This document shows, piece by piece, positions 1-39,394 of a stretch of DNA of 39,394 nt. How positions within the stretch are numbered: the first letter of the stretch is position 1; every line of letters begins with the position of its first letter. The notes beneath the pieces were generated by a model that did not search any database, was not told the DNA's origin, and worked only from the letters and a program-made list of their open reading frames with translations. The stretch comes from a virus (Duplodnaviria; Heunggongvirae; Uroviricota; Caudoviricetes). The translations under genes were made by a program, and so were the position numbers. The stretch is taken from positions 1-39,394 of IMG/VR virus record IMGVR_UViG_2541047825_000011; one strand, 5' to 3'.

Positions 1-516
1 ATGAAATTTAAAAAATGTCTTCTGCCTGTGGCAATGTTAGCGTCATTCACTCTGGCAGGATGCCAGTCAAATGCTGATGATCATGCTGCCGATGTTTATC
101 AAACCGATCAACTGAATACCAAACAAGAAACTAAAACCGTTAATATTATTTCCATTCTTCCCGCAAAAGTTGCCGTAGACAACGCCCAAAATAAACGGAA
201 CGCACAAGCCTTCGGCGCGCTTATTGGCGCTGTCGCTGGCGGTGTTATCGGCCACAACGTCGGGTCTGGCAGCAATTCCGGAACGACGGCAGGTGCAGTT
301 GGCGGCGGAGCTGTAGGCGCGGCAGCGGGTTCGATGGTGAATGATAAAACCTTAGTGGAAGGTGTTTCTTTAACATATAAGGAAGGCACCAAAGTGTATA
401 CCTCCACCCAGGTGGGTAAAGAGTGCCAGTTTACGACAGGTTTAGCCGTTGTTATTACCACGACGTATAACGAAACGCGTATTCAGCCAAATACCAAATG
501 TCCTGAAAAGAGCTAA
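1..516 (+). CDS. yfgH: Host outer-membrane lipoprotein with glycine-zipper region (YfgH-like)
   Basis: ATG at base 1, 171 aa; signal peptide ending in lipobox LAGC; Gly/Ala zipper GALIGAVAGGVIGHNVG...GGGAVGAAAG. Symbol assigned from remembered gene order yfgH-yfgI-guaA and matching protein length, not from residue-level recall. Confidence 0.55.
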   Translation: MKFKKCLLPVAMLASFTLAGCQSNADDHAADVYQTDQLNTKQETKTVNIISILPAKVAVDNAQNKRNAQAFGALIGAVAGGVIGHNVGSGSNSGTTAGAVGGGAVGAAAGSMVNDKTLVEGVSLTYKEGTKVYTSTQVGKECQFTTGLAVVITTTYNETRIQPNTKCPEKS

Positions 517-531
517 TAATCAGGAGGAGTC

Positions 532-1071
532 ATGAAGAAAGTTTTTCTTTGCGCCATCTTAGCCTCCTTAAGCTATCCGGCTATCGCCTCATCATTGCAG
601 GATCAACTCTCGGCTGTCGCAGAAGCGGAACAGCAAGGTAAAAATGAAGAGCAAAGGCAGCATGACGAATGGGTCGCGGAGCGCAACAGGGAAATCCAGC
701 AAGAGAAGCAACGTCGCGCAAACGCCCAGGCCGCGGCTAATAAAAGAGCGGCAACGGCAGCGGCGAATAAGAAAGCTCGTCAGGATAAACTGGACGCCGA
801 AGCCACTGCGGACAAAAAACGCGATCAAAGTTATGAAGATGAGCTACGCAGCTTAGAGATTCAGAAACAAAAACTGGCGCTGGCGAAAGAAGAAGCCCGC
901 GTCAAGCGCGAAAACGAATTTATCGATCAGGAACTGAAGCACAAAGCTGCGCAAACCGATGTGGTGCAATCTGAAGCTGACGCAAACAGAAATATGACTG
1001 AAGGCGGTCGCGATCTGATGAAAAGCGTGGGTAAAGCAGAAGAGAACAAATCGGACAGCTGGTTTAACTAA
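532..1071 (+). CDS. yfgI: Host secreted Lys/Glu/Ala-rich coiled-coil protein (YfgI-like)
   Basis: ATG 532 with AGGAGG just upstream; cleavable signal peptide; 179 aa; followed by an intrinsic terminator; symbol by synteny and length only. Confidence 0.5.
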   Translation: MKKVFLCAILASLSYPAIASSLQDQLSAVAEAEQQGKNEEQRQHDEWVAERNREIQQEKQRRANAQAAANKRAATAAANKKARQDKLDAEATADKKRDQSYEDELRSLEIQKQKLALAKEEARVKRENEFIDQELKHKAAQTDVVQSEADANRNMTEGGRDLMKSVGKAEENKSDSWFN

Positions 1072-1115
1072 GCGATGTCAGTAACTTCAAGCCTATGATT
1101 CGTGAGTATAAAAAA

Positions 1116-1142
1116 CCCTCTGTAGTAACAGAGGGTTTTGTT
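1116..1142 (+). terminator. Rho-independent terminator after host gene
   Basis: CCCTCTG-tagtaa-CAGAGGG 7-bp stem followed by TTTTGTT; A-tract upstream makes it potentially bidirectional. Confidence 0.7.
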
Positions 1143-1172
1143 CATTCATAGTGCAGGGTTCAAATCATTCCC

Positions 1173-1208
1173 ACTCAATTATTTACGATAACCATAACCA
1201 ATTGAGTG
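1173..1208. repeat. 9-bp inverted repeat in host/prophage junction gap (candidate attL-proximal element)
   Basis: CACTCAATT ... AATTGAGTG separated by 18 bp, in the about 150-bp gap between the host terminator and the first phage gene. Confidence 0.3.
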
Positions 1209-1289
1209 ATAACATTTTTCCAAATCTCAATTTTTCCCGTACCGTTTTATATACCGTCACCGGAAATCAGTACCATGAAAAATGCCATG

Positions 1290-1772
1290 CTATCTGGTCA
1301 AAGTGTCGTACTGTTTTTCGCAGACTCTTCCGGCTTCGGCTGCCCGGTCAGCATACTCTGCCAGTTGTCTGTTTCTCTCGAGAGATTTGCTGAGCACGTC
1401 GGCAAGCAAAACTCCGGTGTCTGCGGCTGACGACCCAGCGCCGACAATGGCGTTATACTGCCTGAGCTGCTCACGGATGGCAAAGAGTTGTTGCTGCAAC
1501 CGGCCAGCGCTAGCGGCAGCATCAAGAGCATCATTGCGCGCCTGGTCGATCCTCTGCTGAGCTTCACGTTCATTGGTCACTTTCTCCTGTTCGTAGTACT
1601 GACGAACTTTTTCTTCTTCGGCTTTGCAGTCTTCTTTCGCCTGCGCATACCCGGCGTCGTACTGACGGATACCGTGTACATTCCAGGCAACAACTCCTGA
1701 TATGACCAGAACAGCAAGCACTGCCACGATAATCAACTGTTTCCAGTATGCTTTTACGAATGCCCAGATCAT
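1290..1772 (-). CDS. i-spanin (Rz-like)
   Basis: N-terminal TM helix ([18 protein letters not shown]), then Q/E/R/A-rich coiled coil; start overlaps the endolysin stop; contains an embedded out-of-frame lipoprotein ORF. Confidence 0.8.
1298..1573 (-). CDS. o-spanin (Rz1-like) lipoprotein embedded in Rz
   Basis: ORF lies wholly inside Rz in another frame; signal peptide with lipobox LAGC; Pro-containing mature part; start may be Met1 (1573) or Met14 (1534). Confidence 0.6.
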   Translation of the reverse strand: MNVKLSRGSTRRAMMLLMLPLALAGCSNNSLPSVSSSGSITPLSALGRQPQTPEFCLPTCSANLSRETDNWQSMLTGQPKPEESAKNSTTL

Positions 1773-2398
1773 ACCGCCAGCACCTTACTGGCAGTGACGT
1801 ACCGCGCGCGCCGGTCGTCGATGCCATTCCTGCCACCATTGATAATCAGAGTTACACGTGCAATATCGCCGGTATACTTCATGCAACCTTTGCTGGAGAA
1901 GAACCACGCCGCGCTACGAGCCGCGTATTCGTCCTGCGCCAACAGTTCAGGATTCTCCAGCAGGTCCACTTTCAGGCCGTTTCCGCAATCACGATAGTTA
2001 TTCAAACCGGTAATCTGGATAAGTCCGCGGCCACGGTAATTCCAGCCATCGCCGGGGGCATTGTTCCCCATGCGTTTGCTGTACACCAGATTGGCAATCG
2101 CTCGCTGGCGCTCGAGTGGCAATGGTGGTTCACCAGCATGGCGACCCAGTGCATTAGCCTGCCCCTGAGTGAGACGCCCAGCCCGAACGAAGTTAGCCAG
2201 TCCGCTGACACTGTAGTTGAAATTCTCCTGCAACCTGGTGAAGCCCCCAGACTCATGCCCGACTTGAGCAATAAACATTGCCTGATCTTCTGCTTTGCTG
2301 ATACCAAACTCTTTCATCGCAGAAGTTATATGCGAGAACCAGCGTGCGGCCAGCGCCTCGCTAATACCAGCAGCTCGCTGGAATTGTTTAATCTCCAT
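1769..2398 (-). CDS. Endolysin, glycoside hydrolase family 19 (chitinase-like) fold
   Basis: Track ORF 1769..2629 trimmed to the ATG at 2398 (GAGG 6 nt upstream); GH19-like motifs [10 protein letters not shown] and NFNYS. Confidence 0.85.
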
Positions 2399-2696
2399 GT
2401 TTAGACCTCGATATTTTGAAAATCTGAACAACGTTACCGCGTGTTTTAATAACCGCGGCAAGCATGACAGCGTTGATAATGACCTCAGATAAATCCACAG
2501 CCATTGGCGTGCGTAACCAGATTGCATAGACGACACGAACAGGAATACTGGCCGCAGCAACAATAAGGAAATAAGCAAGCCACCCTCCCCATCTTCGATG
2601 TTGAGAGCCGTTACGCCGGAATGTGACAACGCGAATTGCTATGCCAGTACAAATAACTGCATTGGTGATAAGCAAAAAAAACTCATGCGTTACCAT
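2388..2696 (-). CDS. Holin-like small membrane protein (holin or antiholin)
   Basis: 102 aa with three hydrophobic segments; overlaps the endolysin start and the upstream holin stop. Confidence 0.55.
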
Positions 2697-3096
2697 CGTC
2701 TTTTCTCCCCGGAATTAAATCGCGTGGATTGTCTGAACGGTGGTAGAGCCATATACCAATACGCACAGCGACAATTGCTGACACGAATGCGCCAGCAGAG
2801 AAAACAATCCCTTTTTCAAAAGAGTCCTGCGTGATGGTAGGGATCAGGCTGGCTATGCCGATAAGAATTGATGCTGCTGGTTTGTAGAAAAGAAGTCCAC
2901 AGAGAAAGCTAAGCATCGATAAGAGTACGCGACGATGAATTGGGTACTCTACCGCAGAGGTAACAAAAATTACCGCACCAGCAAGAGCACCGAGCGCCAC
3001 CTCTGGCGGAACGCCTACGATAACTGCAGCAAGAGAGCTCACACTAAGCCATTGATTTAAAGAATCAGTAGTTAGATGGGCTGACATAATGAACAC
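2683..3096 (-). CDS. Holin-like membrane protein
   Basis: 3-4 predicted TM segments; first gene of the lysis cassette; GTG at 3096 or ATG at 3087. Confidence 0.6.
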   Translation of the reverse strand: MFIMSAHLTTDSLNQWLSVSSLAAVIVGVPPEVALGALAGAVIFVTSAVEYPIHRRVLLSMLSFLCGLLFYKPAASILIGIASLIPTITQDSFEKGIVFSAGAFVSAIVAVRIGIWLYHRSDNPRDLIPGRKDDGNA

Positions 3097-3316
3097 CGTT
3101 TATTACGCATAACAATCTCCTTACTATTGAAGATTCACACATAATAAACCATTTAAGGATAATAGTTACCTCAAAACGCTGTATTTCTACCTTCTACGGC
3201 AATGAAAATTTCGTTCAGAAAATGGTCTAGTGTACCTCTCAGTCACAATTAAAGAAGAAAGAAGCCGAACTTACTTCGTAATAAGCAAGCCGGCTACTAA
3301 GATTAATCCTCAATAT

Positions 3317-6073
3317 TTAGCTACTTTCAAGCATTGCAAGACGTGATTCTATTTTTTCGATTCTTCTACGCAAATAAGCTGACTCAAGCCATAAACACTG
3401 GTCAGTACGGATACCCCACCTATTTCCAGCCTTGCAAACCAGAGTTCGCTCTTCTGTTTCGTATTCTTCTTCCATCTCAATTTCGACGCCATCCACAACT
3501 TTAGTGATCATCCTTACCGCCATCACTGGCGCGTATTTATCATCCCATTCATCGTAACAGAGAAGGCCAAATCTGGTTCCATCAATCCCATGCGCGAGGA
3601 AAGCGTCTCTCACTTGTTGTGCTATAACACCAAAATGCCAGCGGGCACCATCTCCCTTTTCCCTGACGGCATCAAGCCAGCGAAAAGCTACAATCCTGAT
3701 ATCTCCCCATGCATCCAGAATTGCATCACCTTCATAACCACGAGACATATACAAGCTGAGCTCACTTGTACTAATCGGTTCACTTTTTTCTCTACCATCT
3801 GATGTGTTTATCGAACCGTTCGCAGAATAAACCTGTGCCCATCTAAATGATGGTGCACCAAGAGATTTGCTGTTATCAATAATTGGTGAAAAATTACCTT
3901 TAATGGCAATATTTCCAGAGTCGCCGAATATATTAATAACTGCAGAGTCATCACCATGGTTTTTTACGCTTAAGTTTCTTGATGAAATATTTATATCTTT
4001 GTTATATCCACTAACATTAATCCATCTTTTACCATCAATGTGATGCCCGTAAATATTTCCGTTTGATTGTTCGTCAGGTGACTCTCTAAGAACAATAGCA
4101 TCTGCTCCAGACGACCATTGTATTTTTGTATCTGTAGGCCTCCAGTTCTTTATAATGAACGAACCATCAGTAAACTCCGTTTTTATTTGTCTATTGTCTA
4201 CAAATGCGTCTCTTGGTTTAAACTCACTTGTGTTAACGCTGCTCTGAAGATCAGAAGCAAAAAATCTAAGATTTCCTGTATAACCCTGAGTCTCGGTCAG
4301 GTTATACGCAATCATAATTCCATTTTCAAACTCAGATGATGTTATTTTAACATCACGGCAATCACCAAAAATGCAATTTCCTTTATCAAATGTTGTTTGA
4401 GCTTTGAATTTATCAAACCTTAAATTACGAACAGGGAAACCATCAACCTCTAATGCAAAGGATGCAGGAAGGCCAAAGTATTCTGATGGCTTACCTGATG
4501 TATGATCAAGAGTAGTGGCTACTGTATTCTCAAAAACAGTCCCGCTAAAATTATTACCAATTGACGGAAACCTGATTACACTTATTGTACCTTGTATTTC
4601 AGGAGAAATACCAGATAGTGTGATGTTAGTTCCATCAAATGATGCATCTGAATACGTATATACTAATTCACTGCCAGCAATTTTAAACTGTTTAACTGAA
4701 GTTATTCTCATCGACTTTTTATGTTTAAATGTCACTGAGCTTTCAGTATTACTTACAAGATCAATCTGAGGGCTATTCCTTATCGCGATCCCTGACTGGA
4801 CATAAACGTTATTAAAGTGCGTTTTTTCAGGATTTCCCTTCATTGAAAGGCTCCCGTCATTTTCTGTCAGTAGTAGTCCTTTTACCCTCCAATAGCCGAC
4901 AATCTGTACGTTATCAATAACTGAATCACAGCTATCGTATACATGCAACCCTATATCCCAGTCATCACCCAATGAATAAGAATCAGGGTTATTGTATCCT
5001 TCAATACCATTTTTACTTACCATTATTCTCAGGTTGCGTAACTGTGATGCCCTGTTGATACTAACAGCTACGCTCATGGCTTTTGGTGTAGCAGGAGTAA
5101 CACCTACAGAATCTTCATTTGTAAACTCAGTGAACTTACAAGATATCCCTTCAACAATTTTAACTGGTCTTTCATTAGAGATGTTAAAAAAATATTTGTT
5201 TTTTTCTCCATCACCAGTAAATACAAGATGGGTTCCTTTACTCCAACTTTTTAATAATCTTTCAGGCGCTGGTCTATATGTATCCCAATAATCAATGCCA
5301 TCACCAATTAATGACACTCCAGGAGGCACATCTATGTTCTTAGAAATCATCCATTTACCTGCAGGTATTCTAACGACACTTGCACCAGAATTTATCGCAT
5401 TAATTAACCATTCAGACGCATCAACTTCAAAATTTAATGCAGCATATCTTTGCTCAAACGGAACAAAATCAAGAGCGTTAACGTTATCCCGCATCTTATC
5501 CTGGAACGTTCGGTATACTGCTCCAGAACCATACTGAATAAACCAACCAAAACCACCAACAACTCCGGCGATTGCAGCATCAACATAATTACGCATTGAG
5601 CGATTATTTACAGCATCCTGCTCAAGTGATGGATCTGCAAGGTTAGAAATTCTGTTTTGCTTTGCATCGTAATATTTTGCAAGCAAAGATGGTTTCATCA
5701 ATGCACGTCTGAACCACCCAAAACATTGCTGGATCAGCATCGTCAGGTAGTCAAAAGCATCCTCATGAACTTCGGGGAAAAATTTTCCCTGATTGCGAAG
5801 ATCAGTCTCCTGCACCACATCAAGCACACGCTCTATCGTGATTCGCCAGCCAGCAGCAAGCGGCGACGGAAGAACCACTGCACCGCCACTATAAGTTCCC
5901 GCCCCTGTTACCGTATAACCAGCATCCAGCACTAGTTCTGTTACGTTACCGTTAAGGTCAGACACCTGAACAACCAGGTCGGATTTTTTGAAAATACGGA
6001 AGGTATACGGAAATGATGTCGTAACGCCGTTACCTGTGTATTCGTTGTGGTCAACTTCGGTTGAGACCGTCAT
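3317..6073 (-). CDS. Tailspike: T7 gp17-like N-terminal adaptor domain, central receptor-binding region, C-terminal S74-type intramolecular chaperone
   Basis: N-terminus EYTGNGVTTSFPYTFRIFKKSDLVVQV follows the T7 tail-fibre N-domain pattern; C-terminus SDGREK...RIEKIESRLAMLESS resembles the autoproteolytic chaperone of endosialidase-type fibres; central part is markedly AT-rich. Confidence 0.85.
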   Translation of the reverse strand: MTVSTEVDHNEYTGNGVTTSFPYTFRIFKKSDLVVQVSDLNGNVTELVLDAGYTVTGAGTYSGGAVVLPSPLAAGWRITIERVLDVVQETDLRNQGKFFPEVHEDAFDYLTMLIQQCFGWFRRALMKPSLLAKYYDAKQNRISNLADPSLEQDAVNNRSMRNYVDAAIAGVVGGFGWFIQYGSGAVYRTFQDKMRDNVNALDFVPFEQRYAALNFEVDASEWLINAINSGASVVRIPAGKWMISKNIDVPPGVSLIGDGIDYWDTYRPAPERLLKSWSKGTHLVFTGDGEKNKYFFNISNERPVKIVEGISCKFTEFTNEDSVGVTPATPKAMSVAVSINRASQLRNLRIMVSKNGIEGYNNPDSYSLGDDWDIGLHVYDSCDSVIDNVQIVGYWRVKGLLLTENDGSLSMKGNPEKTHFNNVYVQSGIAIRNSPQIDLVSNTESSVTFKHKKSMRITSVKQFKIAGSELVYTYSDASFDGTNITLSGISPEIQGTISVIRFPSIGNNFSGTVFENTVATTLDHTSGKPSEYFGLPASFALEVDGFPVRNLRFDKFKAQTTFDKGNCIFGDCRDVKITSSEFENGIMIAYNLTETQGYTGNLRFFASDLQSSVNTSEFKPRDAFVDNRQIKTEFTDGSFIIKNWRPTDTKIQWSSGADAIVLRESPDEQSNGNIYGHHIDGKRWINVSGYNKDINISSRNLSVKNHGDDSAVINIFGDSGNIAIKGNFSPIIDNSKSLGAPSFRWAQVYSANGSINTSDGREKSEPISTSELSLYMSRGYEGDAILDAWGDIRIVAFRWLDAVREKGDGARWHFGVIAQQVRDAFLAHGIDGTRFGLLCYDEWDDKYAPVMAVRMITKVVDGVEIEMEEEYETEERTLVCKAGNRWGIRTDQCLWLESAYLRRRIEKIESRLAMLESS

Positions 6074-6176
6074 GTTAAATCTCCAGATAGTCGCAGCACC
6101 CGTTGCGCCGCATATCTGGTTATTCTATTACCTGAAAAACCACATATGGATAGAAAGACTGTGAATACGAACAGAT

Positions 6177-6193
6177 ATTACCTTTCGGGTAAT
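6177..6193. promoter_or_regulatory. Operator-like palindrome ATTACC-TTTCG-GGTAAT
   Basis: Perfect 6-bp inverted arms with 5-bp spacer, 17 bp total, in the intergenic region upstream of the + strand antirepressor island. Confidence 0.6.
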
Positions 6194-6229
6194 TTGCAAA
6201 ACGTGCTGGATAGCAAACAAATTATTTGA

Positions 6230-6249
6230 TACTGTATAAATATACAGTT
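6230..6249 (+). promoter_or_regulatory. LexA (SOS) box
   Basis: TACTGTATAAATATACAGTT matches CTGT-N8-ACAG with an AT-rich spacer; about 20 bp upstream of the ATG at 6269. Confidence 0.7.
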
Positions 6250-6268
6250 ATTGCATGGAGAAGATAAG

Positions 6269-6526
6269 ATGCAGCAGTATCACTATCCACTGGAAGACGG
6301 ATTTACCGAAAGGATTCACACGCCGGGAGGCGTCAGGTCACTGGTGGAGGGATCGCACTTGATGAAATTACTCCGGGATCTCGATAAGGATGGATTTAAT
6401 GTCGATGGCCCACTTGCCGAACTGACTGCACTGATTAACTACGTCACCAGCTCACAGATGTCTATGCAGGATCTGCAAACACATCTCGACTATTGTGCCG
6501 AACAATTACGAAAACAAACCAGATAA
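6269..6526 (+). CDS. Small antirepressor-like protein, stand-alone homolog of the C-terminal domain of the adjacent BRO-N antirepressor
   Basis: ATG 6269 with GGAG 8 nt upstream (track ORF starts at TTG 6251); HTPGGVRSLVEGSHLMKLLRDLDKDGFNVDGPLAELT...QTHLDY aligns with HSPSGVLGLTENSLLMNLLNKLQEDGHDVSGAAAELT...QTHAEY of ORF 6840..7532. Confidence 0.65.
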   Translation: MQQYHYPLEDGFTERIHTPGGVRSLVEGSHLMKLLRDLDKDGFNVDGPLAELTALINYVTSSQMSMQDLQTHLDYCAEQLRKQTR

Positions 6527-6555
6527 GGTTTGCAATTACCAAGTGGAGTGCTTAT

Positions 6556-6574
6556 ATTTACCTTTGAGGTAAAT
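6556..6574. promoter_or_regulatory. Operator-like palindrome ATTTACC-TTTGA-GGTAAAT
   Basis: Perfect 7-bp arms; sits in the loop of a longer inverted repeat AAGTGGAGTGC ... GCACTCCTCTT (6541..6591). Confidence 0.6.
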
Positions 6575-6839
6575 TTACATCGCACTCCTCTTGTGCCATA
6601 GTAATCGGGCACTGGCAAAATCCAGTGCCGGGATTGGCGTCCCGAGTTACTACAGAGGCACATATGCCGCATAAGCGGTTTTTTTTATGTGTAAAGCGCA
6701 CCTATTCTATGGTGGGCTGTGTGGGGGCACCGAAAGGTGCGCCGGGTCCTTTGTAGCCGGTTACGCCAACCCTGCACAGTTCACCACCAACCGATTGGCG
6801 TCGGTAGTGGTGATTAACCTAACTACAAAGGTGATCGCC

Positions 6840-7532
6840 ATGAATACCAAACCTTCCATCTTTTCCTTTGAGTCATCCTGCCAGATCCGTATGTTCATGA
6901 TTGACGGAGAACCTTGGTTTGTCACCAAAGATGTGTGCAATGCTTTGAATATTGATGTTACACAAGCGAGAAAACTTGATAAAAAAGGCTGGAACAAAAA
7001 GGGGCTGTATTCAATACAGACCCCTGGTGGAATACAAGAACTATCCATCGTTTCAGAATCAGGTCTCTACATCCTTATTCTGCGTTGCAAAGAGGCAATG
7101 ACTGAGGGAACGAGAGCATTCAGATTTCTTGAATGGGTTACAGGTGAGGTTCTTCCTCAGATCCGCCGCACCGGAAGTTACATTAAAAACTCGCTCCCGC
7201 AGGAAGAACGCATAAAGATGGTTGCCGACCAGGTAGCCAACGCCACGGCGTCAGCAGTAATGCAGGCGATGAAGATAGAGAACAAAACCTACAGCGCCCC
7301 ACTGAAGCCCGGCTACCGTAGCCTGATTCATTCGCCGTCTGGTGTTCTCGGCCTGACGGAGAACTCACTGCTGATGAATCTGCTGAACAAGTTACAGGAA
7401 GACGGGCACGATGTATCGGGCGCGGCAGCGGAGCTGACCACCATGTTCTGCTACATCGTCGGTGTGAGCAAATGCCTGCGTGATATCCAGACGCACGCGG
7501 AGTACATCAACGACAAAGCAGGGTTCTTCTGA
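6840..7532 (+). CDS. Phage antirepressor with BRO-N type N-terminal domain
   Basis: Track ORF 6687..7532 trimmed to ATG 6840 (GGTGA upstream); N-terminal FESSCQIRMFMIDGEPWFVTKDVCNALNI ... ESGLYILILRCKEAMTEGTRAFRFLEWVTGEVLPQIR matches the Bro-N/antirepressor pattern. Confidence 0.8.
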   Translation: MNTKPSIFSFESSCQIRMFMIDGEPWFVTKDVCNALNIDVTQARKLDKKGWNKKGLYSIQTPGGIQELSIVSESGLYILILRCKEAMTEGTRAFRFLEWVTGEVLPQIRRTGSYIKNSLPQEERIKMVADQVANATASAVMQAMKIENKTYSAPLKPGYRSLIHSPSGVLGLTENSLLMNLLNKLQEDGHDVSGAAAELTTMFCYIVGVSKCLRDIQTHAEYINDKAGFF

Positions 7533-7603
7533 CGGGCGGCGGCACAGGGATGTGCCTTTAAATAATTCTGTACAGATTGCAGACTGGGGGTGAATAGCGT
7601 ACT

Positions 7604-7620
7604 ATTACCTCACGGGTGAT
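7604..7620. promoter_or_regulatory. Operator-like palindrome ATTACC-TCACG-GGTGAT (one mismatch)
   Basis: Same architecture as the other sites; upstream of the orphan gene 7761..8396. Confidence 0.5.
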
Positions 7621-7656
7621 CCATAGCGATTAGGCACCGATACAGGAGGAGCCCAC

Positions 7657-7689
7657 ATGAGAAAATTTGACGAGTACGAAGGCGTTTAA
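7657..7689 (+). CDS. Possible 10-codon leader ORF (MRKFDEYEGV)
   Basis: ATG 7 nt downstream of a perfect AGGAGG; lies between two operator-like sites; may be regulatory rather than a protein. Confidence 0.2.
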   Translation: MRKFDEYEGV

Positions 7690-7703
7690 CATTCGGATAG
7701 TTC

Positions 7704-7722
7704 ATTTACCCTAATGGTAAAT
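7704..7722. promoter_or_regulatory. Operator-like palindrome ATTTACC-CTAAT-GGTAAAT
   Basis: Perfect 7-bp arms, about 40 bp upstream of ATG 7761. Confidence 0.6.
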
Positions 7723-7760
7723 CCCGCTTAAAGAAGCATCTATATATTATGAGGTGATGT

Positions 7761-8396
7761 ATGCCACAACAACTGCTGAATCCGGCAAAGGTAACTGAGG
7801 TTTTCGCTCATCTGAACGAAACTCCAGACAACCGCGCCCTGTATTCAGAGTTAGTGAACGGCAACGATGTCACATCTGATGTCAAAGGCGTTTCTCTGGC
7901 TCCTGGATACCGCGTTGTCCGTGTAGACGATCGTAAGAAAGGCGAGATTCCACAGGCGCACTTTGAACTGTCATTGATAAATGACCTCACCGAAGAGGTA
8001 GTGTATTACAATCGTGTCATTATCCAGCCTGACAGCTATCTTAACTGCCGTCCTGTCACGCAGATATTGGTATGGAGAACCCAGAAGCCTAAGCATCGTG
8101 CTGTGCTTCATGATTTCGCCGGCATCATCTTCATGAACTACCTCTTGGAACGGTACGATATCATCGTGTCAGATCGCAACCAGACTCATGAAGGCATGTC
8201 GTTCTGGCAGGCTCGCATGTATGACGCACTGGAACTTGGCCTCCACCTCTATGGTTACGACATGATGACATGCGAGCTGATAGAGATGAATAACGAGGAA
8301 GAGCTTGAGAAAGGTGAAACCTGGTTGTGGGGTGATGCGGAAAACTTCCAAAACAGATTGGCCATAATTTCAAAGCATAAGCTGCCAATAAAATAG
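7761..8396 (+). CDS. Orphan protein of unknown function in the accessory island (211 aa)
   Basis: ATG with GAGGTGA upstream; no TM segment and no motif I recognise; own operator-flanked upstream region and a strong terminator. Confidence 0.7.
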   Translation: MPQQLLNPAKVTEVFAHLNETPDNRALYSELVNGNDVTSDVKGVSLAPGYRVVRVDDRKKGEIPQAHFELSLINDLTEEVVYYNRVIIQPDSYLNCRPVTQILVWRTQKPKHRAVLHDFAGIIFMNYLLERYDIIVSDRNQTHEGMSFWQARMYDALELGLHLYGYDMMTCELIEMNNEEELEKGETWLWGDAENFQNRLAIISKHKLPIK

Positions 8397-8403
8397 TTCT
8401 TTA

Positions 8404-8426
8404 AGCCCGCGACGCGGGCTTTTTTG
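8404..8426 (+). terminator. Rho-independent terminator of the + strand island
   Basis: AGCCCGC-gac-GCGGGCT followed by TTTTTTG. Confidence 0.8.
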
Positions 8427-8463
8427 TGTCTGCGGATTCCCGCCCGGGCGGCGGTGGCATTCG

Positions 8464-8490
8464 TTAAAAACAAGGCCGCGAAAGCGGCCT
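8464..8490 (-). terminator. Rho-independent terminator of the leftward virion operon
   Basis: AGGCCGC-gaaa-GCGGCCT hairpin with T-run on the minus strand, directly after the lipoprotein gene. Confidence 0.65.
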
Positions 8491-8502
8491 GTGACATGTC
8501 AC
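8491..8502. repeat. 12-bp perfect palindrome GTGACATGTCAC (copy 1 of 3)
   Basis: Exact copies also at 25648..25659 and 27912..27923; all intergenic. Confidence 0.8.
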
Positions 8503-8505
8503 GAC

Positions 8506-8919
8506 TTATAAAGATGACTGATATTTTACAACTCTGTTCATGGCATCTTTTTTCACCGAGCTGATATCAGTTCTTATTTTGGCTTCGTCATTACTGCTTA
8601 TCATGCTATTAATTTTTTGCACTGACATGCCGTTTCTTTCAGCCATTGCACATACAGCAGCATCGTATGAAGAACTCGCTGCGATGGATATCACCTTGTT
8701 ACACTCAAACACAGCACCTTCAGCAATATCAGATGCCGATGAGGCTGGCTTGGTATAAGTCTTGACGTAGTGATCAATACAACTATCCTTCGCCGTCTTG
8801 GCAAGAGAAAAATCCATTTTAACTTTGTCGCAATATGCCTTATCAACACCGTCATAAACATCATAGGATGTCGAGCAAGCGGATATCAAAAATACCGATA
8901 ACAGCAATAATTCCTTCAT
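8506..8919 (-). CDS. Lipoprotein at the end of the virion operon (candidate superinfection-exclusion lipoprotein)
   Basis: Signal peptide with lipobox LISAC; 137 aa; several Cys in the mature part; last gene of the structural operon. Confidence 0.7.
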   Translation of the reverse strand: MKELLLLSVFLISACSTSYDVYDGVDKAYCDKVKMDFSLAKTAKDSCIDHYVKTYTKPASSASDIAEGAVFECNKVISIAASSSYDAAVCAMAERNGMSVQKINSMISSNDEAKIRTDISSVKKDAMNRVVKYQSSL

Positions 8920-8928
8920 TGTTGTTCC

Positions 8929-11403
8929 TTATTGCGGAGTGACATCCTGAGGTCGCCACCAGTATGTCTGGTTAAACTCTTTCTTTGAACGTTGCTCCAT
9001 TTTACGCAAATAGCCTGGTGAAAAATACTCCTGCATCTGGTTAAAGATCATGTGATCGAGAGCCGCCTTTAAGTACCAGAGATTCGCACCTGGCATCAGA
9101 CCTTTCCCCAGCTTAACCAGATCACCACCAGTCTGCTCATTCTTCCCTTCCACAGCATTTAACGGTATGCCCTGAGCAATCTTCACTACGTCATCAACCA
9201 GACCAGCTACCGGGCCAAGCATCGACGCCAACGCGCCGCTTCCGTACCTGGTGTGGTCAGAGAAAAGAAAATCACCATACAACCCTGCACCACCACCTTT
9301 TAAAAATGCATTTATCCAGAATTTAACCATGTTGTCACCGGTCATTTCTTTTGGATTTCTCCCATTAATAAGATCAGTAATCTGCATGGAAAGAGCACCA
9401 AGCATGGTTGTGCTTGCTAAAAACGTTGCTATATATGCTGCACGCCCACCAGCAGACGGCATCCCCATAGCTCTATGCCAGTGACGCATAACTACCGAGA
9501 TAGGGAACGATTTAAACAGGAAAACACTTCTCGTTAATTCACCTTTCCATGTTCCACGCTGAAGACCAGACCCTACGAACATCTGTTCACGTGCGCCCGG
9601 TGTAATAACAGCCATATCAACTTCTTCAGTTACGGCACCGAGCAGTTTACGCATTGCCTCAAATTTCACGCGTTCAGGCTCACCAAGATGTTTAACTGCT
9701 GAATCAGGGATACGCATAATGCTTTCCGGTGTCAGCATCGTATTATTACCGTTCCCCCAGTCCTCCTGTTGCGCCAGCTTCCATACGCTCCAGTCTGTGT
9801 CAGTAATCCCTTTGCTTTTCAGGATACGAAAATCAGAGTCATCGAGGCTACGAAGGTCTGGTGTCCGTGACACTACTTCTCCCAGGCTTCCCATCATGGT
9901 TACGCCATAGGCGCGCTTGTGCGCATCTGACCATGCTGTAAGCCCACTGGCACGCATTACCGCCGTTGCCGCCCAACGAGACACAGACGGCCCCATATTA
10001 TCCATCGCCCAGCGGTTAACGCTGCCAAGTAGAGATTCCATCGCCAGGCCAGCGCGGCGCGCCCGCGCAAGCTCAGTACGGTTCGTTGGGTCCATAGCTT
10101 CAAGCTGGTTGCGAAATAACTGGTTCATTGGAAGGTTGGTAACCTTCGCAGACAGATACATGGTTCCAAGATCAGAGAACGATGACAGCAACGCGGATCC
10201 GAGTCTGCTGGCAACCAGCCAGTTGCGGATATTGTCAGACCATCGCGCGATGTGCGGATTCGCTACAGGCTGTGTTTTTCCGGAAATAAAGTTGTACAAG
10301 TTCTCTGTTTTGTTCGCCAGACGCTCGACGCTACCGGTTTTACTCGGGTTAGCTGTTGCCGTTTCTGCCTTAACCTGATCAAGAAGAGAGCGGAAAACAT
10401 GATCGGGGTTTGGGCCATATGTTTCCACCAGCGCAATATCTTTACTGATACCTTCCAGGTGACCGACCATGATTTCCCATAGAGAGCGATCGCCATAAAG
10501 TTGCTGATATTGCAGATAGGAATCTGCATCTTTGAAATGTATCTGTCGTGATGCATTACCACGGTTAGCACGTGCGCCGGAAATTCGCATTCCGGTATCA
10601 GTAAGCTTATTCAGCCCACCAGTAGCGATCGTGTTATAAGCCTCTCCAAGAAATTCAGACAACTCGGCATCGTTCATCAGTTGTCCATCGGCTCGGGTAT
10701 AATATTTGCGATCCAGCTTACCTATAACATCGCTAACCCACTTATCCTTTGATACCGCCCCAACCTTTTCCATAGAATGATGTTGAGGGATCCCCCAGTT
10801 TTCGAGATAGCCAATGTCACCACCAGCATCATTAAACCGGCGGCGCAGTAGCTCTGTCACTTCTCTCCACGCCTTAGCACCTTTTCTTGCTTTAGCATTG
10901 CCAGTATTTTGCCCTCGCATTTCATATACCAGATCACGCACGCCCGCTTCATCTTCAAACAGGCCAAAAAAGCGAGGATCAACTGCTTCAAATGCCTCCT
11001 GCAATTGACTCAATGCATAATCACGGGTGGCTTTTGTTCTGGATTCAACAGAGAGGAAATTAGATTTACCGTCTGCATTAAAAGCTATAGTACGGTTAAG
11101 AGCGCCAAGTTTCCCATCAGCCCCTTGATAGCTATTGATAAATTTATCCAATCTCTGACGCGCGGCTATAGTGAGAGCCACACGACGTTTCTTTAATGCC
11201 GCTTCTCGCTGTAATTCTTCAGATGCCAATTGTGCTGCTCGATATAGCCGCTCTGATTCGGAAAGTTGTCGCCACGACATCGGGTCATCACGAGCAATGG
11301 AGCGCATATTTCGATAAATGCGGTCTTCAATGTTCTGTATTTCTCGCGCCGTTAACATGCGCTGCGCCGCCTGCTGGACAGCTTGTATACATTCCTGTCT
11401 CAT
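8929..11403 (-). CDS. Internal virion (ejection) protein, large; T7 gp16-like position
   Basis: 824 aa; last large ORF of the virion operon; assignment by size and synteny only. Confidence 0.6.
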   Translation of the reverse strand: MRQECIQAVQQAAQRMLTAREIQNIEDRIYRNMRSIARDDPMSWRQLSESERLYRAAQLASEELQREAALKKRRVALTIAARQRLDKFINSYQGADGKLGALNRTIAFNADGKSNFLSVESRTKATRDYALSQLQEAFEAVDPRFFGLFEDEAGVRDLVYEMRGQNTGNAKARKGAKAWREVTELLRRRFNDAGGDIGYLENWGIPQHHSMEKVGAVSKDKWVSDVIGKLDRKYYTRADGQLMNDAELSEFLGEAYNTIATGGLNKLTDTGMRISGARANRGNASRQIHFKDADSYLQYQQLYGDRSLWEIMVGHLEGISKDIALVETYGPNPDHVFRSLLDQVKAETATANPSKTGSVERLANKTENLYNFISGKTQPVANPHIARWSDNIRNWLVASRLGSALLSSFSDLGTMYLSAKVTNLPMNQLFRNQLEAMDPTNRTELARARRAGLAMESLLGSVNRWAMDNMGPSVSRWAATAVMRASGLTAWSDAHKRAYGVTMMGSLGEVVSRTPDLRSLDDSDFRILKSKGITDTDWSVWKLAQQEDWGNGNNTMLTPESIMRIPDSAVKHLGEPERVKFEAMRKLLGAVTEEVDMAVITPGAREQMFVGSGLQRGTWKGELTRSVFLFKSFPISVVMRHWHRAMGMPSAGGRAAYIATFLASTTMLGALSMQITDLINGRNPKEMTGDNMVKFWINAFLKGGGAGLYGDFLFSDHTRYGSGALASMLGPVAGLVDDVVKIAQGIPLNAVEGKNEQTGGDLVKLGKGLMPGANLWYLKAALDHMIFNQMQEYFSPGYLRKMEQRSKKEFNQTYWWRPQDVTPQ

Positions 11404-11408
11404 TTAAT

Positions 11409-13211
11409 TTAACCTCTCAAGAAACACGCCACAGCGACATCAAACAGGCTGGAATCCTGTATTGCCTGCTCACTTTCCCTGTTCGCTTCATCCAGTACTT
11501 CACGCGCACTGCGCGATTGTGGATTACCATCATCATCCAGCACGGTGATTATCATGTCAGGAGATTCAAGCAGCGAGTCTTCAGCTATACGCAGATCAAT
11601 ATCTCCTGCCGGATCTGCCATCATTTTTTGTTCTGTCTGTTGCAATATCTTACCGGGCTCAAAAGGAGCTACTTCGTCTGGCGTCCTGACCTCTGCTGTT
11701 TTATAGAATGAAACAGCCTGAGCATTAAGTTCACTTTCTGCCTGCTGTCGTCGTGCCAGTTCTGCTCGAGCTTCAAAAAACTGACCGCCAGGCTCGTGCG
11801 GTGCCAACGCGTTACGGGAAAACTCCAGGCGTTCTTGTGCCTGCCGGATTCGTTGATCAATATCGCGAAGTCTGGCCTGTTTATCTGATCGAGCACGAGA
11901 CAAAGCTTTACCGCTACCGGTTGGCTCTTCTGCAAGAATTTGTGCACGCTGTTCAGTGAGATTTTCAATAATTCGTTGGCTATTAGCGATTTCAGACTGG
12001 TAAACCTGTCTATCTCCACGCGGCAAAAGCTGCGCGGCCTGTTCTTCAAGCAACCGATTTTCTATAGCGCGCGCCGTTATTCCATCATCTACAGATGACA
12101 GAGCCTCATTAACTGCCTGAGACAGCAGACTCTTGCGCCCAGGAATTTCACTGAAAGATGCAGACTCAACAATGCTGGCAACGTCTACAGGTCTCCCCTG
12201 GCTAACATCAGACATAGCTTTTCGCAGAGCCTGAATGTGAGAATTACGCGAAAGCACGTTGATCGGCACGCCAGGAGCAATATCAATTTCAGCATGATGA
12301 GCGGCATTCGCCGCCAGTGCAGCATCGATATCAACTGGTGAAAAATTTGGTGTGCTTGTAGACTCGCCGCGAGAGTTAATAAATCTGCCGACACCACCAA
12401 ACGCCACCCCAAGAACAGCATCAATAGCAATTGCCTGTCGATCCAACACATCATACTGGTTAGCCATTTCGCTATAGCCACCATCACGAAGCGTTTTTGC
12501 AGTAAGCCCACGCTGTGCCATACCGAACGCAATATTTGTACCTGCGGCATAGGCAATATCTGGCGTTGCACGTACTGCTGTTGCTGCGGCGCGTCGCACT
12601 GAACTCTCACCCGTCCGTGCAAGCTGAGCCGCCACACCTTCCGCCAGCGCACCACCAGCACGTAACCCGAGGCTCATAGGGATCAGTGTTCCGGCACCAG
12701 CAGTAATGCCCTGCACTAATCCCGCTTCCTGCGCCGTCCTGAAATCAACACCCTGTGCTGTCAGCCGTTCAAACTCAGAAAAACCCTGTAGCGAAGTTAC
12801 CGCCGCTGCACCTCCGACAGGACCACCGAGCGTTGTACCGACAACAGCCTGCCCGCCCATATCGAACAACCCATAAAGAACCTGCCCGGCGGTTCCGGTT
12901 GTCGCGGCATCAGGCGTCAGCCGCTTAACCTGCTGCTCTGCTAGTTTTCTCTGCTCAGCAATGTATGAAACTGAAGTGTCATTGAGCGAGGTGTTTTCGT
13001 TAACAAACTGAGCAATCGGGGATACGATTTTATCCATCCCTGCCCATAGCAACTGATCTGGCTTTGCCACCAGCCCGGAGTACAAACCAGACAATGCCGC
13101 TCCTACAGCATTGTCGAAAAAACCAACATCGCTGTTAAAGCCAACTGGATTTGATGCTGCTTCGTCAAGCTGCTGATTCTGGTTTACTGGATTAAGGCCA
13201 AAGTAACTCAT
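11409..13211 (-). CDS. Internal virion (ejection) protein; T7 gp16-like position
   Basis: 600 aa, Ala/Gly-rich; contiguous with flanking virion genes; function from synteny. Confidence 0.55.
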   Translation of the reverse strand: MSYFGLNPVNQNQQLDEAASNPVGFNSDVGFFDNAVGAALSGLYSGLVAKPDQLLWAGMDKIVSPIAQFVNENTSLNDTSVSYIAEQRKLAEQQVKRLTPDAATTGTAGQVLYGLFDMGGQAVVGTTLGGPVGGAAAVTSLQGFSEFERLTAQGVDFRTAQEAGLVQGITAGAGTLIPMSLGLRAGGALAEGVAAQLARTGESSVRRAAATAVRATPDIAYAAGTNIAFGMAQRGLTAKTLRDGGYSEMANQYDVLDRQAIAIDAVLGVAFGGVGRFINSRGESTSTPNFSPVDIDAALAANAAHHAEIDIAPGVPINVLSRNSHIQALRKAMSDVSQGRPVDVASIVESASFSEIPGRKSLLSQAVNEALSSVDDGITARAIENRLLEEQAAQLLPRGDRQVYQSEIANSQRIIENLTEQRAQILAEEPTGSGKALSRARSDKQARLRDIDQRIRQAQERLEFSRNALAPHEPGGQFFEARAELARRQQAESELNAQAVSFYKTAEVRTPDEVAPFEPGKILQQTEQKMMADPAGDIDLRIAEDSLLESPDMIITVLDDDGNPQSRSAREVLDEANRESEQAIQDSSLFDVAVACFLRG

Positions 13212-15721
13212 TGCGGAATATCTCCGGAGAATCTCTGACGCTTCTGTGTCAGATCAAGAACAACAGGAGAACCATCATCTTTCAGCAGATAACCAGTACC
13301 AAGTTTCACCAGGTACTGACTATCGCCGTAACTTTGCAAACCATACTGACCAGGCGGTGTTTTTATCCCGGTGCCGACAACTTGTTCATTCCAAGCCTGA
13401 TTAACCTGCTTATCGAATTGCTCTGCAGACATTCCCCACGGCAAAAGGACATTCCCCATTCCGTTATAGTCATGCACGCCACCTGTAGCTACGTTAACAG
13501 CCTGTTTCCAGATATCAGTGTCAATTTCGCCTGATATCACGCCTTTTTTCGCCATCACACCAGCGTAATAGTCCTTTGCGATCTCGTATGCCATTGATGC
13601 CCCCTGAGCATCACCAGCAAATGCATCCTTCACCATGTCAGAAAACTCAAGGCGAAGATCAGCATCTTTAGGCATCGGAATACCTTTCGCATCATCAGTA
13701 CCTTTACGAGCCGCCGCGCCAGCAAGAATTGTCTGCGCAGCGGTTTCAGGAGACACGGAAACATCCGGATTAAACCAGTTTTTTTCTGCCAAAATACCAC
13801 CAGGCTTGTCCATCAGTATCCCGGCAACGGCAGCAGATGGAGCGTTGGCACTGATCTGCTGTAGTGCTGACATATACACCTGCCCACCACCAGTGCTCTG
13901 CCTGATGGTATCGAGATATGCTGCCTGTTGGGAAACTGGAGCATCACGAAAGAAAACACCGATCTGATTGGCCTCGTCTTTGGAAAAGAACGTCAGTGGA
14001 GTGCCATATGACTTAGCAAGATCACTGACCTGAGCGGCACGCAAGGCAACGCTCTGTCCAAAGTTATCCTTATTGCTCATGTCGATAGGCTTTGCCTGTC
14101 CGGAGGCAAGAGAGAACTGCACAGGATCCGACTGCCGCTGCTTTATCACCTGATTTGCAGCCGAAACAACGTTGTCATAAAGAGCTGCGCGAGACGCATA
14201 ACCCTCCCCTGTCTCACCGGTATCCGGGCGTAATTGCTCAACATATGCTGTAATGCTGCTTGTCGGCATGTTGCGGAAAGAGCCTATATACTGTCCGGCG
14301 ATTTGCGTATTTCTGAACTCGGTATATCGCAGGTTTCCTTCTCTGACTCCATAAGCTGCAATAAAATCAGCCTCACCAGGTGGGTTAGGAAATTCAACGC
14401 CACGCATATACGCAGCTGTCGCATCGCGAACCTGGCTGTCAATCATCGTTTTATATTCAGCCTGCTGCTGCCGACGCAGTTGATCAGCCTGTCGCATAAA
14501 ACTTGCCTGCGCCTCAGGAGATGCCGCATCGAATGCTGCATTACCGGTATAGCGTTTGGTGTTGGTTGGAATTGTTGATAAACCAAGTGCTGCACTGACA
14601 CCAGCAGTTAACTGCTGATCACTGTATGGCTGGCTACCGTTCTCATGATGGATAATGGCTGCACAAAGCGCCTTCAGGGTATCAGGATTAGATGCATCGA
14701 GAGGCTCATCAGCAGAAACGCCAAGTTGTTCGCACACTGCTTTGATATACGACATAGTGTCATTTTTATCAGTAGGCGGTGCCCAGCGATTAATTATCTC
14801 GCTGACGGTATCAATACCCTGCCTCTGATACGACATCAGGTTCCGCCCTAATGCACGAATCCCGTGTTCAGGTGTTTCGAATTTAGCAAATCGACCATCA
14901 TCACCGGTCTGGCCTACCCACGGATTAGTTTTGCTGTATTCGAGATTTCCTGGGTTATTGTTGCGTATGCCGCGGGCACGCTCGGAAGAGTCACTATCTG
15001 CTACAGCACGGCGAGCTCCAGCAGCAGTATCACTTAACTCGCCATTACTTTGGATGAATGCGGTCGCATTGTTTGCCGACCACTGGGACAATGCGGCATC
15101 AGCAACCTTCTCTTTAAACTCGATTTTCTTGGCCTGTATTTGCTCGTCGCTCCAGCCATGCGCAATGCCGTAATCCTCAATTTGCTGGAAAGTTTGCTTA
15201 TTAGCCAATACGTATGCGGCGTTGTCGCCATACAATGCTGCGGCATTTTTACCATTGTTCAGCAGCGTCGCCTGAAACTGGCCTTCTTCGTAGGCATTTA
15301 TTTGCCCTATCTCGTGCCGCCCGGCCTGCGTAGTGAACTGAATACGCTGCTGCTGCGCCTGCTGCATGAAAGCATTACGAGCTTGTTCATCCGGCAGCGA
15401 CATAGCCAGTTGCTCGACCTGGGCATCAAACTGCTGCGTATACTCCTGACCTTTTCCAATAGCATTTTTCCCTTTCAAGTTAAGCAAACCTGTTTCAGGG
15501 TTATTCAGCAGATCGCTACTTATCTGGCTTAAGCTAAGAGAAGCATCCTGAGCCATAGCAACATTCGCACGCTGTTTTGCCTGCGCAATAATACCTGCAT
15601 ATTGCTCTGCAACATCGCCAAGTACATCACCGACATTTGGTGTCTGAAACGATGAGAATCCCTGCGTCGAAATCCCTCTGCTCTGAACCTGACGTCCCGA
15701 TGTTGTTGGTACAACTGGCAT
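13208..15721 (-). CDS. Internal virion protein; T7 gp15-like position
   Basis: 837 aa; contains a conserved-looking block RNNNPGNLEYS...RWAPPTDKNDT of unknown function; overlaps the downstream gene start. Confidence 0.55.
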   Translation of the reverse strand: MPVVPTTSGRQVQSRGISTQGFSSFQTPNVGDVLGDVAEQYAGIIAQAKQRANVAMAQDASLSLSQISSDLLNNPETGLLNLKGKNAIGKGQEYTQQFDAQVEQLAMSLPDEQARNAFMQQAQQQRIQFTTQAGRHEIGQINAYEEGQFQATLLNNGKNAAALYGDNAAYVLANKQTFQQIEDYGIAHGWSDEQIQAKKIEFKEKVADAALSQWSANNATAFIQSNGELSDTAAGARRAVADSDSSERARGIRNNNPGNLEYSKTNPWVGQTGDDGRFAKFETPEHGIRALGRNLMSYQRQGIDTVSEIINRWAPPTDKNDTMSYIKAVCEQLGVSADEPLDASNPDTLKALCAAIIHHENGSQPYSDQQLTAGVSAALGLSTIPTNTKRYTGNAAFDAASPEAQASFMRQADQLRRQQQAEYKTMIDSQVRDATAAYMRGVEFPNPPGEADFIAAYGVREGNLRYTEFRNTQIAGQYIGSFRNMPTSSITAYVEQLRPDTGETGEGYASRAALYDNVVSAANQVIKQRQSDPVQFSLASGQAKPIDMSNKDNFGQSVALRAAQVSDLAKSYGTPLTFFSKDEANQIGVFFRDAPVSQQAAYLDTIRQSTGGGQVYMSALQQISANAPSAAVAGILMDKPGGILAEKNWFNPDVSVSPETAAQTILAGAAARKGTDDAKGIPMPKDADLRLEFSDMVKDAFAGDAQGASMAYEIAKDYYAGVMAKKGVISGEIDTDIWKQAVNVATGGVHDYNGMGNVLLPWGMSAEQFDKQVNQAWNEQVVGTGIKTPPGQYGLQSYGDSQYLVKLGTGYLLKDDGSPVVLDLTQKRQRFSGDIPQ

Positions 15722-15733
15722 CTTATTATCCCC

Positions 15734-16273
15734 TTATCGACCGGTTGGAGTGCCAACAGCAGCAGAAATCGGCGCAGCCTTCTGAGAGAACGGGCTCCAC
15801 GTTCCGCCGCCCATCTGGTATGCACCGTATGCTTTTAGTGGTGCCGTTAACAAAGTGCTGGTCATCGATGATTTAGCAGCCGACTGAGCAGCAGCCCCCT
15901 GTGCCTGAGCATTCATTCCCTGAACCTGATACCCATATGCCTCACGCTGAGCATTATTCACTGTCGTTAACGCATCAAGAGTACCGAACTGAGCATTATC
16001 CGCAAAAACGTCAAGAGCTGTTCCGCTACTTAATTCCGCACCGGTAGCCCCCATAGTGGCCGCCGTAGTGCCTGAGCGTTGACGCATTTCACGACGACGC
16101 TGATCCGCTTCAATATTCCCACGATTGATTGAATCCTGTGCCTGAGCTTCAGCAATTTCAGCATTCCGATCAGCTATGGCTGACTGGTATTTTGCCTGCT
16201 TGCTCTGGCTGTACATTGACGCGGCTGTGGATGCCACTGTGACGGCAACCAAAGCGATGGCTGGGTTACACAT
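15734..16273 (-). CDS. Internal virion protein; T7 gp14-like position
   Basis: 179 aa; N-terminal hydrophobic helix then Ala/Gln-rich region. Confidence 0.5.
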   Translation of the reverse strand: MCNPAIALVAVTVASTAASMYSQSKQAKYQSAIADRNAEIAEAQAQDSINRGNIEADQRRREMRQRSGTTAATMGATGAELSSGTALDVFADNAQFGTLDALTTVNNAQREAYGYQVQGMNAQAQGAAAQSAAKSSMTSTLLTAPLKAYGAYQMGGGTWSPFSQKAAPISAAVGTPTGR

Positions 16274-16737
16274 TATTTTCTCTCCATGTGAAATCTGTGG
16301 AAATTAAGACCAAGAGCACCATAAGGCGCGGCTTCTTCAAGCCTGAATCCAAGCCAGTGGAGCCATGCTTTGGCAACATGGTTTCGCTCGTCGACGTAGT
16401 TTTCCAGGCGCGGATAAACTGCCAGCATCTGCTGCAATACAGGTCGGCAGTGGCGAAGAAATGTCTTCTGATATTTTTCAATACGGCTTGTCCCGACCAG
16501 CCAGGGCGTACCATTGCCACCAATCATTGACGCCGGAGATACACCAAACATGGTTACCAGTTCTCCGTTCGCGAACCCTGACCAGGCCATAGTCGCAGTG
16601 CGCAGACCAACGCGCAGCGCATCTTCGGTAGTCATCAGCGATACCGCATATAGTTCGTCAATATCAGCCTGACGAACATCCGGCAAAATCATCTGAAGAT
16701 GCTCTTCGGTAGCGGGAATAATTTGAATATAGATCAT
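16273..16737 (-). CDS. Virion assembly protein; T7 gp13-like position
   Basis: 154 aa; start and stop coupled to flanking virion genes. Confidence 0.45.
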   Translation of the reverse strand: MIYIQIIPATEEHLQMILPDVRQADIDELYAVSLMTTEDALRVGLRTATMAWSGFANGELVTMFGVSPASMIGGNGTPWLVGTSRIEKYQKTFLRHCRPVLQQMLAVYPRLENYVDERNHVAKAWLHWLGFRLEEAAPYGALGLNFHRFHMERK

Positions 16738-19208
16738 CAGAATCCCCCAACAGTAAGGCGAGGAATAACGGCAAGAACAGACAGCGGCAACGGGTCAAGC
16801 TGACGGATTCTTACACGTCCGTTTTTGCCCCAGTTACTGTCCAGTTTCACTTCTACTTTTCCGGTAGCGTCATCAACAGGATCATCGTAGAACTCGAATT
16901 CACGCTGTGGATATTCGTACCATTTACCGCCGGGCGTAGTCGCCCAGATGCCGCGACTGGCATTCACAACCAGAGTAACGGAGGGGATCACCTGTTTTTT
17001 GTCCAGCAGCGTTTCCTGTCCGTTAATGTTGATATCCAGTGTTTCGAATTCAGCAGTTATTGGCAGGCCGATGTGCACTACAGCCCCCGGAGATTCCAGC
17101 GTGACGGCACCTCCGGAAACCACTTTCTGTGGTTCCACGTTCGCATCAGAGAGAATGTTTACGGTCTGGCCTTCAAGATGAGACAGGCCTCCAAATGTCC
17201 GGCGCGCCATCTGCCAGTTCGTGGTGGCCACATTCCTGAGGGATGGCGGGACGTTCCTGTTAGCACGAACCACTACAGCGGTATTGCTGGTTACAGAAAT
17301 AATGTCGCAACGTAATTCTTTTGACACTTCATCGCCAGTATCGGGAACAGTTCCGGTATAAGGGAACTGTAGTTGCGCACCGACATCACTACTGGTGAAG
17401 TACGCACCACCAGAAACACTGATTGTATATTCCGCGCGGTAATCCCATTCGCCAGAACCACCAGTGATTGTCATCGTTCTGTCAGACGTATTTCTTCCAT
17501 CATAGCTAAGGCCAGAATCAACAAAGAAAGCGTCTTCATCGCTGGTAAATAAACGGCTGGACAGCCGTTCGATGTATCTCACTGTTTGCCCGTTAACGGT
17601 TCGGTTAACGACGAAATACACCGCATCTTCATTGCCTTCGCTGATACTGCATGTGCTTTCATATTTTCCGGTACTGGATTGTGGTGCCCATGCAAAAACC
17701 TGCTGATCACGCAAATAGGTCATCACCAGTAATTTACCGTCATCACGAATGCAGAAGGCACTGGAGTAAGGGACAATCGAGAAGCACCAGTCAACAATGC
17801 TGTGCTTCTGAAAAAGATGATTGGCAAGGATGGTCAGGTCGTTCCCCTGATAGCCGTCAACATCGAATGAGTAGGCCAGATCACGGACAACGCTGCCTTT
17901 CTCCTGGACGAACAGAGCAATATTCGCCACAGCAATTGGTGGGACGTTGCTTGAGCCATTTGATCCCTGAGAGCTGAATGCAAATGATGATGGGGTTAAC
18001 ACTTTGTTCTGGTCGCCAGTGATGACGTACTCACCTCCGGAAGTCAGCGCCACCAGCGAACCAACATCAATCAGGTGGCGGATCTCATTAACCTGACGCC
18101 CGGCATAGGTGTAGATAATTCTGTCGTCATCCTGCGTAGGATTGCTTTTGCCAAAATCCTTATAATCCCCGGTACGGCTGGCCCAGATAGTCTGAGGGAA
18201 CGCGGTCGATGCGGCGAAGTAAAGACGTTGTTGATAATAAACAACAGTGCCAGGATAACCATTAACACTGTTCCAGGCATATTTAGCCCATTTATAGCTG
18301 GCATTATCCTCGCCAACTACCTGCGAAGGGATATAGGAAATCACCTCGGCAGTTGCAGTAGTTCCATTTGCAGCAGTGATACGGGCAATGCCAAAACCAC
18401 TGTGCAGATACTCCCACTCAATGCCGGTATCATCATCACCGGATCCGCCCCAGCCATCCCATGATGTGCCTTCTGTATGCGAAGGGCGCAAAGTACCTGT
18501 TTTGCCTGCTGTAACGGCGCGATAGTAGTTACTGTCTGCACGGCGAATATCGCCAATCGACGTACTCTTACTGGTTTCCCATACCGGCACTGAATCCACT
18601 GCAGGCTGTTCCAGATAGAACAATTTGCCTACCTGCTCCGCGCCAAAAATAGAGGCGCTTGCCGTTAACGTAATTGTCCCAGTGCTGGCGCTGGCATAAA
18701 CCGTCACTGACTCGTCAATATTGATATCTTCAAATGGCCCGTTCTTCGTTACCACATCAACCAGTTGCCAGTTATCATGCGCATAGCGGCGCAACTCTTT
18801 CGGCGGGTATGCCGGGTGAACCAGCGTAAGCACGTCGGCGCTTTGCGTAAATTTAATTCGGAACAGATCAGCTTCAGTATATGGCGTGGCAATTTCATAA
18901 ATAACATTGCTGCTGTTCAGCACCAACGCACCATCTTTGATAACGCGCATGTACTGGTGTCCGAACTCCAGAACATAGGTCTGAACAGTCGAGAACTGGA
19001 ACGGGATCAGGCGGCATTTCCGATTTGGGTATTTGGCGGCACCAACAAAACGCGTACCAGGTCGATTCTCAACGCCGCCATACTGCCGCACGATAAAGTT
19101 ATCGCACTTGCGCAATGCCACCTGGTACTTCGCCATGTCGATACGACCGTACAACGACGGTCCAATCTCACCACCGGCAAAGCTGGGCTGGATCCAACTG
19201 ATAGCCAT
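16737..19208 (-). CDS. Tail tubular protein B-like (nozzle)
   Basis: 823 aa; N-terminal SFAGGEIGPSLYGRID...ENRPGTRFVG parallels the T7 gp12 N-terminal pattern; follows the tubular A-like gene. Confidence 0.65.
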   Translation of the reverse strand: MAISWIQPSFAGGEIGPSLYGRIDMAKYQVALRKCDNFIVRQYGGVENRPGTRFVGAAKYPNRKCRLIPFQFSTVQTYVLEFGHQYMRVIKDGALVLNSSNVIYEIATPYTEADLFRIKFTQSADVLTLVHPAYPPKELRRYAHDNWQLVDVVTKNGPFEDINIDESVTVYASASTGTITLTASASIFGAEQVGKLFYLEQPAVDSVPVWETSKSTSIGDIRRADSNYYRAVTAGKTGTLRPSHTEGTSWDGWGGSGDDDTGIEWEYLHSGFGIARITAANGTTATAEVISYIPSQVVGEDNASYKWAKYAWNSVNGYPGTVVYYQQRLYFAASTAFPQTIWASRTGDYKDFGKSNPTQDDDRIIYTYAGRQVNEIRHLIDVGSLVALTSGGEYVITGDQNKVLTPSSFAFSSQGSNGSSNVPPIAVANIALFVQEKGSVVRDLAYSFDVDGYQGNDLTILANHLFQKHSIVDWCFSIVPYSSAFCIRDDGKLLVMTYLRDQQVFAWAPQSSTGKYESTCSISEGNEDAVYFVVNRTVNGQTVRYIERLSSRLFTSDEDAFFVDSGLSYDGRNTSDRTMTITGGSGEWDYRAEYTISVSGGAYFTSSDVGAQLQFPYTGTVPDTGDEVSKELRCDIISVTSNTAVVVRANRNVPPSLRNVATTNWQMARRTFGGLSHLEGQTVNILSDANVEPQKVVSGGAVTLESPGAVVHIGLPITAEFETLDININGQETLLDKKQVIPSVTLVVNASRGIWATTPGGKWYEYPQREFEFYDDPVDDATGKVEVKLDSNWGKNGRVRIRQLDPLPLSVLAVIPRLTVGGF

Positions 19209-19813
19209 CAGGACAACCTCGCAATGGTAAACTCGTCAACCGGTGGCTGTGGTTCCTGTGATTCATTCTGGCTATGCGAACCAGCACTAAGAATCACGCG
19301 ATTGTACATATTGAGGGAAAACGTACCGAGGTCTGCATTCCCAGTCAGCGCCATGTTAATAGCTGCCGCAAGACGCCAGGCCAGCGCCTCCATAAAAATG
19401 GCATCAAACATGTTCACATCTGTAACACGAGAGACATACTTGAGCCATGCCTGCGGCTGGTCTGTGTAGATCAACTTTCCTGTTCCGTTGGCGTCTGCAC
19501 CAACTTCGTACTGAACACGCATTGCTGCTGTTGGATTGCGTACACCAGGAAGCATAATTTCAGTAATGCGCAGACAATCGGACGGGTACTGGTATGCGTA
19601 TTCCCAGTCTGGCGGCGGATTGTTCGTATCTGCAAGCGCCACGCGTTTGGTAGCAAAGTTCCAGTCAAAATCAGAAAGCACAGCATCACGGCAGGCCTCA
19701 AAGTGCAGCGAACATTCCCCCGCTTCCTTACTGGCTTCCGTCAGGCTGTTAATGCTGCGGCTGTTGCCAATATTGGACAGCGCACGATTACAGATCTCTA
19801 CTACAGAGGCCAT
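19208..19813 (-). CDS. Tail tubular protein A-like (adaptor)
   Basis: 201 aa, T7 gp11-like size; N-terminal EICNRALSNIGNSRSINSL pattern. Confidence 0.6.
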   Translation of the reverse strand: MASVVEICNRALSNIGNSRSINSLTEASKEAGECSLHFEACRDAVLSDFDWNFATKRVALADTNNPPPDWEYAYQYPSDCLRITEIMLPGVRNPTAAMRVQYEVGADANGTGKLIYTDQPQAWLKYVSRVTDVNMFDAIFMEALAWRLAAAINMALTGNADLGTFSLNMYNRVILSAGSHSQNESQEPQPPVDEFTIARLS

Positions 19814-20142
19814 TACTCACCCCCATTGCCGTACAGAGTTTCAGCCGCTGATTTTTCTACATCCCCGGAAACAGGAGCGATCGCCATATCAGTGATCTGC
19901 AGATCGACGCTGCGATTAACACCATCGTCAGTTTCTCTGGCAGACAGGCCTCGAATAACAGCCTTTGCAGTTATCATCACTTCTGTTCCGACGCCCTGAG
20001 GTTGCGCCTTCAGCTTATTCAATGTGTCGTTATTAAGAGTGATGCACAGCCCCCACGGGTATTCATCGCGAGTTCTGGTTTCTCCGCTCTCATCCTGGTA
20101 GCTGTCAGTGCCGGTTTTGAGGTTTACGAGTTCCATATACAC
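19813..20142 (-). CDS. Hypothetical virion protein
   Basis: 109 aa; translationally coupled within the structural operon. Confidence 0.5.
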   Translation of the reverse strand: MYMELVNLKTGTDSYQDESGETRTRDEYPWGLCITLNNDTLNKLKAQPQGVGTEVMITAKAVIRGLSARETDDGVNRSVDLQITDMAIAPVSGDVEKSAAETLYGNGGE

Positions 20143-20186
20143 TCCTGCAATAAAGGGGCCGAAGCCCCTTGTCTGATTCGCGAGGC

Positions 20187-20522
20187 TTACACGCCCAGTT
20201 CTTTACGCTTATCTGCGATCTTCTCGCGGAGCGTTTCGGCTTTGGCGTTATGGTGTGGCTTCTCGTTAAAGAGCAATTCGTACTCTTCACGGAGCTTATC
20301 CAGTTCACCATCATCTGACACATCGTTGATGATTTTGGTGCTGGTTGCTGCCATAGACACCTTTCCTGCTACCTTTGCTTTTGCCTGTCTGGCTGCATCG
20401 TTAACAGGTTCCAGTGCGCTACCAGGCTCACCTTCGTATTCGATTTCTGCCCCCTCCGGCCACAGTGTGTTATGGATATGAGAGAGGCGCAGAACGCGGT
20501 ATCTTGGTTTCTCACCTGACAT
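20187..20522 (-). CDS. Hypothetical virion protein
   Basis: Track ORF trimmed to the ATG at 20522 with AAGGTGA upstream; acidic helical protein. Confidence 0.5.
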   Translation of the reverse strand: MSGEKPRYRVLRLSHIHNTLWPEGAEIEYEGEPGSALEPVNDAARQAKAKVAGKVSMAATSTKIINDVSDDGELDKLREEYELLFNEKPHHNAKAETLREKIADKRKELGV

Positions 20523-20532
20523 CGAAATCACC

Positions 20533-20970
20533 TTAACCAGTTACTTTTGAGCGGATCGGGTACGGCGTATTGGCATCAACATCAAGATTGATACCAGCAG
20601 TGAATTCGCCAGCCGTTAGTGGGCCAGTTGCGACGGAGTAGTTAACACGCAGATATCGCTGAACACCGGCAGGAACCTTTGCAGAAACAACTCGTTTACC
20701 TGCTGTCAGGGCGGTCTTTGCCAGTGCGCCACTATCATAAATAGTGGTCCATGAGCTGTTATTCTCACTCGTCTGCAACTGGATGTTTACAGTTGCATCA
20801 CCGCTTGCCGCGGCGGCTGTGTTAACCAGCGCCCAAAACTCAAGCGGGTAACCCACGCCGATATCACGACGTTTTCCGTCAATTGGACCGAGATCGATTA
20901 CGTCAGTAGAAGCCGCGGTATTCGTAACCGCCTGAGCTTCGGAGAACATCAACAGTTTGTCGGTGATCAT
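20533..20970 (-). CDS. Hypothetical capsid-associated protein (possible decoration protein)
   Basis: 145 aa, immediately downstream of the capsid gene; beta-rich composition. Confidence 0.5.
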   Translation of the reverse strand: MITDKLLMFSEAQAVTNTAASTDVIDLGPIDGKRRDIGVGYPLEFWALVNTAAAASGDATVNIQLQTSENNSSWTTIYDSGALAKTALTAGKRVVSAKVPAGVQRYLRVNYSVATGPLTAGEFTAGINLDVDANTPYPIRSKVTG

Positions 20971-21021
20971 CTTCTTTCTCCATTAGTGGGCCTGTTGCGG
21001 CCCACAGGTTAATAACAGGCG

Positions 21022-22014
21022 TTACACCACGCGGGCTTCTGTTTCCAGAAGCGCATCAGTTTCACGAATTGGTACACCACGGAATGAAGTCCACCACTCG
21101 CCTTCTGTCTCTTTTACGCTGATCGCCAGAGATGTTTTCTCCAGAGATTGCAGATCAAGAGCCTGGCCTACAGTGCGGTTCATGTAGAACACTGGGCGCC
21201 CCATGCCACGGTTTGGAATGCGATGCAGTGCTTTAACCATCAACTTCGCAATATTTGCGGCAGAGGAAGGTTCTGAAAGATTGCTGACATCGATGTTTGC
21301 AATGCGAACAACATAACGCCAGTCACGCAGAGCAAGTCCGTTGTCCCATTTGTAATGGGTGCGATAGCCTTCGTACTTGCCGCCATTAGCATCTTCCAGT
21401 GTCACCTGGCCTTTATCTTCCATCTGGATGCCAGCCTTCTGCCCTTTCGGGAAGATGCCATGCACGGTGTTTTCGCCCCACACCACTAACCAGATTGAGG
21501 TGTTATCTGTACCCGTGCCACCAGCATCAATGATGTTCTGAGCATTACCCGCAGACAGGCTGGAATAGCGGGAGGACAGTCCCATAAACTGCTGAGGGTT
21601 AACGCTGGAATCACCATAAAACAGCGTCTGCGCCATCTGCTGATTCATCGCTTCAATAAATGCGCGGTCTTCAGACAGGCGGAATTCAGCGGTATTGCCG
21701 TTCAGATCAGCCAGTGACTTATCGACTTCAGCATAGGTTTCCAGCATGCCAACGGAATCGGTTACCTGCACTGTGGTTGATTTGCTTGGCTGTACGCCAT
21801 AGTTCAGCAAACGCCAGGTAGCTGAAGGTAAACCAGAACGAATGGTGGTTCGGTGTCCGGTAGGAAGGTTCCCTTCGACAAAAGGCATATCCTGAAGGAT
21901 CGGGTTAGTTTGACCGAGAAGCTCGATAATCTTATCGACTTTCCCGTTTGGATCGACGCGCTTACCCCAGTCAGCCAGCGTTAGCGCAGTTAAGCCTTTA
22001 ACAGCCATTGTCAT
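21022..22014 (-). CDS. Major capsid protein
   Basis: 330 aa; directly follows the scaffold gene; stem-loop GTGGGCC-tgttgc-GGCCCAC downstream. Confidence 0.8.
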   Translation of the reverse strand: MTMAVKGLTALTLADWGKRVDPNGKVDKIIELLGQTNPILQDMPFVEGNLPTGHRTTIRSGLPSATWRLLNYGVQPSKSTTVQVTDSVGMLETYAEVDKSLADLNGNTAEFRLSEDRAFIEAMNQQMAQTLFYGDSSVNPQQFMGLSSRYSSLSAGNAQNIIDAGGTGTDNTSIWLVVWGENTVHGIFPKGQKAGIQMEDKGQVTLEDANGGKYEGYRTHYKWDNGLALRDWRYVVRIANIDVSNLSEPSSAANIAKLMVKALHRIPNRGMGRPVFYMNRTVGQALDLQSLEKTSLAISVKETEGEWWTSFRGVPIRETDALLETEARVV

Positions 22015-22022
22015 TTCCTCTC

Positions 22023-22724
22023 TTATTTGCCATAGAGCACTTCGGCCGCACTACGCTGGCCTTCATTACCACCGGTGACCATGCCATCTTCAGACATCGC
22101 CTTTCCGATTTTCACGAACGTTTTGACCAGATCAGGGTGATTACCCAGCCCGGTGGTGTTCAGATATTCTTTGAGTTCAGGTGTCCCGAACTGGTCAAGC
22201 GCACGCTGTGCGGCGCTAAGGTTAGAAATCAACTTGTCGCCACCGATTTCTTTGTCAGCTTTTACATCCGCAGCCCACTGCTCGGTTGTTTTCTGCCAGG
22301 CTTCTGCCTGGCGCTGCTGAACACCTGCCAGAATCTTCGGATAAGCATCAACCAGCTTTTGCGCTTGCTCGTTGGTCAGGTTAAGTTCTCGCGCCACCGG
22401 CTCGAATTCCTTCAACGCTTCTGTATCCAGCTCTACGCCTTCGGCAGCCTGAAACTCGTACTTCTCAGGCGCACCCTCTGGTTTATCGCCGTCCTTTTTT
22501 TCATCCTGCTTATCGTTTTCAGGCTTTTTGTCATCAGCAGGTTTATCGCCATCAGCAACAGGTTGTGGCTTATCACCTTCCTGTTGTGATGGATCACCAA
22601 CTGGAGCAGGGTTATCACCTGCAGGCGCTGACGGTTCTGACGCAGCCGGAGCTGCTCCACCATCGACTGGTTGCTCATTGCAAAGACGGCGATACAGCAA
22701 ACGCTCAAATAAATTCATGATCAC
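22023..22724 (-). CDS. Scaffolding protein
   Basis: 233 aa; strongly acidic/Lys-rich low-complexity N-half (DGDKPADDKKPENDKQDEKKDGDKPEG), helical C-half; upstream of the capsid gene. Confidence 0.7.
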   Translation of the reverse strand: MIMNLFERLLYRRLCNEQPVDGGAAPAASEPSAPAGDNPAPVGDPSQQEGDKPQPVADGDKPADDKKPENDKQDEKKDGDKPEGAPEKYEFQAAEGVELDTEALKEFEPVARELNLTNEQAQKLVDAYPKILAGVQQRQAEAWQKTTEQWAADVKADKEIGGDKLISNLSAAQRALDQFGTPELKEYLNTTGLGNHPDLVKTFVKIGKAMSEDGMVTGGNEGQRSAAEVLYGK

Positions 22725-23017
22725 TCCTGTTCACTGGCCTCTTTGGCCATCTTCAAATACTGTTCAGGGCAATGCGCCATAACGCGCTGAAACAGTTCCA
22801 GCGCCAGATTGCGTTGCCCCTCATTAAATGCCATTGCCATAGCATCCATCGGAGAGATAGCGGAAAACACACGGCCTTTCTCCAGCACCGACCAGACAAC
22901 GCGACGCCCCTGTTCACTGCTCATGACAAAGCGAATGTCATCAATTTCACGCTGTGCCATGTCACGTTGCTTACGGGCGTTTTCTTCTTTCAGTTGATCG
23001 TCTTCGTAATCTGTCAT
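22721..23017 (-). CDS. Hypothetical small head-module protein
   Basis: 98 aa; overlaps the portal stop and scaffold start. Confidence 0.5.
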   Translation of the reverse strand: MTDYEDDQLKEENARKQRDMAQREIDDIRFVMSSEQGRRVVWSVLEKGRVFSAISPMDAMAMAFNEGQRNLALELFQRVMAHCPEQYLKMAKEASEQE

Positions 23018-24693
23018 TGTGATTGCCCACCCTGACCACTAACTGCATTCGCCATAGCTGACAAAACACTCGGATCCGAAGTTTTAGCTTCGCTTAGCGT
23101 CTTGGCACCCTGTGCCGCCGCCATCCCCATCGCCATCATTTGTTGCTGCTGTTGTTGCTGTGCCCGTTGCTGGCGAGCCTGCTCAACCTGTTCCTGCGGA
23201 ACAATGACGGTTGGAGACACTCCGGACATATCAGCGAATGCATCGATCGCCTGATCAACGTTGAGTTTGTCGAGAGCTTCTGGTTTCGCTTGCGCAAGTT
23301 GACCAATGAAGTTGACCGTAGACGCCAGACTGGACAGGCCGATAGACTTCTGCGCCTGAGCCATGACGGAAATGTATTCGACCTTCAGGGGCATACCTTC
23401 CATCGCGTCAGGCGGTGGCGGCAGCATGTTTTTACGCACCATCATCGAGAAAGCGCGGTCAATGAGAGGATTAAGACATTCGTCGTTCAGACGCTCCAGA
23501 ACCGGCCCCAACATCAGAAGTTTTTCTTCTTTCATTTCGATCACCGCTTCAACAGGCATCGAGCGGGTATTGATGTTCTGCAACATCATGAACAGATCGA
23601 CAAAGTAGGCGCTGTTAATGATTTGACGAGTGTCCTGAATGTCTGCCACCAAATCTGCTGTACTGGGGTTAACCAGATAAGCAGGTCTGAAACCATCCTG
23701 ACCAGTAATCTGATCGATATACGTGATGTCGCCAGGAAGAAGGGAGGCACGCTGATTCTTGAGGGAAGTCGGAGCAACCATCGGCGGATTGGTGGCTTTA
23801 TCAATCAACTGCGACTTGCGCTTCTGGAGAAGCTGCAATGCCTTAACAGGTCCAAGCGCCAGCATACCCGGGCATGATGATCCATAAACATCTTCGCCGT
23901 TAACTTCCCAGCGCGGAGCCATAATTGGAAACTCATCGAATCCGGACTCACGCAACAACTTGTCGTTATCGCCACCAACCTCGTAATAAACCGATTTGAA
24001 TGGCTTGTTCTTGCTATCCAGCTTCGATGTATCGCGGTCAATGTTCGGGTAAACCGAATGCATCACTTCGATCCACTTCTCGTAGGTGCCGCTTTCCCAC
24101 ATGCTTTTTACGGATTCGCTGACGTTATTTAGCCCGAACTCCTGAACAAGCTGACGAACAGTCATAGAGAACTTGCGAAAACAGGTGTCAACACTGCCAC
24201 GAGGTGAGTTAGCCAGGTAGTAACTGCCTATCGGGAATGGCATTGTGCGAATGATGTCCTCGTCATCCTCCAGCACTGCCATTGCACCAGTGCTGTATGT
24301 GCCGAGGCTTCCGTATAACTGCGGCAGCGACTGATAGAGATTCGACTTATTGAACATATCGTTCATGCGGTTCTGCACCGCCTCAAGCCACAACTTAACA
24401 GGGCCATAATCCATCATTTCAGGATCTGGCGTAGCCAGGCGAAACCACGGACGCGCGGGGCTTGTGATGCCTGACATCATGCCGCTGGCGAGAGTGCGCG
24501 CCGCCATAGTCCCGGTCGAATCAATAATGCGTGTATTGCGTCGATCGTTACGGTTGACCTCAGAAGTCAGAAAGCGGGAACCACGCGGGTTGATGTAATC
24601 ACTCAACTCGCGCCAGTGCGGCTCGAACGACTGACGCTCGCTTTCAAGTTGTGCGAACTGTTTGTTCAATCGCTCTTTAGTTGTTTCCGCCAT
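23014..24693 (-). CDS. Portal protein
   Basis: 559 aa; Gln/Ala-rich C-terminal tail; position between terminase and scaffold. Confidence 0.8.
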   Translation of the reverse strand: MAETTKERLNKQFAQLESERQSFEPHWRELSDYINPRGSRFLTSEVNRNDRRNTRIIDSTGTMAARTLASGMMSGITSPARPWFRLATPDPEMMDYGPVKLWLEAVQNRMNDMFNKSNLYQSLPQLYGSLGTYSTGAMAVLEDDEDIIRTMPFPIGSYYLANSPRGSVDTCFRKFSMTVRQLVQEFGLNNVSESVKSMWESGTYEKWIEVMHSVYPNIDRDTSKLDSKNKPFKSVYYEVGGDNDKLLRESGFDEFPIMAPRWEVNGEDVYGSSCPGMLALGPVKALQLLQKRKSQLIDKATNPPMVAPTSLKNQRASLLPGDITYIDQITGQDGFRPAYLVNPSTADLVADIQDTRQIINSAYFVDLFMMLQNINTRSMPVEAVIEMKEEKLLMLGPVLERLNDECLNPLIDRAFSMMVRKNMLPPPPDAMEGMPLKVEYISVMAQAQKSIGLSSLASTVNFIGQLAQAKPEALDKLNVDQAIDAFADMSGVSPTVIVPQEQVEQARQQRAQQQQQQQMMAMGMAAAQGAKTLSEAKTSDPSVLSAMANAVSGQGGQSQ

Positions 24694-24707
24694 TTCAATG
24701 ACTCCGG

Positions 24708-24914
24708 TTACTGACCAAGTAGCGTTTTACCGCTGGTATTAGCGGTTGATGTGTCGCCCTGAGAACCGGTAAGCAGCGTAGAACTACGACCAGCAGCAGC
24801 GCGACGGCGACGAGTTTCTTCGTCGCGGGCATCAACAACGGCGGCATCCTGCTCCTGTGGTGCTGCCTGAACTTCTGGTGTTGCAGGCACTGATGGTGAG
24901 CTACCCATGCACAT
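24708..24914 (-). CDS. Small acidic protein upstream of portal
   Basis: 68 aa with GGAG upstream; preferred over the overlapping 79-aa ORF 24695..24934. Confidence 0.35.
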   Translation of the reverse strand: MCMGSSPSVPATPEVQAAPQEQDAAVVDARDEETRRRRAAAGRSSTLLTGSQGDTSTANTSGKTLLGQ

Positions 24915-24982
24915 ATCAATGACTCCGTACGCAATTAAATTATTACCAATTTAACCACATATGATTTATTTATCGTAGGCAG

Positions 24983-25020
24983 TTGACATTTAACGCACAA
25001 ATTATTACCTTTCAGGTAAC
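24983..25020 (+). promoter_or_regulatory. Candidate promoter (-35 TTGACA) with overlapping operator-like palindrome ATTACC-TTTCA-GGTAAC
   Basis: TTGACA at 24983..24988; palindrome at 25004..25020 where a -10 would lie; oriented toward the tRNA. Confidence 0.4.
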
Positions 25021-25340
25021 CAAAGAGTTCATTCCGGTTACTAACCTGACTGGCTTGTCGTTAAATTGAACAGGTGGAGTGAGCTTTTATTTTGAGCAGT
25101 ACGGCGTATGGCACATGCGCCGATAGCGGTCTGGATACGTTTAAGGGGCACCCTCCCTTGCTCGGGCAACGAACCAGGTAGCCGGAATGTGCAAGTCGAG
25201 CGGTTTTATTCCGCGCACGGGGATTCACCATCCTGGCGATTCGGTGTGACGCCTCGGAAGAGACGAGGGTACAACGATGAGAGCATTTATGAAGCCGCGA
25301 CAAAGTGTGGCGTCTTAACAGGCTAAGTGCTCTCAGCGTT

Positions 25341-25417
25341 GTGGCATTAGCTCAGTTGGACAGAGCAACCGCCTTCTAAGCGGTTGGTCGCAGGTTCGAA
25401 TCCTGCATGCCACGCCA
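25341..25417 (+). tRNA. tRNA-Arg (anticodon UCU)
   Basis: 77 nt cloverleaf by hand: acceptor GTGGCAT/ATGCCAC, D-arm GCTC..GAGC, anticodon stem ACCGC/GCGGT with loop CTTCTAA, T-arm GCAGG-TTCGAAT-CCTGC, encoded CCA; differs from host argU in acceptor and anticodon stems. Confidence 0.9.
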
Positions 25418-25460
25418 GAATCACGCCTAAGGACCGTGATGCCAGAAGTTCCAGGGGCTT

Positions 25461-25502
25461 GGCGGTGATGGTTTCCCTTGAAGGACTATCACCGCCCTTT
25501 TT
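25461..25502 (+). terminator. Hairpin with T-run downstream of tRNA
   Basis: GGCGGTGAT ... ATCACCGCC 9-bp stem with long loop, then CTTTTT. Confidence 0.45.
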
Positions 25503-25580
25503 ACAGCAGGACGCCATTGCGATGACTTCATGCTGTAAACCCGTACAGCCACGGAAGGCAAAACTCATTGCTTCCAGTTC

Positions 25581-25604
25581 GCCCGGTTCGCCGGGCATTT
25601 TTTT
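25581..25604 (+). terminator. Rho-independent terminator
   Basis: GCCCGG-ttcg-CCGGGC followed by ATTTTTTT. Confidence 0.75.
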
Positions 25605-25647
25605 AAGGTGTGAATCATGAAATACGAATTCGATGGATTTTGATGTC

Positions 25648-25659
25648 GTGACATGTCAC
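25648..25659. repeat. 12-bp perfect palindrome GTGACATGTCAC (copy 2 of 3)
   Basis: About 75 bp beyond the terL stop, at the right edge of the tRNA island. Confidence 0.8.
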
Positions 25660-25663
25660 AAAC

Positions 25664-25690
25664 AGCCAGCCGATGAGCTGGCTTTGTTTT
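25664..25690 (+). terminator. Hairpin plus T-run
   Basis: AGCCAGC-cgatga-GCTGGCT followed by TTGTTTT. Confidence 0.5.
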
Positions 25691-25733
25691 ATCATCATCA
25701 GAGGATATCAACGATATTATCCCCTCAAGCGGA

Positions 25734-27209
25734 TTAAGCATAGGGATCGTAATCTGTGATGGCCTTGCCTTGCTGGTTCTGCTGCCCGGGAATTCGCAGA
25801 CGCTTCGACACAGGGAACGCAAACGTCAGCAGTAGCGCATCGCCTTTACCAGGCGAACGCCCAAGCCGCTCCTTGATATCTTCCTTCGGTTCGATAACGA
25901 TTTTACCGTCCACTCGAACTTTGTACTCTGCCGCCGACAGATCGTCCGCTGTTTCCTGGTCATCCAGCATCCCGCCCAGCCTCAGCCATGTCTTGCATGA
26001 GTTGAACATCTCCCCACGCTTGTTGAGCATCTGCTGGTCAGTAGACGCGCCACCGAACGGAACAAGTTGCCATGTGCGCCCCCAACCGTCACCGATTGAC
26101 TTCAGACCGGTACCGTAACCAAAGTCGATGAACACTGCGTCAGCCTGATACAGGTCTTCAAAGTCAGCAATACGCTTCGCCATAATCAGATCGTCGGTAG
26201 TCTTGTTGCCAGTCCACAGCACCTTACTGTGTAGCCCCTGCCGCAGGTATATCACCGCGTCATCAACGCCTGAATATGCCGGGTCAACACCGATTATCAC
26301 CGGAGCATGCGCCACCTGCGCAGCGGTTACCACCCGTTTCATTGCCTCATCAGTAAGACCGGTAGGGATAAACTGCAATTCAGATGCATCAGGGAATATG
26401 CCGCGCACACGGATTTTAACGAAGTCGCTGTCTTCCCCGTAGTCATCAACCCATTTCTGCAACTGCTGTTTGTTAGTGCCTTCCACCGTCCGGCTGTCAA
26501 TCTGCGCAGTTTTCCAGCGGTGTTTATATTTGCGGAAACATTCACGGAATCGCCCGGTATTACGCGTCGGGTTTCCGAACGCCACCCAGATAATCTCAGT
26601 GTCTTCGTCCGTTAGCGCACCTTCGGCAACTTCCCACACCAGATCCGCAATGTTCGACGCTTCATCGAATACCACGATGATGCGTTTGCGCTCGTTGTGT
26701 AGTCCGGCGAATGCCTCAGTGTTGTGCTCAGACCAGGGGATTGCGTCAGCTCGCCACCGCTTGTCGTGCCCAGGATCATTGCTGTACATCGCGGTAGCGG
26801 TACAGGTAAACCAGTCTTTCGTGATAGCAAGGTTCGACCACTTGATAATTTCCGGCCAGGTCTTCGTTCGTAGCTGGTTGTCGGTGTTGGCGGTCACCAC
26901 GACCTTACAATCCTCGCAAGTGGACATGCCCCAGTTGATCAGCATTGAGATGAATGCGGATTTACCAATACCGTGACCAGAAGCGCGTGCCAGCATAAGC
27001 GGCTGATAGCGCGTCTCTGGATTCTGCAGGTAATCACGTATCTCTCGGAACGCATCAGCCTGCCACTGACGTGGGCCGGTGGCATGTGCCAGTTCAGTCC
27101 CCTCTTCCCCCCACGGGAACGCATAGAGGGCATAGCCAAGCGGATCGTGAGTGAACCCTGCAATATCCTCGATCAACTGCTCTTCAGGAGATAACGCTGT
27201 ATCTGTCAC
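25734..27209 (-). CDS. Terminase large subunit
   Basis: 491 aa; P-loop-like SGHGIGKS, Walker B-like IIVVFDEASN, C-terminal nuclease-like region; overlaps terS stop. Confidence 0.9.
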   Translation of the reverse strand: MTDTALSPEEQLIEDIAGFTHDPLGYALYAFPWGEEGTELAHATGPRQWQADAFREIRDYLQNPETRYQPLMLARASGHGIGKSAFISMLINWGMSTCEDCKVVVTANTDNQLRTKTWPEIIKWSNLAITKDWFTCTATAMYSNDPGHDKRWRADAIPWSEHNTEAFAGLHNERKRIIVVFDEASNIADLVWEVAEGALTDEDTEIIWVAFGNPTRNTGRFRECFRKYKHRWKTAQIDSRTVEGTNKQQLQKWVDDYGEDSDFVKIRVRGIFPDASELQFIPTGLTDEAMKRVVTAAQVAHAPVIIGVDPAYSGVDDAVIYLRQGLHSKVLWTGNKTTDDLIMAKRIADFEDLYQADAVFIDFGYGTGLKSIGDGWGRTWQLVPFGGASTDQQMLNKRGEMFNSCKTWLRLGGMLDDQETADDLSAAEYKVRVDGKIVIEPKEDIKERLGRSPGKGDALLLTFAFPVSKRLRIPGQQNQQGKAITDYDPYA

Positions 27210-27802
27210 TGATTACCATCCTGACGTTCTTTGAGTCGCTTCCTGGCTGCCGCTATGCGATCAGCAATTGTCACATTCACATTAACATCCAGGCGTTCTT
27301 TGAACGCGTTGACGTCGACGTGCTTACCAATCAGTTCGAGGTTCTTCACCTTGTCAGGCCATTTAATTTTTTTGAGGATTGTCTCTATCGAATCCTCGTT
27401 CATGTTCATGATGGTCGATGACAGATCAAAGCCACTAAGCGTAGTGCGCCAGATTTTCGGCCACTCGCGGATTGGCTTAAGGCTCCCATCGTCGTTGAGG
27501 ATGTCGATCACGTCCATCTGGTCGATCTCCACTAGGCGCATGAGAACGTAATCAGCACTGACGCGCATTCGTTTGTTGCGCTCCTCCATCAACTCGGCAA
27601 TCCGTTTTTGAATGCGTTCATCGCGCATCATGACACTGGCTTTAACTGCCGCTGTATTTGGGGAGAATCCTGCGTTAATCGCTGCCTGAGTCTGGTTTTC
27701 AGGCGTTTTGATGTATGACTGGCAATAAGCCTCCTGCATTGCTGTTAGTGGCTTAAATTGCGTTGATTTGCGTTTATAGGTTTTAGGTTCAGCAGGCATC
27801 AT
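27206..27802 (-). CDS. Terminase small subunit
   Basis: Track ORF 27206..27898 trimmed to the ATG pair at 27802/27799 because a hairpin with T-run and direct repeats occupy 27803..27898. Confidence 0.6.
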   Translation of the reverse strand: MMPAEPKTYKRKSTQFKPLTAMQEAYCQSYIKTPENQTQAAINAGFSPNTAAVKASVMMRDERIQKRIAELMEERNKRMRVSADYVLMRLVEIDQMDVIDILNDDGSLKPIREWPKIWRTTLSGFDLSSTIMNMNEDSIETILKKIKWPDKVKNLELIGKHVDVNAFKERLDVNVNVTIADRIAAARKRLKERQDGNQ

Positions 27803-27809
27803 AACCACC

Positions 27810-27838
27810 GTGGTAATAGTTACCGTTGTGGTAATAGT
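27810..27838. repeat. Two 11-bp direct repeats GTGGTAATAGT just upstream of terS
   Basis: Copies at 27810..27820 and 27828..27838; each carries a TTACC half-site on the coding strand. Confidence 0.55.
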
Positions 27839-27844
27839 ACCATG

Positions 27845-27871
27845 CAAAATAAAGCCGCCATAGTTGGCGGC
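27845..27871 (-). terminator. Terminator-like hairpin in the terS leader
   Basis: GCCGCCA-tagt-TGGCGGC; T-rich run follows on the minus strand. Confidence 0.45.
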
Positions 27872-27911
27872 AGTATTCAAAACCATCAAATTCATCATGC
27901 ATAATCTACTC

Positions 27912-27923
27912 GTGACATGTCAC
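27912..27923. repeat. 12-bp perfect palindrome GTGACATGTCAC (copy 3 of 3)
   Basis: Overlaps the stop codon of gene 27920..28261, upstream of terS. Confidence 0.8.
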
Positions 27924-28261
27924 ACTATTAATTTCGTTTCATGCCAGCCTTTAGTCACCCAGCATTGTGAGTCACCATTACACGGACATGAATTAACTGG
28001 AACTCTCTCGCCGCACTTACCGCAACGTTTTCTAATGATCGATTTTATACGCCCGCGCACGCGTGCATCATCCTGGCGGATCAGTAACGCTATATACTCA
28101 CAAAATTCGTAAGGCGCACGCCCGGGGCGACGCGCAGCACAGTTACGCTCAAGCATTTCAATTTCCTGAGCATCAAGCACAATTTCCAGCTTACGCACAC
28201 CAGATGCAGCTTGTCTGGCTCTCTGAGCGGCTTTGCGCTCTGCTGCTGATTTAGCCATCAA
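27920..28261 (-). CDS. Cys-rich small basic protein (candidate zinc-ribbon regulator)
   Basis: 113 aa; basic helical N-terminus; C-terminal CGKCGERVPVNSCPCNGDSQC cluster; last gene before the packaging genes. Confidence 0.55.
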   Translation of the reverse strand: MMAKSAAERKAAQRARQAASGVRKLEIVLDAQEIEMLERNCAARRPGRAPYEFCEYIALLIRQDDARVRGRIKSIIRKRCGKCGERVPVNSCPCNGDSQCWVTKGWHETKLIV

Positions 28262-28532
28262 TATTTACCTTTATCGCGAACACCTTTACCGGTTTATCAC
28301 CGAAGTGGGGGTGTGTGATTGTCTTGATTTCATATCCGTCATACGGGACGTCAATTCTGCGACTGGAGTCGTCGCGCTTCGGATATCCCCTTGTGATAAT
28401 CAGGCGGTCATACTTACGGTTAACGAGGCGCTTATTCCAGTAGTCATTACACAAGCGATACTCTTCCGTTTTCTCTCCACGAATCATGGCATCGAAGTAT
28501 TCACCTTTGACGGCAAGTTGCAGGTTAGCCAC
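28251..28532 (-). CDS. Hypothetical nin-region protein
   Basis: 93 aa; coupled to flanking ORFs. Confidence 0.55.
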   Translation of the reverse strand: MANLQLAVKGEYFDAMIRGEKTEEYRLCNDYWNKRLVNRKYDRLIITRGYPKRDDSSRRIDVPYDGYEIKTITHPHFGDKPVKVFAIKVNIDG

Positions 28533-29151
28533 GGTTAACCTCCTGCGGCGGTTCCGGTAGCGGCATCCAGTGGGTTACTTTCGATGCCGGTTCTTCCACA
28601 TCGTCAGTAACTGCCCACCATTTGTTTTTCGACCAATCGTAATACCCTTCGAAGGTATCGCACTCAGTCCAGCCGTAAGACTTCCCCCAACACCAAACAT
28701 ACTGTTTATCGTTCGGCATTCGCTCACTACAGCTTATCCAACCATCCGGAGTTACCGGAGAGTTGCCCGACAGCTCGTTCAACTTATAAGTCTGGCTTAC
28801 AGGTTCGGCACCATTAAGCATGGAGGCGCGGCAGGCGTTCCAGCCTTCATCAAAGCCGACTATGCCATTATTTAAAGACGGACGAGCATCTGGCACCATC
28901 GGCACTGGCTTGGCTATATATAGCGGCTGAACATACCAGCCCTTTGATAACCAACTGTCAGCAATGTTTTTACTCCTCGTTATTGCCGGAATACCTAAGC
29001 CATTTTCTGAATGCAGCCATGCCACCGGCTCCTCTTCTAGCGATGCCAGAGCAATTTCATAAGCACGGCGCTCAATATTGTCTCGCACGTCCAGGCTGCC
29101 TATGCGTTCTTTGATTTCTTTAATCATTTCTTTGTCGGTTAAAGTTGTCAT
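28525..29151 (-). CDS. Phage protein with DUF551-like C-terminal domain
   Basis: 208 aa; Trp-rich C-terminus VWCWGKSYGWTECDTFEGYYDWSKNKWW...HWMPLPEPP. Confidence 0.6.
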   Translation of the reverse strand: MTTLTDKEMIKEIKERIGSLDVRDNIERRAYEIALASLEEEPVAWLHSENGLGIPAITRSKNIADSWLSKGWYVQPLYIAKPVPMVPDARPSLNNGIVGFDEGWNACRASMLNGAEPVSQTYKLNELSGNSPVTPDGWISCSERMPNDKQYVWCWGKSYGWTECDTFEGYYDWSKNKWWAVTDDVEEPASKVTHWMPLPEPPQEVNRG

Positions 29152-29154
29152 GTG

Positions 29155-29472
29155 TTAGTCCTCATCCACTTCAACGCCATCTTTCAGCGTGATGCCGTGC
29201 CAATCATCAGCCCAACTGGTTAGCCCTGGCGCATCAATGCTAGGCATATAAACGCTTGCAGTGTGGTAGCCCTTATCGTTATCAATGCTGGCAACGTGCT
29301 CGCCGTTGTATGCGCTCAGCGTGTCCAGGACGCTATAAAACTTTCCTCCGGCTGCCCTGAAATCCTTTACAGCCTTCACAAGGCGATTCCACGCTTTTTC
29401 CTGTTCTGGCGTCAGGTCGATTAATTCCTGCAAAGTTGCCATATCACCCTCCTTTGATGCCAATGCCAGCAA
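29155..29472 (-). CDS. Hypothetical nin-region protein
   Basis: 105 aa; possible later start at Met11. Confidence 0.5.
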   Translation of the reverse strand: MLALASKEGDMATLQELIDLTPEQEKAWNRLVKAVKDFRAAGGKFYSVLDTLSAYNGEHVASIDNDKGYHTASVYMPSIDAPGLTSWADDWHGITLKDGVEVDED

Positions 29473-30205
29473 GCCAGTTTCTTATGCCGATATATTCAGC
29501 GTTCCTGAAACCGCCATTTACATATATAAATGGCAAGCGAAGATTGTGACCATTGGCTGCCAGGTAGTCTTTACAACCCTGTTCGGTGAAACAGCAGGTA
29601 ACGAATTCATCAATATCTTTCACAGCAACGCGCCGCCATTTTTCTGGTGGTTCCCGAAAGTTTTCATGAAGTAGTTCGAGACGACGACTTTGGCGTTTAT
29701 TGGCTTCATTGCCATCTTCATCAACCCAGACAATCCTGTCATAGTCATAATCAGCATCAACAACGATTTCGCGCTTTTGATACACACAAAACATAGGGTC
29801 TGACGTTATTCGATTATCCTGTGTTCGAATATTTTCACCGATGATGCCAAACGAATCTGGTGCAGATTTTGTCTTCAACTCTTCGATACGTTTGCTTTGA
29901 GCTTCCAGTTCATCAAGAAGCGCAAGCATGGTAGCCGGACTGGCTGCGGCGATGAATTCAGCATTTGCCTGCTGTTCCATTTGGAAATCTTCATCGAAAC
30001 CGCTTTCAGGATGCGCTCCTTCAATTCTGCAAATGGGAATATATCCAGCAGCCTCGCGATGAATTAGCGCATCATCACCATCAAATCGGCCCTCTCCATA
30101 TTCGAGCGACCATACACCACACGTTGCTTTCTCTGCCTTTTCACGCAGTGCCTGATAGTCAATCTTGCTCACTGGTTTCCTCCTTTGCGAAGCTGTTCCG
30201 CACAA
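29444..30205 (-). CDS. Ead/Ea22-like protein
   Basis: 253 aa; N-terminal KIDYQALREKAEKATCGVWSLEYG and coiled-coil segment typical of lambdoid Ea22-type proteins; start uncertain. Confidence 0.55.
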   Translation of the reverse strand: MCGTASQRRKPVSKIDYQALREKAEKATCGVWSLEYGEGRFDGDDALIHREAAGYIPICRIEGAHPESGFDEDFQMEQQANAEFIAAASPATMLALLDELEAQSKRIEELKTKSAPDSFGIIGENIRTQDNRITSDPMFCVYQKREIVVDADYDYDRIVWVDEDGNEANKRQSRRLELLHENFREPPEKWRRVAVKDIDEFVTCCFTEQGCKDYLAANGHNLRLPFIYVNGGFRNAEYIGIRNWLAGIGIKGG

Positions 30206-30828
30206 TCCAGCAGGGCGTCCGTCGCTTCTTTCACCGTAACGATGTCGCCATCGTCCAGCCCGACAACCGTCGCGTTCTTAACGAACACCGAGCAAAGGTC
30301 ATTAAACGCCTGCGCCCGCACTTCAGCCAGGCATTTGCGAAACTCGGAAACGTACTGTTCGACGCTCATTCCCCAGCTAAGTGGACATTCATTGAATGTT
30401 TCGCCTTCGTGCTCTTCATCAGGTAGCTCTTTGGTAAAGAACTCACGTTCAATGGCGTGGAGTGTGTCAGCAAAACGACGTAAGTTACTCAAACCTGTCG
30501 TAATGGAGAATTCAGGAGCATCACATCCGACGCCCATCTGCTGATAAACGGCGGTTTTGAAGGCCTTCAGCCCCGCATTCTCCGCCGCCAACGCCGAAAA
30601 CTTCTCGTGTGCCAACTTAACAGCCGCATCAGCCTGCTTAATTGACTCAATCGCTTTCTGCTGGTCTTCGGCCAGCGCATTAGCACGCACCAGTTGCACT
30701 TCCAGTTGCGTTGCCAAATCGCTGATCAGCTTTGCCACACTGCGCATATCAACGGCACCACATTCTGCTTTCAGTTCCGAAGCCATCTCATGCCCGGCGG
30801 CAACTAACCCTTTGATATTACTTTCCAT
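30169..30828 (-). CDS. Hypothetical coiled-coil protein
   Basis: 219 aa, helical composition. Confidence 0.55.
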   Translation of the reverse strand: MESNIKGLVAAGHEMASELKAECGAVDMRSVAKLISDLATQLEVQLVRANALAEDQQKAIESIKQADAAVKLAHEKFSALAAENAGLKAFKTAVYQQMGVGCDAPEFSITTGLSNLRRFADTLHAIEREFFTKELPDEEHEGETFNECPLSWGMSVEQYVSEFRKCLAEVRAQAFNDLCSVFVKNATVVGLDDGDIVTVKEATDALLDCAEQLRKGGNQ

Positions 30829-30889
30829 CTTTACCCTCGCTTATCCACATAACTTATTGATTACATTGATAACTAAAAAGATCGTCGAT

Positions 30890-31234
30890 TCAGAACTCTT
30901 CGATGTTCCAGCCACCACCTGTTTTCTTTGGTTTAACCGTTACCCCGATGATTCGGAACGGATACTGATCTGCGGCGACTTTGGTTTTCACCCTGGCGTC
31001 GTCGGTCCAGAAACCTTTCACTTCGTGCAGTTCCATCTCTCCGGTGGCGAGCATCACAGCGAAATCTGGCGTATAGAACGTGTTGTCAGCTAACCGCAGC
31101 TTGATACCCTCGAATCGATACCAGGCGATTTCCCCTGCACGTTTACGCAGCTCAAGGTGCTGGCAATACGCAGATTCAGTTTTGTTCATCTGGCCTGTTT
31201 TGAGTCGACCAAGAGCCTGTATCTGTTTTCTCAT
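30890..31234 (-). CDS. Small PD-(D/E)xK-type nuclease-like protein (DUF1064-like)
   Basis: 114 aa; motif YTPDFAV...GEMELHEVKG fits PD...ExK; its SD lies inside an operator-like palindrome. Confidence 0.6.
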   Translation of the reverse strand: MRKQIQALGRLKTGQMNKTESAYCQHLELRKRAGEIAWYRFEGIKLRLADNTFYTPDFAVMLATGEMELHEVKGFWTDDARVKTKVAADQYPFRIIGVTVKPKKTGGGWNIEEF

Positions 31235-31235
31235 G

Positions 31236-31254
31236 ATTTACCTCTGAGGTAATT
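31236..31254. promoter_or_regulatory. Operator-like palindrome ATTTACC-TCTGA-GGTAATT
   Basis: Overlaps the Shine-Dalgarno and start of gene 30890..31234. Confidence 0.55.
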
Positions 31255-31287
31255 AAAAACCACATAAGACATGAAATCAATAGAGTT

Positions 31288-31315
31288 TATAATATTTTGT
31301 TACCTAACAGGTAAT
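31288..31315. promoter_or_regulatory. TATAAT hexamer plus operator-like palindrome GTTACC-TAACA-GGTAAT
   Basis: TATAAT at 31288..31293; palindrome at 31299..31315; intergenic between the P-like gene and the nin-like genes. Confidence 0.5.
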
Positions 31316-31326
31316 TATCGAGGCGT

Positions 31327-31346
31327 AAAAAAATGCGCTATCGCGC
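31327..31346 (-). terminator. Possible terminator after P-like gene
   Basis: Short GC stem GCGC-gata-GCGC followed by a long T-run on the minus strand. Confidence 0.35.
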
Positions 31347-31351
31347 TGGTA

Positions 31352-32128
31352 TTACTTGATAAATCCTGCCGCCTTTCCCCGCCTGTATTCCTCCATCAGC
31401 CACTGCGCCGGTGTTATTCCCCCAAGGGTGGCGGCGTTAGGCATGCACCCGAAACTTCGCCCTGGTGGATGGTAAACGTCTCTCCCTGTGTCCGGAGGTG
31501 TACTCATGGGCTCTGGCTTTGCCTGTATGCTGATCACCGGATCGGGTATCTGCTGTCCGGAAGCCACCTTTTTCGCCCAATCATCGAGCAGCCTGCGCGC
31601 GTGTTTCTCAACCTCACTCTCGCTAAGCTGGCGCTGATACATTGCACGACGGGTATCACATACGACCCAGTACATAACCGGATGCCGCCACGGGAATCTT
31701 TCGGGACCACCAGGATATAAACTTTTTTCCTTGCTGTACCGGTGAAACTCCGCCATCACATCGTCAATGGTGACGCCAAGAACCATCTTGCTGTCTTTGC
31801 ACCACTTGATGAATTGCCCTGGCGACGGCCAGAACGGAGATTCACTGGCGCGGGCGTGGCGCATACCAGCGTTAACCTGTTCCATTGTAGTGATCCCATT
31901 CTCCAGAAACGCAAGCATCCATTGCTTACGGAATTCATTAAGTTTGTTCTGCTCCCTTATGGTCGAAACGCTTGCAGGAAATGCAGCCTGTAACTGGACA
32001 AATAGTTCATTGAAAATTCTAGCAACCTGCTCCTTTTTGCCATTGCTGTCACGCCGCTCTTCATGCACAGCAACACCATGCTCACGTAAGCGATCGTACT
32101 CATTGAGAAGTTCTGGAGTTGATTTCAT
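31352..32128 (-). CDS. Replication protein P-like (helicase loader)
   Basis: 258 aa; block IFNELFVQLQAAFPASV...EFRKQWMLAFLENGITTMEQVNAGMRHAR...PSPGQFIKWC closely parallels the lambda P N-terminal region as I recall it. Confidence 0.8.
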   Translation of the reverse strand: MKSTPELLNEYDRLREHGVAVHEERRDSNGKKEQVARIFNELFVQLQAAFPASVSTIREQNKLNEFRKQWMLAFLENGITTMEQVNAGMRHARASESPFWPSPGQFIKWCKDSKMVLGVTIDDVMAEFHRYSKEKSLYPGGPERFPWRHPVMYWVVCDTRRAMYQRQLSESEVEKHARRLLDDWAKKVASGQQIPDPVISIQAKPEPMSTPPDTGRDVYHPPGRSFGCMPNAATLGGITPAQWLMEEYRRGKAAGFIK

Positions 32129-32924
32129 CCCACACCCCTTCTATCCAGTCAGTGTTATTCCAGTCAAGCTCATCGCTTTTCCCGGCATTTTTTGATTTTC
32201 CCCTGATATGATTTACGTGCCTGGCGAATTTTTGTTCCCACTGAACCTGCGTGAACACTTTGCCCTCAGCCATCCAGTAATCCCGGAATGCAGCAAGTTC
32301 AGCAGGTGTAAATTCCGGTTCCGGCAGGGCCGTTCCCCACAGCGCAGCACGCCGCCGAAAATCTGGCGACGGTAGCCAGCCATCTGTCATCGGAAATTTC
32401 CCGATGGGTTCACTCAGGCCATCCAGAAATTCAGGTTCTGCCACCTGCAACGGCGTACTGTTCGCTTCACTGGTCGGAGCACCCTCGCGCACGTGCGCTA
32501 TGTGTGGGGTTTTATATATATCTTCCTCTTCCTCTGGTAACTCCTTTTGTAACGCTGTTGGCGTTACTTTTTGCGTTACTCGTTTTCGATGCTCTGCCAC
32601 TCTTCTATTCGTAAGTGCACGTTTTTTCGATGATTCTCCATTATGTCGCTCAAAGTTTGGAAGAATTAGTTTGCCGTCATGATAAGCAAGCCATCCGACG
32701 CTAATGAGGGCGTCAGCAAATCCTGTAATAAAAGCGAGTCTATCAAGTACTCCTTTTGTAACGCTGCCAGCGTTACCGTCTATTGTTTGCTGGTCAGCCC
32801 ATGCCCATATACGAACCAGCTTTCCAAGAACAGCATCTGGATCAATACCCAGAATTTCTGCTATCTGAAAAATTTCAGGTTTATCAGGAGTGATAACTTC
32901 AACCTTAATCCAGCTGCTTGCCAT
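32100..32924 (-). CDS. Replication initiation protein (O-like, with DnaT-like C-terminal region)
   Basis: Track ORF trimmed to ATG 32924 (AGAGGGGAA upstream); N-terminal winged-helix-like MASSWIKVEV...; C-terminal FTPAELAAFRDYW...QWEQKF; overlaps the P-like start. Confidence 0.65.
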   Translation of the reverse strand: MASSWIKVEVITPDKPEIFQIAEILGIDPDAVLGKLVRIWAWADQQTIDGNAGSVTKGVLDRLAFITGFADALISVGWLAYHDGKLILPNFERHNGESSKKRALTNRRVAEHRKRVTQKVTPTALQKELPEEEEDIYKTPHIAHVREGAPTSEANSTPLQVAEPEFLDGLSEPIGKFPMTDGWLPSPDFRRRAALWGTALPEPEFTPAELAAFRDYWMAEGKVFTQVQWEQKFARHVNHIRGKSKNAGKSDELDWNNTDWIEGVWDEINSRTSQ

Positions 32925-33117
32925 AGGTTTCCCCTCTTGCACTCTTTAGTGCACAAGCAAATTCATTACGATGGCGGTTGGCGCTATTCATTGCACATTC
33001 AACACATGTTCCGTTCAGAACATACCTTTCAGAGAGATGGCCGTGACGGCACCGCTTTCCTGTGAAATAGCGATTTAACCCGGCTTTTGCGGCCTCCATT
33101 CTGGTTACTATCTTCAA
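32905..33117 (-). CDS. Small Cys/His-containing protein in the cII position
   Basis: 70 aa; CRHGH...CVEC pattern; between cro and the replication genes. Confidence 0.5.
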   Translation of the reverse strand: MKIVTRMEAAKAGLNRYFTGKRCRHGHLSERYVLNGTCVECAMNSANRHRNEFACALKSARGETYGKQLD

Positions 33118-33220
33118 TTTTTCCGCCCCTTTTTGTTATTGATATTGGCTATTTTGCACAATTGGAAAATTTGATCAACCAGATTTGGTTTTTTATTACC
33201 CTTAAGGTGCGAATAGATAT

Positions 33221-33243
33221 GAAAAGACCGCCGGATGGCGGTC
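33221..33243 (-). terminator. Rho-independent terminator downstream of cro (tR1-like)
   Basis: GACCGCC-atcc-GGCGGTC followed by TTTTC on the minus strand. Confidence 0.65.
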
Positions 33244-33265
33244 TACAGAGGGTTGTGGCTGGATA

Positions 33266-33496
33266 TCATGAGTAGAAGAAGTATGCCAGTTCTGCTTTTG
33301 AGCGCAGCCATTGTCTTGTTTTACAGGCTTTAAAAAGCCCATTCATCAATACTTTACCTGGCATTTTGCGCTTACCTGTTAAGTGAGTCTGGATATAGTG
33401 ACTCGTCGTTCCGGCTTCCTGTGCGAAGGCTTCACGCTCATCCGGAGTAAGTGCAAGCCAGTGCTTTTTGAAATCGAAATGTCCGTTATCGCTCAT
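33266..33496 (-). CDS. cro: Cro-like small HTH regulator
   Basis: 76 aa; transcribed divergently from the repressor gene across a 154-bp operator region; symbol is functional, by position. Confidence 0.7.
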   Translation of the reverse strand: MSDNGHFDFKKHWLALTPDEREAFAQEAGTTSHYIQTHLTGKRKMPGKVLMNGLFKACKTRQWLRSKAELAYFFYS

Positions 33497-33650
33497 AGCT
33501 ATTGCCTGATATTTATTTCAGATAATAAATATTCACCCATAAGGTAACAAAAATCAAGGATAGTTACCTGTGGGGTGCATTTACCTGTTGGGTAATATTG
33601 CTTTAAATTGAATCATCTACTGATTCATATATGAGGCGATTTTCCAGAAA
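33497..33650. promoter_or_regulatory. Immunity-region operator/promoter cluster
   Basis: Three ACC-N5-GGT sites (33532..33548, 33563..33579, 33579..33597) plus a 24-bp AT-rich palindrome ATATTTATT-tcagat-AATAAATAT (33509..33532) between the divergent cro and repressor starts. Confidence 0.7.
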
Positions 33651-34235
33651 ATGAAAAGTATCCAGGACGTCCGCAGGCAAAATCTCAACGACTTGATCGA
33701 CCGTGAATTCAATGGTGTTCAGACGCGGATGGCTGAAAAACTTGGAACTCAGGCAAATCTGGTAAACCGCTGGGCTCTTGGCAAGAAGGTTATCGGCGAC
33801 CAGGTTGCACGAAAAATTGAAGCTGCCGCCAATAAACCCCGTAACTGGCTTGATATCGATCGCTCGCTTTCTCAGGAAGGTTTTCAGCCTGTCGGCCCAA
33901 GCGACATTGGCCAGCTGGCGGCTCACAACCTGGAACGCTGGATGAGCGAAAGCCGCGACCTTTCAACACAGGGAAAACTTCACCGCGCATCCGGCGTAGC
34001 CCAGGTGACAATCAGCCGCCTGTTAAACAATGAGGTCAGCGTTTCCATTTCCACCCTGGAGAATGTTGCATCCGCATTCGGGCGTCACGGCTATGAATTA
34101 CTGATTCACCCGCACGACCCTGCGACCATCAACTATGATCGCTCGCGCTACGCATTGTTACCCGAAACCGAGAAAGCAAAGATCGAAAGTTACATTGAAT
34201 TTGTCATCAACCAGAACGAAAAAAACAAACAATAA
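33651..34235 (+). CDS. Prophage repressor (cI-like) with two HTH motifs and no recognisable autocleavage module
   Basis: 194 aa; two XRE-type HTH segments (QTRMAEKLGTQANLVNRWALG and KLHRASGVAQVTISRLLNN); no Ala-Gly or Cys-Gly dipeptide and no S24-like C-terminal region. Confidence 0.75.
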   Translation: MKSIQDVRRQNLNDLIDREFNGVQTRMAEKLGTQANLVNRWALGKKVIGDQVARKIEAAANKPRNWLDIDRSLSQEGFQPVGPSDIGQLAAHNLERWMSESRDLSTQGKLHRASGVAQVTISRLLNNEVSVSISTLENVASAFGRHGYELLIHPHDPATINYDRSRYALLPETEKAKIESYIEFVINQNEKNKQ

Positions 34236-34257
34236 AACCATATTTTTCAGTAAGTAA

Positions 34258-34282
34258 GCCGCCTTATGGCGGCTTTTTTATT
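34258..34282 (+). terminator. Rho-independent terminator after the repressor gene
   Basis: GCCGCC-ttat-GGCGGC followed by TTTTTTATT. Confidence 0.8.
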
Positions 34283-34291
34283 GCCTATTCG

Positions 34292-34308
34292 ATTACCTAA
34301 CGGGTAAT
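34292..34308. promoter_or_regulatory. Operator-like palindrome ATTACC-TAACG-GGTAAT
   Basis: Perfect arms; upstream of the early-left promoter. Confidence 0.6.
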
Positions 34309-34326
34309 TTTTTTAACTCATATCTA

Positions 34327-34370
34327 TTGACATCAAACCATATACGCATAATTATTACCTCAACGGTAAC
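34327..34370 (+). promoter_or_regulatory. Early-left promoter candidate (-35 TTGACA) with overlapping operator ATTACC-TCAAC-GGTAAC
   Basis: TTGACA at 34327..34332; AT-rich -10 region around 34347..34355; palindrome at 34354..34370; GAGGT RBS and ATG 34389 follow. Confidence 0.55.
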
Positions 34371-34388
34371 AGACCGAGGTAACAAGTT

Positions 34389-34541
34389 ATGCAGTGGAAA
34401 ATCATCAACGGTTGGTACTGCGTTACTGCATGCGGATTCATGAGCTGGAAGTTCCGCACCTTACAGGAAGGCATTAAGTGGGCTTTCGTCAGCAAAGAAG
34501 CTCGCGATGTGGCCAACGATAACGAGATATGGGAGGGCTGA
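34389..34541 (+). CDS. Small protein, first gene of the early-left operon (50 aa)
   Basis: Not in the ORF track (short); ATG 34389 with GAGGT 8 nt upstream; stop adjacent to the next ATG; Trp/Cys-containing. Confidence 0.4.
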   Translation: MQWKIINGWYCVTACGFMSWKFRTLQEGIKWAFVSKEARDVANDNEIWEG

Positions 34542-34543
34542 TA

Positions 34544-34843
34544 ATGAACGTTAATCAGCAGAAAAATCTTCAAAAAATCATGCTGGCATTCGACAAGGAC
34601 TACCGTCTGTCAGAACAGTTATATGACCGACAAGTTGAACTGATTGAGAGTATCCGGCTTCATCAACTGGCATCAACTTTCGACGTTGTAACAGTTAAAG
34701 GCGTTCGCCAGGAAGTACTGGAGGCCGCTAAAGACAGCCCTGAGTTCGAAGAACTAATGGATGCCTACCGGCGCGAGGCAATGGCAATTATCGCCCGCTG
34801 GGATCTGGCTGATCAGCTTGATGGGCAGAGGGACGCGGCATGA
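34544..34843 (+). CDS. Hypothetical early protein
   Basis: Track ORF 34529..34843 trimmed to ATG 34544 (GGGAGGG upstream); 100 aa, helical. Confidence 0.55.
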   Translation: MNVNQQKNLQKIMLAFDKDYRLSEQLYDRQVELIESIRLHQLASTFDVVTVKGVRQEVLEAAKDSPEFEELMDAYRREAMAIIARWDLADQLDGQRDAA

Positions 34844-35661
34844 AACCGGGAATTTATTTCGACATCAGCAACGAAGACTACCACGCCGGTGACGGCGTGA
34901 GTAAGTCGCAACTGGACATGGTTGCCAAGAATCCGGCGCTTCTTAAATGGGTTCAGGCAGCACCAGAAGACGAAGAGAAAAAGTCTGCACTGGATATGGG
35001 AACCGCATTGCACTGTCTGCTTCTGGAGCCTGGAGAGTTCGACAAACGCTTCATTGTTTCACCGAAATTCGATCGTCGGACGAAACAAGGTAAAGCTGAC
35101 GAAGAGGAATTTCTTCGTGATGTGGCGGATATGGGGATTACGGTACTTGATGCCGAGCAGTGGCGGAAACTGGAGCTGATGCGTGATAGCGCAATGGCTC
35201 ACCCGGCGGCACGCTGGATGCTGGAAGCACCTGGTTACTGCGAAGCATCAATGTACTGGAACGATGAAGAGACGGGGGAGTTGTGCCGAATTCGTCCAGA
35301 CAAATGGCTGAACGAGCACAACGTGATCGTCGACGTGAAAAAGGTTGCAGATATGGACCGTTTTGCACGCCACATCGAGGAATTCCGCTACCACGTGCAG
35401 GACGCAATGTACCGCGAAGGCGCAATGAGGGTTACTGGTCAGCCGCATGGTTTTTTCTTTCTTGCCGTGAGCGAAAGCATTGATTGTGGTCGGTATCCGG
35501 TACGCATGTTCGAGCTGGATGCGCAGGATGTCGATGCCGGGCACGCTCTGTTCCGCCGGGATCTGAATACCTATCACGAATGCCGCATCAATGATGAATG
35601 GGGCGGTGTGGAAATCATTAAACGCCCTGAGTGGGCACGCAAACAGGATATGTACATATGA
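34840..35661 (+). CDS. PD-(D/E)xK exonuclease, RecE-like
   Basis: 273 aa; N-terminal GIYFDISNEDYHAGDGVSKSQLDM; RPD...VDVKK nuclease motif; stop overlaps the RecT start. Confidence 0.75.
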   Translation: MKPGIYFDISNEDYHAGDGVSKSQLDMVAKNPALLKWVQAAPEDEEKKSALDMGTALHCLLLEPGEFDKRFIVSPKFDRRTKQGKADEEEFLRDVADMGITVLDAEQWRKLELMRDSAMAHPAARWMLEAPGYCEASMYWNDEETGELCRIRPDKWLNEHNVIVDVKKVADMDRFARHIEEFRYHVQDAMYREGAMRVTGQPHGFFFLAVSESIDCGRYPVRMFELDAQDVDAGHALFRRDLNTYHECRINDEWGGVEIIKRPEWARKQDMYI

Positions 35662-36599
35662 GCAACGACATCGCAAACATCAACGCACCAGTAGACACAG
35701 CAATCGCTGGAACTGCTGCAACTATTTTCAGCCCAGACGGCTTGAACCAACTGATGAAATTCGCCGAGGTAATGGCGCAAAGCCGCGTAACGGTACCGGC
35801 GCACCTCGCCGGGAAACCAGCTGATTGCATGGCCGTGGCAATGCAGGCTGCGCAGTGGGGAATGAACCCGTTTGCCGTGGCTCAGAAAACCCATGTTGTG
35901 AACGGCACGCTAGGTTATGAAGCCCAATTAGTAAACGCAGTTATCTCAACGATGTCGCCAACAAAAGATCGCATCAACTACGAGTGGTTCGGGCCGTGGG
36001 AACGCGTGATCGGTAAGTTTGTTGAGAAAACATCCAAAAACGGCAATCCATATATCGCACCAGGCTGGACTCTAAAAGACGAAGAAGGCTGCGGTGTTCG
36101 CGTATGGGCAACCATGAAGGGCGAGGATCAACCTCGAGTGCTTGAGTTAATGCTGTCTCAAGCACAGGTAAGAAACTCCACACTTTGGGCCAGTGATCCG
36201 AAACAACAACTCGCATACCTTGCGACAAAACGCTGGTCTCGCCTGCACTGTCCTGACGTAATCATGGGCGTCTACACCCCAGACGAATTACAGGAAACGG
36301 CACCGCGCGTTGAGCGAGACATTACTCCGCAAACGACCACTGCTGCGGGAATGAACAGTCTGATCAACGCTAAACCAGCGAAAAAGCCTGATGAGCAAAC
36401 GCGTAAATCGGACAGCCGTGATCCAGAAGAAATGCTGATGGCCTTTACCAGCGCAGCGATGAATTACAGCACTGTCTCCGAACTGGATAAGGCTTACAAA
36501 TACATTGCACAAAAACTTTCAGATGATGACGAACTGCTGGCAAAAGCCACCGACGTTTACAGCGTTCGTCGGGAAGAATTAAACGAAACATCTATGTAA
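35658..36599 (+). CDS. recT: RecT-family single-strand annealing protein
   Basis: Track ORF 35631..36599 trimmed to ATG 35658; RecT-like core ...QAAQWGMNPFAVAQKTHVVNGTLGYEAQLVNAVI...; paired with the exonuclease. Confidence 0.75.
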   Translation: MSNDIANINAPVDTAIAGTAATIFSPDGLNQLMKFAEVMAQSRVTVPAHLAGKPADCMAVAMQAAQWGMNPFAVAQKTHVVNGTLGYEAQLVNAVISTMSPTKDRINYEWFGPWERVIGKFVEKTSKNGNPYIAPGWTLKDEEGCGVRVWATMKGEDQPRVLELMLSQAQVRNSTLWASDPKQQLAYLATKRWSRLHCPDVIMGVYTPDELQETAPRVERDITPQTTTAAGMNSLINAKPAKKPDEQTRKSDSRDPEEMLMAFTSAAMNYSTVSELDKAYKYIAQKLSDDDELLAKATDVYSVRREELNETSM

Positions 36600-36648
36600 C
36601 CACCACCGCGGCGCCACGCGCGCCGCACTGCAACCAAGAGAGGTATTT

Positions 36649-36897
36649 ATGAAAGGTGCATTAGGTAAGAAGGAACTCCTGGCGGTGGTTCCACTGTCAT
36701 GGAGCACTATCGACCGTATGGAGCGCGCAGGGGAATTTCCTAAACGCTGGTATATCACCGATAAACGCTGCGCATGGAACCGTGATGAAGTTGAGCGTTG
36801 GCTTGATGAACGTCAGGCAGCAAGCCCGGCAGAGTTCCAGGGTAAAAAACCTCCTGTTCAGCAACGTGTATATCGTCCCGTGAGCAACGCGGCATGA
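36649..36897 (+). CDS. AlpA-family HTH protein (excisionase/regulator-like)
   Basis: 82 aa; KELLAVVPLSWSTIDRMERAGEFPKRWYITDKRCAWNRDEVERWL follows the AlpA-type pattern. Confidence 0.65.
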   Translation: MKGALGKKELLAVVPLSWSTIDRMERAGEFPKRWYITDKRCAWNRDEVERWLDERQAASPAEFQGKKPPVQQRVYRPVSNAA

Positions 36898-36912
36898 GTG
36901 TGCTGCTAAGGC

Positions 36913-36996
36913 ACTGGAGCAAATGGTCAGGATGGTACTTATTCCTGGCCTCTGTTTCAGCATGGCTTTATCTGCTGGCATTAATTTTCAGAGAGG
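36913..36996 (+). CDS. Possible 27-aa hydrophobic peptide
   Basis: MVRMVLIPGLCFSMALSAGINFQRGLD; weak RBS; not in ORF track; could be a small membrane peptide or noise. Confidence 0.15.
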
Positions 36997-37006
36997 GTTG
37001 GATTAA

Positions 37007-37306
37007 GTGAGAAAGTTAAGCCGACTTGAAAAATATCACATGAACAAGGTTTCAATGCGCAGTCCGTCAAAGATTGTCGCCGTTACTCCTGCGGCGATAG
37101 AGATCGAAAAACGCGCGATTGAAAGAGAGAAAAAAGGGCAGTTCCGCATTGCCGCTCACCTTTGGCTTCAGTGTATGGATGTTGCTTCTGGTGATGTTGA
37201 GCGTGCAAGGATCGCGGTTCGCAGGGACCAATGTATCACAAAAGGTAACGGCCTTCGCCGTGGCGACTATAGCGGCATAGGATGTTGTGGGGTGGTTTAT
37301 GACTAA
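37007..37306 (+). CDS. Hypothetical protein
   Basis: 99 aa; stop overlaps the methyltransferase start. Confidence 0.45.
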   Translation: MRKLSRLEKYHMNKVSMRSPSKIVAVTPAAIEIEKRAIEREKKGQFRIAAHLWLQCMDVASGDVERARIAVRRDQCITKGNGLRRGDYSGIGCCGVVYD

Positions 37307-37949
37307 GAAATACACACTAATCTATGCAGATCCACCCTGGGTATACCGGGACAAAGCCGCAGATGGTAATCGCGGTGCCGGTTTTAAATATCCGGTTATG
37401 AGTGTGCTGGATATCTGCCGCCTTCCTGTGTGGGATTTGGCCGATGAAAACTGTCTGTTGGCCATGTGGTGGGTGCCAACACAACCACTCGAAGCACTAA
37501 AAGTTGTTGAGGCCTGGGGATTCCGTCTGATGACCATGAAGGGATTCACGTGGATAAAATGTGGTAGTCGACAACCAGATAAACTGGTTATGGGTATGGG
37601 TCACATGACTCGCGCCAATAGTGAAGATTGCCTGTTTGCAGTAAAGGGAAAACTACCTACGCGCATTAATGCAGGGATCGTTCAGTCATTTACCGCACCG
37701 CGGCTTGAGCATTCAAGAAAACCAGATATCGTTCGTGAAAAACTTTTGCAATTGTTAGGCGATGTTTCTCGCATTGAACTGTTCGCCCGCCAGTCGTCTC
37801 ATGGTTTCGATGTTTGGGGTAATCAGTGCGAAGACCCGGCAGTGCAACTACACCCTGGATACGCGTTGGATATTGCCAGATTAACAAATGCATTCAGCAA
37901 TGCTCCGCTGTCACCAACAGACAACCAGGGGCGGGAGCGTGCAGCATGA
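37299..37949 (+). CDS. MT-A70 family N6-adenine DNA methyltransferase (orphan)
   Basis: Track ORF trimmed to ATG 37299; catalytic DPPW motif in YADPPWVY; no adjacent restriction endonuclease gene. Confidence 0.8.
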   Translation: MTKKYTLIYADPPWVYRDKAADGNRGAGFKYPVMSVLDICRLPVWDLADENCLLAMWWVPTQPLEALKVVEAWGFRLMTMKGFTWIKCGSRQPDKLVMGMGHMTRANSEDCLFAVKGKLPTRINAGIVQSFTAPRLEHSRKPDIVREKLLQLLGDVSRIELFARQSSHGFDVWGNQCEDPAVQLHPGYALDIARLTNAFSNAPLSPTDNQGRERAA

Positions 37950-38140
37950 ACAGGGCATCACCATCAGATTTAAGGAAATGCCTTGAAACTGCAAACATGC
38001 TTGCACACAGCGGGATCAGGTTTGTTCCAATTCCCGCTGTCACTGATGCTGAATTTGCAACACTGTCAGCAATATTCACAGATAAAATTGAATCACTGGC
38101 AGCAGAAGCCGAGATGGAAGAAAATCAGCAGAACTATTAA
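37946..38140 (+). CDS. Small hypothetical protein
   Basis: Track ORF 37826..38140 trimmed to ATG 37946 (GGGAG upstream, overlaps methyltransferase stop); 64 aa. Confidence 0.5.
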   Translation: MNRASPSDLRKCLETANMLAHSGIRFVPIPAVTDAEFATLSAIFTDKIESLAAEAEMEENQQNY

Positions 38141-38143
38141 ACG

Positions 38144-39394
38144 TTATTCCCCCGCCATCCACTTCTCAAACTTCGACGGGGAGAACGGAATCAGATCCGT
38201 ATGCTCCCCGTCAATCCATGAATCAATCATATCGGCCCACTGCTGCAACATGTAGGCGCGCTGTCTGGCGTATTCCGCTTTGTTATATACGGCGCGCACA
38301 CCTTTCTGCTCATGTGCCAGAGCCTTTTCAATCCAGTCTGAAGGATAACCAGCCTCATGCAATAACGTACTGGCTGTACGGCGCATATCATGTACGGTGA
38401 AGTCCTGAATATGCTCACCATCTTCATTTATTATTTTCACCGTTCTGTCGATCAGAGAGTTCAGCGCGGCATTAGATAATGGCTTCCGGAAGTTGTAACG
38501 ACCAGGAACCAGATATTCACTTCCACCAGCGCACATCTGCAACCCGACCAATATATCCTGTGCCTGTTTAGGCAGGTAAATAACATGCGCCCGGCTTCCC
38601 TTCATGCGGTCTGAAGGAATTGTCCATGTCCATTTTTTAAAATCTATTTCGTCCCACGTTGCATTGGTGAATTCGCCTTTACGAACCATAGTGATAAGCA
38701 CCAGCTTTAAAGCCATTTTCATAGTGCCCATAGCACCAATGGCATCCAGCGTGCGGAAGAACAGACCAATTTCTTCTGGTGTAAGTGTTCGCTCTCGTGG
38801 TTTAAATATGGCGATAGACGAAGGTTTAATGTCAGCAGCAGGATTAAACAAACCATGACCACGGTCATTGGCATGACGGTATACGCTGCTGATGATCTCC
38901 CTGGCCTGCACTGCTGTTGCCCGGCCGCCGCGTTCGACAATCCGGTCACACAAATCACGAACCATCGATGTGGTAATTTCAGCCATCATTTTGTTACCAA
39001 GAACAGGAAGTATGTCACGGTCGATCACCGCCTGCTTCATTGCGCGGGTACTGTCAGCCAGGATGACGTGTTTCATATAACTGTCGGTATGTACCGCAAA
39101 CGTCTCGGCACCACGAATCTTTTTGATACCGTCACGTTTAGCCGCAGCCGGTGACTGGCCTGCTTTAAGCAGCTTCTTTGCAGCAATCAGTTCTTCTCGC
39201 GCTTCTGCCAGGCTGATACCGTCACGCCCATACTGCCCAATTACCAGTGTTTCGCGGCGACCGTTGATACGGTAGTCATAGCGAAACGAGACCGTACCTG
39301 ACGTAAGCACAGCTACATACAGCCCGTCACGATCGGAGACCTTGTACAGTTTGTCCTGCGGCTTGAGGTTTTTTAATTTTGTATCGGTAAGCAC
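38144..39394 (-). CDS. int: Tyrosine integrase (P4-type)
   Basis: 416 aa; N-terminal TDTKLKNLKPQDKLYKVSDRDGLY arm-binding pattern; C-terminal HDMRRTASTLLHEAGY and RAVYNKAEY consistent with the R..HxxR..Y catalytic set; GTG start on the last three bases of the window. Confidence 0.9.
   Translation of the reverse strand: MLTDTKLKNLKPQDKLYKVSDRDGLYVAVLTSGTVSFRYDYRINGRRETLVIGQYGRDGISLAEAREELIAAKKLLKAGQSPAAAKRDGIKKIRGAETFAVHTDSYMKHVILADSTRAMKQAVIDRDILPVLGNKMMAEITTSMVRDLCDRIVERGGRATAVQAREIISSVYRHANDRGHGLFNPAADIKPSSIAIFKPRERTLTPEEIGLFFRTLDAIGAMGTMKMALKLVLITMVRKGEFTNATWDEIDFKKWTWTIPSDRMKGSRAHVIYLPKQAQDILVGLQMCAGGSEYLVPGRYNFRKPLSNAALNSLIDRTVKIINEDGEHIQDFTVHDMRRTASTLLHEAGYPSDWIEKALAHEQKGVRAVYNKAEYARQRAYMLQQWADMIDSWIDGEHTDLIPFSPSKFEKWMAGE

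Follow-up and report, generated by a model that had tools for sequence, protein, structure and literature searches.

In Bacillus, the eps-associated RNA (EAR), an Rfam family, is a structured RNA that lies within its operon and brings about processive antitermination without a dedicated protein. In lambdoid phages that lack N, the putL and putR RNAs of HK022 and the putL-like RNA of HK639 occupy the very beginning of the PL transcript or a site just behind it; terminators follow, and no phage protein is dedicated to these RNAs, HK022 putL itself lying just downstream of PL (PMC9378689). Casjens and colleagues noted that N-less lambdoid phages of the mEp460 type may use RNA-mediated antitermination (PMC12315714). 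For lambdoid phages unlike HK022, the question remains how early terminators are passed in the absence of N. Here we describe a structured RNA family that is placed much like putL, at the position where such an element is expected, so that the question becomes testable with simple reporter constructs.

One copy of this RNA lies in the terL/portal gap of a phiV10-like prophage, within the 39,394-nt stretch of DNA analyzed here (the window). An earlier note on this DNA had placed a tRNA-bearing island in that gap, antisense to the late operon, and this was borne out: terL lies on one side and the small gp3-like gene that precedes the portal gene on the other. The island is best explained as an early transcription unit of small size, oriented opposite to the late operon, and its anatomy is very probably that of an operator-covered promoter, a leader, the structured RNA, a tRNA gene and tandem terminators. 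Transcription would start at the operator-covered promoter (24983–25019) and pass through a leader of ~78 nt and the ~245-nt structured RNA to the tRNA and the terminators (Table 1). The same note had called the gap protein-free. This was true in that no ORF there is conserved across the relatives compared, and inaccurate in that ORFs of 42–85 aa are listed in it.

Table 1. Features of the island and its neighboring genes, in window coordinates.
Feature	Position	Strand	Detail or basis
Portal gene	23014–24693	-	Pfam Head-tail_con
gp3-like ORF, 68 aa	24708–24914	-	
Promoter candidate	24983–25011	+	-35 TTGACA 24983–24988, 17-bp spacer, weak -10 TACCTT 25006–25011; read from sequence
Operator	25001–25019		ATTATTACC-TTTCA-GGTAA (inverted repeat TTACC/GGTAA), overlaps -10; repeat count in window
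Leader, ~78 nt	between promoter and structured RNA	+	
Whole structured RNA, ~245 nt	25097–25342	+	five covarying helices including an H-type pseudoknot, and a long terminal hairpin
Structured RNA core	25097–25269	+	covariance model R1, covariation
H1	25102–25109/25115–25122	+	loop GGCAC
H2 base	25131–25134/25174–25177	+	variable arm, CCUUG loop motif
Invariant block, 19 nt	25177–25195	+	GGUAGCCGGAAUGUGCAAG
H3 variable hairpin	25198–25216	+	
Pseudoknot	S1 25220–25223/25231–25234; S2 25226–25229/25243–25246	+	
H5	25252–25256/25264–25268	+	loop GAAGAGA
P6 terminal hairpin	25271–25342	+	arms 25271–25289 and 25324–25342, 34-nt loop; 19-nt inverted repeat, 89% complementary
tRNA-Arg(UCU), 77 nt	25341–25417	+	CCA encoded at 25415–25417; ARAGORN, Rfam RF00005
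Terminator T1	25461–25505	+	14-bp stem then CUUUUU; hairpin/T-run site 25461–25496; terminator scan, folding
Terminator T2	25581–25604	+	GCCCGG-UUCG-CCGGGC then AUUUUUUU; site 25581–25596; scan, folding
12-bp palindrome	25648–25659		GTGACATGTCAC; one of three exact copies in window
Terminator T3	25664–25692	+	AGCCAGC...GCUGGCU then UUGUUUUAU; site 25664–25683; scan, phiV10 comparison
terL	25734–27209	-	named in phiV10 and phiv142-3
terS	27206–27898	-	Pfam Terminase_2

The TTGACA promoter described earlier stood in part. Its -35 is perfect and the arrangement TTGAC[AC]-N17-TACCTT is kept in the epsilon15-like relatives L006, L020, L073 and L088; its -10 is poor, and a consensus promoter scan did not call it. 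It is kept as a candidate on the strength of the -35 and of conservation, not of a good -10. The operator-like palindrome over this promoter proved to be a genuine repeated operator, as 14 sites of the form ATTATTACC-N5-GGTAA (at most two mismatches) occur in the window where 0.14 would be expected. The epsilon15 record annotates a repressor-binding site in the equivalent gap, which separates gp3 from a remnant of the RNA. The second palindrome noted previously, downstream of the tRNA, was also found to be repeated, as it recurs exactly at 8491 and 27912 and with one mismatch at 22954 (4 matches with at most one mismatch, 0.11 expected).

ARAGORN found a single tRNA gene in the window, tRNA-Arg (tct) with its anticodon at position 35, and the Rfam tRNA model scored it at 73.3 bits against a gathering score of 29. 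Both programs thus agree with the clean tRNA-Arg(UCU) with encoded CCA that had been read from the sequence, and the UCU anticodon stands in a 7-nt loop. Its reported resemblance to host argU, short of identity, was confirmed by comparison with the E. coli K-12 gene, with which it shares 64 of 77 positions (83%). Of the 13 differences, ten are coupled two by two in five base pairs of the acceptor and anticodon stems and three fall in the D-loop and variable region; the D- and T-arms are near-identical. The tRNA is therefore real and phage-specific, distinct from host argU. A count of AGA and AGG codons, which had been proposed as a check, showed the phage to be AGR-rich (AGA 7.7 and AGG 4.6 per 1000 codons, AGR making up 20% of Arg codons). 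There are 31 AGR codons in the 918-aa tailspike-like ORF at 3317–6073, which has a Peptidase_S74 domain, and close to none in the head genes; the tRNA may help to translate AGR-rich phage genes such as this ORF. This part of the locus is ordinary, as tRNA-Arg(UCU) is already annotated in many phiV10-like and SPN9TCW-like relatives. What is new is the structured RNA that precedes it.

The stretch before the tRNA (25061–25340) had been left unexplained, a structured leader or a decayed second RNA gene being suggested for it. It proved to be neither a decayed gene nor a merely passive leader. No other part of the locus is as well conserved, and positions 25097–25342 are one copy of a large, covarying, pseudoknotted non-coding RNA family. 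The covariance model R1 finds it at 148.9 bits (E 4e-48) as the only copy in the window. An Rfam 15 search of 24900–25760 at E up to 10 passed only the tRNA and gave no family match for the structured RNA, all other matches having E of at least 2 except the antisense image of the tRNA itself. Covariation was examined on two sets, of 25 and 101 distinct sequences. Across the 101, 96.6% of cells were paired compared with 26–55% in slid controls, 12 pairs changed on both sides, and none of 500 shuffles reached any of five measures. Some of the pairs are invariant or common G-U pairs, and because of these the + strand is taken as the functional one. About 60 nucleotides are invariant, and the block GGUAGCCGGAAUGUGCAAG is unchanged even in the most divergent aligned copies. 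RNAalifold offered an alternative to H1 in which GCACAU pairs with AUGUGC, all of these bases being invariant; a G-C to A-U compensatory change favors H1, and the other pairing may be a tertiary or alternative contact. Loop contacts GCAC/GUGC and CUUG/CAAG are likewise proposed.

These results bear on the alternative that only the tRNA matters, the stretch before it being what is left of a tRNA or other RNA gene, or else coding for a small protein. A 72-aa ORF (25108–25326, + strand) and an 80-aa ORF (25061–25303, - strand) overlap the region, and several GenBank records annotate hypothetical proteins there. However, no frame was open in all 25 representatives, six of which had stops in all six frames, and length differences were not multiples of three; protein-coding ORFs in the gap were rejected on these grounds. 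Nor did the tRNA model find a second match at E up to 10. A decayed tRNA was likewise rejected, given this result and the strong structural constraint on the region: its covarying helices and invariant blocks are kept at ~70–82% identity across unrelated phage types, and the RNA also occurs without any tRNA. Decay or coding is thus hardly credible as an explanation.

The terminal hairpin P6 joins the RNA to the tRNA, with closing pairs ACAAC/GUUGU of which the last two use tRNA nucleotides 1 and 2. When 34 distinct arm pairs of relatives were compared, the stem formed in ~30; compensatory variants are among them, and inserts of 4–146 nt occupy its loop, including tRNA-like T-arms in L086 and L088. 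A boxA-like UGCUCUUU within P6 was considered and rejected, as it is not conserved and covaries as part of the stem. Inspection by eye for GGA motifs of the CsrA type showed too few sites. P6 has no following U-run of the kind found in a terminator-type riboswitch layout, and the first terminator after it starts ~120 nt downstream in the window and ~140 nt downstream in mEp460.

More than 260 copies of the RNA were found among the matches listed in viral contigs, and 832 of 5426 complete E. coli genomes matched a 1.4-kb query; Shiga-toxin phages and P1-type plasmids are among the carriers. A lambdoid setting, downstream of cI and directly behind the early-left promoter PL, is shared by ~60% of copies. 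Among the matches listed, ~130 of the 215 copies with an upstream ORF stand 110–570 nt downstream of a same-strand CI-type repressor gene, and these repressors represent a dozen immunity types. The order in mEp460 is cI, a terminator, OL-like operators with PL, the RNA, a hairpin (-22 kcal/mol, followed by UCUUUUU) and the early-left genes, with no N gene in this early-left region. Ayreon, Stx2a_1447 and mEp390 have the same arrangement, no N-like antiterminator being encoded at the locus in any of the four, and several prophage types also carry the RNA just after an early promoter in an N-less lambdoid setting. In five promoter types the -10 ends 6–7 nt before H1, and the RNA would therefore start the transcript. 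The window copy starts ~78 nt after its operator-controlled promoter and belongs to a podovirus. In P1 the RNA lies between trnI and ban, inside an operon under the C1 operator Op72. Wherever regulation was examined (PL, the P1 ban operon and the window operator), the shared context is a repressor-controlled early transcript. An exception to the early context is SopranoGao, in which the RNA follows the lysis genes. Tandem copies were seen in one viral contig, L156.

Comparison of the syntenic relatives upheld the expectation that island content differs among them. In Tyrion, PAT1 and ST11-OXA245phi3.2 the RNA stands at the terL/portal locus without any tRNA, most copies elsewhere have no adjoining tRNA, and other modules occupy the same RNA/tRNA junctions in some relatives. 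The tRNA is an optional part of the locus, and the RNA is kept without it. The tRNA gene is an exchangeable cassette, and the point at which it is joined is the conserved 3' end of the RNA (GUUGUGG). The locus shows that a phage tRNA gene can be passed on in this form, linked to a structured RNA.

Our working interpretation, which we consider quite possible while short of probable, is that the structured RNA is a cis-acting element that modifies transcription elongation, put-like in function without being a put homolog. It would act on the transcribing RNA polymerase or on its own transcript, as a processive antiterminator of the put kind or as a leader, so that early transcription could continue through the terminators behind it; an RNase P cut at the 5' end of the tRNA would then separate the two RNAs. 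With an antiterminating RNA, the need for as many as three successive terminators to stop the unit before it runs antisense into terL would be understandable. The scan placed three hairpin/T-run terminators on the + strand downstream of the tRNA, the maximum that had been proposed, and found 4 sites in the region compared with 1.3 expected. The segment 25418–25510, which contains T1, folds at -31.5 kcal/mol, and T1 is present in ST11-OXA245phi3.2 with changes inside the hairpin. phiV10 has T1 and T2 downstream of the tRNA and ahead of the co-oriented gene p03, and T3 is the counterpart of the terminator annotated after p03, a gene deleted in the window.

Several observations argue against antitermination. 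Only antisense terL lies beyond the window terminators, so that passing them has no obvious benefit there. The number of terminators downstream of the RNA was not above that on the opposite strand in two crude home-made scans, although folding supports individual strong terminators. Finally, the early region of mEp460 holds one copy of the RNA and its PR operon none, as opposed to the putL and putR pair of HK022. The lack of homology to put, the non-early context in SopranoGao and the poor -10 of the window promoter count on the same side. In addition, the tight tRNA junctions, where RNA and tRNA share a strand (0 nt before tRNA-Arg in the window, 14 nt behind tRNA-Ile2 in P1-like elements), fit an excised stable RNA equally well.

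Such an excised RNA would act in trans: released from early transcripts through RNase P cleavage where it meets the tRNA, through the processing of tRNA 3' ends in P1-like phages or through RNase III/E cleavage at P6, it would bind a conserved host factor for takeover or counter-defence, with the tRNA genes serving only as processing sites or as fellow stable-RNA cargo. The recurrence of tight same-strand junctions in two unrelated lineages is consistent with this, as are the 16–20 bp P6 stem, which resembles an RNase III substrate and holds variable cargo in its loop, and the flexible operon position seen in SopranoGao. The invariance of GGUAGCCGGAAUGUGCAAG in the most divergent copies would fit a conserved host partner. 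No protein family is conserved downstream of the RNA, where the ORF families are function-unassigned or ParB-like, and because of this a host partner is implied; the lack of a conserved phage protein partner favors the trans-acting RNA, which would also be expressed first after derepression. However, in lambdoid copies P6 is not directly followed by a terminator or other defined 3' end, the placement at the very start of the PL operon that ~60% of copies show would be superfluous for a free-standing RNA, and no target or seed region can be proposed. We regard a trans-acting role as rather unlikely.

The position of the RNA at boundaries between tRNA, mRNA and leader segments, together with the long, near-perfect duplex of P6, also raises the possibility of a processing or stability module. 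In that case a structured 5' cap-like domain and an RNase III stem would guard or mature the tRNA or mRNA, or the RNA would be a self-cleaving ribozyme, with no action on RNA polymerase or a host target. Units made up of a hairpin and (C)ACAAC ... GUUGUGG recur in the leaders of some relatives, in agreement with such a module, and the authors of the epsilon15 work had already predicted RNase III cleavage in the region, but on the other strand. A simple protective structure would, however, need neither ~60 invariant nucleotides nor a conserved pseudoknot; no known self-cleaving ribozyme family in Rfam matches, and most copies have no tRNA to mature. A processing module is an improbable account of the RNA.

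If the elongation-modifying role is correct, the RNA would be the missing early antiterminator of N-less lambdoid phages, namely the mEp460/cdtI/Ayreon-like coliphages, Stx2c and some Stx2a phages, and the same antiterminator RNA would also be used by P1-like plasmid-prophages and epsilon15-like podophages. It may, although this is less likely than not, found a new class of protein-independent RNAs, structurally unrelated to put or EAR, that render E. coli RNA polymerase resistant to termination; an equally new alternative would be a ribozyme or a decoy RNA directed at a conserved host factor. Whatever its role, few non-coding sequences in temperate enterobacterial phages are as conserved as this one, which has so far gone unannotated or been mis-annotated as hypothetical proteins. 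Searches of the literature by phage name, context and invariant strings, with King et al. 2011 on new antiterminator RNAs outside their scope, found no description of it.

Set against known systems, the closest functional analog, by position and proposed role, is the put type of RNA. A put RNA is ~70 nt long with two stem-loops and promotes terminator read-through by way of the zinc-binding domain of the RNA polymerase beta' subunit. The RNA described here measures 170–245 nt; it has at least five helices and a pseudoknot, and its terminal hairpin is variable. Unlike HK022 put, it is present in mEp460 as a single copy with no PR counterpart, and it is also found in P1-like and epsilon15-like phages. 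Homology to put was rejected, as R1 found no match in HK022 22000–31000 or in the HK639 putL-like RNA (34187–34312). The heptamer GGAAGAG is shared with the HK639 RNA. In the 9-kb HK022 stretch the heptamer occurs only twice, both times in the left-operon part with no other similarity, and the immunity region lacks it; the sharing is probably due to chance.

EAR comes from a different phylum and has a different structure, and no Rfam family matches the window RNA. The lambda nut sites and rrn leaders, with boxA, boxB and boxC, are likewise leader RNA elements of early or stable-RNA operons, and rrn operons, like the window locus, bring together tRNA genes, long stems of the processing type and a leader with structure. 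In contrast to lambda nut, no N-like protein is encoded downstream, and the boxA-like UGCUCU in the P6 3' arm varies with its pairing partner. The T4 'species 1' and 'species 2' RNAs (rnaC and rnaD) are structured, co-transcribed with the T4 tRNAs and released by tRNA-processing enzymes. They offer a possible parallel to the window RNA, but come from a lytic phage, and we know of no report of them in early operon leaders. Among phage tRNA-Arg(UCU) genes, those of phiV10-like and SPN9TCW-like phages, argN and argO of Stx phages and the T4 tRNA-Arg are alike in being rare-codon tRNAs of AGR-rich phages. The gene described here differs from them in that it directly continues a conserved structured RNA at its 3' end, the terminal stem of this RNA sharing the first nucleotides of the tRNA.

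Directly before the tRNA-Arg(UCU) lies a conserved, pseudoknotted structured RNA, in a stretch that the earlier note had thought might hold a structured leader or a decayed RNA gene. The region is non-coding, and neither a decayed gene nor a small protein accounts for it. In alignments, long invariant blocks (UGGCACAUG, AGCGGUC, GGUAGCCGGAAUGUGCAAG, GGCG..GGUGUGAC and GGAAGAG) alternate with arms that vary in length and sequence yet still pair. Five core helices were defined: H1, the base of the variable arm H2 (whose loop retains a CCUUG motif), S1, S2 and H5, with S1 (GCGA/UCGU) interleaved with S2 (CACC/GGUG) in an H-type pseudoknot. Across 25 diverse sequences, in a MAFFT-based count without bias towards the structure, 94.1% of cells paired, against 29–48% with slid partners, and nine pairs changed on both sides. 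An alignment of 101 distinct sequences, fitted to the model and hence biased towards the structure, gave 96.6% against 26–55%, and 12 pairs changed on both sides, including all four S1 pairs and a G-C/A-U exchange in H1; none of 500 shuffles reached any of five measures. H1 has an invariant U-G and S1 a common G-U, which would be A-C mismatches on the opposite strand, so the plus-strand RNA is the functional one.

Of 34 distinct arm pairs, about 30 form the terminal hairpin P6; compensatory variants are numerous, and loops measure 4–146 nt. Some P6 loops or trailers (L086, L088 and the downstream RNA part of L013) contain tRNA-like T-arms (GGTTCGATTCC), at which ARAGORN called no tRNA; they may represent cargo resembling tRNAs, or decayed tRNAs lying within the hairpin. 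In the leaders of some relatives (SopranoGao, L151, 1660-1990; mEp390, L148, 1660-1990; L011, upstream of the RNA) we observed repeated units that consist of a short hairpin, then (C)ACAAC, then a long P6-like hairpin and finally GUUGUGG, with a recurrent spacer UGAAUGCGCAGGCUGAUGCGC ... GCCGGAGAUCAGCACCGGCCACCACAAC between units, which suggests a modular RNA system larger than the modeled core.

Searched alone, 25050-25340 matched 86 phage records and 591 plasmids, almost none of which has an annotation there. The matches comprised phiV10-like phages (98% identity), the lambdoid phages mEp460, cdtI, Ayreon, 2H10, Stx2c and some Stx2a phages (about 80–82%), P1, P7, D6, SJ46 and RCS47 (about 78–81%), and Klebsiella, Salmonella and Enterobacter phages plus two phages labeled Stenotrophomonas (about 70–76%). 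In the window, R1, a covariance model of the core, hit a single copy (148.9 bits); in epsilon15 it picked up a truncated remnant (29.9 bits). Two pattern scans of viral contigs each gave at least 120 loci; another scan, of a collection with one genome per species, found 13, which fell in Kosakonia, Phytobacter, Citrobacter, Klebsiella, Superficieibacter, Pseudescherichia and Escherichia. One viral contig (L156) has two same-strand core copies about 650 nt apart (3999-4157 and 4806-4962; 103 and 136 bits). No Rfam family matched the region at E up to 10, and we found no annotation, family or paper describing the RNA within an incomplete coverage of the literature. We regard it as structurally a new class and probably of a known functional kind.

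Features of the tRNA island and related sites in the window
Feature	Position	Strand	Remarks
isrK	6609-6685		Rfam, 74 bits
C4 antisense RNA	6705-6791		Rfam, 79.5 bits
Bro-N antirepressor-like ORF	6687-7532
Portal	23014-24693	-	late gene
gp3-like ORF	24708-24914	-	68 aa; late gene
Promoter candidate	24983 (TTGACA)		17-bp spacer, poor -10 TACCTT; conserved in epsilon15-like relatives shown
Operator palindrome	25001-25019		ATTATTACC-N5-GGTAA; covers -10 of promoter candidate
Operator copies	6174, 6554, 7601, 25001, 27798-27838, 31238-31318, 33581, 34293, 34351
Second weak promoter-like site	25067-25096		TTGAAC-N16-TATTTT
Structured RNA core (R1)	25097-25269	+
P6	25271-25289/25324-25342	+	closed by ACAAC/GUUGU(GG)
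tRNA-Arg(UCU)	25341-25417	+	77 nt, CCA encoded; ARAGORN and Rfam concordant, 73.3 bits
T1 loop	25472-25485		UUUCCCUUGAAGGA
12-bp palindrome	8491-8502, 22954-22965, 25648-25659, 27912-27923		GTGACATGTCAC; three exact, one with single mismatch
terL	25734-27209	-	late gene
terS	27206-27898	-	late gene

ARAGORN and Rfam both found a single tRNA, bearing out the clean tRNA-Arg(UCU) described earlier, which is already annotated in many relatives. It resembles K-12 argU without being identical (64/77 positions), and ten of the 13 differences form five paired changes in the acceptor and anticodon stems; it is therefore a separate phage gene, and these changes rule out a host copy or an assembly artefact. 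AGA and AGG (AGR) codons occurred at 7.7 and 4.6 per 1000 codons in crudely called window ORFs, making up 20% of Arg codons, against roughly 2 and 1 per 1000 in E. coli. The bias is concentrated, with 31 AGR codons in a 918-aa ORF (3317-6073) bearing a Peptidase_S74 domain and almost none in the portal, the terminase and the ORFs at 20533-23017. In phiV10 (L002, 2249-2500) hypothetical protein PhiV10p04 is annotated antisense across the unannotated tRNA, while phiv142-3 (L003, 2249-2317) has the tRNA on the wrong strand and gives it 69 nt; both seem to be errors of annotation. Taken alone, the tRNA island is in our view ordinary.

The 1.4-kb region surrounding the island shares 97–99% identity with Uetakevirus phages of the phiV10 type (phiv142-3, phiV10, TL-2011b, ZX5) and with prophages of many E. 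coli chromosomes; at least 80% of this query was present in 498 of 5426 complete genomes. The proposed TTGACA promoter fared unevenly: the epsilon15-like relatives shown preserve the arrangement in full, but the -10 is poor and a consensus scan did not call the promoter. The operator-like palindrome over it is a truly repeated site, with 14 window copies at up to two mismatches against 0.14 expected, clustered near the C4/isrK immunity region, the replication genes and the start of terS, and including two overlapping pairs within the terS 5′ end. This genome-wide dispersal is like that of P1 C1 operators, and in the epsilon15 record a repressor site is marked in the matching intergenic region. 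C4 and isrK lie side by side, adjoining the Bro-N ORF and the operator copies at 6174, 6554 and 7601, and together they make up, in an epsilon15-like podophage, an immI immunity module of the P1 style. The second promoter-like site ends 7 nt before the structured RNA and would start transcripts at H1, as in several lambdoid relatives. In L006, a Klebsiella relative, the site is not preserved.

Downstream of the tRNA, the terminators and 12-bp palindrome noted earlier were both recovered, as three hairpin/T-run sites (T1, T2, T3) and as the exact copy at 25648; 0.11 copies of the palindrome were expected in the window. The copies include one immediately upstream of terS and another close to the portal gene's end; the palindrome may be the binding site of a late regulator. 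The T1 loop resembles the conserved H2-loop motif UCCCUUGAAG of several relatives (L011, L040), which may be coincidence. In phiV10, T1 and T2 are followed by an additional gene, p03, which a deletion has removed from the window.

We tabulated tRNA neighbors for 262 copies of the structured RNA and upstream ORFs for 215. About 130 of the 215, the lambdoid class, sit 110–570 nt downstream of a same-strand CI-type repressor gene with Peptidase_S24 and/or HTH domains (Pfam), covering a dozen immunity types. In mEp460, cI and its terminator are followed by a TTGCAT/TATCTT promoter flanked by two OL-like operators, the RNA, a 13-bp hairpin with UCUUUUU, and early-left genes among which N, the lambda-type antiterminator gene, is absent. 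Ayreon (terminator and promoter author-annotated), Stx2a_1447 and mEp390 share this layout. In five promoter types the -10 ends 6–7 nt before H1, so that the structured RNA is transcribed first. In the P1-like class 14 nt separate tRNA-Ile2 from the start of the RNA; P1 has the RNA about 100 nt ahead of ban, within the ban operon under C1 operator Op72. The P1 core is unannotated between trnI and ban (AF234173, 70700-70879; L001, 2497-2676; 150 bits), and P6, missing there, is kept in the P1-like elements L044, L112 and L153. In the epsilon15-like class the RNA lies between terL and gp3/portal behind the operator-covered promoter, and most members carry tRNA-Arg(UCU) directly after P6. Tyrion, PAT1 and ST11-OXA245phi3.2 have the RNA without the tRNA; in the last, the interval from GUUGUGG to AAUCACGC, where the tRNA would stand, is taken up exactly by a 150-nt module that is typical of the leaders of lambdoid phages. 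Epsilon15 retains only a 5′ RNA remnant and a p03-like gene. In a second viral set, eight copies stand at other distances from tRNA-Arg(UCU), and in the Klebsiella phage SopranoGao the RNA follows the lysis genes. No conserved protein family lies downstream of it. The locus is well supported as a modular RNA unit in which the structured RNA is constant and the tRNA an exchangeable cassette, as is the placement of the RNA in a repressor-controlled early transcript in three main phage types.

The tight tRNA junctions, together with the invariant 19-nt block, would fit the main rival explanation, an excised, stable RNA acting in trans; thirdly, it could be a module for processing or stability, or a ribozyme. 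The RNA most commonly stands at the 5′ end of the early-left (PL) transcript of lambdoid phages without N, with terminators ahead of the early-left genes. HK022 putL has the same placement (PMC9378689), and RNA-mediated antitermination is what Casjens and colleagues explicitly suspect in N-less phages of this kind (PMC12315714). From these points we infer, and favor, a function in cis on the transcribing polymerase, as a leader or processive antiterminator. The three tandem terminators in the window might then exist because the polymerase is termination-resistant, and any benefit in this phage would hinge on that. Homology to put was rejected for HK022 and HK639, and, in contrast to putL/putR, the structured RNA is single-copy in the mEp460 early region. 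HK639 (L147) has an 'M3-like RNA' annotated downstream of cII (37910-37969), besides an RNA annotated as putL-like; the latter has the same placement as the structured RNA.

Follow-up and report, generated by a model that had tools for sequence, protein, structure and literature searches.

The region immediately upstream of the packaging genes carries three separate signals: an apparent site for the 113-residue Cys-rich protein encoded next to it, a terminator, and two operators of the prophage-repressor type. We give a probability of roughly 40% to the reading that this region is a composite transcription boundary with a gate mechanism, set between the early-right (nin-like) operon and terS-terL of an epsilon15-like (Uetakevirus) phage. 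The window, i.e. the whole stretch of 39,394 nucleotides analysed, had initially been annotated here with a structured leader serving as a candidate late-gene control region and composed of a palindrome, a hairpin with a T-run and a pair of 11-bp direct repeats. All of these elements were found where that annotation placed them, on the minus strand like the genes, and the palindrome, the hairpin and the operator motif each exceed chance. The 130-nt leader is structured as claimed (fold z = -3.4), and as a control region it is real and conserved. What found no support were the kinship of the 113-aa protein to Ogr/Delta or TraR/DksA and the role of the repeats in packaging. The anatomy of the region, the site statistics, the linkage between gene and site and the fold class come from sequence and comparison; coordinates are given in Table 1.

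Table 1. Features of the boundary region, its flanking genes and related sites elsewhere in the window (a point in the strand column: no strand assigned).
Feature	Position	Strand	Remarks
Gene of the 112/113-aa Cys-rich protein	27920..28258	-	epsilon15 gp49 / N15 gp46 family, phrog_536
Palindrome 1, GTGACATGTCAC, putative 113-aa-protein site	27912..27923	.	perfect 12 bp; overlaps the TGA stop of the 113-aa gene
Variable spacer, deletion remnant of cargo (moron) slot	27872..27911	-	3' end common with 70-aa gene
Intrinsic terminator t1	27846..27871	-	7-bp G+C-rich stem, 4-nt loop, T-run; unidirectional
Operator a, GTTACC-GTTGT-GGTAAT, repressor-type (putative)	27819..27835	.	includes one 11-mer
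Operator b, ATAACC-ACCGT-GGTAAT, repressor-type (putative)	27801..27817	.	spans terS Shine-Dalgarno and first ATG
terS, small terminase subunit, Terminase_2	27206..27802	-	Pfam E 1e-29; phrog_51
terL, large terminase subunit	25734..27209	-	phrog_2, phrog_5902; annotated large terminase in relatives
Hairpin after terL	25664..25683	.	T-run strong on plus strand, weak on minus
Palindrome 2	25648..25659	.	just past terL hairpin; 4 nt upstream of hairpin on plus strand
Palindrome 3	8491..8502	.	3 nt past stop of the structural operon's last gene; 2 nt upstream of t3
Terminator t3	8465..8490	-	AGGCCGC-TTTC-GCGGCCT, then TGTTTTT
Prophage repressor gene (SPC32H Rep homologue), presumed operator binder	33651..34235	+	PDB 5D50, E 4e-42

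The earlier call of a likely terS agrees with its Terminase_2 match. Its start is the ATG at 27802 or 27799. A 230-aa reading frame from 27898, annotated as terS in phiV10 and PAT1, was rejected because its extension lacks conservation, with a 1-nt indel in the commonest close relatives and mostly non-synonymous differences from PAT1.

The final gene of the early-right operon encodes the 113-aa protein, a member of a family of approximately 1000 sequence clusters that has neither a Pfam family nor an assigned function. The profile search proposed in the initial annotation gave nothing significant, whether against Pfam (no family at E <= 0.01), NCBIfam or the PDB (sequence and profile searches), and five diverse family members matched no Pfam family at E <= 10. 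Matches to phycobilisome-linker and S27ae families (E 0.1-2) were dismissed as chance, and PF10723 is present in some Vibrio homologues. For the TraR/DksA family (zf-dskA_traR) and for the Q families no match to the 113-aa protein was obtained in Pfam or NCBIfam. P2 Ogr and P4 Delta are likewise small four-cysteine phage proteins with DNA sites of dyad symmetry, but the 113-aa protein has no Pfam match and its cysteines, invariant in the family (C80, C83, C92 and C100), are spaced CxxC-x8-C-x7-C, whereas those of Ogr follow C-x2-C-x22-C-x4-C. A first structure model based on a shallow alignment (pLDDT 56) was set aside, and a usable one (AF2, pLDDT 83.5) was obtained after adding Vibrio homologues. 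This model predicts a ribbon-helix-helix-like (RHH-like) N-terminal domain, with the beta-alpha-alpha fold of the Arc/MetJ/CopG proteins, followed by a module formed by the four cysteines; Foldseek searches of PDB and BFVD returned no informative match. A literature search on N15 gp46 yielded nothing useful. On account of its linkage to a DNA site (see below), the RHH-like model and the four invariant cysteines, it is very probable that the 113-aa protein is a regulator that binds specific DNA sequences.

The 12-bp palindrome appears to be the cognate site of this protein. GTGACATGTCAC occurs in three exact copies in 39.4 kb (0.035 expected for GTGAC-NN-GTCAC, Poisson P 7e-6), and epsilon15 also has three, at the same positions in the gene order, the counterpart of palindrome 3 overlapping the gp18 stop upstream of an annotated terminator. 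Among 58 diverse loci encoding a homologue, from P2-like, N15-like and epsilon15-like phages amongst others, 46 have an exact site at -3 to +25 nt of the homologue's stop; a site near this stop is also found in N15, in a Yersinia P2-like phage and in Chlobot. N15 and Vibrio phage K233 each contain three exact sites (0.03-0.05 expected, P ~1e-5 each). Across four phage groups the number of palindromes per genome is about three, and zero were found in P2 and lambda, which both lack the gene. Klebsiella phage ST512-KPC3phi13.3 was considered as a natural knockout and rejected, the gene being present. Coding constraint does not account for the palindrome, because just one of its bases is sense-coding. 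Moreover, it is kept regardless of whether a terminator with operators, the ribosome-binding site of a cargo gene or a LexA-box promoter lies downstream. A palindromic site linked to the gene fits an RHH dimer, the model itself being of a monomer only. A near-palindrome at 22954 was examined as a fourth copy and judged coincidental, as it is part of a coding sequence, with which it changes in relatives. Literature searches with the palindrome sequences retrieved no relevant paper. The pair of protein and site is found again in unrelated phage types and is seemingly undescribed.

A terminator-like hairpin is located within 10 nt of the palindrome in 33% of unique site contexts compared with 1% of random positions, a count in which the contexts are phylogenetically non-independent and the random controls mainly coding positions. 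Palindromes 2 and 3 lie at convergent gene junctions, 2-4 nt upstream of terminator hairpins. Each minus-strand unit (DUF1064-gp49, terS-terL, and gp3 to the 137-aa gene) has an operator at its start and a palindrome at its end.

An architectural or recombinational role, in which the protein bridges the three sites into loops or the sites serve as joints for cargo exchange, with no direct effect on transcription, is quite unlikely. The count of about three palindromes in each genome, seen in four phage groups, would suit it, as would the variable cargo genes adjoining all three palindromes, and DNA bridging was once proposed for MatP-matS of E. coli. However, conserved regulatory islands are expected to turn into mosaic joints anyway, the 113-aa protein has no nuclease or recombinase domain, and a role in transcription is suggested by how closely the sites are associated with terminators, ribosome-binding sites and a -35 element. 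Sequence comparison does not support homology to MatP (hhalign probability 0.1%, BLASTP E 12), the sites here are all 12 bp with a 2-nt centre, 1 bp shorter between half-sites than the 13-bp matS (GTGAC-N3-GTCAC), and the four-helix bundle and coiled coil of MatP are absent, the 113-aa protein having a zinc module instead.

Gene and site linkage also bears on the proposal that the palindrome or the repeats form a pac region recognised by TerS, which we regard as highly unlikely. SPP1-type phages have their pac where terS starts, at its 5' end, and the TerS of the window belongs to Terminase_2, the family of SPP1/SF6-type small terminases (the epsilon15 note cites SF6 TerS). Furthermore, two palindromes bracket terS-terL, and in Vibrio phage K233 terS is preceded by a copy at a distance of 20 nt. 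Yet the palindrome tracks the 113-aa gene rather than terS: P2-like and N15-like hosts of the pair have unrelated terminases and cos ends, and in Chlobot the palindrome follows a homologue next to int/xis. Genome ends might be suspected from the start of the phiV10 and epsilon15 records in this place, but the start is an annotation convention, the phiV10 record ending exactly at the gp55 stop codon. The repeats, in turn, belong to a family of 12 operators at promoter regions and around the repressor gene, as described below.

Downstream of palindrome 1, the t1 hairpin GCCGCCA-ACTA-TGGCGGC (27871..27854) is followed by TTTATTTT (27853..27846); with 7 pairs, 6 of them G-C, and a T-run on the transcribed strand it has the predicted make-up of an intrinsic terminator. 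In six lineages 97.6% of cells are paired, compared with 26-64% when the partner columns are slid; one pair is compensatory (G-C to A-U), and the hairpin keeps its place in diverged lineages. Its counterpart in the epsilon15 record is annotated as a rho-independent terminator. Comparison with relatives indicates that t1 closes a cargo-gene slot, which is emptied in the window: relatives have in it either a 70-aa gene (L058) or, behind a LexA-box promoter, a gene that is UmuD-like or of 85 aa, and in some of them 6-7 nt separate the palindrome from the downstream -35 of the LexA-controlled cargo promoter. Palindrome 2 adjoins a cargo slot as well, occupied by tRNA-Arg in the window; the diverse cargo genes of relatives end 4 nt away from it.

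The two exact 11-mers described as direct repeats exist, but each is a piece of a 17-bp inverted repeat, ATTACC-N5-GGTAAT (core TTACC-N5-GGTAA), of which the window contains 12 sites (0.99 expected). The 11-mer reads ACTATTACCAC on the minus and GTGGTAATAGT on the plus strand, and its two copies occupy 27828-27838 and 27810-27820; allowing up to one mismatch it has 3 matches (0.39 expected). The homologue of operator a in the epsilon15 record is annotated 'protein_bind: repressor', the counterpart of operator b is degenerate there (2 mismatches), and the epsilon15 genome contains 18 operator-type sites (~1 expected). In the window, the repeated symmetric site clusters around the repressor gene and divergent promoters, with operators at 33580, 34292 and 34354 flanking the Rep homologue gene beside the best promoter-like matches. 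A secondary source (PMC9638917) describes SPC32H Rep as a tetramer that binds palindromic sites. The Rep homologue thus presumably binds the 17-bp operators, and the repeats are better regarded as copies of this genome-wide operator, which also flanks the repressor gene, than as pac or TerS-binding elements. The arrangement resembles the 'stoperators' of mycobacteriophage L5, where many copies of the gp71 repressor site are scattered over both early and late regions. Some precede late genes directly, and there the bound repressor is believed to stop polymerase during elongation; a like action would be expected of the two operators that cover the terS start. The L5 sites, however, are asymmetric 13-mers, while the window has symmetric 17-bp inverted repeats, most of which are located where a unit starts, and its repressor is of the tetrameric SPC32H type.

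How terS is transcribed was addressed by simple sigma-70 scans of the leader, which gave nothing above chance (3 promoter-like matches, 2.5 expected). GTGACA-18-CATGAT (9/12), the only promoter-like match in the variable spacer, is at chance level and not conserved, and the only candidate for a terS promoter, TTGCRT-17-GGTAAY, keeps its spacing in five lineages, yet the critical A at -11 is missing. By these sequence criteria there is no credible promoter between t1 and terS; therefore, terminase transcription most likely comes from upstream and crosses the gate. The remaining late operons have a different shared upstream motif. That GTGACA of the palindrome instead forms the -35 of a promoter for a short terminated leader RNA or sRNA is most improbable. 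Such a promoter could be read in the window (GTGACA-18-CATGAT) and in epsilon15 (GTGACA-17-TAAATT), and the stretch 27931..27847 matches Rfam rseX below threshold; the number of promoter-like matches is that of chance, though, the -10-like hexamer lies in the deletion remnant and is absent from L127, L128, L160 and the cargo-bearing relatives, and the rseX match, the sole one found in Rfam, scores far too low (29.6 bits against a gathering score of 50 bits, E 0.15). The setting recalls RinA, LtrC and ArpU of Gram-positive phages, small regulators encoded directly upstream of terS that act on the terS upstream region. Those proteins activate a terS promoter and are of sigma-like or winged-helix type. 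In the window, by contrast, an RHH-like fold is predicted and a promoter was not detected, and in P2-like phages and N15 the family is also encoded well away from terS.

Along the direction of transcription, the proposed gate would consist of the 12-bp site, the emptied cargo slot, the terminator of this slot and the two Rep-type operators over the terS ribosome-binding site. In the lysogen, Rep on the two operators would block entry of polymerase into terS. During lytic growth, the 113-aa protein, taken as a dimeric RHH DNA binder with a C-terminal four-Cys zinc module, would bind GTGACATGTCAC at all three copies, including the two with which the terS-terL unit and the structural operon end, and would be a boundary factor acting on elongating RNA polymerase. 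We prefer a negative polarity, with the protein as a roadblock: it would strengthen the ends of operons, restrict read-through into cargo and convergent genes, and throttle the expression of terminase and of itself.

Two directions of action have to be weighed. That the protein closes the boundary rather than opens it is weakly favoured, because sites 2 and 3 lie at convergent junctions beside terminators and the family coexists with Q or with an ogr-position gene: in N15 the Q gene (gp40) is separate from the homologue gp46, and the Yersinia P2-like phage that carries a homologue also has an ogr-position gene. RHH proteins are mostly repressors, and small phage RHH proteins on short symmetric operators are known from Arc and Mnt of P22 immI. 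The 113-aa protein differs from these in an additional N-terminal basic helix and C-terminal four-Cys module, in the position of its operator, which lies where its own gene ends and near terminators rather than at its own promoter, and in the lack of sequence similarity. Against closing, the essential terS-terL would then need leakage through t1 or an unseen promoter, the usual place of positive late regulators is directly upstream of the first late genes, and zinc modules are common in RNA-polymerase-binding factors; a single RHH dimer on one 12-bp site may also be too weak to stop an elongating polymerase.

The opposite direction, with the palindrome-bound protein modifying or contacting polymerase such that t1 is read through and terminase is made once the protein has accumulated, is rather unlikely, even though several observations argue for it. 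The gene is the last before terS, its site is followed by a strong terminator, and no recognisable promoter precedes the essential terS; this order of site, terminator and terS is kept in diverged lineages, including L127 with a different terS. In at least three independent contexts a terminator hairpin follows the palindrome after 2-5 nt, a spacing that would let a factor anchored on the DNA contact polymerase at its release point, and the protein has a four-Cys module. In agreement with the initial annotation, no Q-like protein is recognisable among the scanned neighbours or in the epsilon15 annotation. The arrangement is also similar to the lambda Q-qut/QBE-tR' system, in which a regulator gene ends the early-right operon and is followed directly by its DNA site, a terminator and the late genes. 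However, the 113-aa protein has no relation to Q proteins by sequence or Pfam, sequence inspection revealed neither a conserved promoter nor a recognisable pause element at its linked site, and here a perfect palindrome is present three times, twice at convergent operon ends, with the lysis genes not downstream. Antitermination is moreover difficult to reconcile with sites 2 and 3: the strong terminator at site 2 faces the opposite strand, which would result in antisense transcription into terL, and read-through at site 3 would run antisense into the antirepressor cluster. Owing to cargo insertions, the distance between site and t1 varies from 22 to ~300 nt, and the coexistence of the family with Q (N15) and with an ogr-position gene (P2-like phage) also speaks against an opening function.

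More broadly, the epsilon15 gp49 / N15 gp46 family could represent an unrecognised class of regulators, a proposal that we consider tentative and somewhat unlikely. Its members would combine a portable RHH-plus-zinc gene with a GTGAC-N2-GTCAC operator over the stop, and act on elongating RNA polymerase at operon boundaries rather than at promoters. The protein would then be either an assisted terminator or insulator, or a DNA-tethered antiterminator positioned 2-5 bp upstream of terminator hairpins, and through its spread the same module would have come to be shared by podoviruses, P2-like myoviruses, N15-like telomere phages and Vibrio siphoviruses.

Together, these data resolve a vaguely defined structured leader into three defined, testable elements, and pair a widespread protein family of no assigned function with a precise 12-bp DNA site. 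The dispersed operators, two of them over the terS start, suggest that the prophage repressor directly silences late operons in this phage group. Epsilon15-like phages, which include the E. coli O157 typing phages and common prophages of STEC and Salmonella, have no Q, N or Ogr homologue, and the finding bears on how packaging and late genes are timed in them. If the 113-aa protein acts on polymerase at terminators or operon ends, it would add to the few known phage controls of read-through and would explain how cargo genes are insulated from the lytic operons.

The window is the genome of an epsilon15-like (Uetakevirus) phage. Its 27100-28600 region, which is common as an E. coli prophage, shares 97% identity with E. 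coli O157 typing phages 9 and 10, with phiV10, TL-2011b and epsilon15 as further relatives. With the late genes on the minus strand, features read downward in coordinates. The palindrome, the hairpin with T-run and the two 11-mers that the initial annotation placed before terS are all present in the sequence, and the 130-nt leader folded better than 200 of 200 shuffles (z -3.4). Upstream, an ASCH-domain gene (28251-28532, minus) shares 11 nt with the start of the 113-aa gene. A match to Rfam rseX (Hfq-binding sRNA) extending from palindrome to terminator (27847-27931, minus; 29.6 bits versus a gathering score of 50 bits, E 0.15) is probably driven by the terminator.

Coordinates of features in the window and of cargo genes in relatives.
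Feature	Position	Strand	Detail
113-aa gene	28261..27920	minus	first in order 113-aa gene, leader, terS, terL
Palindrome 1, GTGACATGTCAC	27912-27923		overlaps TGA stop of 113-aa gene
Hairpin GCCGCCA-ACTA-TGGCGGC	27871..27854	minus	then TTTATTTT
Two exact 11-mers	27828-27838 and 27810-27820
terS	27802..27206	minus	Pfam Terminase_2, E 1e-29
terL	27209..25734	minus	last in that order
Operator copies (12)	6177, 6557, 7604, 7705, 25004, 27801, 27819, 31237, 31299, 33580, 34292, 34354
Motif CATATGTGGTT	24953-24963, 6138-6148, 31258-31268	minus
LexA box TACTGTATAAATATACAGTT	6230-6249		1 mismatch to pattern; before two antirepressor-like genes
Antirepressor-like genes	6251-6526 and 6687-7532	plus	phrog_450/1760 and phrog_130 Ant
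Cargo between palindrome and hairpin	10351-10575 of relative L058		70-aa gene, phrog_1541
Cargo between palindrome and hairpin	relatives, including 10348-10672 of L130		LexA-box promoter with 85-aa (phrog_2100) or UmuD-like gene

The earlier terS call was upheld by the Terminase_2 match, and its start after the leader by the lack of conservation of an extension from 27898. A 230-aa ORF running from that position through the leader was rejected as a gene: the commonest close relatives carry a 1-nt insertion within it, and 8 of its 10 codon differences from Salmonella phage PAT1 are non-synonymous. The terS start is therefore 27802 or 27799. By the same comparison, the long terS (223-224 aa) of the public records phiV10 (41..715) and PAT1 (23156..23827) probably has wrong start sites, which fall inside the leader (window 27803-27898) in this non-conserved extension.

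Because the homologous stretch is annotated as a repressor-binding site in the epsilon15 reference record, we searched for ATTACC-N5-GGTAAT and found 12 sites in the window versus 0.99 expected, and 18 in epsilon15. Each 11-mer forms the left part of one of two neighbouring operators, 27819-27835 and 27801-27817, the latter spanning the Shine-Dalgarno sequence and start codon of terS. Three more copies flank the gene of a 194-aa protein (33651-34235) matching the solved SPC32H Rep repressor (E 4e-42), and the others precede the gp3/portal operon, the tailspike gene, the antirepressor cluster and the DUF1064 gene; almost all transcription units in the window have an operator at their start. The 11-mers belong to a genome-wide operator family, and the pac-site or TerS-binding role first considered is unlikely. 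From these matches we infer that the Rep homologue binds the 17-bp operators. Rep is, according to a secondary source, a tetramer binding palindromic sites (PMC9638917), and the operator distribution suggests that the repressor directly silences the late operons, possibly via looping given the tetrameric state of SPC32H Rep.

Ahead of the gp3/portal operon, the tailspike gene and the DUF1064 gene, a repressor operator is followed at 29-41 nt by the motif CATATGTGGTT, with a GGTAATA(A/G)AAT-like sequence a further 5-6 nt on. A matching arrangement precedes gp3, gp20, gp23 and the ruvC-like gene of epsilon15, and may represent a shared activator-dependent promoter class; the motif is absent from the terS leader. 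The LexA box and the antirepressor genes look like an SOS-inducible antirepressor module similar to that described for SPC32H. This cluster converges on the third palindrome copy.

The window contains three exact copies of GTGACATGTCAC (27912, 25648 and 8491; sites 1 to 3), and epsilon15 has three at matching gene-order positions: where gp49 ends, shortly behind terL, and where the last gene of the structural operon ends beside a terminator. In an unbiased count of inverted repeats, only the palindrome and the operator were recurrent. A one-mismatch version, GTGCCATGTCAC, at 22954-22965 within a 98-aa ORF (23017..22721) has one or two mismatches in relatives and is probably a coding coincidence. 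By tblastn, homologues of the 113-aa protein were found in 151 phage records, including N15 (gp46), phiKO2 (gp45), Yersinia P2-like phages and Vibrio phages. The stop codon overlaps GTGACTGGTCAC in N15 gene 46 and GTGACGCGTCAC in the Yersinia phage homologue. Among 58 diverse loci fetched with the family profile, 46 carry an exact GTGAC-NN-GTCAC starting -3 to +25 nt from the stop, despite differing C-terminal residues; of the palindrome, a single base is sense-coding, and the site is kept with the gene regardless of the downstream sequence. N15 and Vibrio phage K233 have three exact copies each (0.03-0.05 expected, P about 1e-5), and there is no copy in P2 or lambda, neither of which has the gene. 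Together these comparisons argue strongly for recognition of the palindrome by the 113-aa protein. Besides the gene 46 copy, N15 carries one copy within repA (33237-33248) and one between gene 33 and an annotated terminator (28550-28561), the latter oriented relative to transcription as at gene 46. In P2, the DUF3850 gene orf91 (30316-30645) follows gene A, the position of the 113-aa homologue in the Yersinia P2-like phage.

Searches with the 113-aa protein gave no Pfam, NCBIfam or PDB sequence match except a weak YbfE hit (E 0.041). The zinc-ribbon kinship with Ogr/Delta or TraR/DksA proposed initially is therefore not supported, and membership of the Q family was likewise rejected. At 90% identity the family falls into about 1000 clusters, every one of them labelled hypothetical. 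Its invariant residues include C80, C83, C92 and C100, together with R9, K10, Q13 and R14, which lie in a basic helix at the N terminus. Three Vibrio homologues have a precomputed PF10723 hit, and adding Vibrio homologues to the alignment gave an AlphaFold model with a pLDDT of 83.5. In kind, the protein and its palindrome would be a ribbon-helix-helix regulator and its symmetric operator. MatP recognises a site with identical half-sites spaced one base pair wider; no sequence similarity to MatP was detected in the 113-aa protein.

The hairpin and T-run occupy the same place in six lineages (97.6% of cells paired, one pair changing from G-C to A-U), one of which, L127, has an unrelated terS N-terminus. 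We read the leader hairpin as the intrinsic terminator that closes a cargo slot. In relatives, the interval from palindrome 1 to this hairpin (window 27872-27911) is a hotspot for cargo genes; in a Yersinia P2-like phage, the module is followed by a LexA box and a small DinI-like gene. The 40-nt spacer of the window keeps the 3' end of the 70-aa gene and is thus a deletion remnant. Its only promoter-like match (GTGACA-18-CATGAT) is at chance level and not conserved, and no credible sigma-70 promoter was found between terminator and terS.

Site 2 lies at a convergent junction, on the plus strand 4 nt upstream of the post-terL hairpin, whose strong T-run faces the plus strand; in relatives, diverse cargo genes end 4 nt from this site. 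The adjoining region (25341-25660), a cargo slot between terL and the gp3 operon, holds a plus-strand tRNA-Arg (anticodon TCT) and, after it, three terminator-like hairpins on the same strand (25461, 25581, 25664); epsilon15 has a reverse-oriented gene (p50) there. Site 3 is 2 nt upstream of the terminator ending the structural operon and faces the LexA-controlled antirepressor cluster. Every minus-strand unit in the window has a repressor operator at its start and a palindrome at its end. Elsewhere the site is 9-21 nt upstream of the next start codon (N15 gene 47, Vibrio terS, cargo genes) or, in other relatives, 6-7 nt upstream of a -35 element. A terminator-like hairpin lies within 10 nt in 33% of 151 unique contexts versus 1% of random positions, the contexts being related and the controls mostly coding. 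From these contexts we read the palindromes as candidate boundary elements that would act on polymerase during elongation, with either of two polarities. Antitermination by the 113-aa protein best explains a strong terminator before the essential terS without visible promoter, as well as a gene located exactly where late switches usually sit; we consider it the less likely of the two. We weakly favour, with a probability of about 0.4, a negative polarity in which the protein bound at the palindromes would be a roadblock or insulator. Ribbon-helix-helix proteins are mostly repressors, two sites are placed where antitermination would harm, the family coexists with Q and with an ogr-position gene, and a different motif, CATATGTGGTT, is common to the upstream regions of the other late operons.

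The epsilon15 record already carries annotations for the terminator and the repressor sites. For the pairing of gene and palindrome no description was found, searches with the palindrome sequences gave no relevant paper, and no curated model covers the 113-aa family. What is unusual is a putative operator overlapping the stop codon of its own gene, its placement at operon ends and terminators, and the spread of the gene-palindrome pair over four unrelated phage architectures.

Follow-up and report, generated by a model that had tools for sequence, protein, structure and literature searches.

An orphan MT-A70 methylase gene in a phiV10-like prophage of Escherichia coli probably encodes a Dam-like DNA adenine methyltransferase

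What does a lone adenine methylase gene, carried close to the integrase gene of a temperate phage, modify, and at what stage of the phage's life would it do so? We addressed this question for a gene in a 39,394-nucleotide stretch of viral DNA (IMG/VR record IMGVR_UViG_2541047825_000011, positions 1 to 39,394; “the window”). A preliminary description had placed a DPPW-motif MT-A70 methyltransferase at 37299-37949, and both coordinates and motif proved correct, as judged by the ORF and by a full-length match to the Pfam profile PF05063. The gene has the following features.

37299-37949, + strand: coding sequence of an MT-A70 family (beta-class) N6-adenine methyltransferase, 216 aa (ORF, PF05063, PHROGs, PADLOC, ortholog of phiV10 gp33)
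37329-37340, + strand: codons of catalytic motif IV, D11-P12-P13-W14 (GAT, CCA, CCC, TGG; GATCCACCCTGG), from the sequence, the alignment with MTA1 and 32 homologs
37863-37946, + strand: variable C-terminal tail, approximately aa 189-216, from alignments and the structural model

The ORF is intact. It begins MTKKYTLIYADPPWVYRDK at ATG 37299 and runs for 216 codons to a TGA at 37947-37949. A second possible start, the in-frame GTG at 37287, would yield a protein of 220 aa; we favor the ATG because every one of 31 aligned homologs has its N-terminus at the corresponding M-x-K-Y position.

On the basis of its family, the protein is predicted to be a SAM-dependent N6-adenine methyltransferase of the prokaryotic MT-A70 type (beta class, with motif IV first). 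Residues 5-176 matched positions 1-172 of the 172-position PF05063 profile (79.5 bits, E = 3.8e-22; the curated gathering cut-off is 23.9 bits). In PHROGs the protein matched phrog_359, “DNA methyltransferase” (2e-119), and its best match in PADLOC was the Type II MTase model (MTase_II, 7.5e-77); an NCBIfam profile search with the protein gave no match. Sequence comparison with the PDB identified Tetrahymena MTA1 (E = 3.6e-13, with DPPW aligned over DPPW) and METTL3 (7e-6, to which the motif likewise aligned), at 21-25% identity. The DPPW motif lies near the N-terminus of the domain, at residues 11-14. An alignment of 32 homologous sequences contained 51 invariant columns, among them P12, W14, T104-R105, N107, D110, S139, K141-P142, E160, F162 and W173-G174, with S139-x-K141-P142 forming part of the conserved blocks; D11 is nearly invariant. 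The preliminary description had named missing catalytic residues on careful alignment as grounds for abandoning its proposal, and all of the family-invariant residues are in fact present. After approximately aa 187 the tails of the family diverge.

An AlphaFold (AF2) model built on the 32-sequence alignment was of moderate confidence (pLDDT 66.5, pTM 0.67), and residues 201-216 were disordered or modeled with low confidence (pLDDT <50). When the model was compared with the PDB using Foldseek, the top matches were METTL3 and MTA1 (probability 1.00, TM 0.55-0.62, E around 1e-10). The modeled methylase thus has a METTL3/MTA1-type Rossmann-like fold. The METTL3-METTL14 complex, which makes m6A in mRNA, and the Tetrahymena MTA1-MTA9-p1-p2 complex, which makes 6mA at ApT in DNA, share this fold and the DPPW motif. 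In contrast to these enzymes, which are obligate heteromers with additional RNA- or DNA-binding subunits or domains, the window protein is a bare catalytic domain of 216 aa that has no separate target-recognition domain. The eukaryotic MT-A70 clade falls within the prokaryotic radiation of restriction-modification DNA methyltransferases (PMC4738411).

Over its first ~1.1 kb the window carries yfgH and yfgI, two core genes of E. coli found in 5422 of 5426 genomes. Because the window opens with these genes, it is an integrated phiV10-like (Uetakevirus) prophage beside yfgI and the strain is a lysogen. Positions 36600-38200 are 98-99.8% identical in DNA sequence to the E. coli podoviruses phiV10, O157 typing phages 9 and 10, ZX5, EC.W1-9 and YDC107_2. 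In phiV10 (98.3% over this interval) the same gene is annotated as PhiV10p33 (YP_512288.1; “DNA methyltransferase / putative adenine methylase”), and it has the same neighbors: alpA, a membrane protein gene, perC, the methylase, DUF1382 and a convergent P4-type integrase gene. The phiV10 gp33 protein differs from the window methylase by a few amino acid substitutions, none of substance.

Of 5426 complete E. coli genomes, 539 carry the stretch from perC through the methylase to DUF1382 (37007-38140) at ≥95% identity, and there PGAP labels the three genes “PerC family transcriptional regulator”, “MT-A70 family methyltransferase” and “DUF1382 family protein”. The gene is therefore already known, both from phiV10 and from hundreds of E. 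coli genomes (~10% of the complete ones), and carries little weight as a discovery since its presence, family and orphan status are annotated. Homologs of the methylase fall into more than 2500 clusters, chiefly from Enterobacterales; the protein cluster P0001 is 98% identical to it, and truncated copies occur as a minority. In Klebsiella phages the homolog and a cytosine methylase are encoded in tandem and make up a DNA-modification module. The literature that we searched yielded no experiments on the window methylase or on phiV10 gp33.

The immediate surroundings of the gene are these.

34840-35661, + strand: RecE-like DUF3799 exonuclease, PD-(D/E)XK type, paired with RecT (Pfam)
35631-36599, + strand: RecT, upstream of the methylase
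36649-36897, + strand: AlpA-type regulator or excisionase, upstream of the methylase
37007-37306, + strand: PerC-family small protein (PF06069, 30.1 bits, E = 6e-7); the start annotated in phiV10 is ATG 37040
37946-38140, + strand: DUF1382 protein, 64 aa (PF07131, 6e-30)
38144-39394, - strand: P4-type tyrosine integrase (Arm-DNA-bind_3 and Phage_integrase domains), convergent with the methylase operon

The last 8 nt of perC overlap the start of the methylase gene from its ATG, and the methylase stop codon in turn overlaps the ATG of the DUF1382 gene by 4 nt (ATGA). The methylase had been described as lying next to the integrase, which is roughly true: the DUF1382 gene intervenes, and the integrase gene is on the opposite strand, its stop codon 3 nt from that of DUF1382. 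DUF1382 genes are also found downstream of the methylase in the Stx phages PA8 and PA28.

The same description held that the window lacks a partner restriction endonuclease, and our survey bears this out. No restriction enzyme family was detected among the 48 ORFs of the window by PADLOC or Pfam, a scan by models that divergent endonucleases lacking a model could escape, and every neighboring ORF was accounted for. Only two MTase_II models gave matches, both to the methylase itself, and the sole PD-(D/E)XK protein is the RecE-like DUF3799 exonuclease. A Type II restriction-modification system would have its cognate endonuclease near the methylase; the neighbors here are PerC, DUF1382, AlpA and the integrase.

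To consider when the gene might be expressed, we located the candidate signals between the repressor gene and the methylase.

33651-34235, + strand: phage repressor with a double HTH (HTH_3), homologous to phiV10 gp40 and to the epsilon15 repressor gp38
34256-34275: predicted terminator-like hairpin after the repressor gene
34327-34355, + strand: sigma-70 promoter-like site, TTGACA-17-AATTAT (10 of 12 positions), the putative early-left promoter
34293-34307 and 34355-34369, no strand assigned: two TTACC-N5-GGTAA palindromes, putative repressor operators, flanking the promoter-like site

The promoter-like site at 34327-34355 is the sole sigma-70-like site on the + strand between the repressor gene and the integrase gene, and no terminator-like site was found on that strand between it and position 38140. 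The TTACC-N5-GGTAA palindrome occurs 10 times in the window (0.03 expected). Epsilon15 has three annotated repressor sites, ATTACC-N5-GGTAAT, with half-sites identical to those of the window palindromes, and the same TTGACA lies between the first two of them, as in the window. These features support the earlier placement of the methylase in an early-left operon, and we regard it as a distal gene of what appears to be a repressor-controlled transcription unit. The gene order of this putative operon would be small ORFs, recE-like, recT, alpA/xis, the membrane protein gene, perC, the methylase and DUF1382. Since its only upstream promoter-like site is flanked by operator half-sites of the epsilon15 type, the operon is probably shut off by repression in the lysogen. 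Consensus matches and the analogy with epsilon15 thus make expression of the methylase more likely upon induction or infection than in the lysogen, and the earlier suggestion that the enzyme alters host gene expression in the lysogen becomes less likely.

What the enzyme modifies is best approached through its relatives, although the literature on the closest ones is at odds, describing a GATC-specific DNA methyltransferase on the one hand and, on the other, a partner-dependent 16S rRNA enzyme that controls induction of an Stx prophage. The nearest relative with reported activity is gp5 of the Stx2a phage PA8 (M.EcoPA8orf6770P), which is 82% identical and 90% similar to the window methylase over aa 1-187 without gaps. 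The two agree in the context of DPPW and in the type of variable loop at aa 88-100; both phages also have a DUF1382 gene downstream of the methylase and the integrase gene a few genes away. The alignment stops at aa 187, beyond which the C-terminal tail of PA8 gp5 (its last ~29 aa) is unrelated to that of the window protein. The phages differ as well: PA8 is an Stx lambdoid phage with the winged-HTH gene PNB-2 upstream of the methylase, whereas the window phage is a podovirus of the epsilon15 group with a PerC-like gene in that place. In effect, the phiV10-type gene offers a naturally occurring variant that shares the catalytic core but differs in the tail and lacks PNB-2.

PA8 gp5 has been called highly similar to M.EcoGV of E. 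coli O104:H4 (PMC10810198), and the homology of M.EcoGV to the window methylase is drawn through PA8 gp5 only. In the account given in PMC10810198, over-production of M.EcoGV leads to GATC methylation in vivo, an activity that the PA8 authors argue is possibly off-target; Table 3 of PMC6602927 lists its specificity as GATC. More distant is p32, the MT-A70 protein of the Serratia phage vB_SspM_BZS1 (PhiBZS1_p32), with 40% identity to the window methylase across the catalytic domain; a relative in E. coli phage HK639 shows 44%. Both of these proteins differ from the window methylase by an insertion of ~23 aa after the position of residue 97. BZS1 p32 is of the same Pfam family, and its gene likewise lies close to the integration module in a temperate phage. 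In a Dam-minus host it rendered DNA resistant to MboI and sensitive to DpnI, while control m6A-sensitive enzymes, including Hin1II, still cut (PMC7556043). M.EfaBMDam of Tn1549 is presented in PMC7556043 as GATC-specific and as the founding prokaryotic member of MT-A70.

Other orphan adenine methyltransferases of E. coli phages and prophages differ in sequence family: host-type Dam (alpha class), M.EcoVT2Dam, and the non-specific M.EcoGI and M.EcoGII (DPPY, beta class). All of these resemble the window methylase in being orphan m6A methyltransferases of temperate phages that are probably silent in the lysogen, as has likewise been argued for M.EcoGII (PMC5778455). We considered M.EcoGII as an identity for the window protein and rejected it: M.EcoGII has DPPY, a C-terminal FxGxG and 349 aa (PMC5778455), as opposed to DPPW, 216 aa and the MT-A70 domain only.

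Taken together, the sequence relationships suggest that the window methylase is probably a stand-alone, Dam-like (GATC) DNA adenine methyltransferase that acts on replicating phage DNA. After induction or infection, the enzyme would methylate adenine at GATC in double-stranded DNA and might maintain full methylation of phage DNA during rapid replication without relying on the limited supply of host Dam. This could shield the phage against methylation-sensitive restriction that cleaves GATC in new hosts, and against the consequences of hemimethylated or unmethylated GATC. Of the roles under consideration, the most likely is that the enzyme protects or modifies phage DNA, because the tested relatives are GATC-specific DNA m6A methyltransferases, and the effect on host expression in the lysogen proposed in the preliminary description is weakened. 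The DNA substrate, the GATC site, the time of expression and the biological benefit are properties that we infer for the window enzyme; the selective benefit can only be surmised because the host already has Dam. If the enzyme is Dam-like, it would be one more case of a phage copying host GATC methylation with an unrelated (beta-class) enzyme. Tetranucleotide bias was uninformative as a clue to specificity: the window contains 149 GATC sites (O/E 0.73, near that of other 4-bp palindromes), and CATG has an O/E of 0.82, a mild depletion like that of most 4-bp palindromes.

The preliminary description did not consider RNA as a substrate, and the 82%-identical core of PA8 gp5 makes it necessary to do so, as this homolog is reported to act mainly on 16S rRNA with a bound partner. 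The PA8 enzyme co-purifies with PNB-2, the product of the gene upstream, and the holoenzyme prefers 16S rRNA and 30S subunits in vitro; gp5 itself has weak activity on DNA in vitro, including unmethylated GATC DNA, and both spontaneous induction and virulence are increased by the enzyme, an effect that depends on DPPW (PMC10810198). It could be speculated that the window methylase is likewise the catalytic subunit of a 16S rRNA m6A methyltransferase that works with a small phage partner, perhaps the PerC-like protein, and tunes the ribosome and the frequency of prophage induction. The 8-nt overlap of the perC-like gene with the methylase start is consistent with this idea, as are the presence of the RNA enzyme METTL3 among the closest solved structures and the arrangement in phage Tyrion, where a 75-aa winged-HTH gene lies directly upstream of a methylase whose tail is the same as that of the window protein. 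Rare in-frame PerC-methylase fusions in assemblies (P0005, 297 aa, and P0003) point the same way, but they comprise only 3 and 2 sequences, each from a single contig, and could be artifacts of assembly. We nevertheless consider an rRNA enzyme unlikely. PNB-2 is absent from the window, the tail that the PA8 authors proposed to bind it is replaced by an unrelated one rather than the STEC-type C-terminal tail, and the rRNA base modified by the PA8 holoenzyme was never identified (PMC10810198). The PerC-like protein was rejected as a counterpart of PNB-2, as it gave no BLASTP alignment with the PA8 protein at E ≤ 100 and the two belong to different Pfam families (PF06069 in the case of PerC). Moreover, different phages have different genes immediately upstream of the methylase:

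PA8: PNB-2
PA28: a 62-aa ORF
phiV10 type: PerC
Tyrion: the 75-aa winged-HTH gene
Klebsiella ST512-KPC3phi13.3 and ST11-VIM1phi8.1: DUF1317
Hafnia Pocitis76: DUF4060
BZS1: an ANR-family regulator
epsilon15: gp30 (35 aa)

This variation led us to reject a conserved upstream partner, and the PNB primer and terminator sequences of PA8 were not found in PA28. In Tyrion, Klebsiella phage ST512-KPC3phi13.3 and epsilon15, PerC is encoded one or two genes further upstream of the methylase, and for this reason the tight junction between perC and the methylase in phiV10-type phages is probably the product of a recent local deletion rather than an old coupling. By analogy with PNB-2 and the Stx-phage enzyme, a translationally coupled PerC-family protein may nonetheless retarget the methylase, which would then not be a simple Dam mimic; we judge this very unlikely. 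Were it so, the PerC/Pch-type “transcriptional activators” would act partly as specificity subunits of an MT-A70 enzyme, and a PerC-guided enzyme would modify RNA or selected DNA sites and set the rate of prophage induction.

Another possibility is that the methylase does act on adenine in DNA with a specificity other than GATC, either CATG, which would touch the palindrome GTGACATGTCAC, or a relaxed and nearly non-specific one. In small beta-class enzymes a few changes can be enough to alter specificity, and the window protein, at 216 aa, is very small and without a separate target-recognition domain. The CATG-centered palindrome is over-represented, with three copies as compared to ~0.1 expected, and non-specific prophage adenine methyltransferases are known in E. 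coli (M.EcoGII, PMC5778455). M.EcoGII is in a different group, however, as judged by its motifs and length (DPPY, FxGxG, 349 aa; PMC5778455), and CATG as such is unremarkable in the window (154 sites, O/E 0.82). All three tested relatives, M.EcoGV, BZS1 p32 and M.EfaBMDam, are GATC-specific according to the relevant entries and accounts in PMC6602927, PMC10810198 and PMC7556043, and the m6A-sensitive control enzyme Hin1II still cut BZS1 p32 DNA (PMC7556043). A specificity other than GATC is therefore improbable in our view. Finally, many prophage accessory genes decay, and the PA8 homolog alone is only weakly active in vitro (PMC10810198), so the gene could be a non-functional or decaying passenger whose product is inactive. 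This is extremely unlikely: the ORF is uninterrupted, covers the whole Pfam profile and retains all of the family-invariant residues, a level of at least 95% identity is kept in the 539 genomes and also in the plaque-forming phages phiV10, ZX5 and EC.W1-9, and truncated copies are a minority. A Dam-like DNA methyltransferase remains the reading that we prefer.

The preliminary description had also linked the methylase, speculatively, to the central CATG of a triplicated 12-bp palindrome. The palindrome is real, with exact copies of GTGACATGTCAC at 8491, 25648 and 27912 and one further copy with a single mismatch, but it contains no GATC, the only specificity reported for relatives of the enzyme, and the proposed link finds no support. 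All of the exact copies are intergenic among late genes, and the one at 27912 is just upstream of the small-terminase gene (terS), as is the single copy in phage EC.W1-9. This placement suggests that GTGACATGTCAC is a transcription or packaging signal unrelated to the methylase.

An alignment of homologs of the methylase (A2) revealed a surface loop that occurs in two alternative versions and in a third, insertion version. The window protein, the Stx phages, and some Salmonella and Klebsiella sequences have the version CG-SRQPDKLVMG, while Tyrion and most other homologs have TN-KHKGNSAI-G; the HK639/BZS1 type carries an insertion of ~23 aa. This loop is a candidate for a role in target recognition. 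One homolog, P0073, is a chimera in which insertion-type sequence is joined to the C-terminal half of the window-protein type, and the methylase gene appears to recombine internally. The positions of the loop and of the early-left genes discussed below are as follows.

34840-35661, + strand: RecE-like (DUF3799) gene
35631-36599, + strand: RecT gene
37007-37306, + strand: PerC-family (PF06069) small protein
about 37560-37598: methylase loop, residues 88-100 in alignment A2

The PerC-family gene is prophage-encoded and translationally coupled to the methylase. In-frame PerC-methylase fusions are rare but present in public assemblies (homologs P0005 and P0003). In EPEC and EHEC, PerC/Pch proteins switch on the LEE pathogenicity island, so a copy carried on a prophage could matter for virulence regulation. 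In Enterobacter phage Tyrion, whose methylase shares its C-terminal tail with the window protein, a different small gene lies directly upstream of the methylase and overlaps it.

L005 (the Tyrion locus) 1284-1511: gp30, 75-aa winged-HTH protein (HTH_24/MarR-like)

This is a second pairing of a small winged-HTH gene with an MT-A70 gene, apparently independent of the one with PNB-2, the partner of the PA8 methylase.

The RecE-like and RecT genes are two distinct ORFs with a 31-nt overlap, unlike the single annotated RecE-RecT fusion protein of phiV10 (PhiV10p37); the discrepancy is due either to a frameshift or to differing annotation. At the other end of the operon, the DUF1382 stop (38140) is separated by a 3-nt gap from the stop of the convergent integrase gene (38144), with no terminator-like site between the two. 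Transcripts of the early-left operon would continue into int in antisense orientation, possibly a case of retro-regulation, and in epsilon15 RNase III sites are annotated in the region equivalent to 38140-38144.

The window ends exactly at the integrase start codon, and attL therefore lies outside it. The left end (1-1289) begins with chromosomal core sequence of E. coli carrying yfgH and yfgI, found in 5422 of the 5426 complete E. coli genomes searched. The Rz/DUF2514 gene of the prophage follows directly, which places the integration site next to yfgI and attR somewhere within about 1072-1289.

Two repeated sites were found in the window.

8491-8502, 25648-25659, 27912-27923: exact copies of the perfect 12-bp palindrome GTGACATGTCAC
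22954-22965: copy of the palindrome with 1 mismatch
6178, 6558, 7706, 25005, 27820, 31238, 31300, 33581, 34293, 34355: TTACC-N5-GGTAA, 15 bp each

The three exact palindromes (~0.1 expected), which do not contain GATC, all fall between genes, in regions of late or structural functions. The one at 27912 is immediately upstream of the small-terminase gene, and the sole copy in phage EC.W1-9 occupies the same place. The palindrome resembles a signal for the regulation or processing of a late operon.

TTACC-N5-GGTAA occurs 10 times, compared to 0.03 expected, and has the same half-sites as the annotated repressor operators of epsilon15. Three copies (33581, 34293, and 34355) are in the immunity region; the remainder are dispersed close to intergenic regions elsewhere, a pattern suggesting repressor control of several promoters along the prophage.
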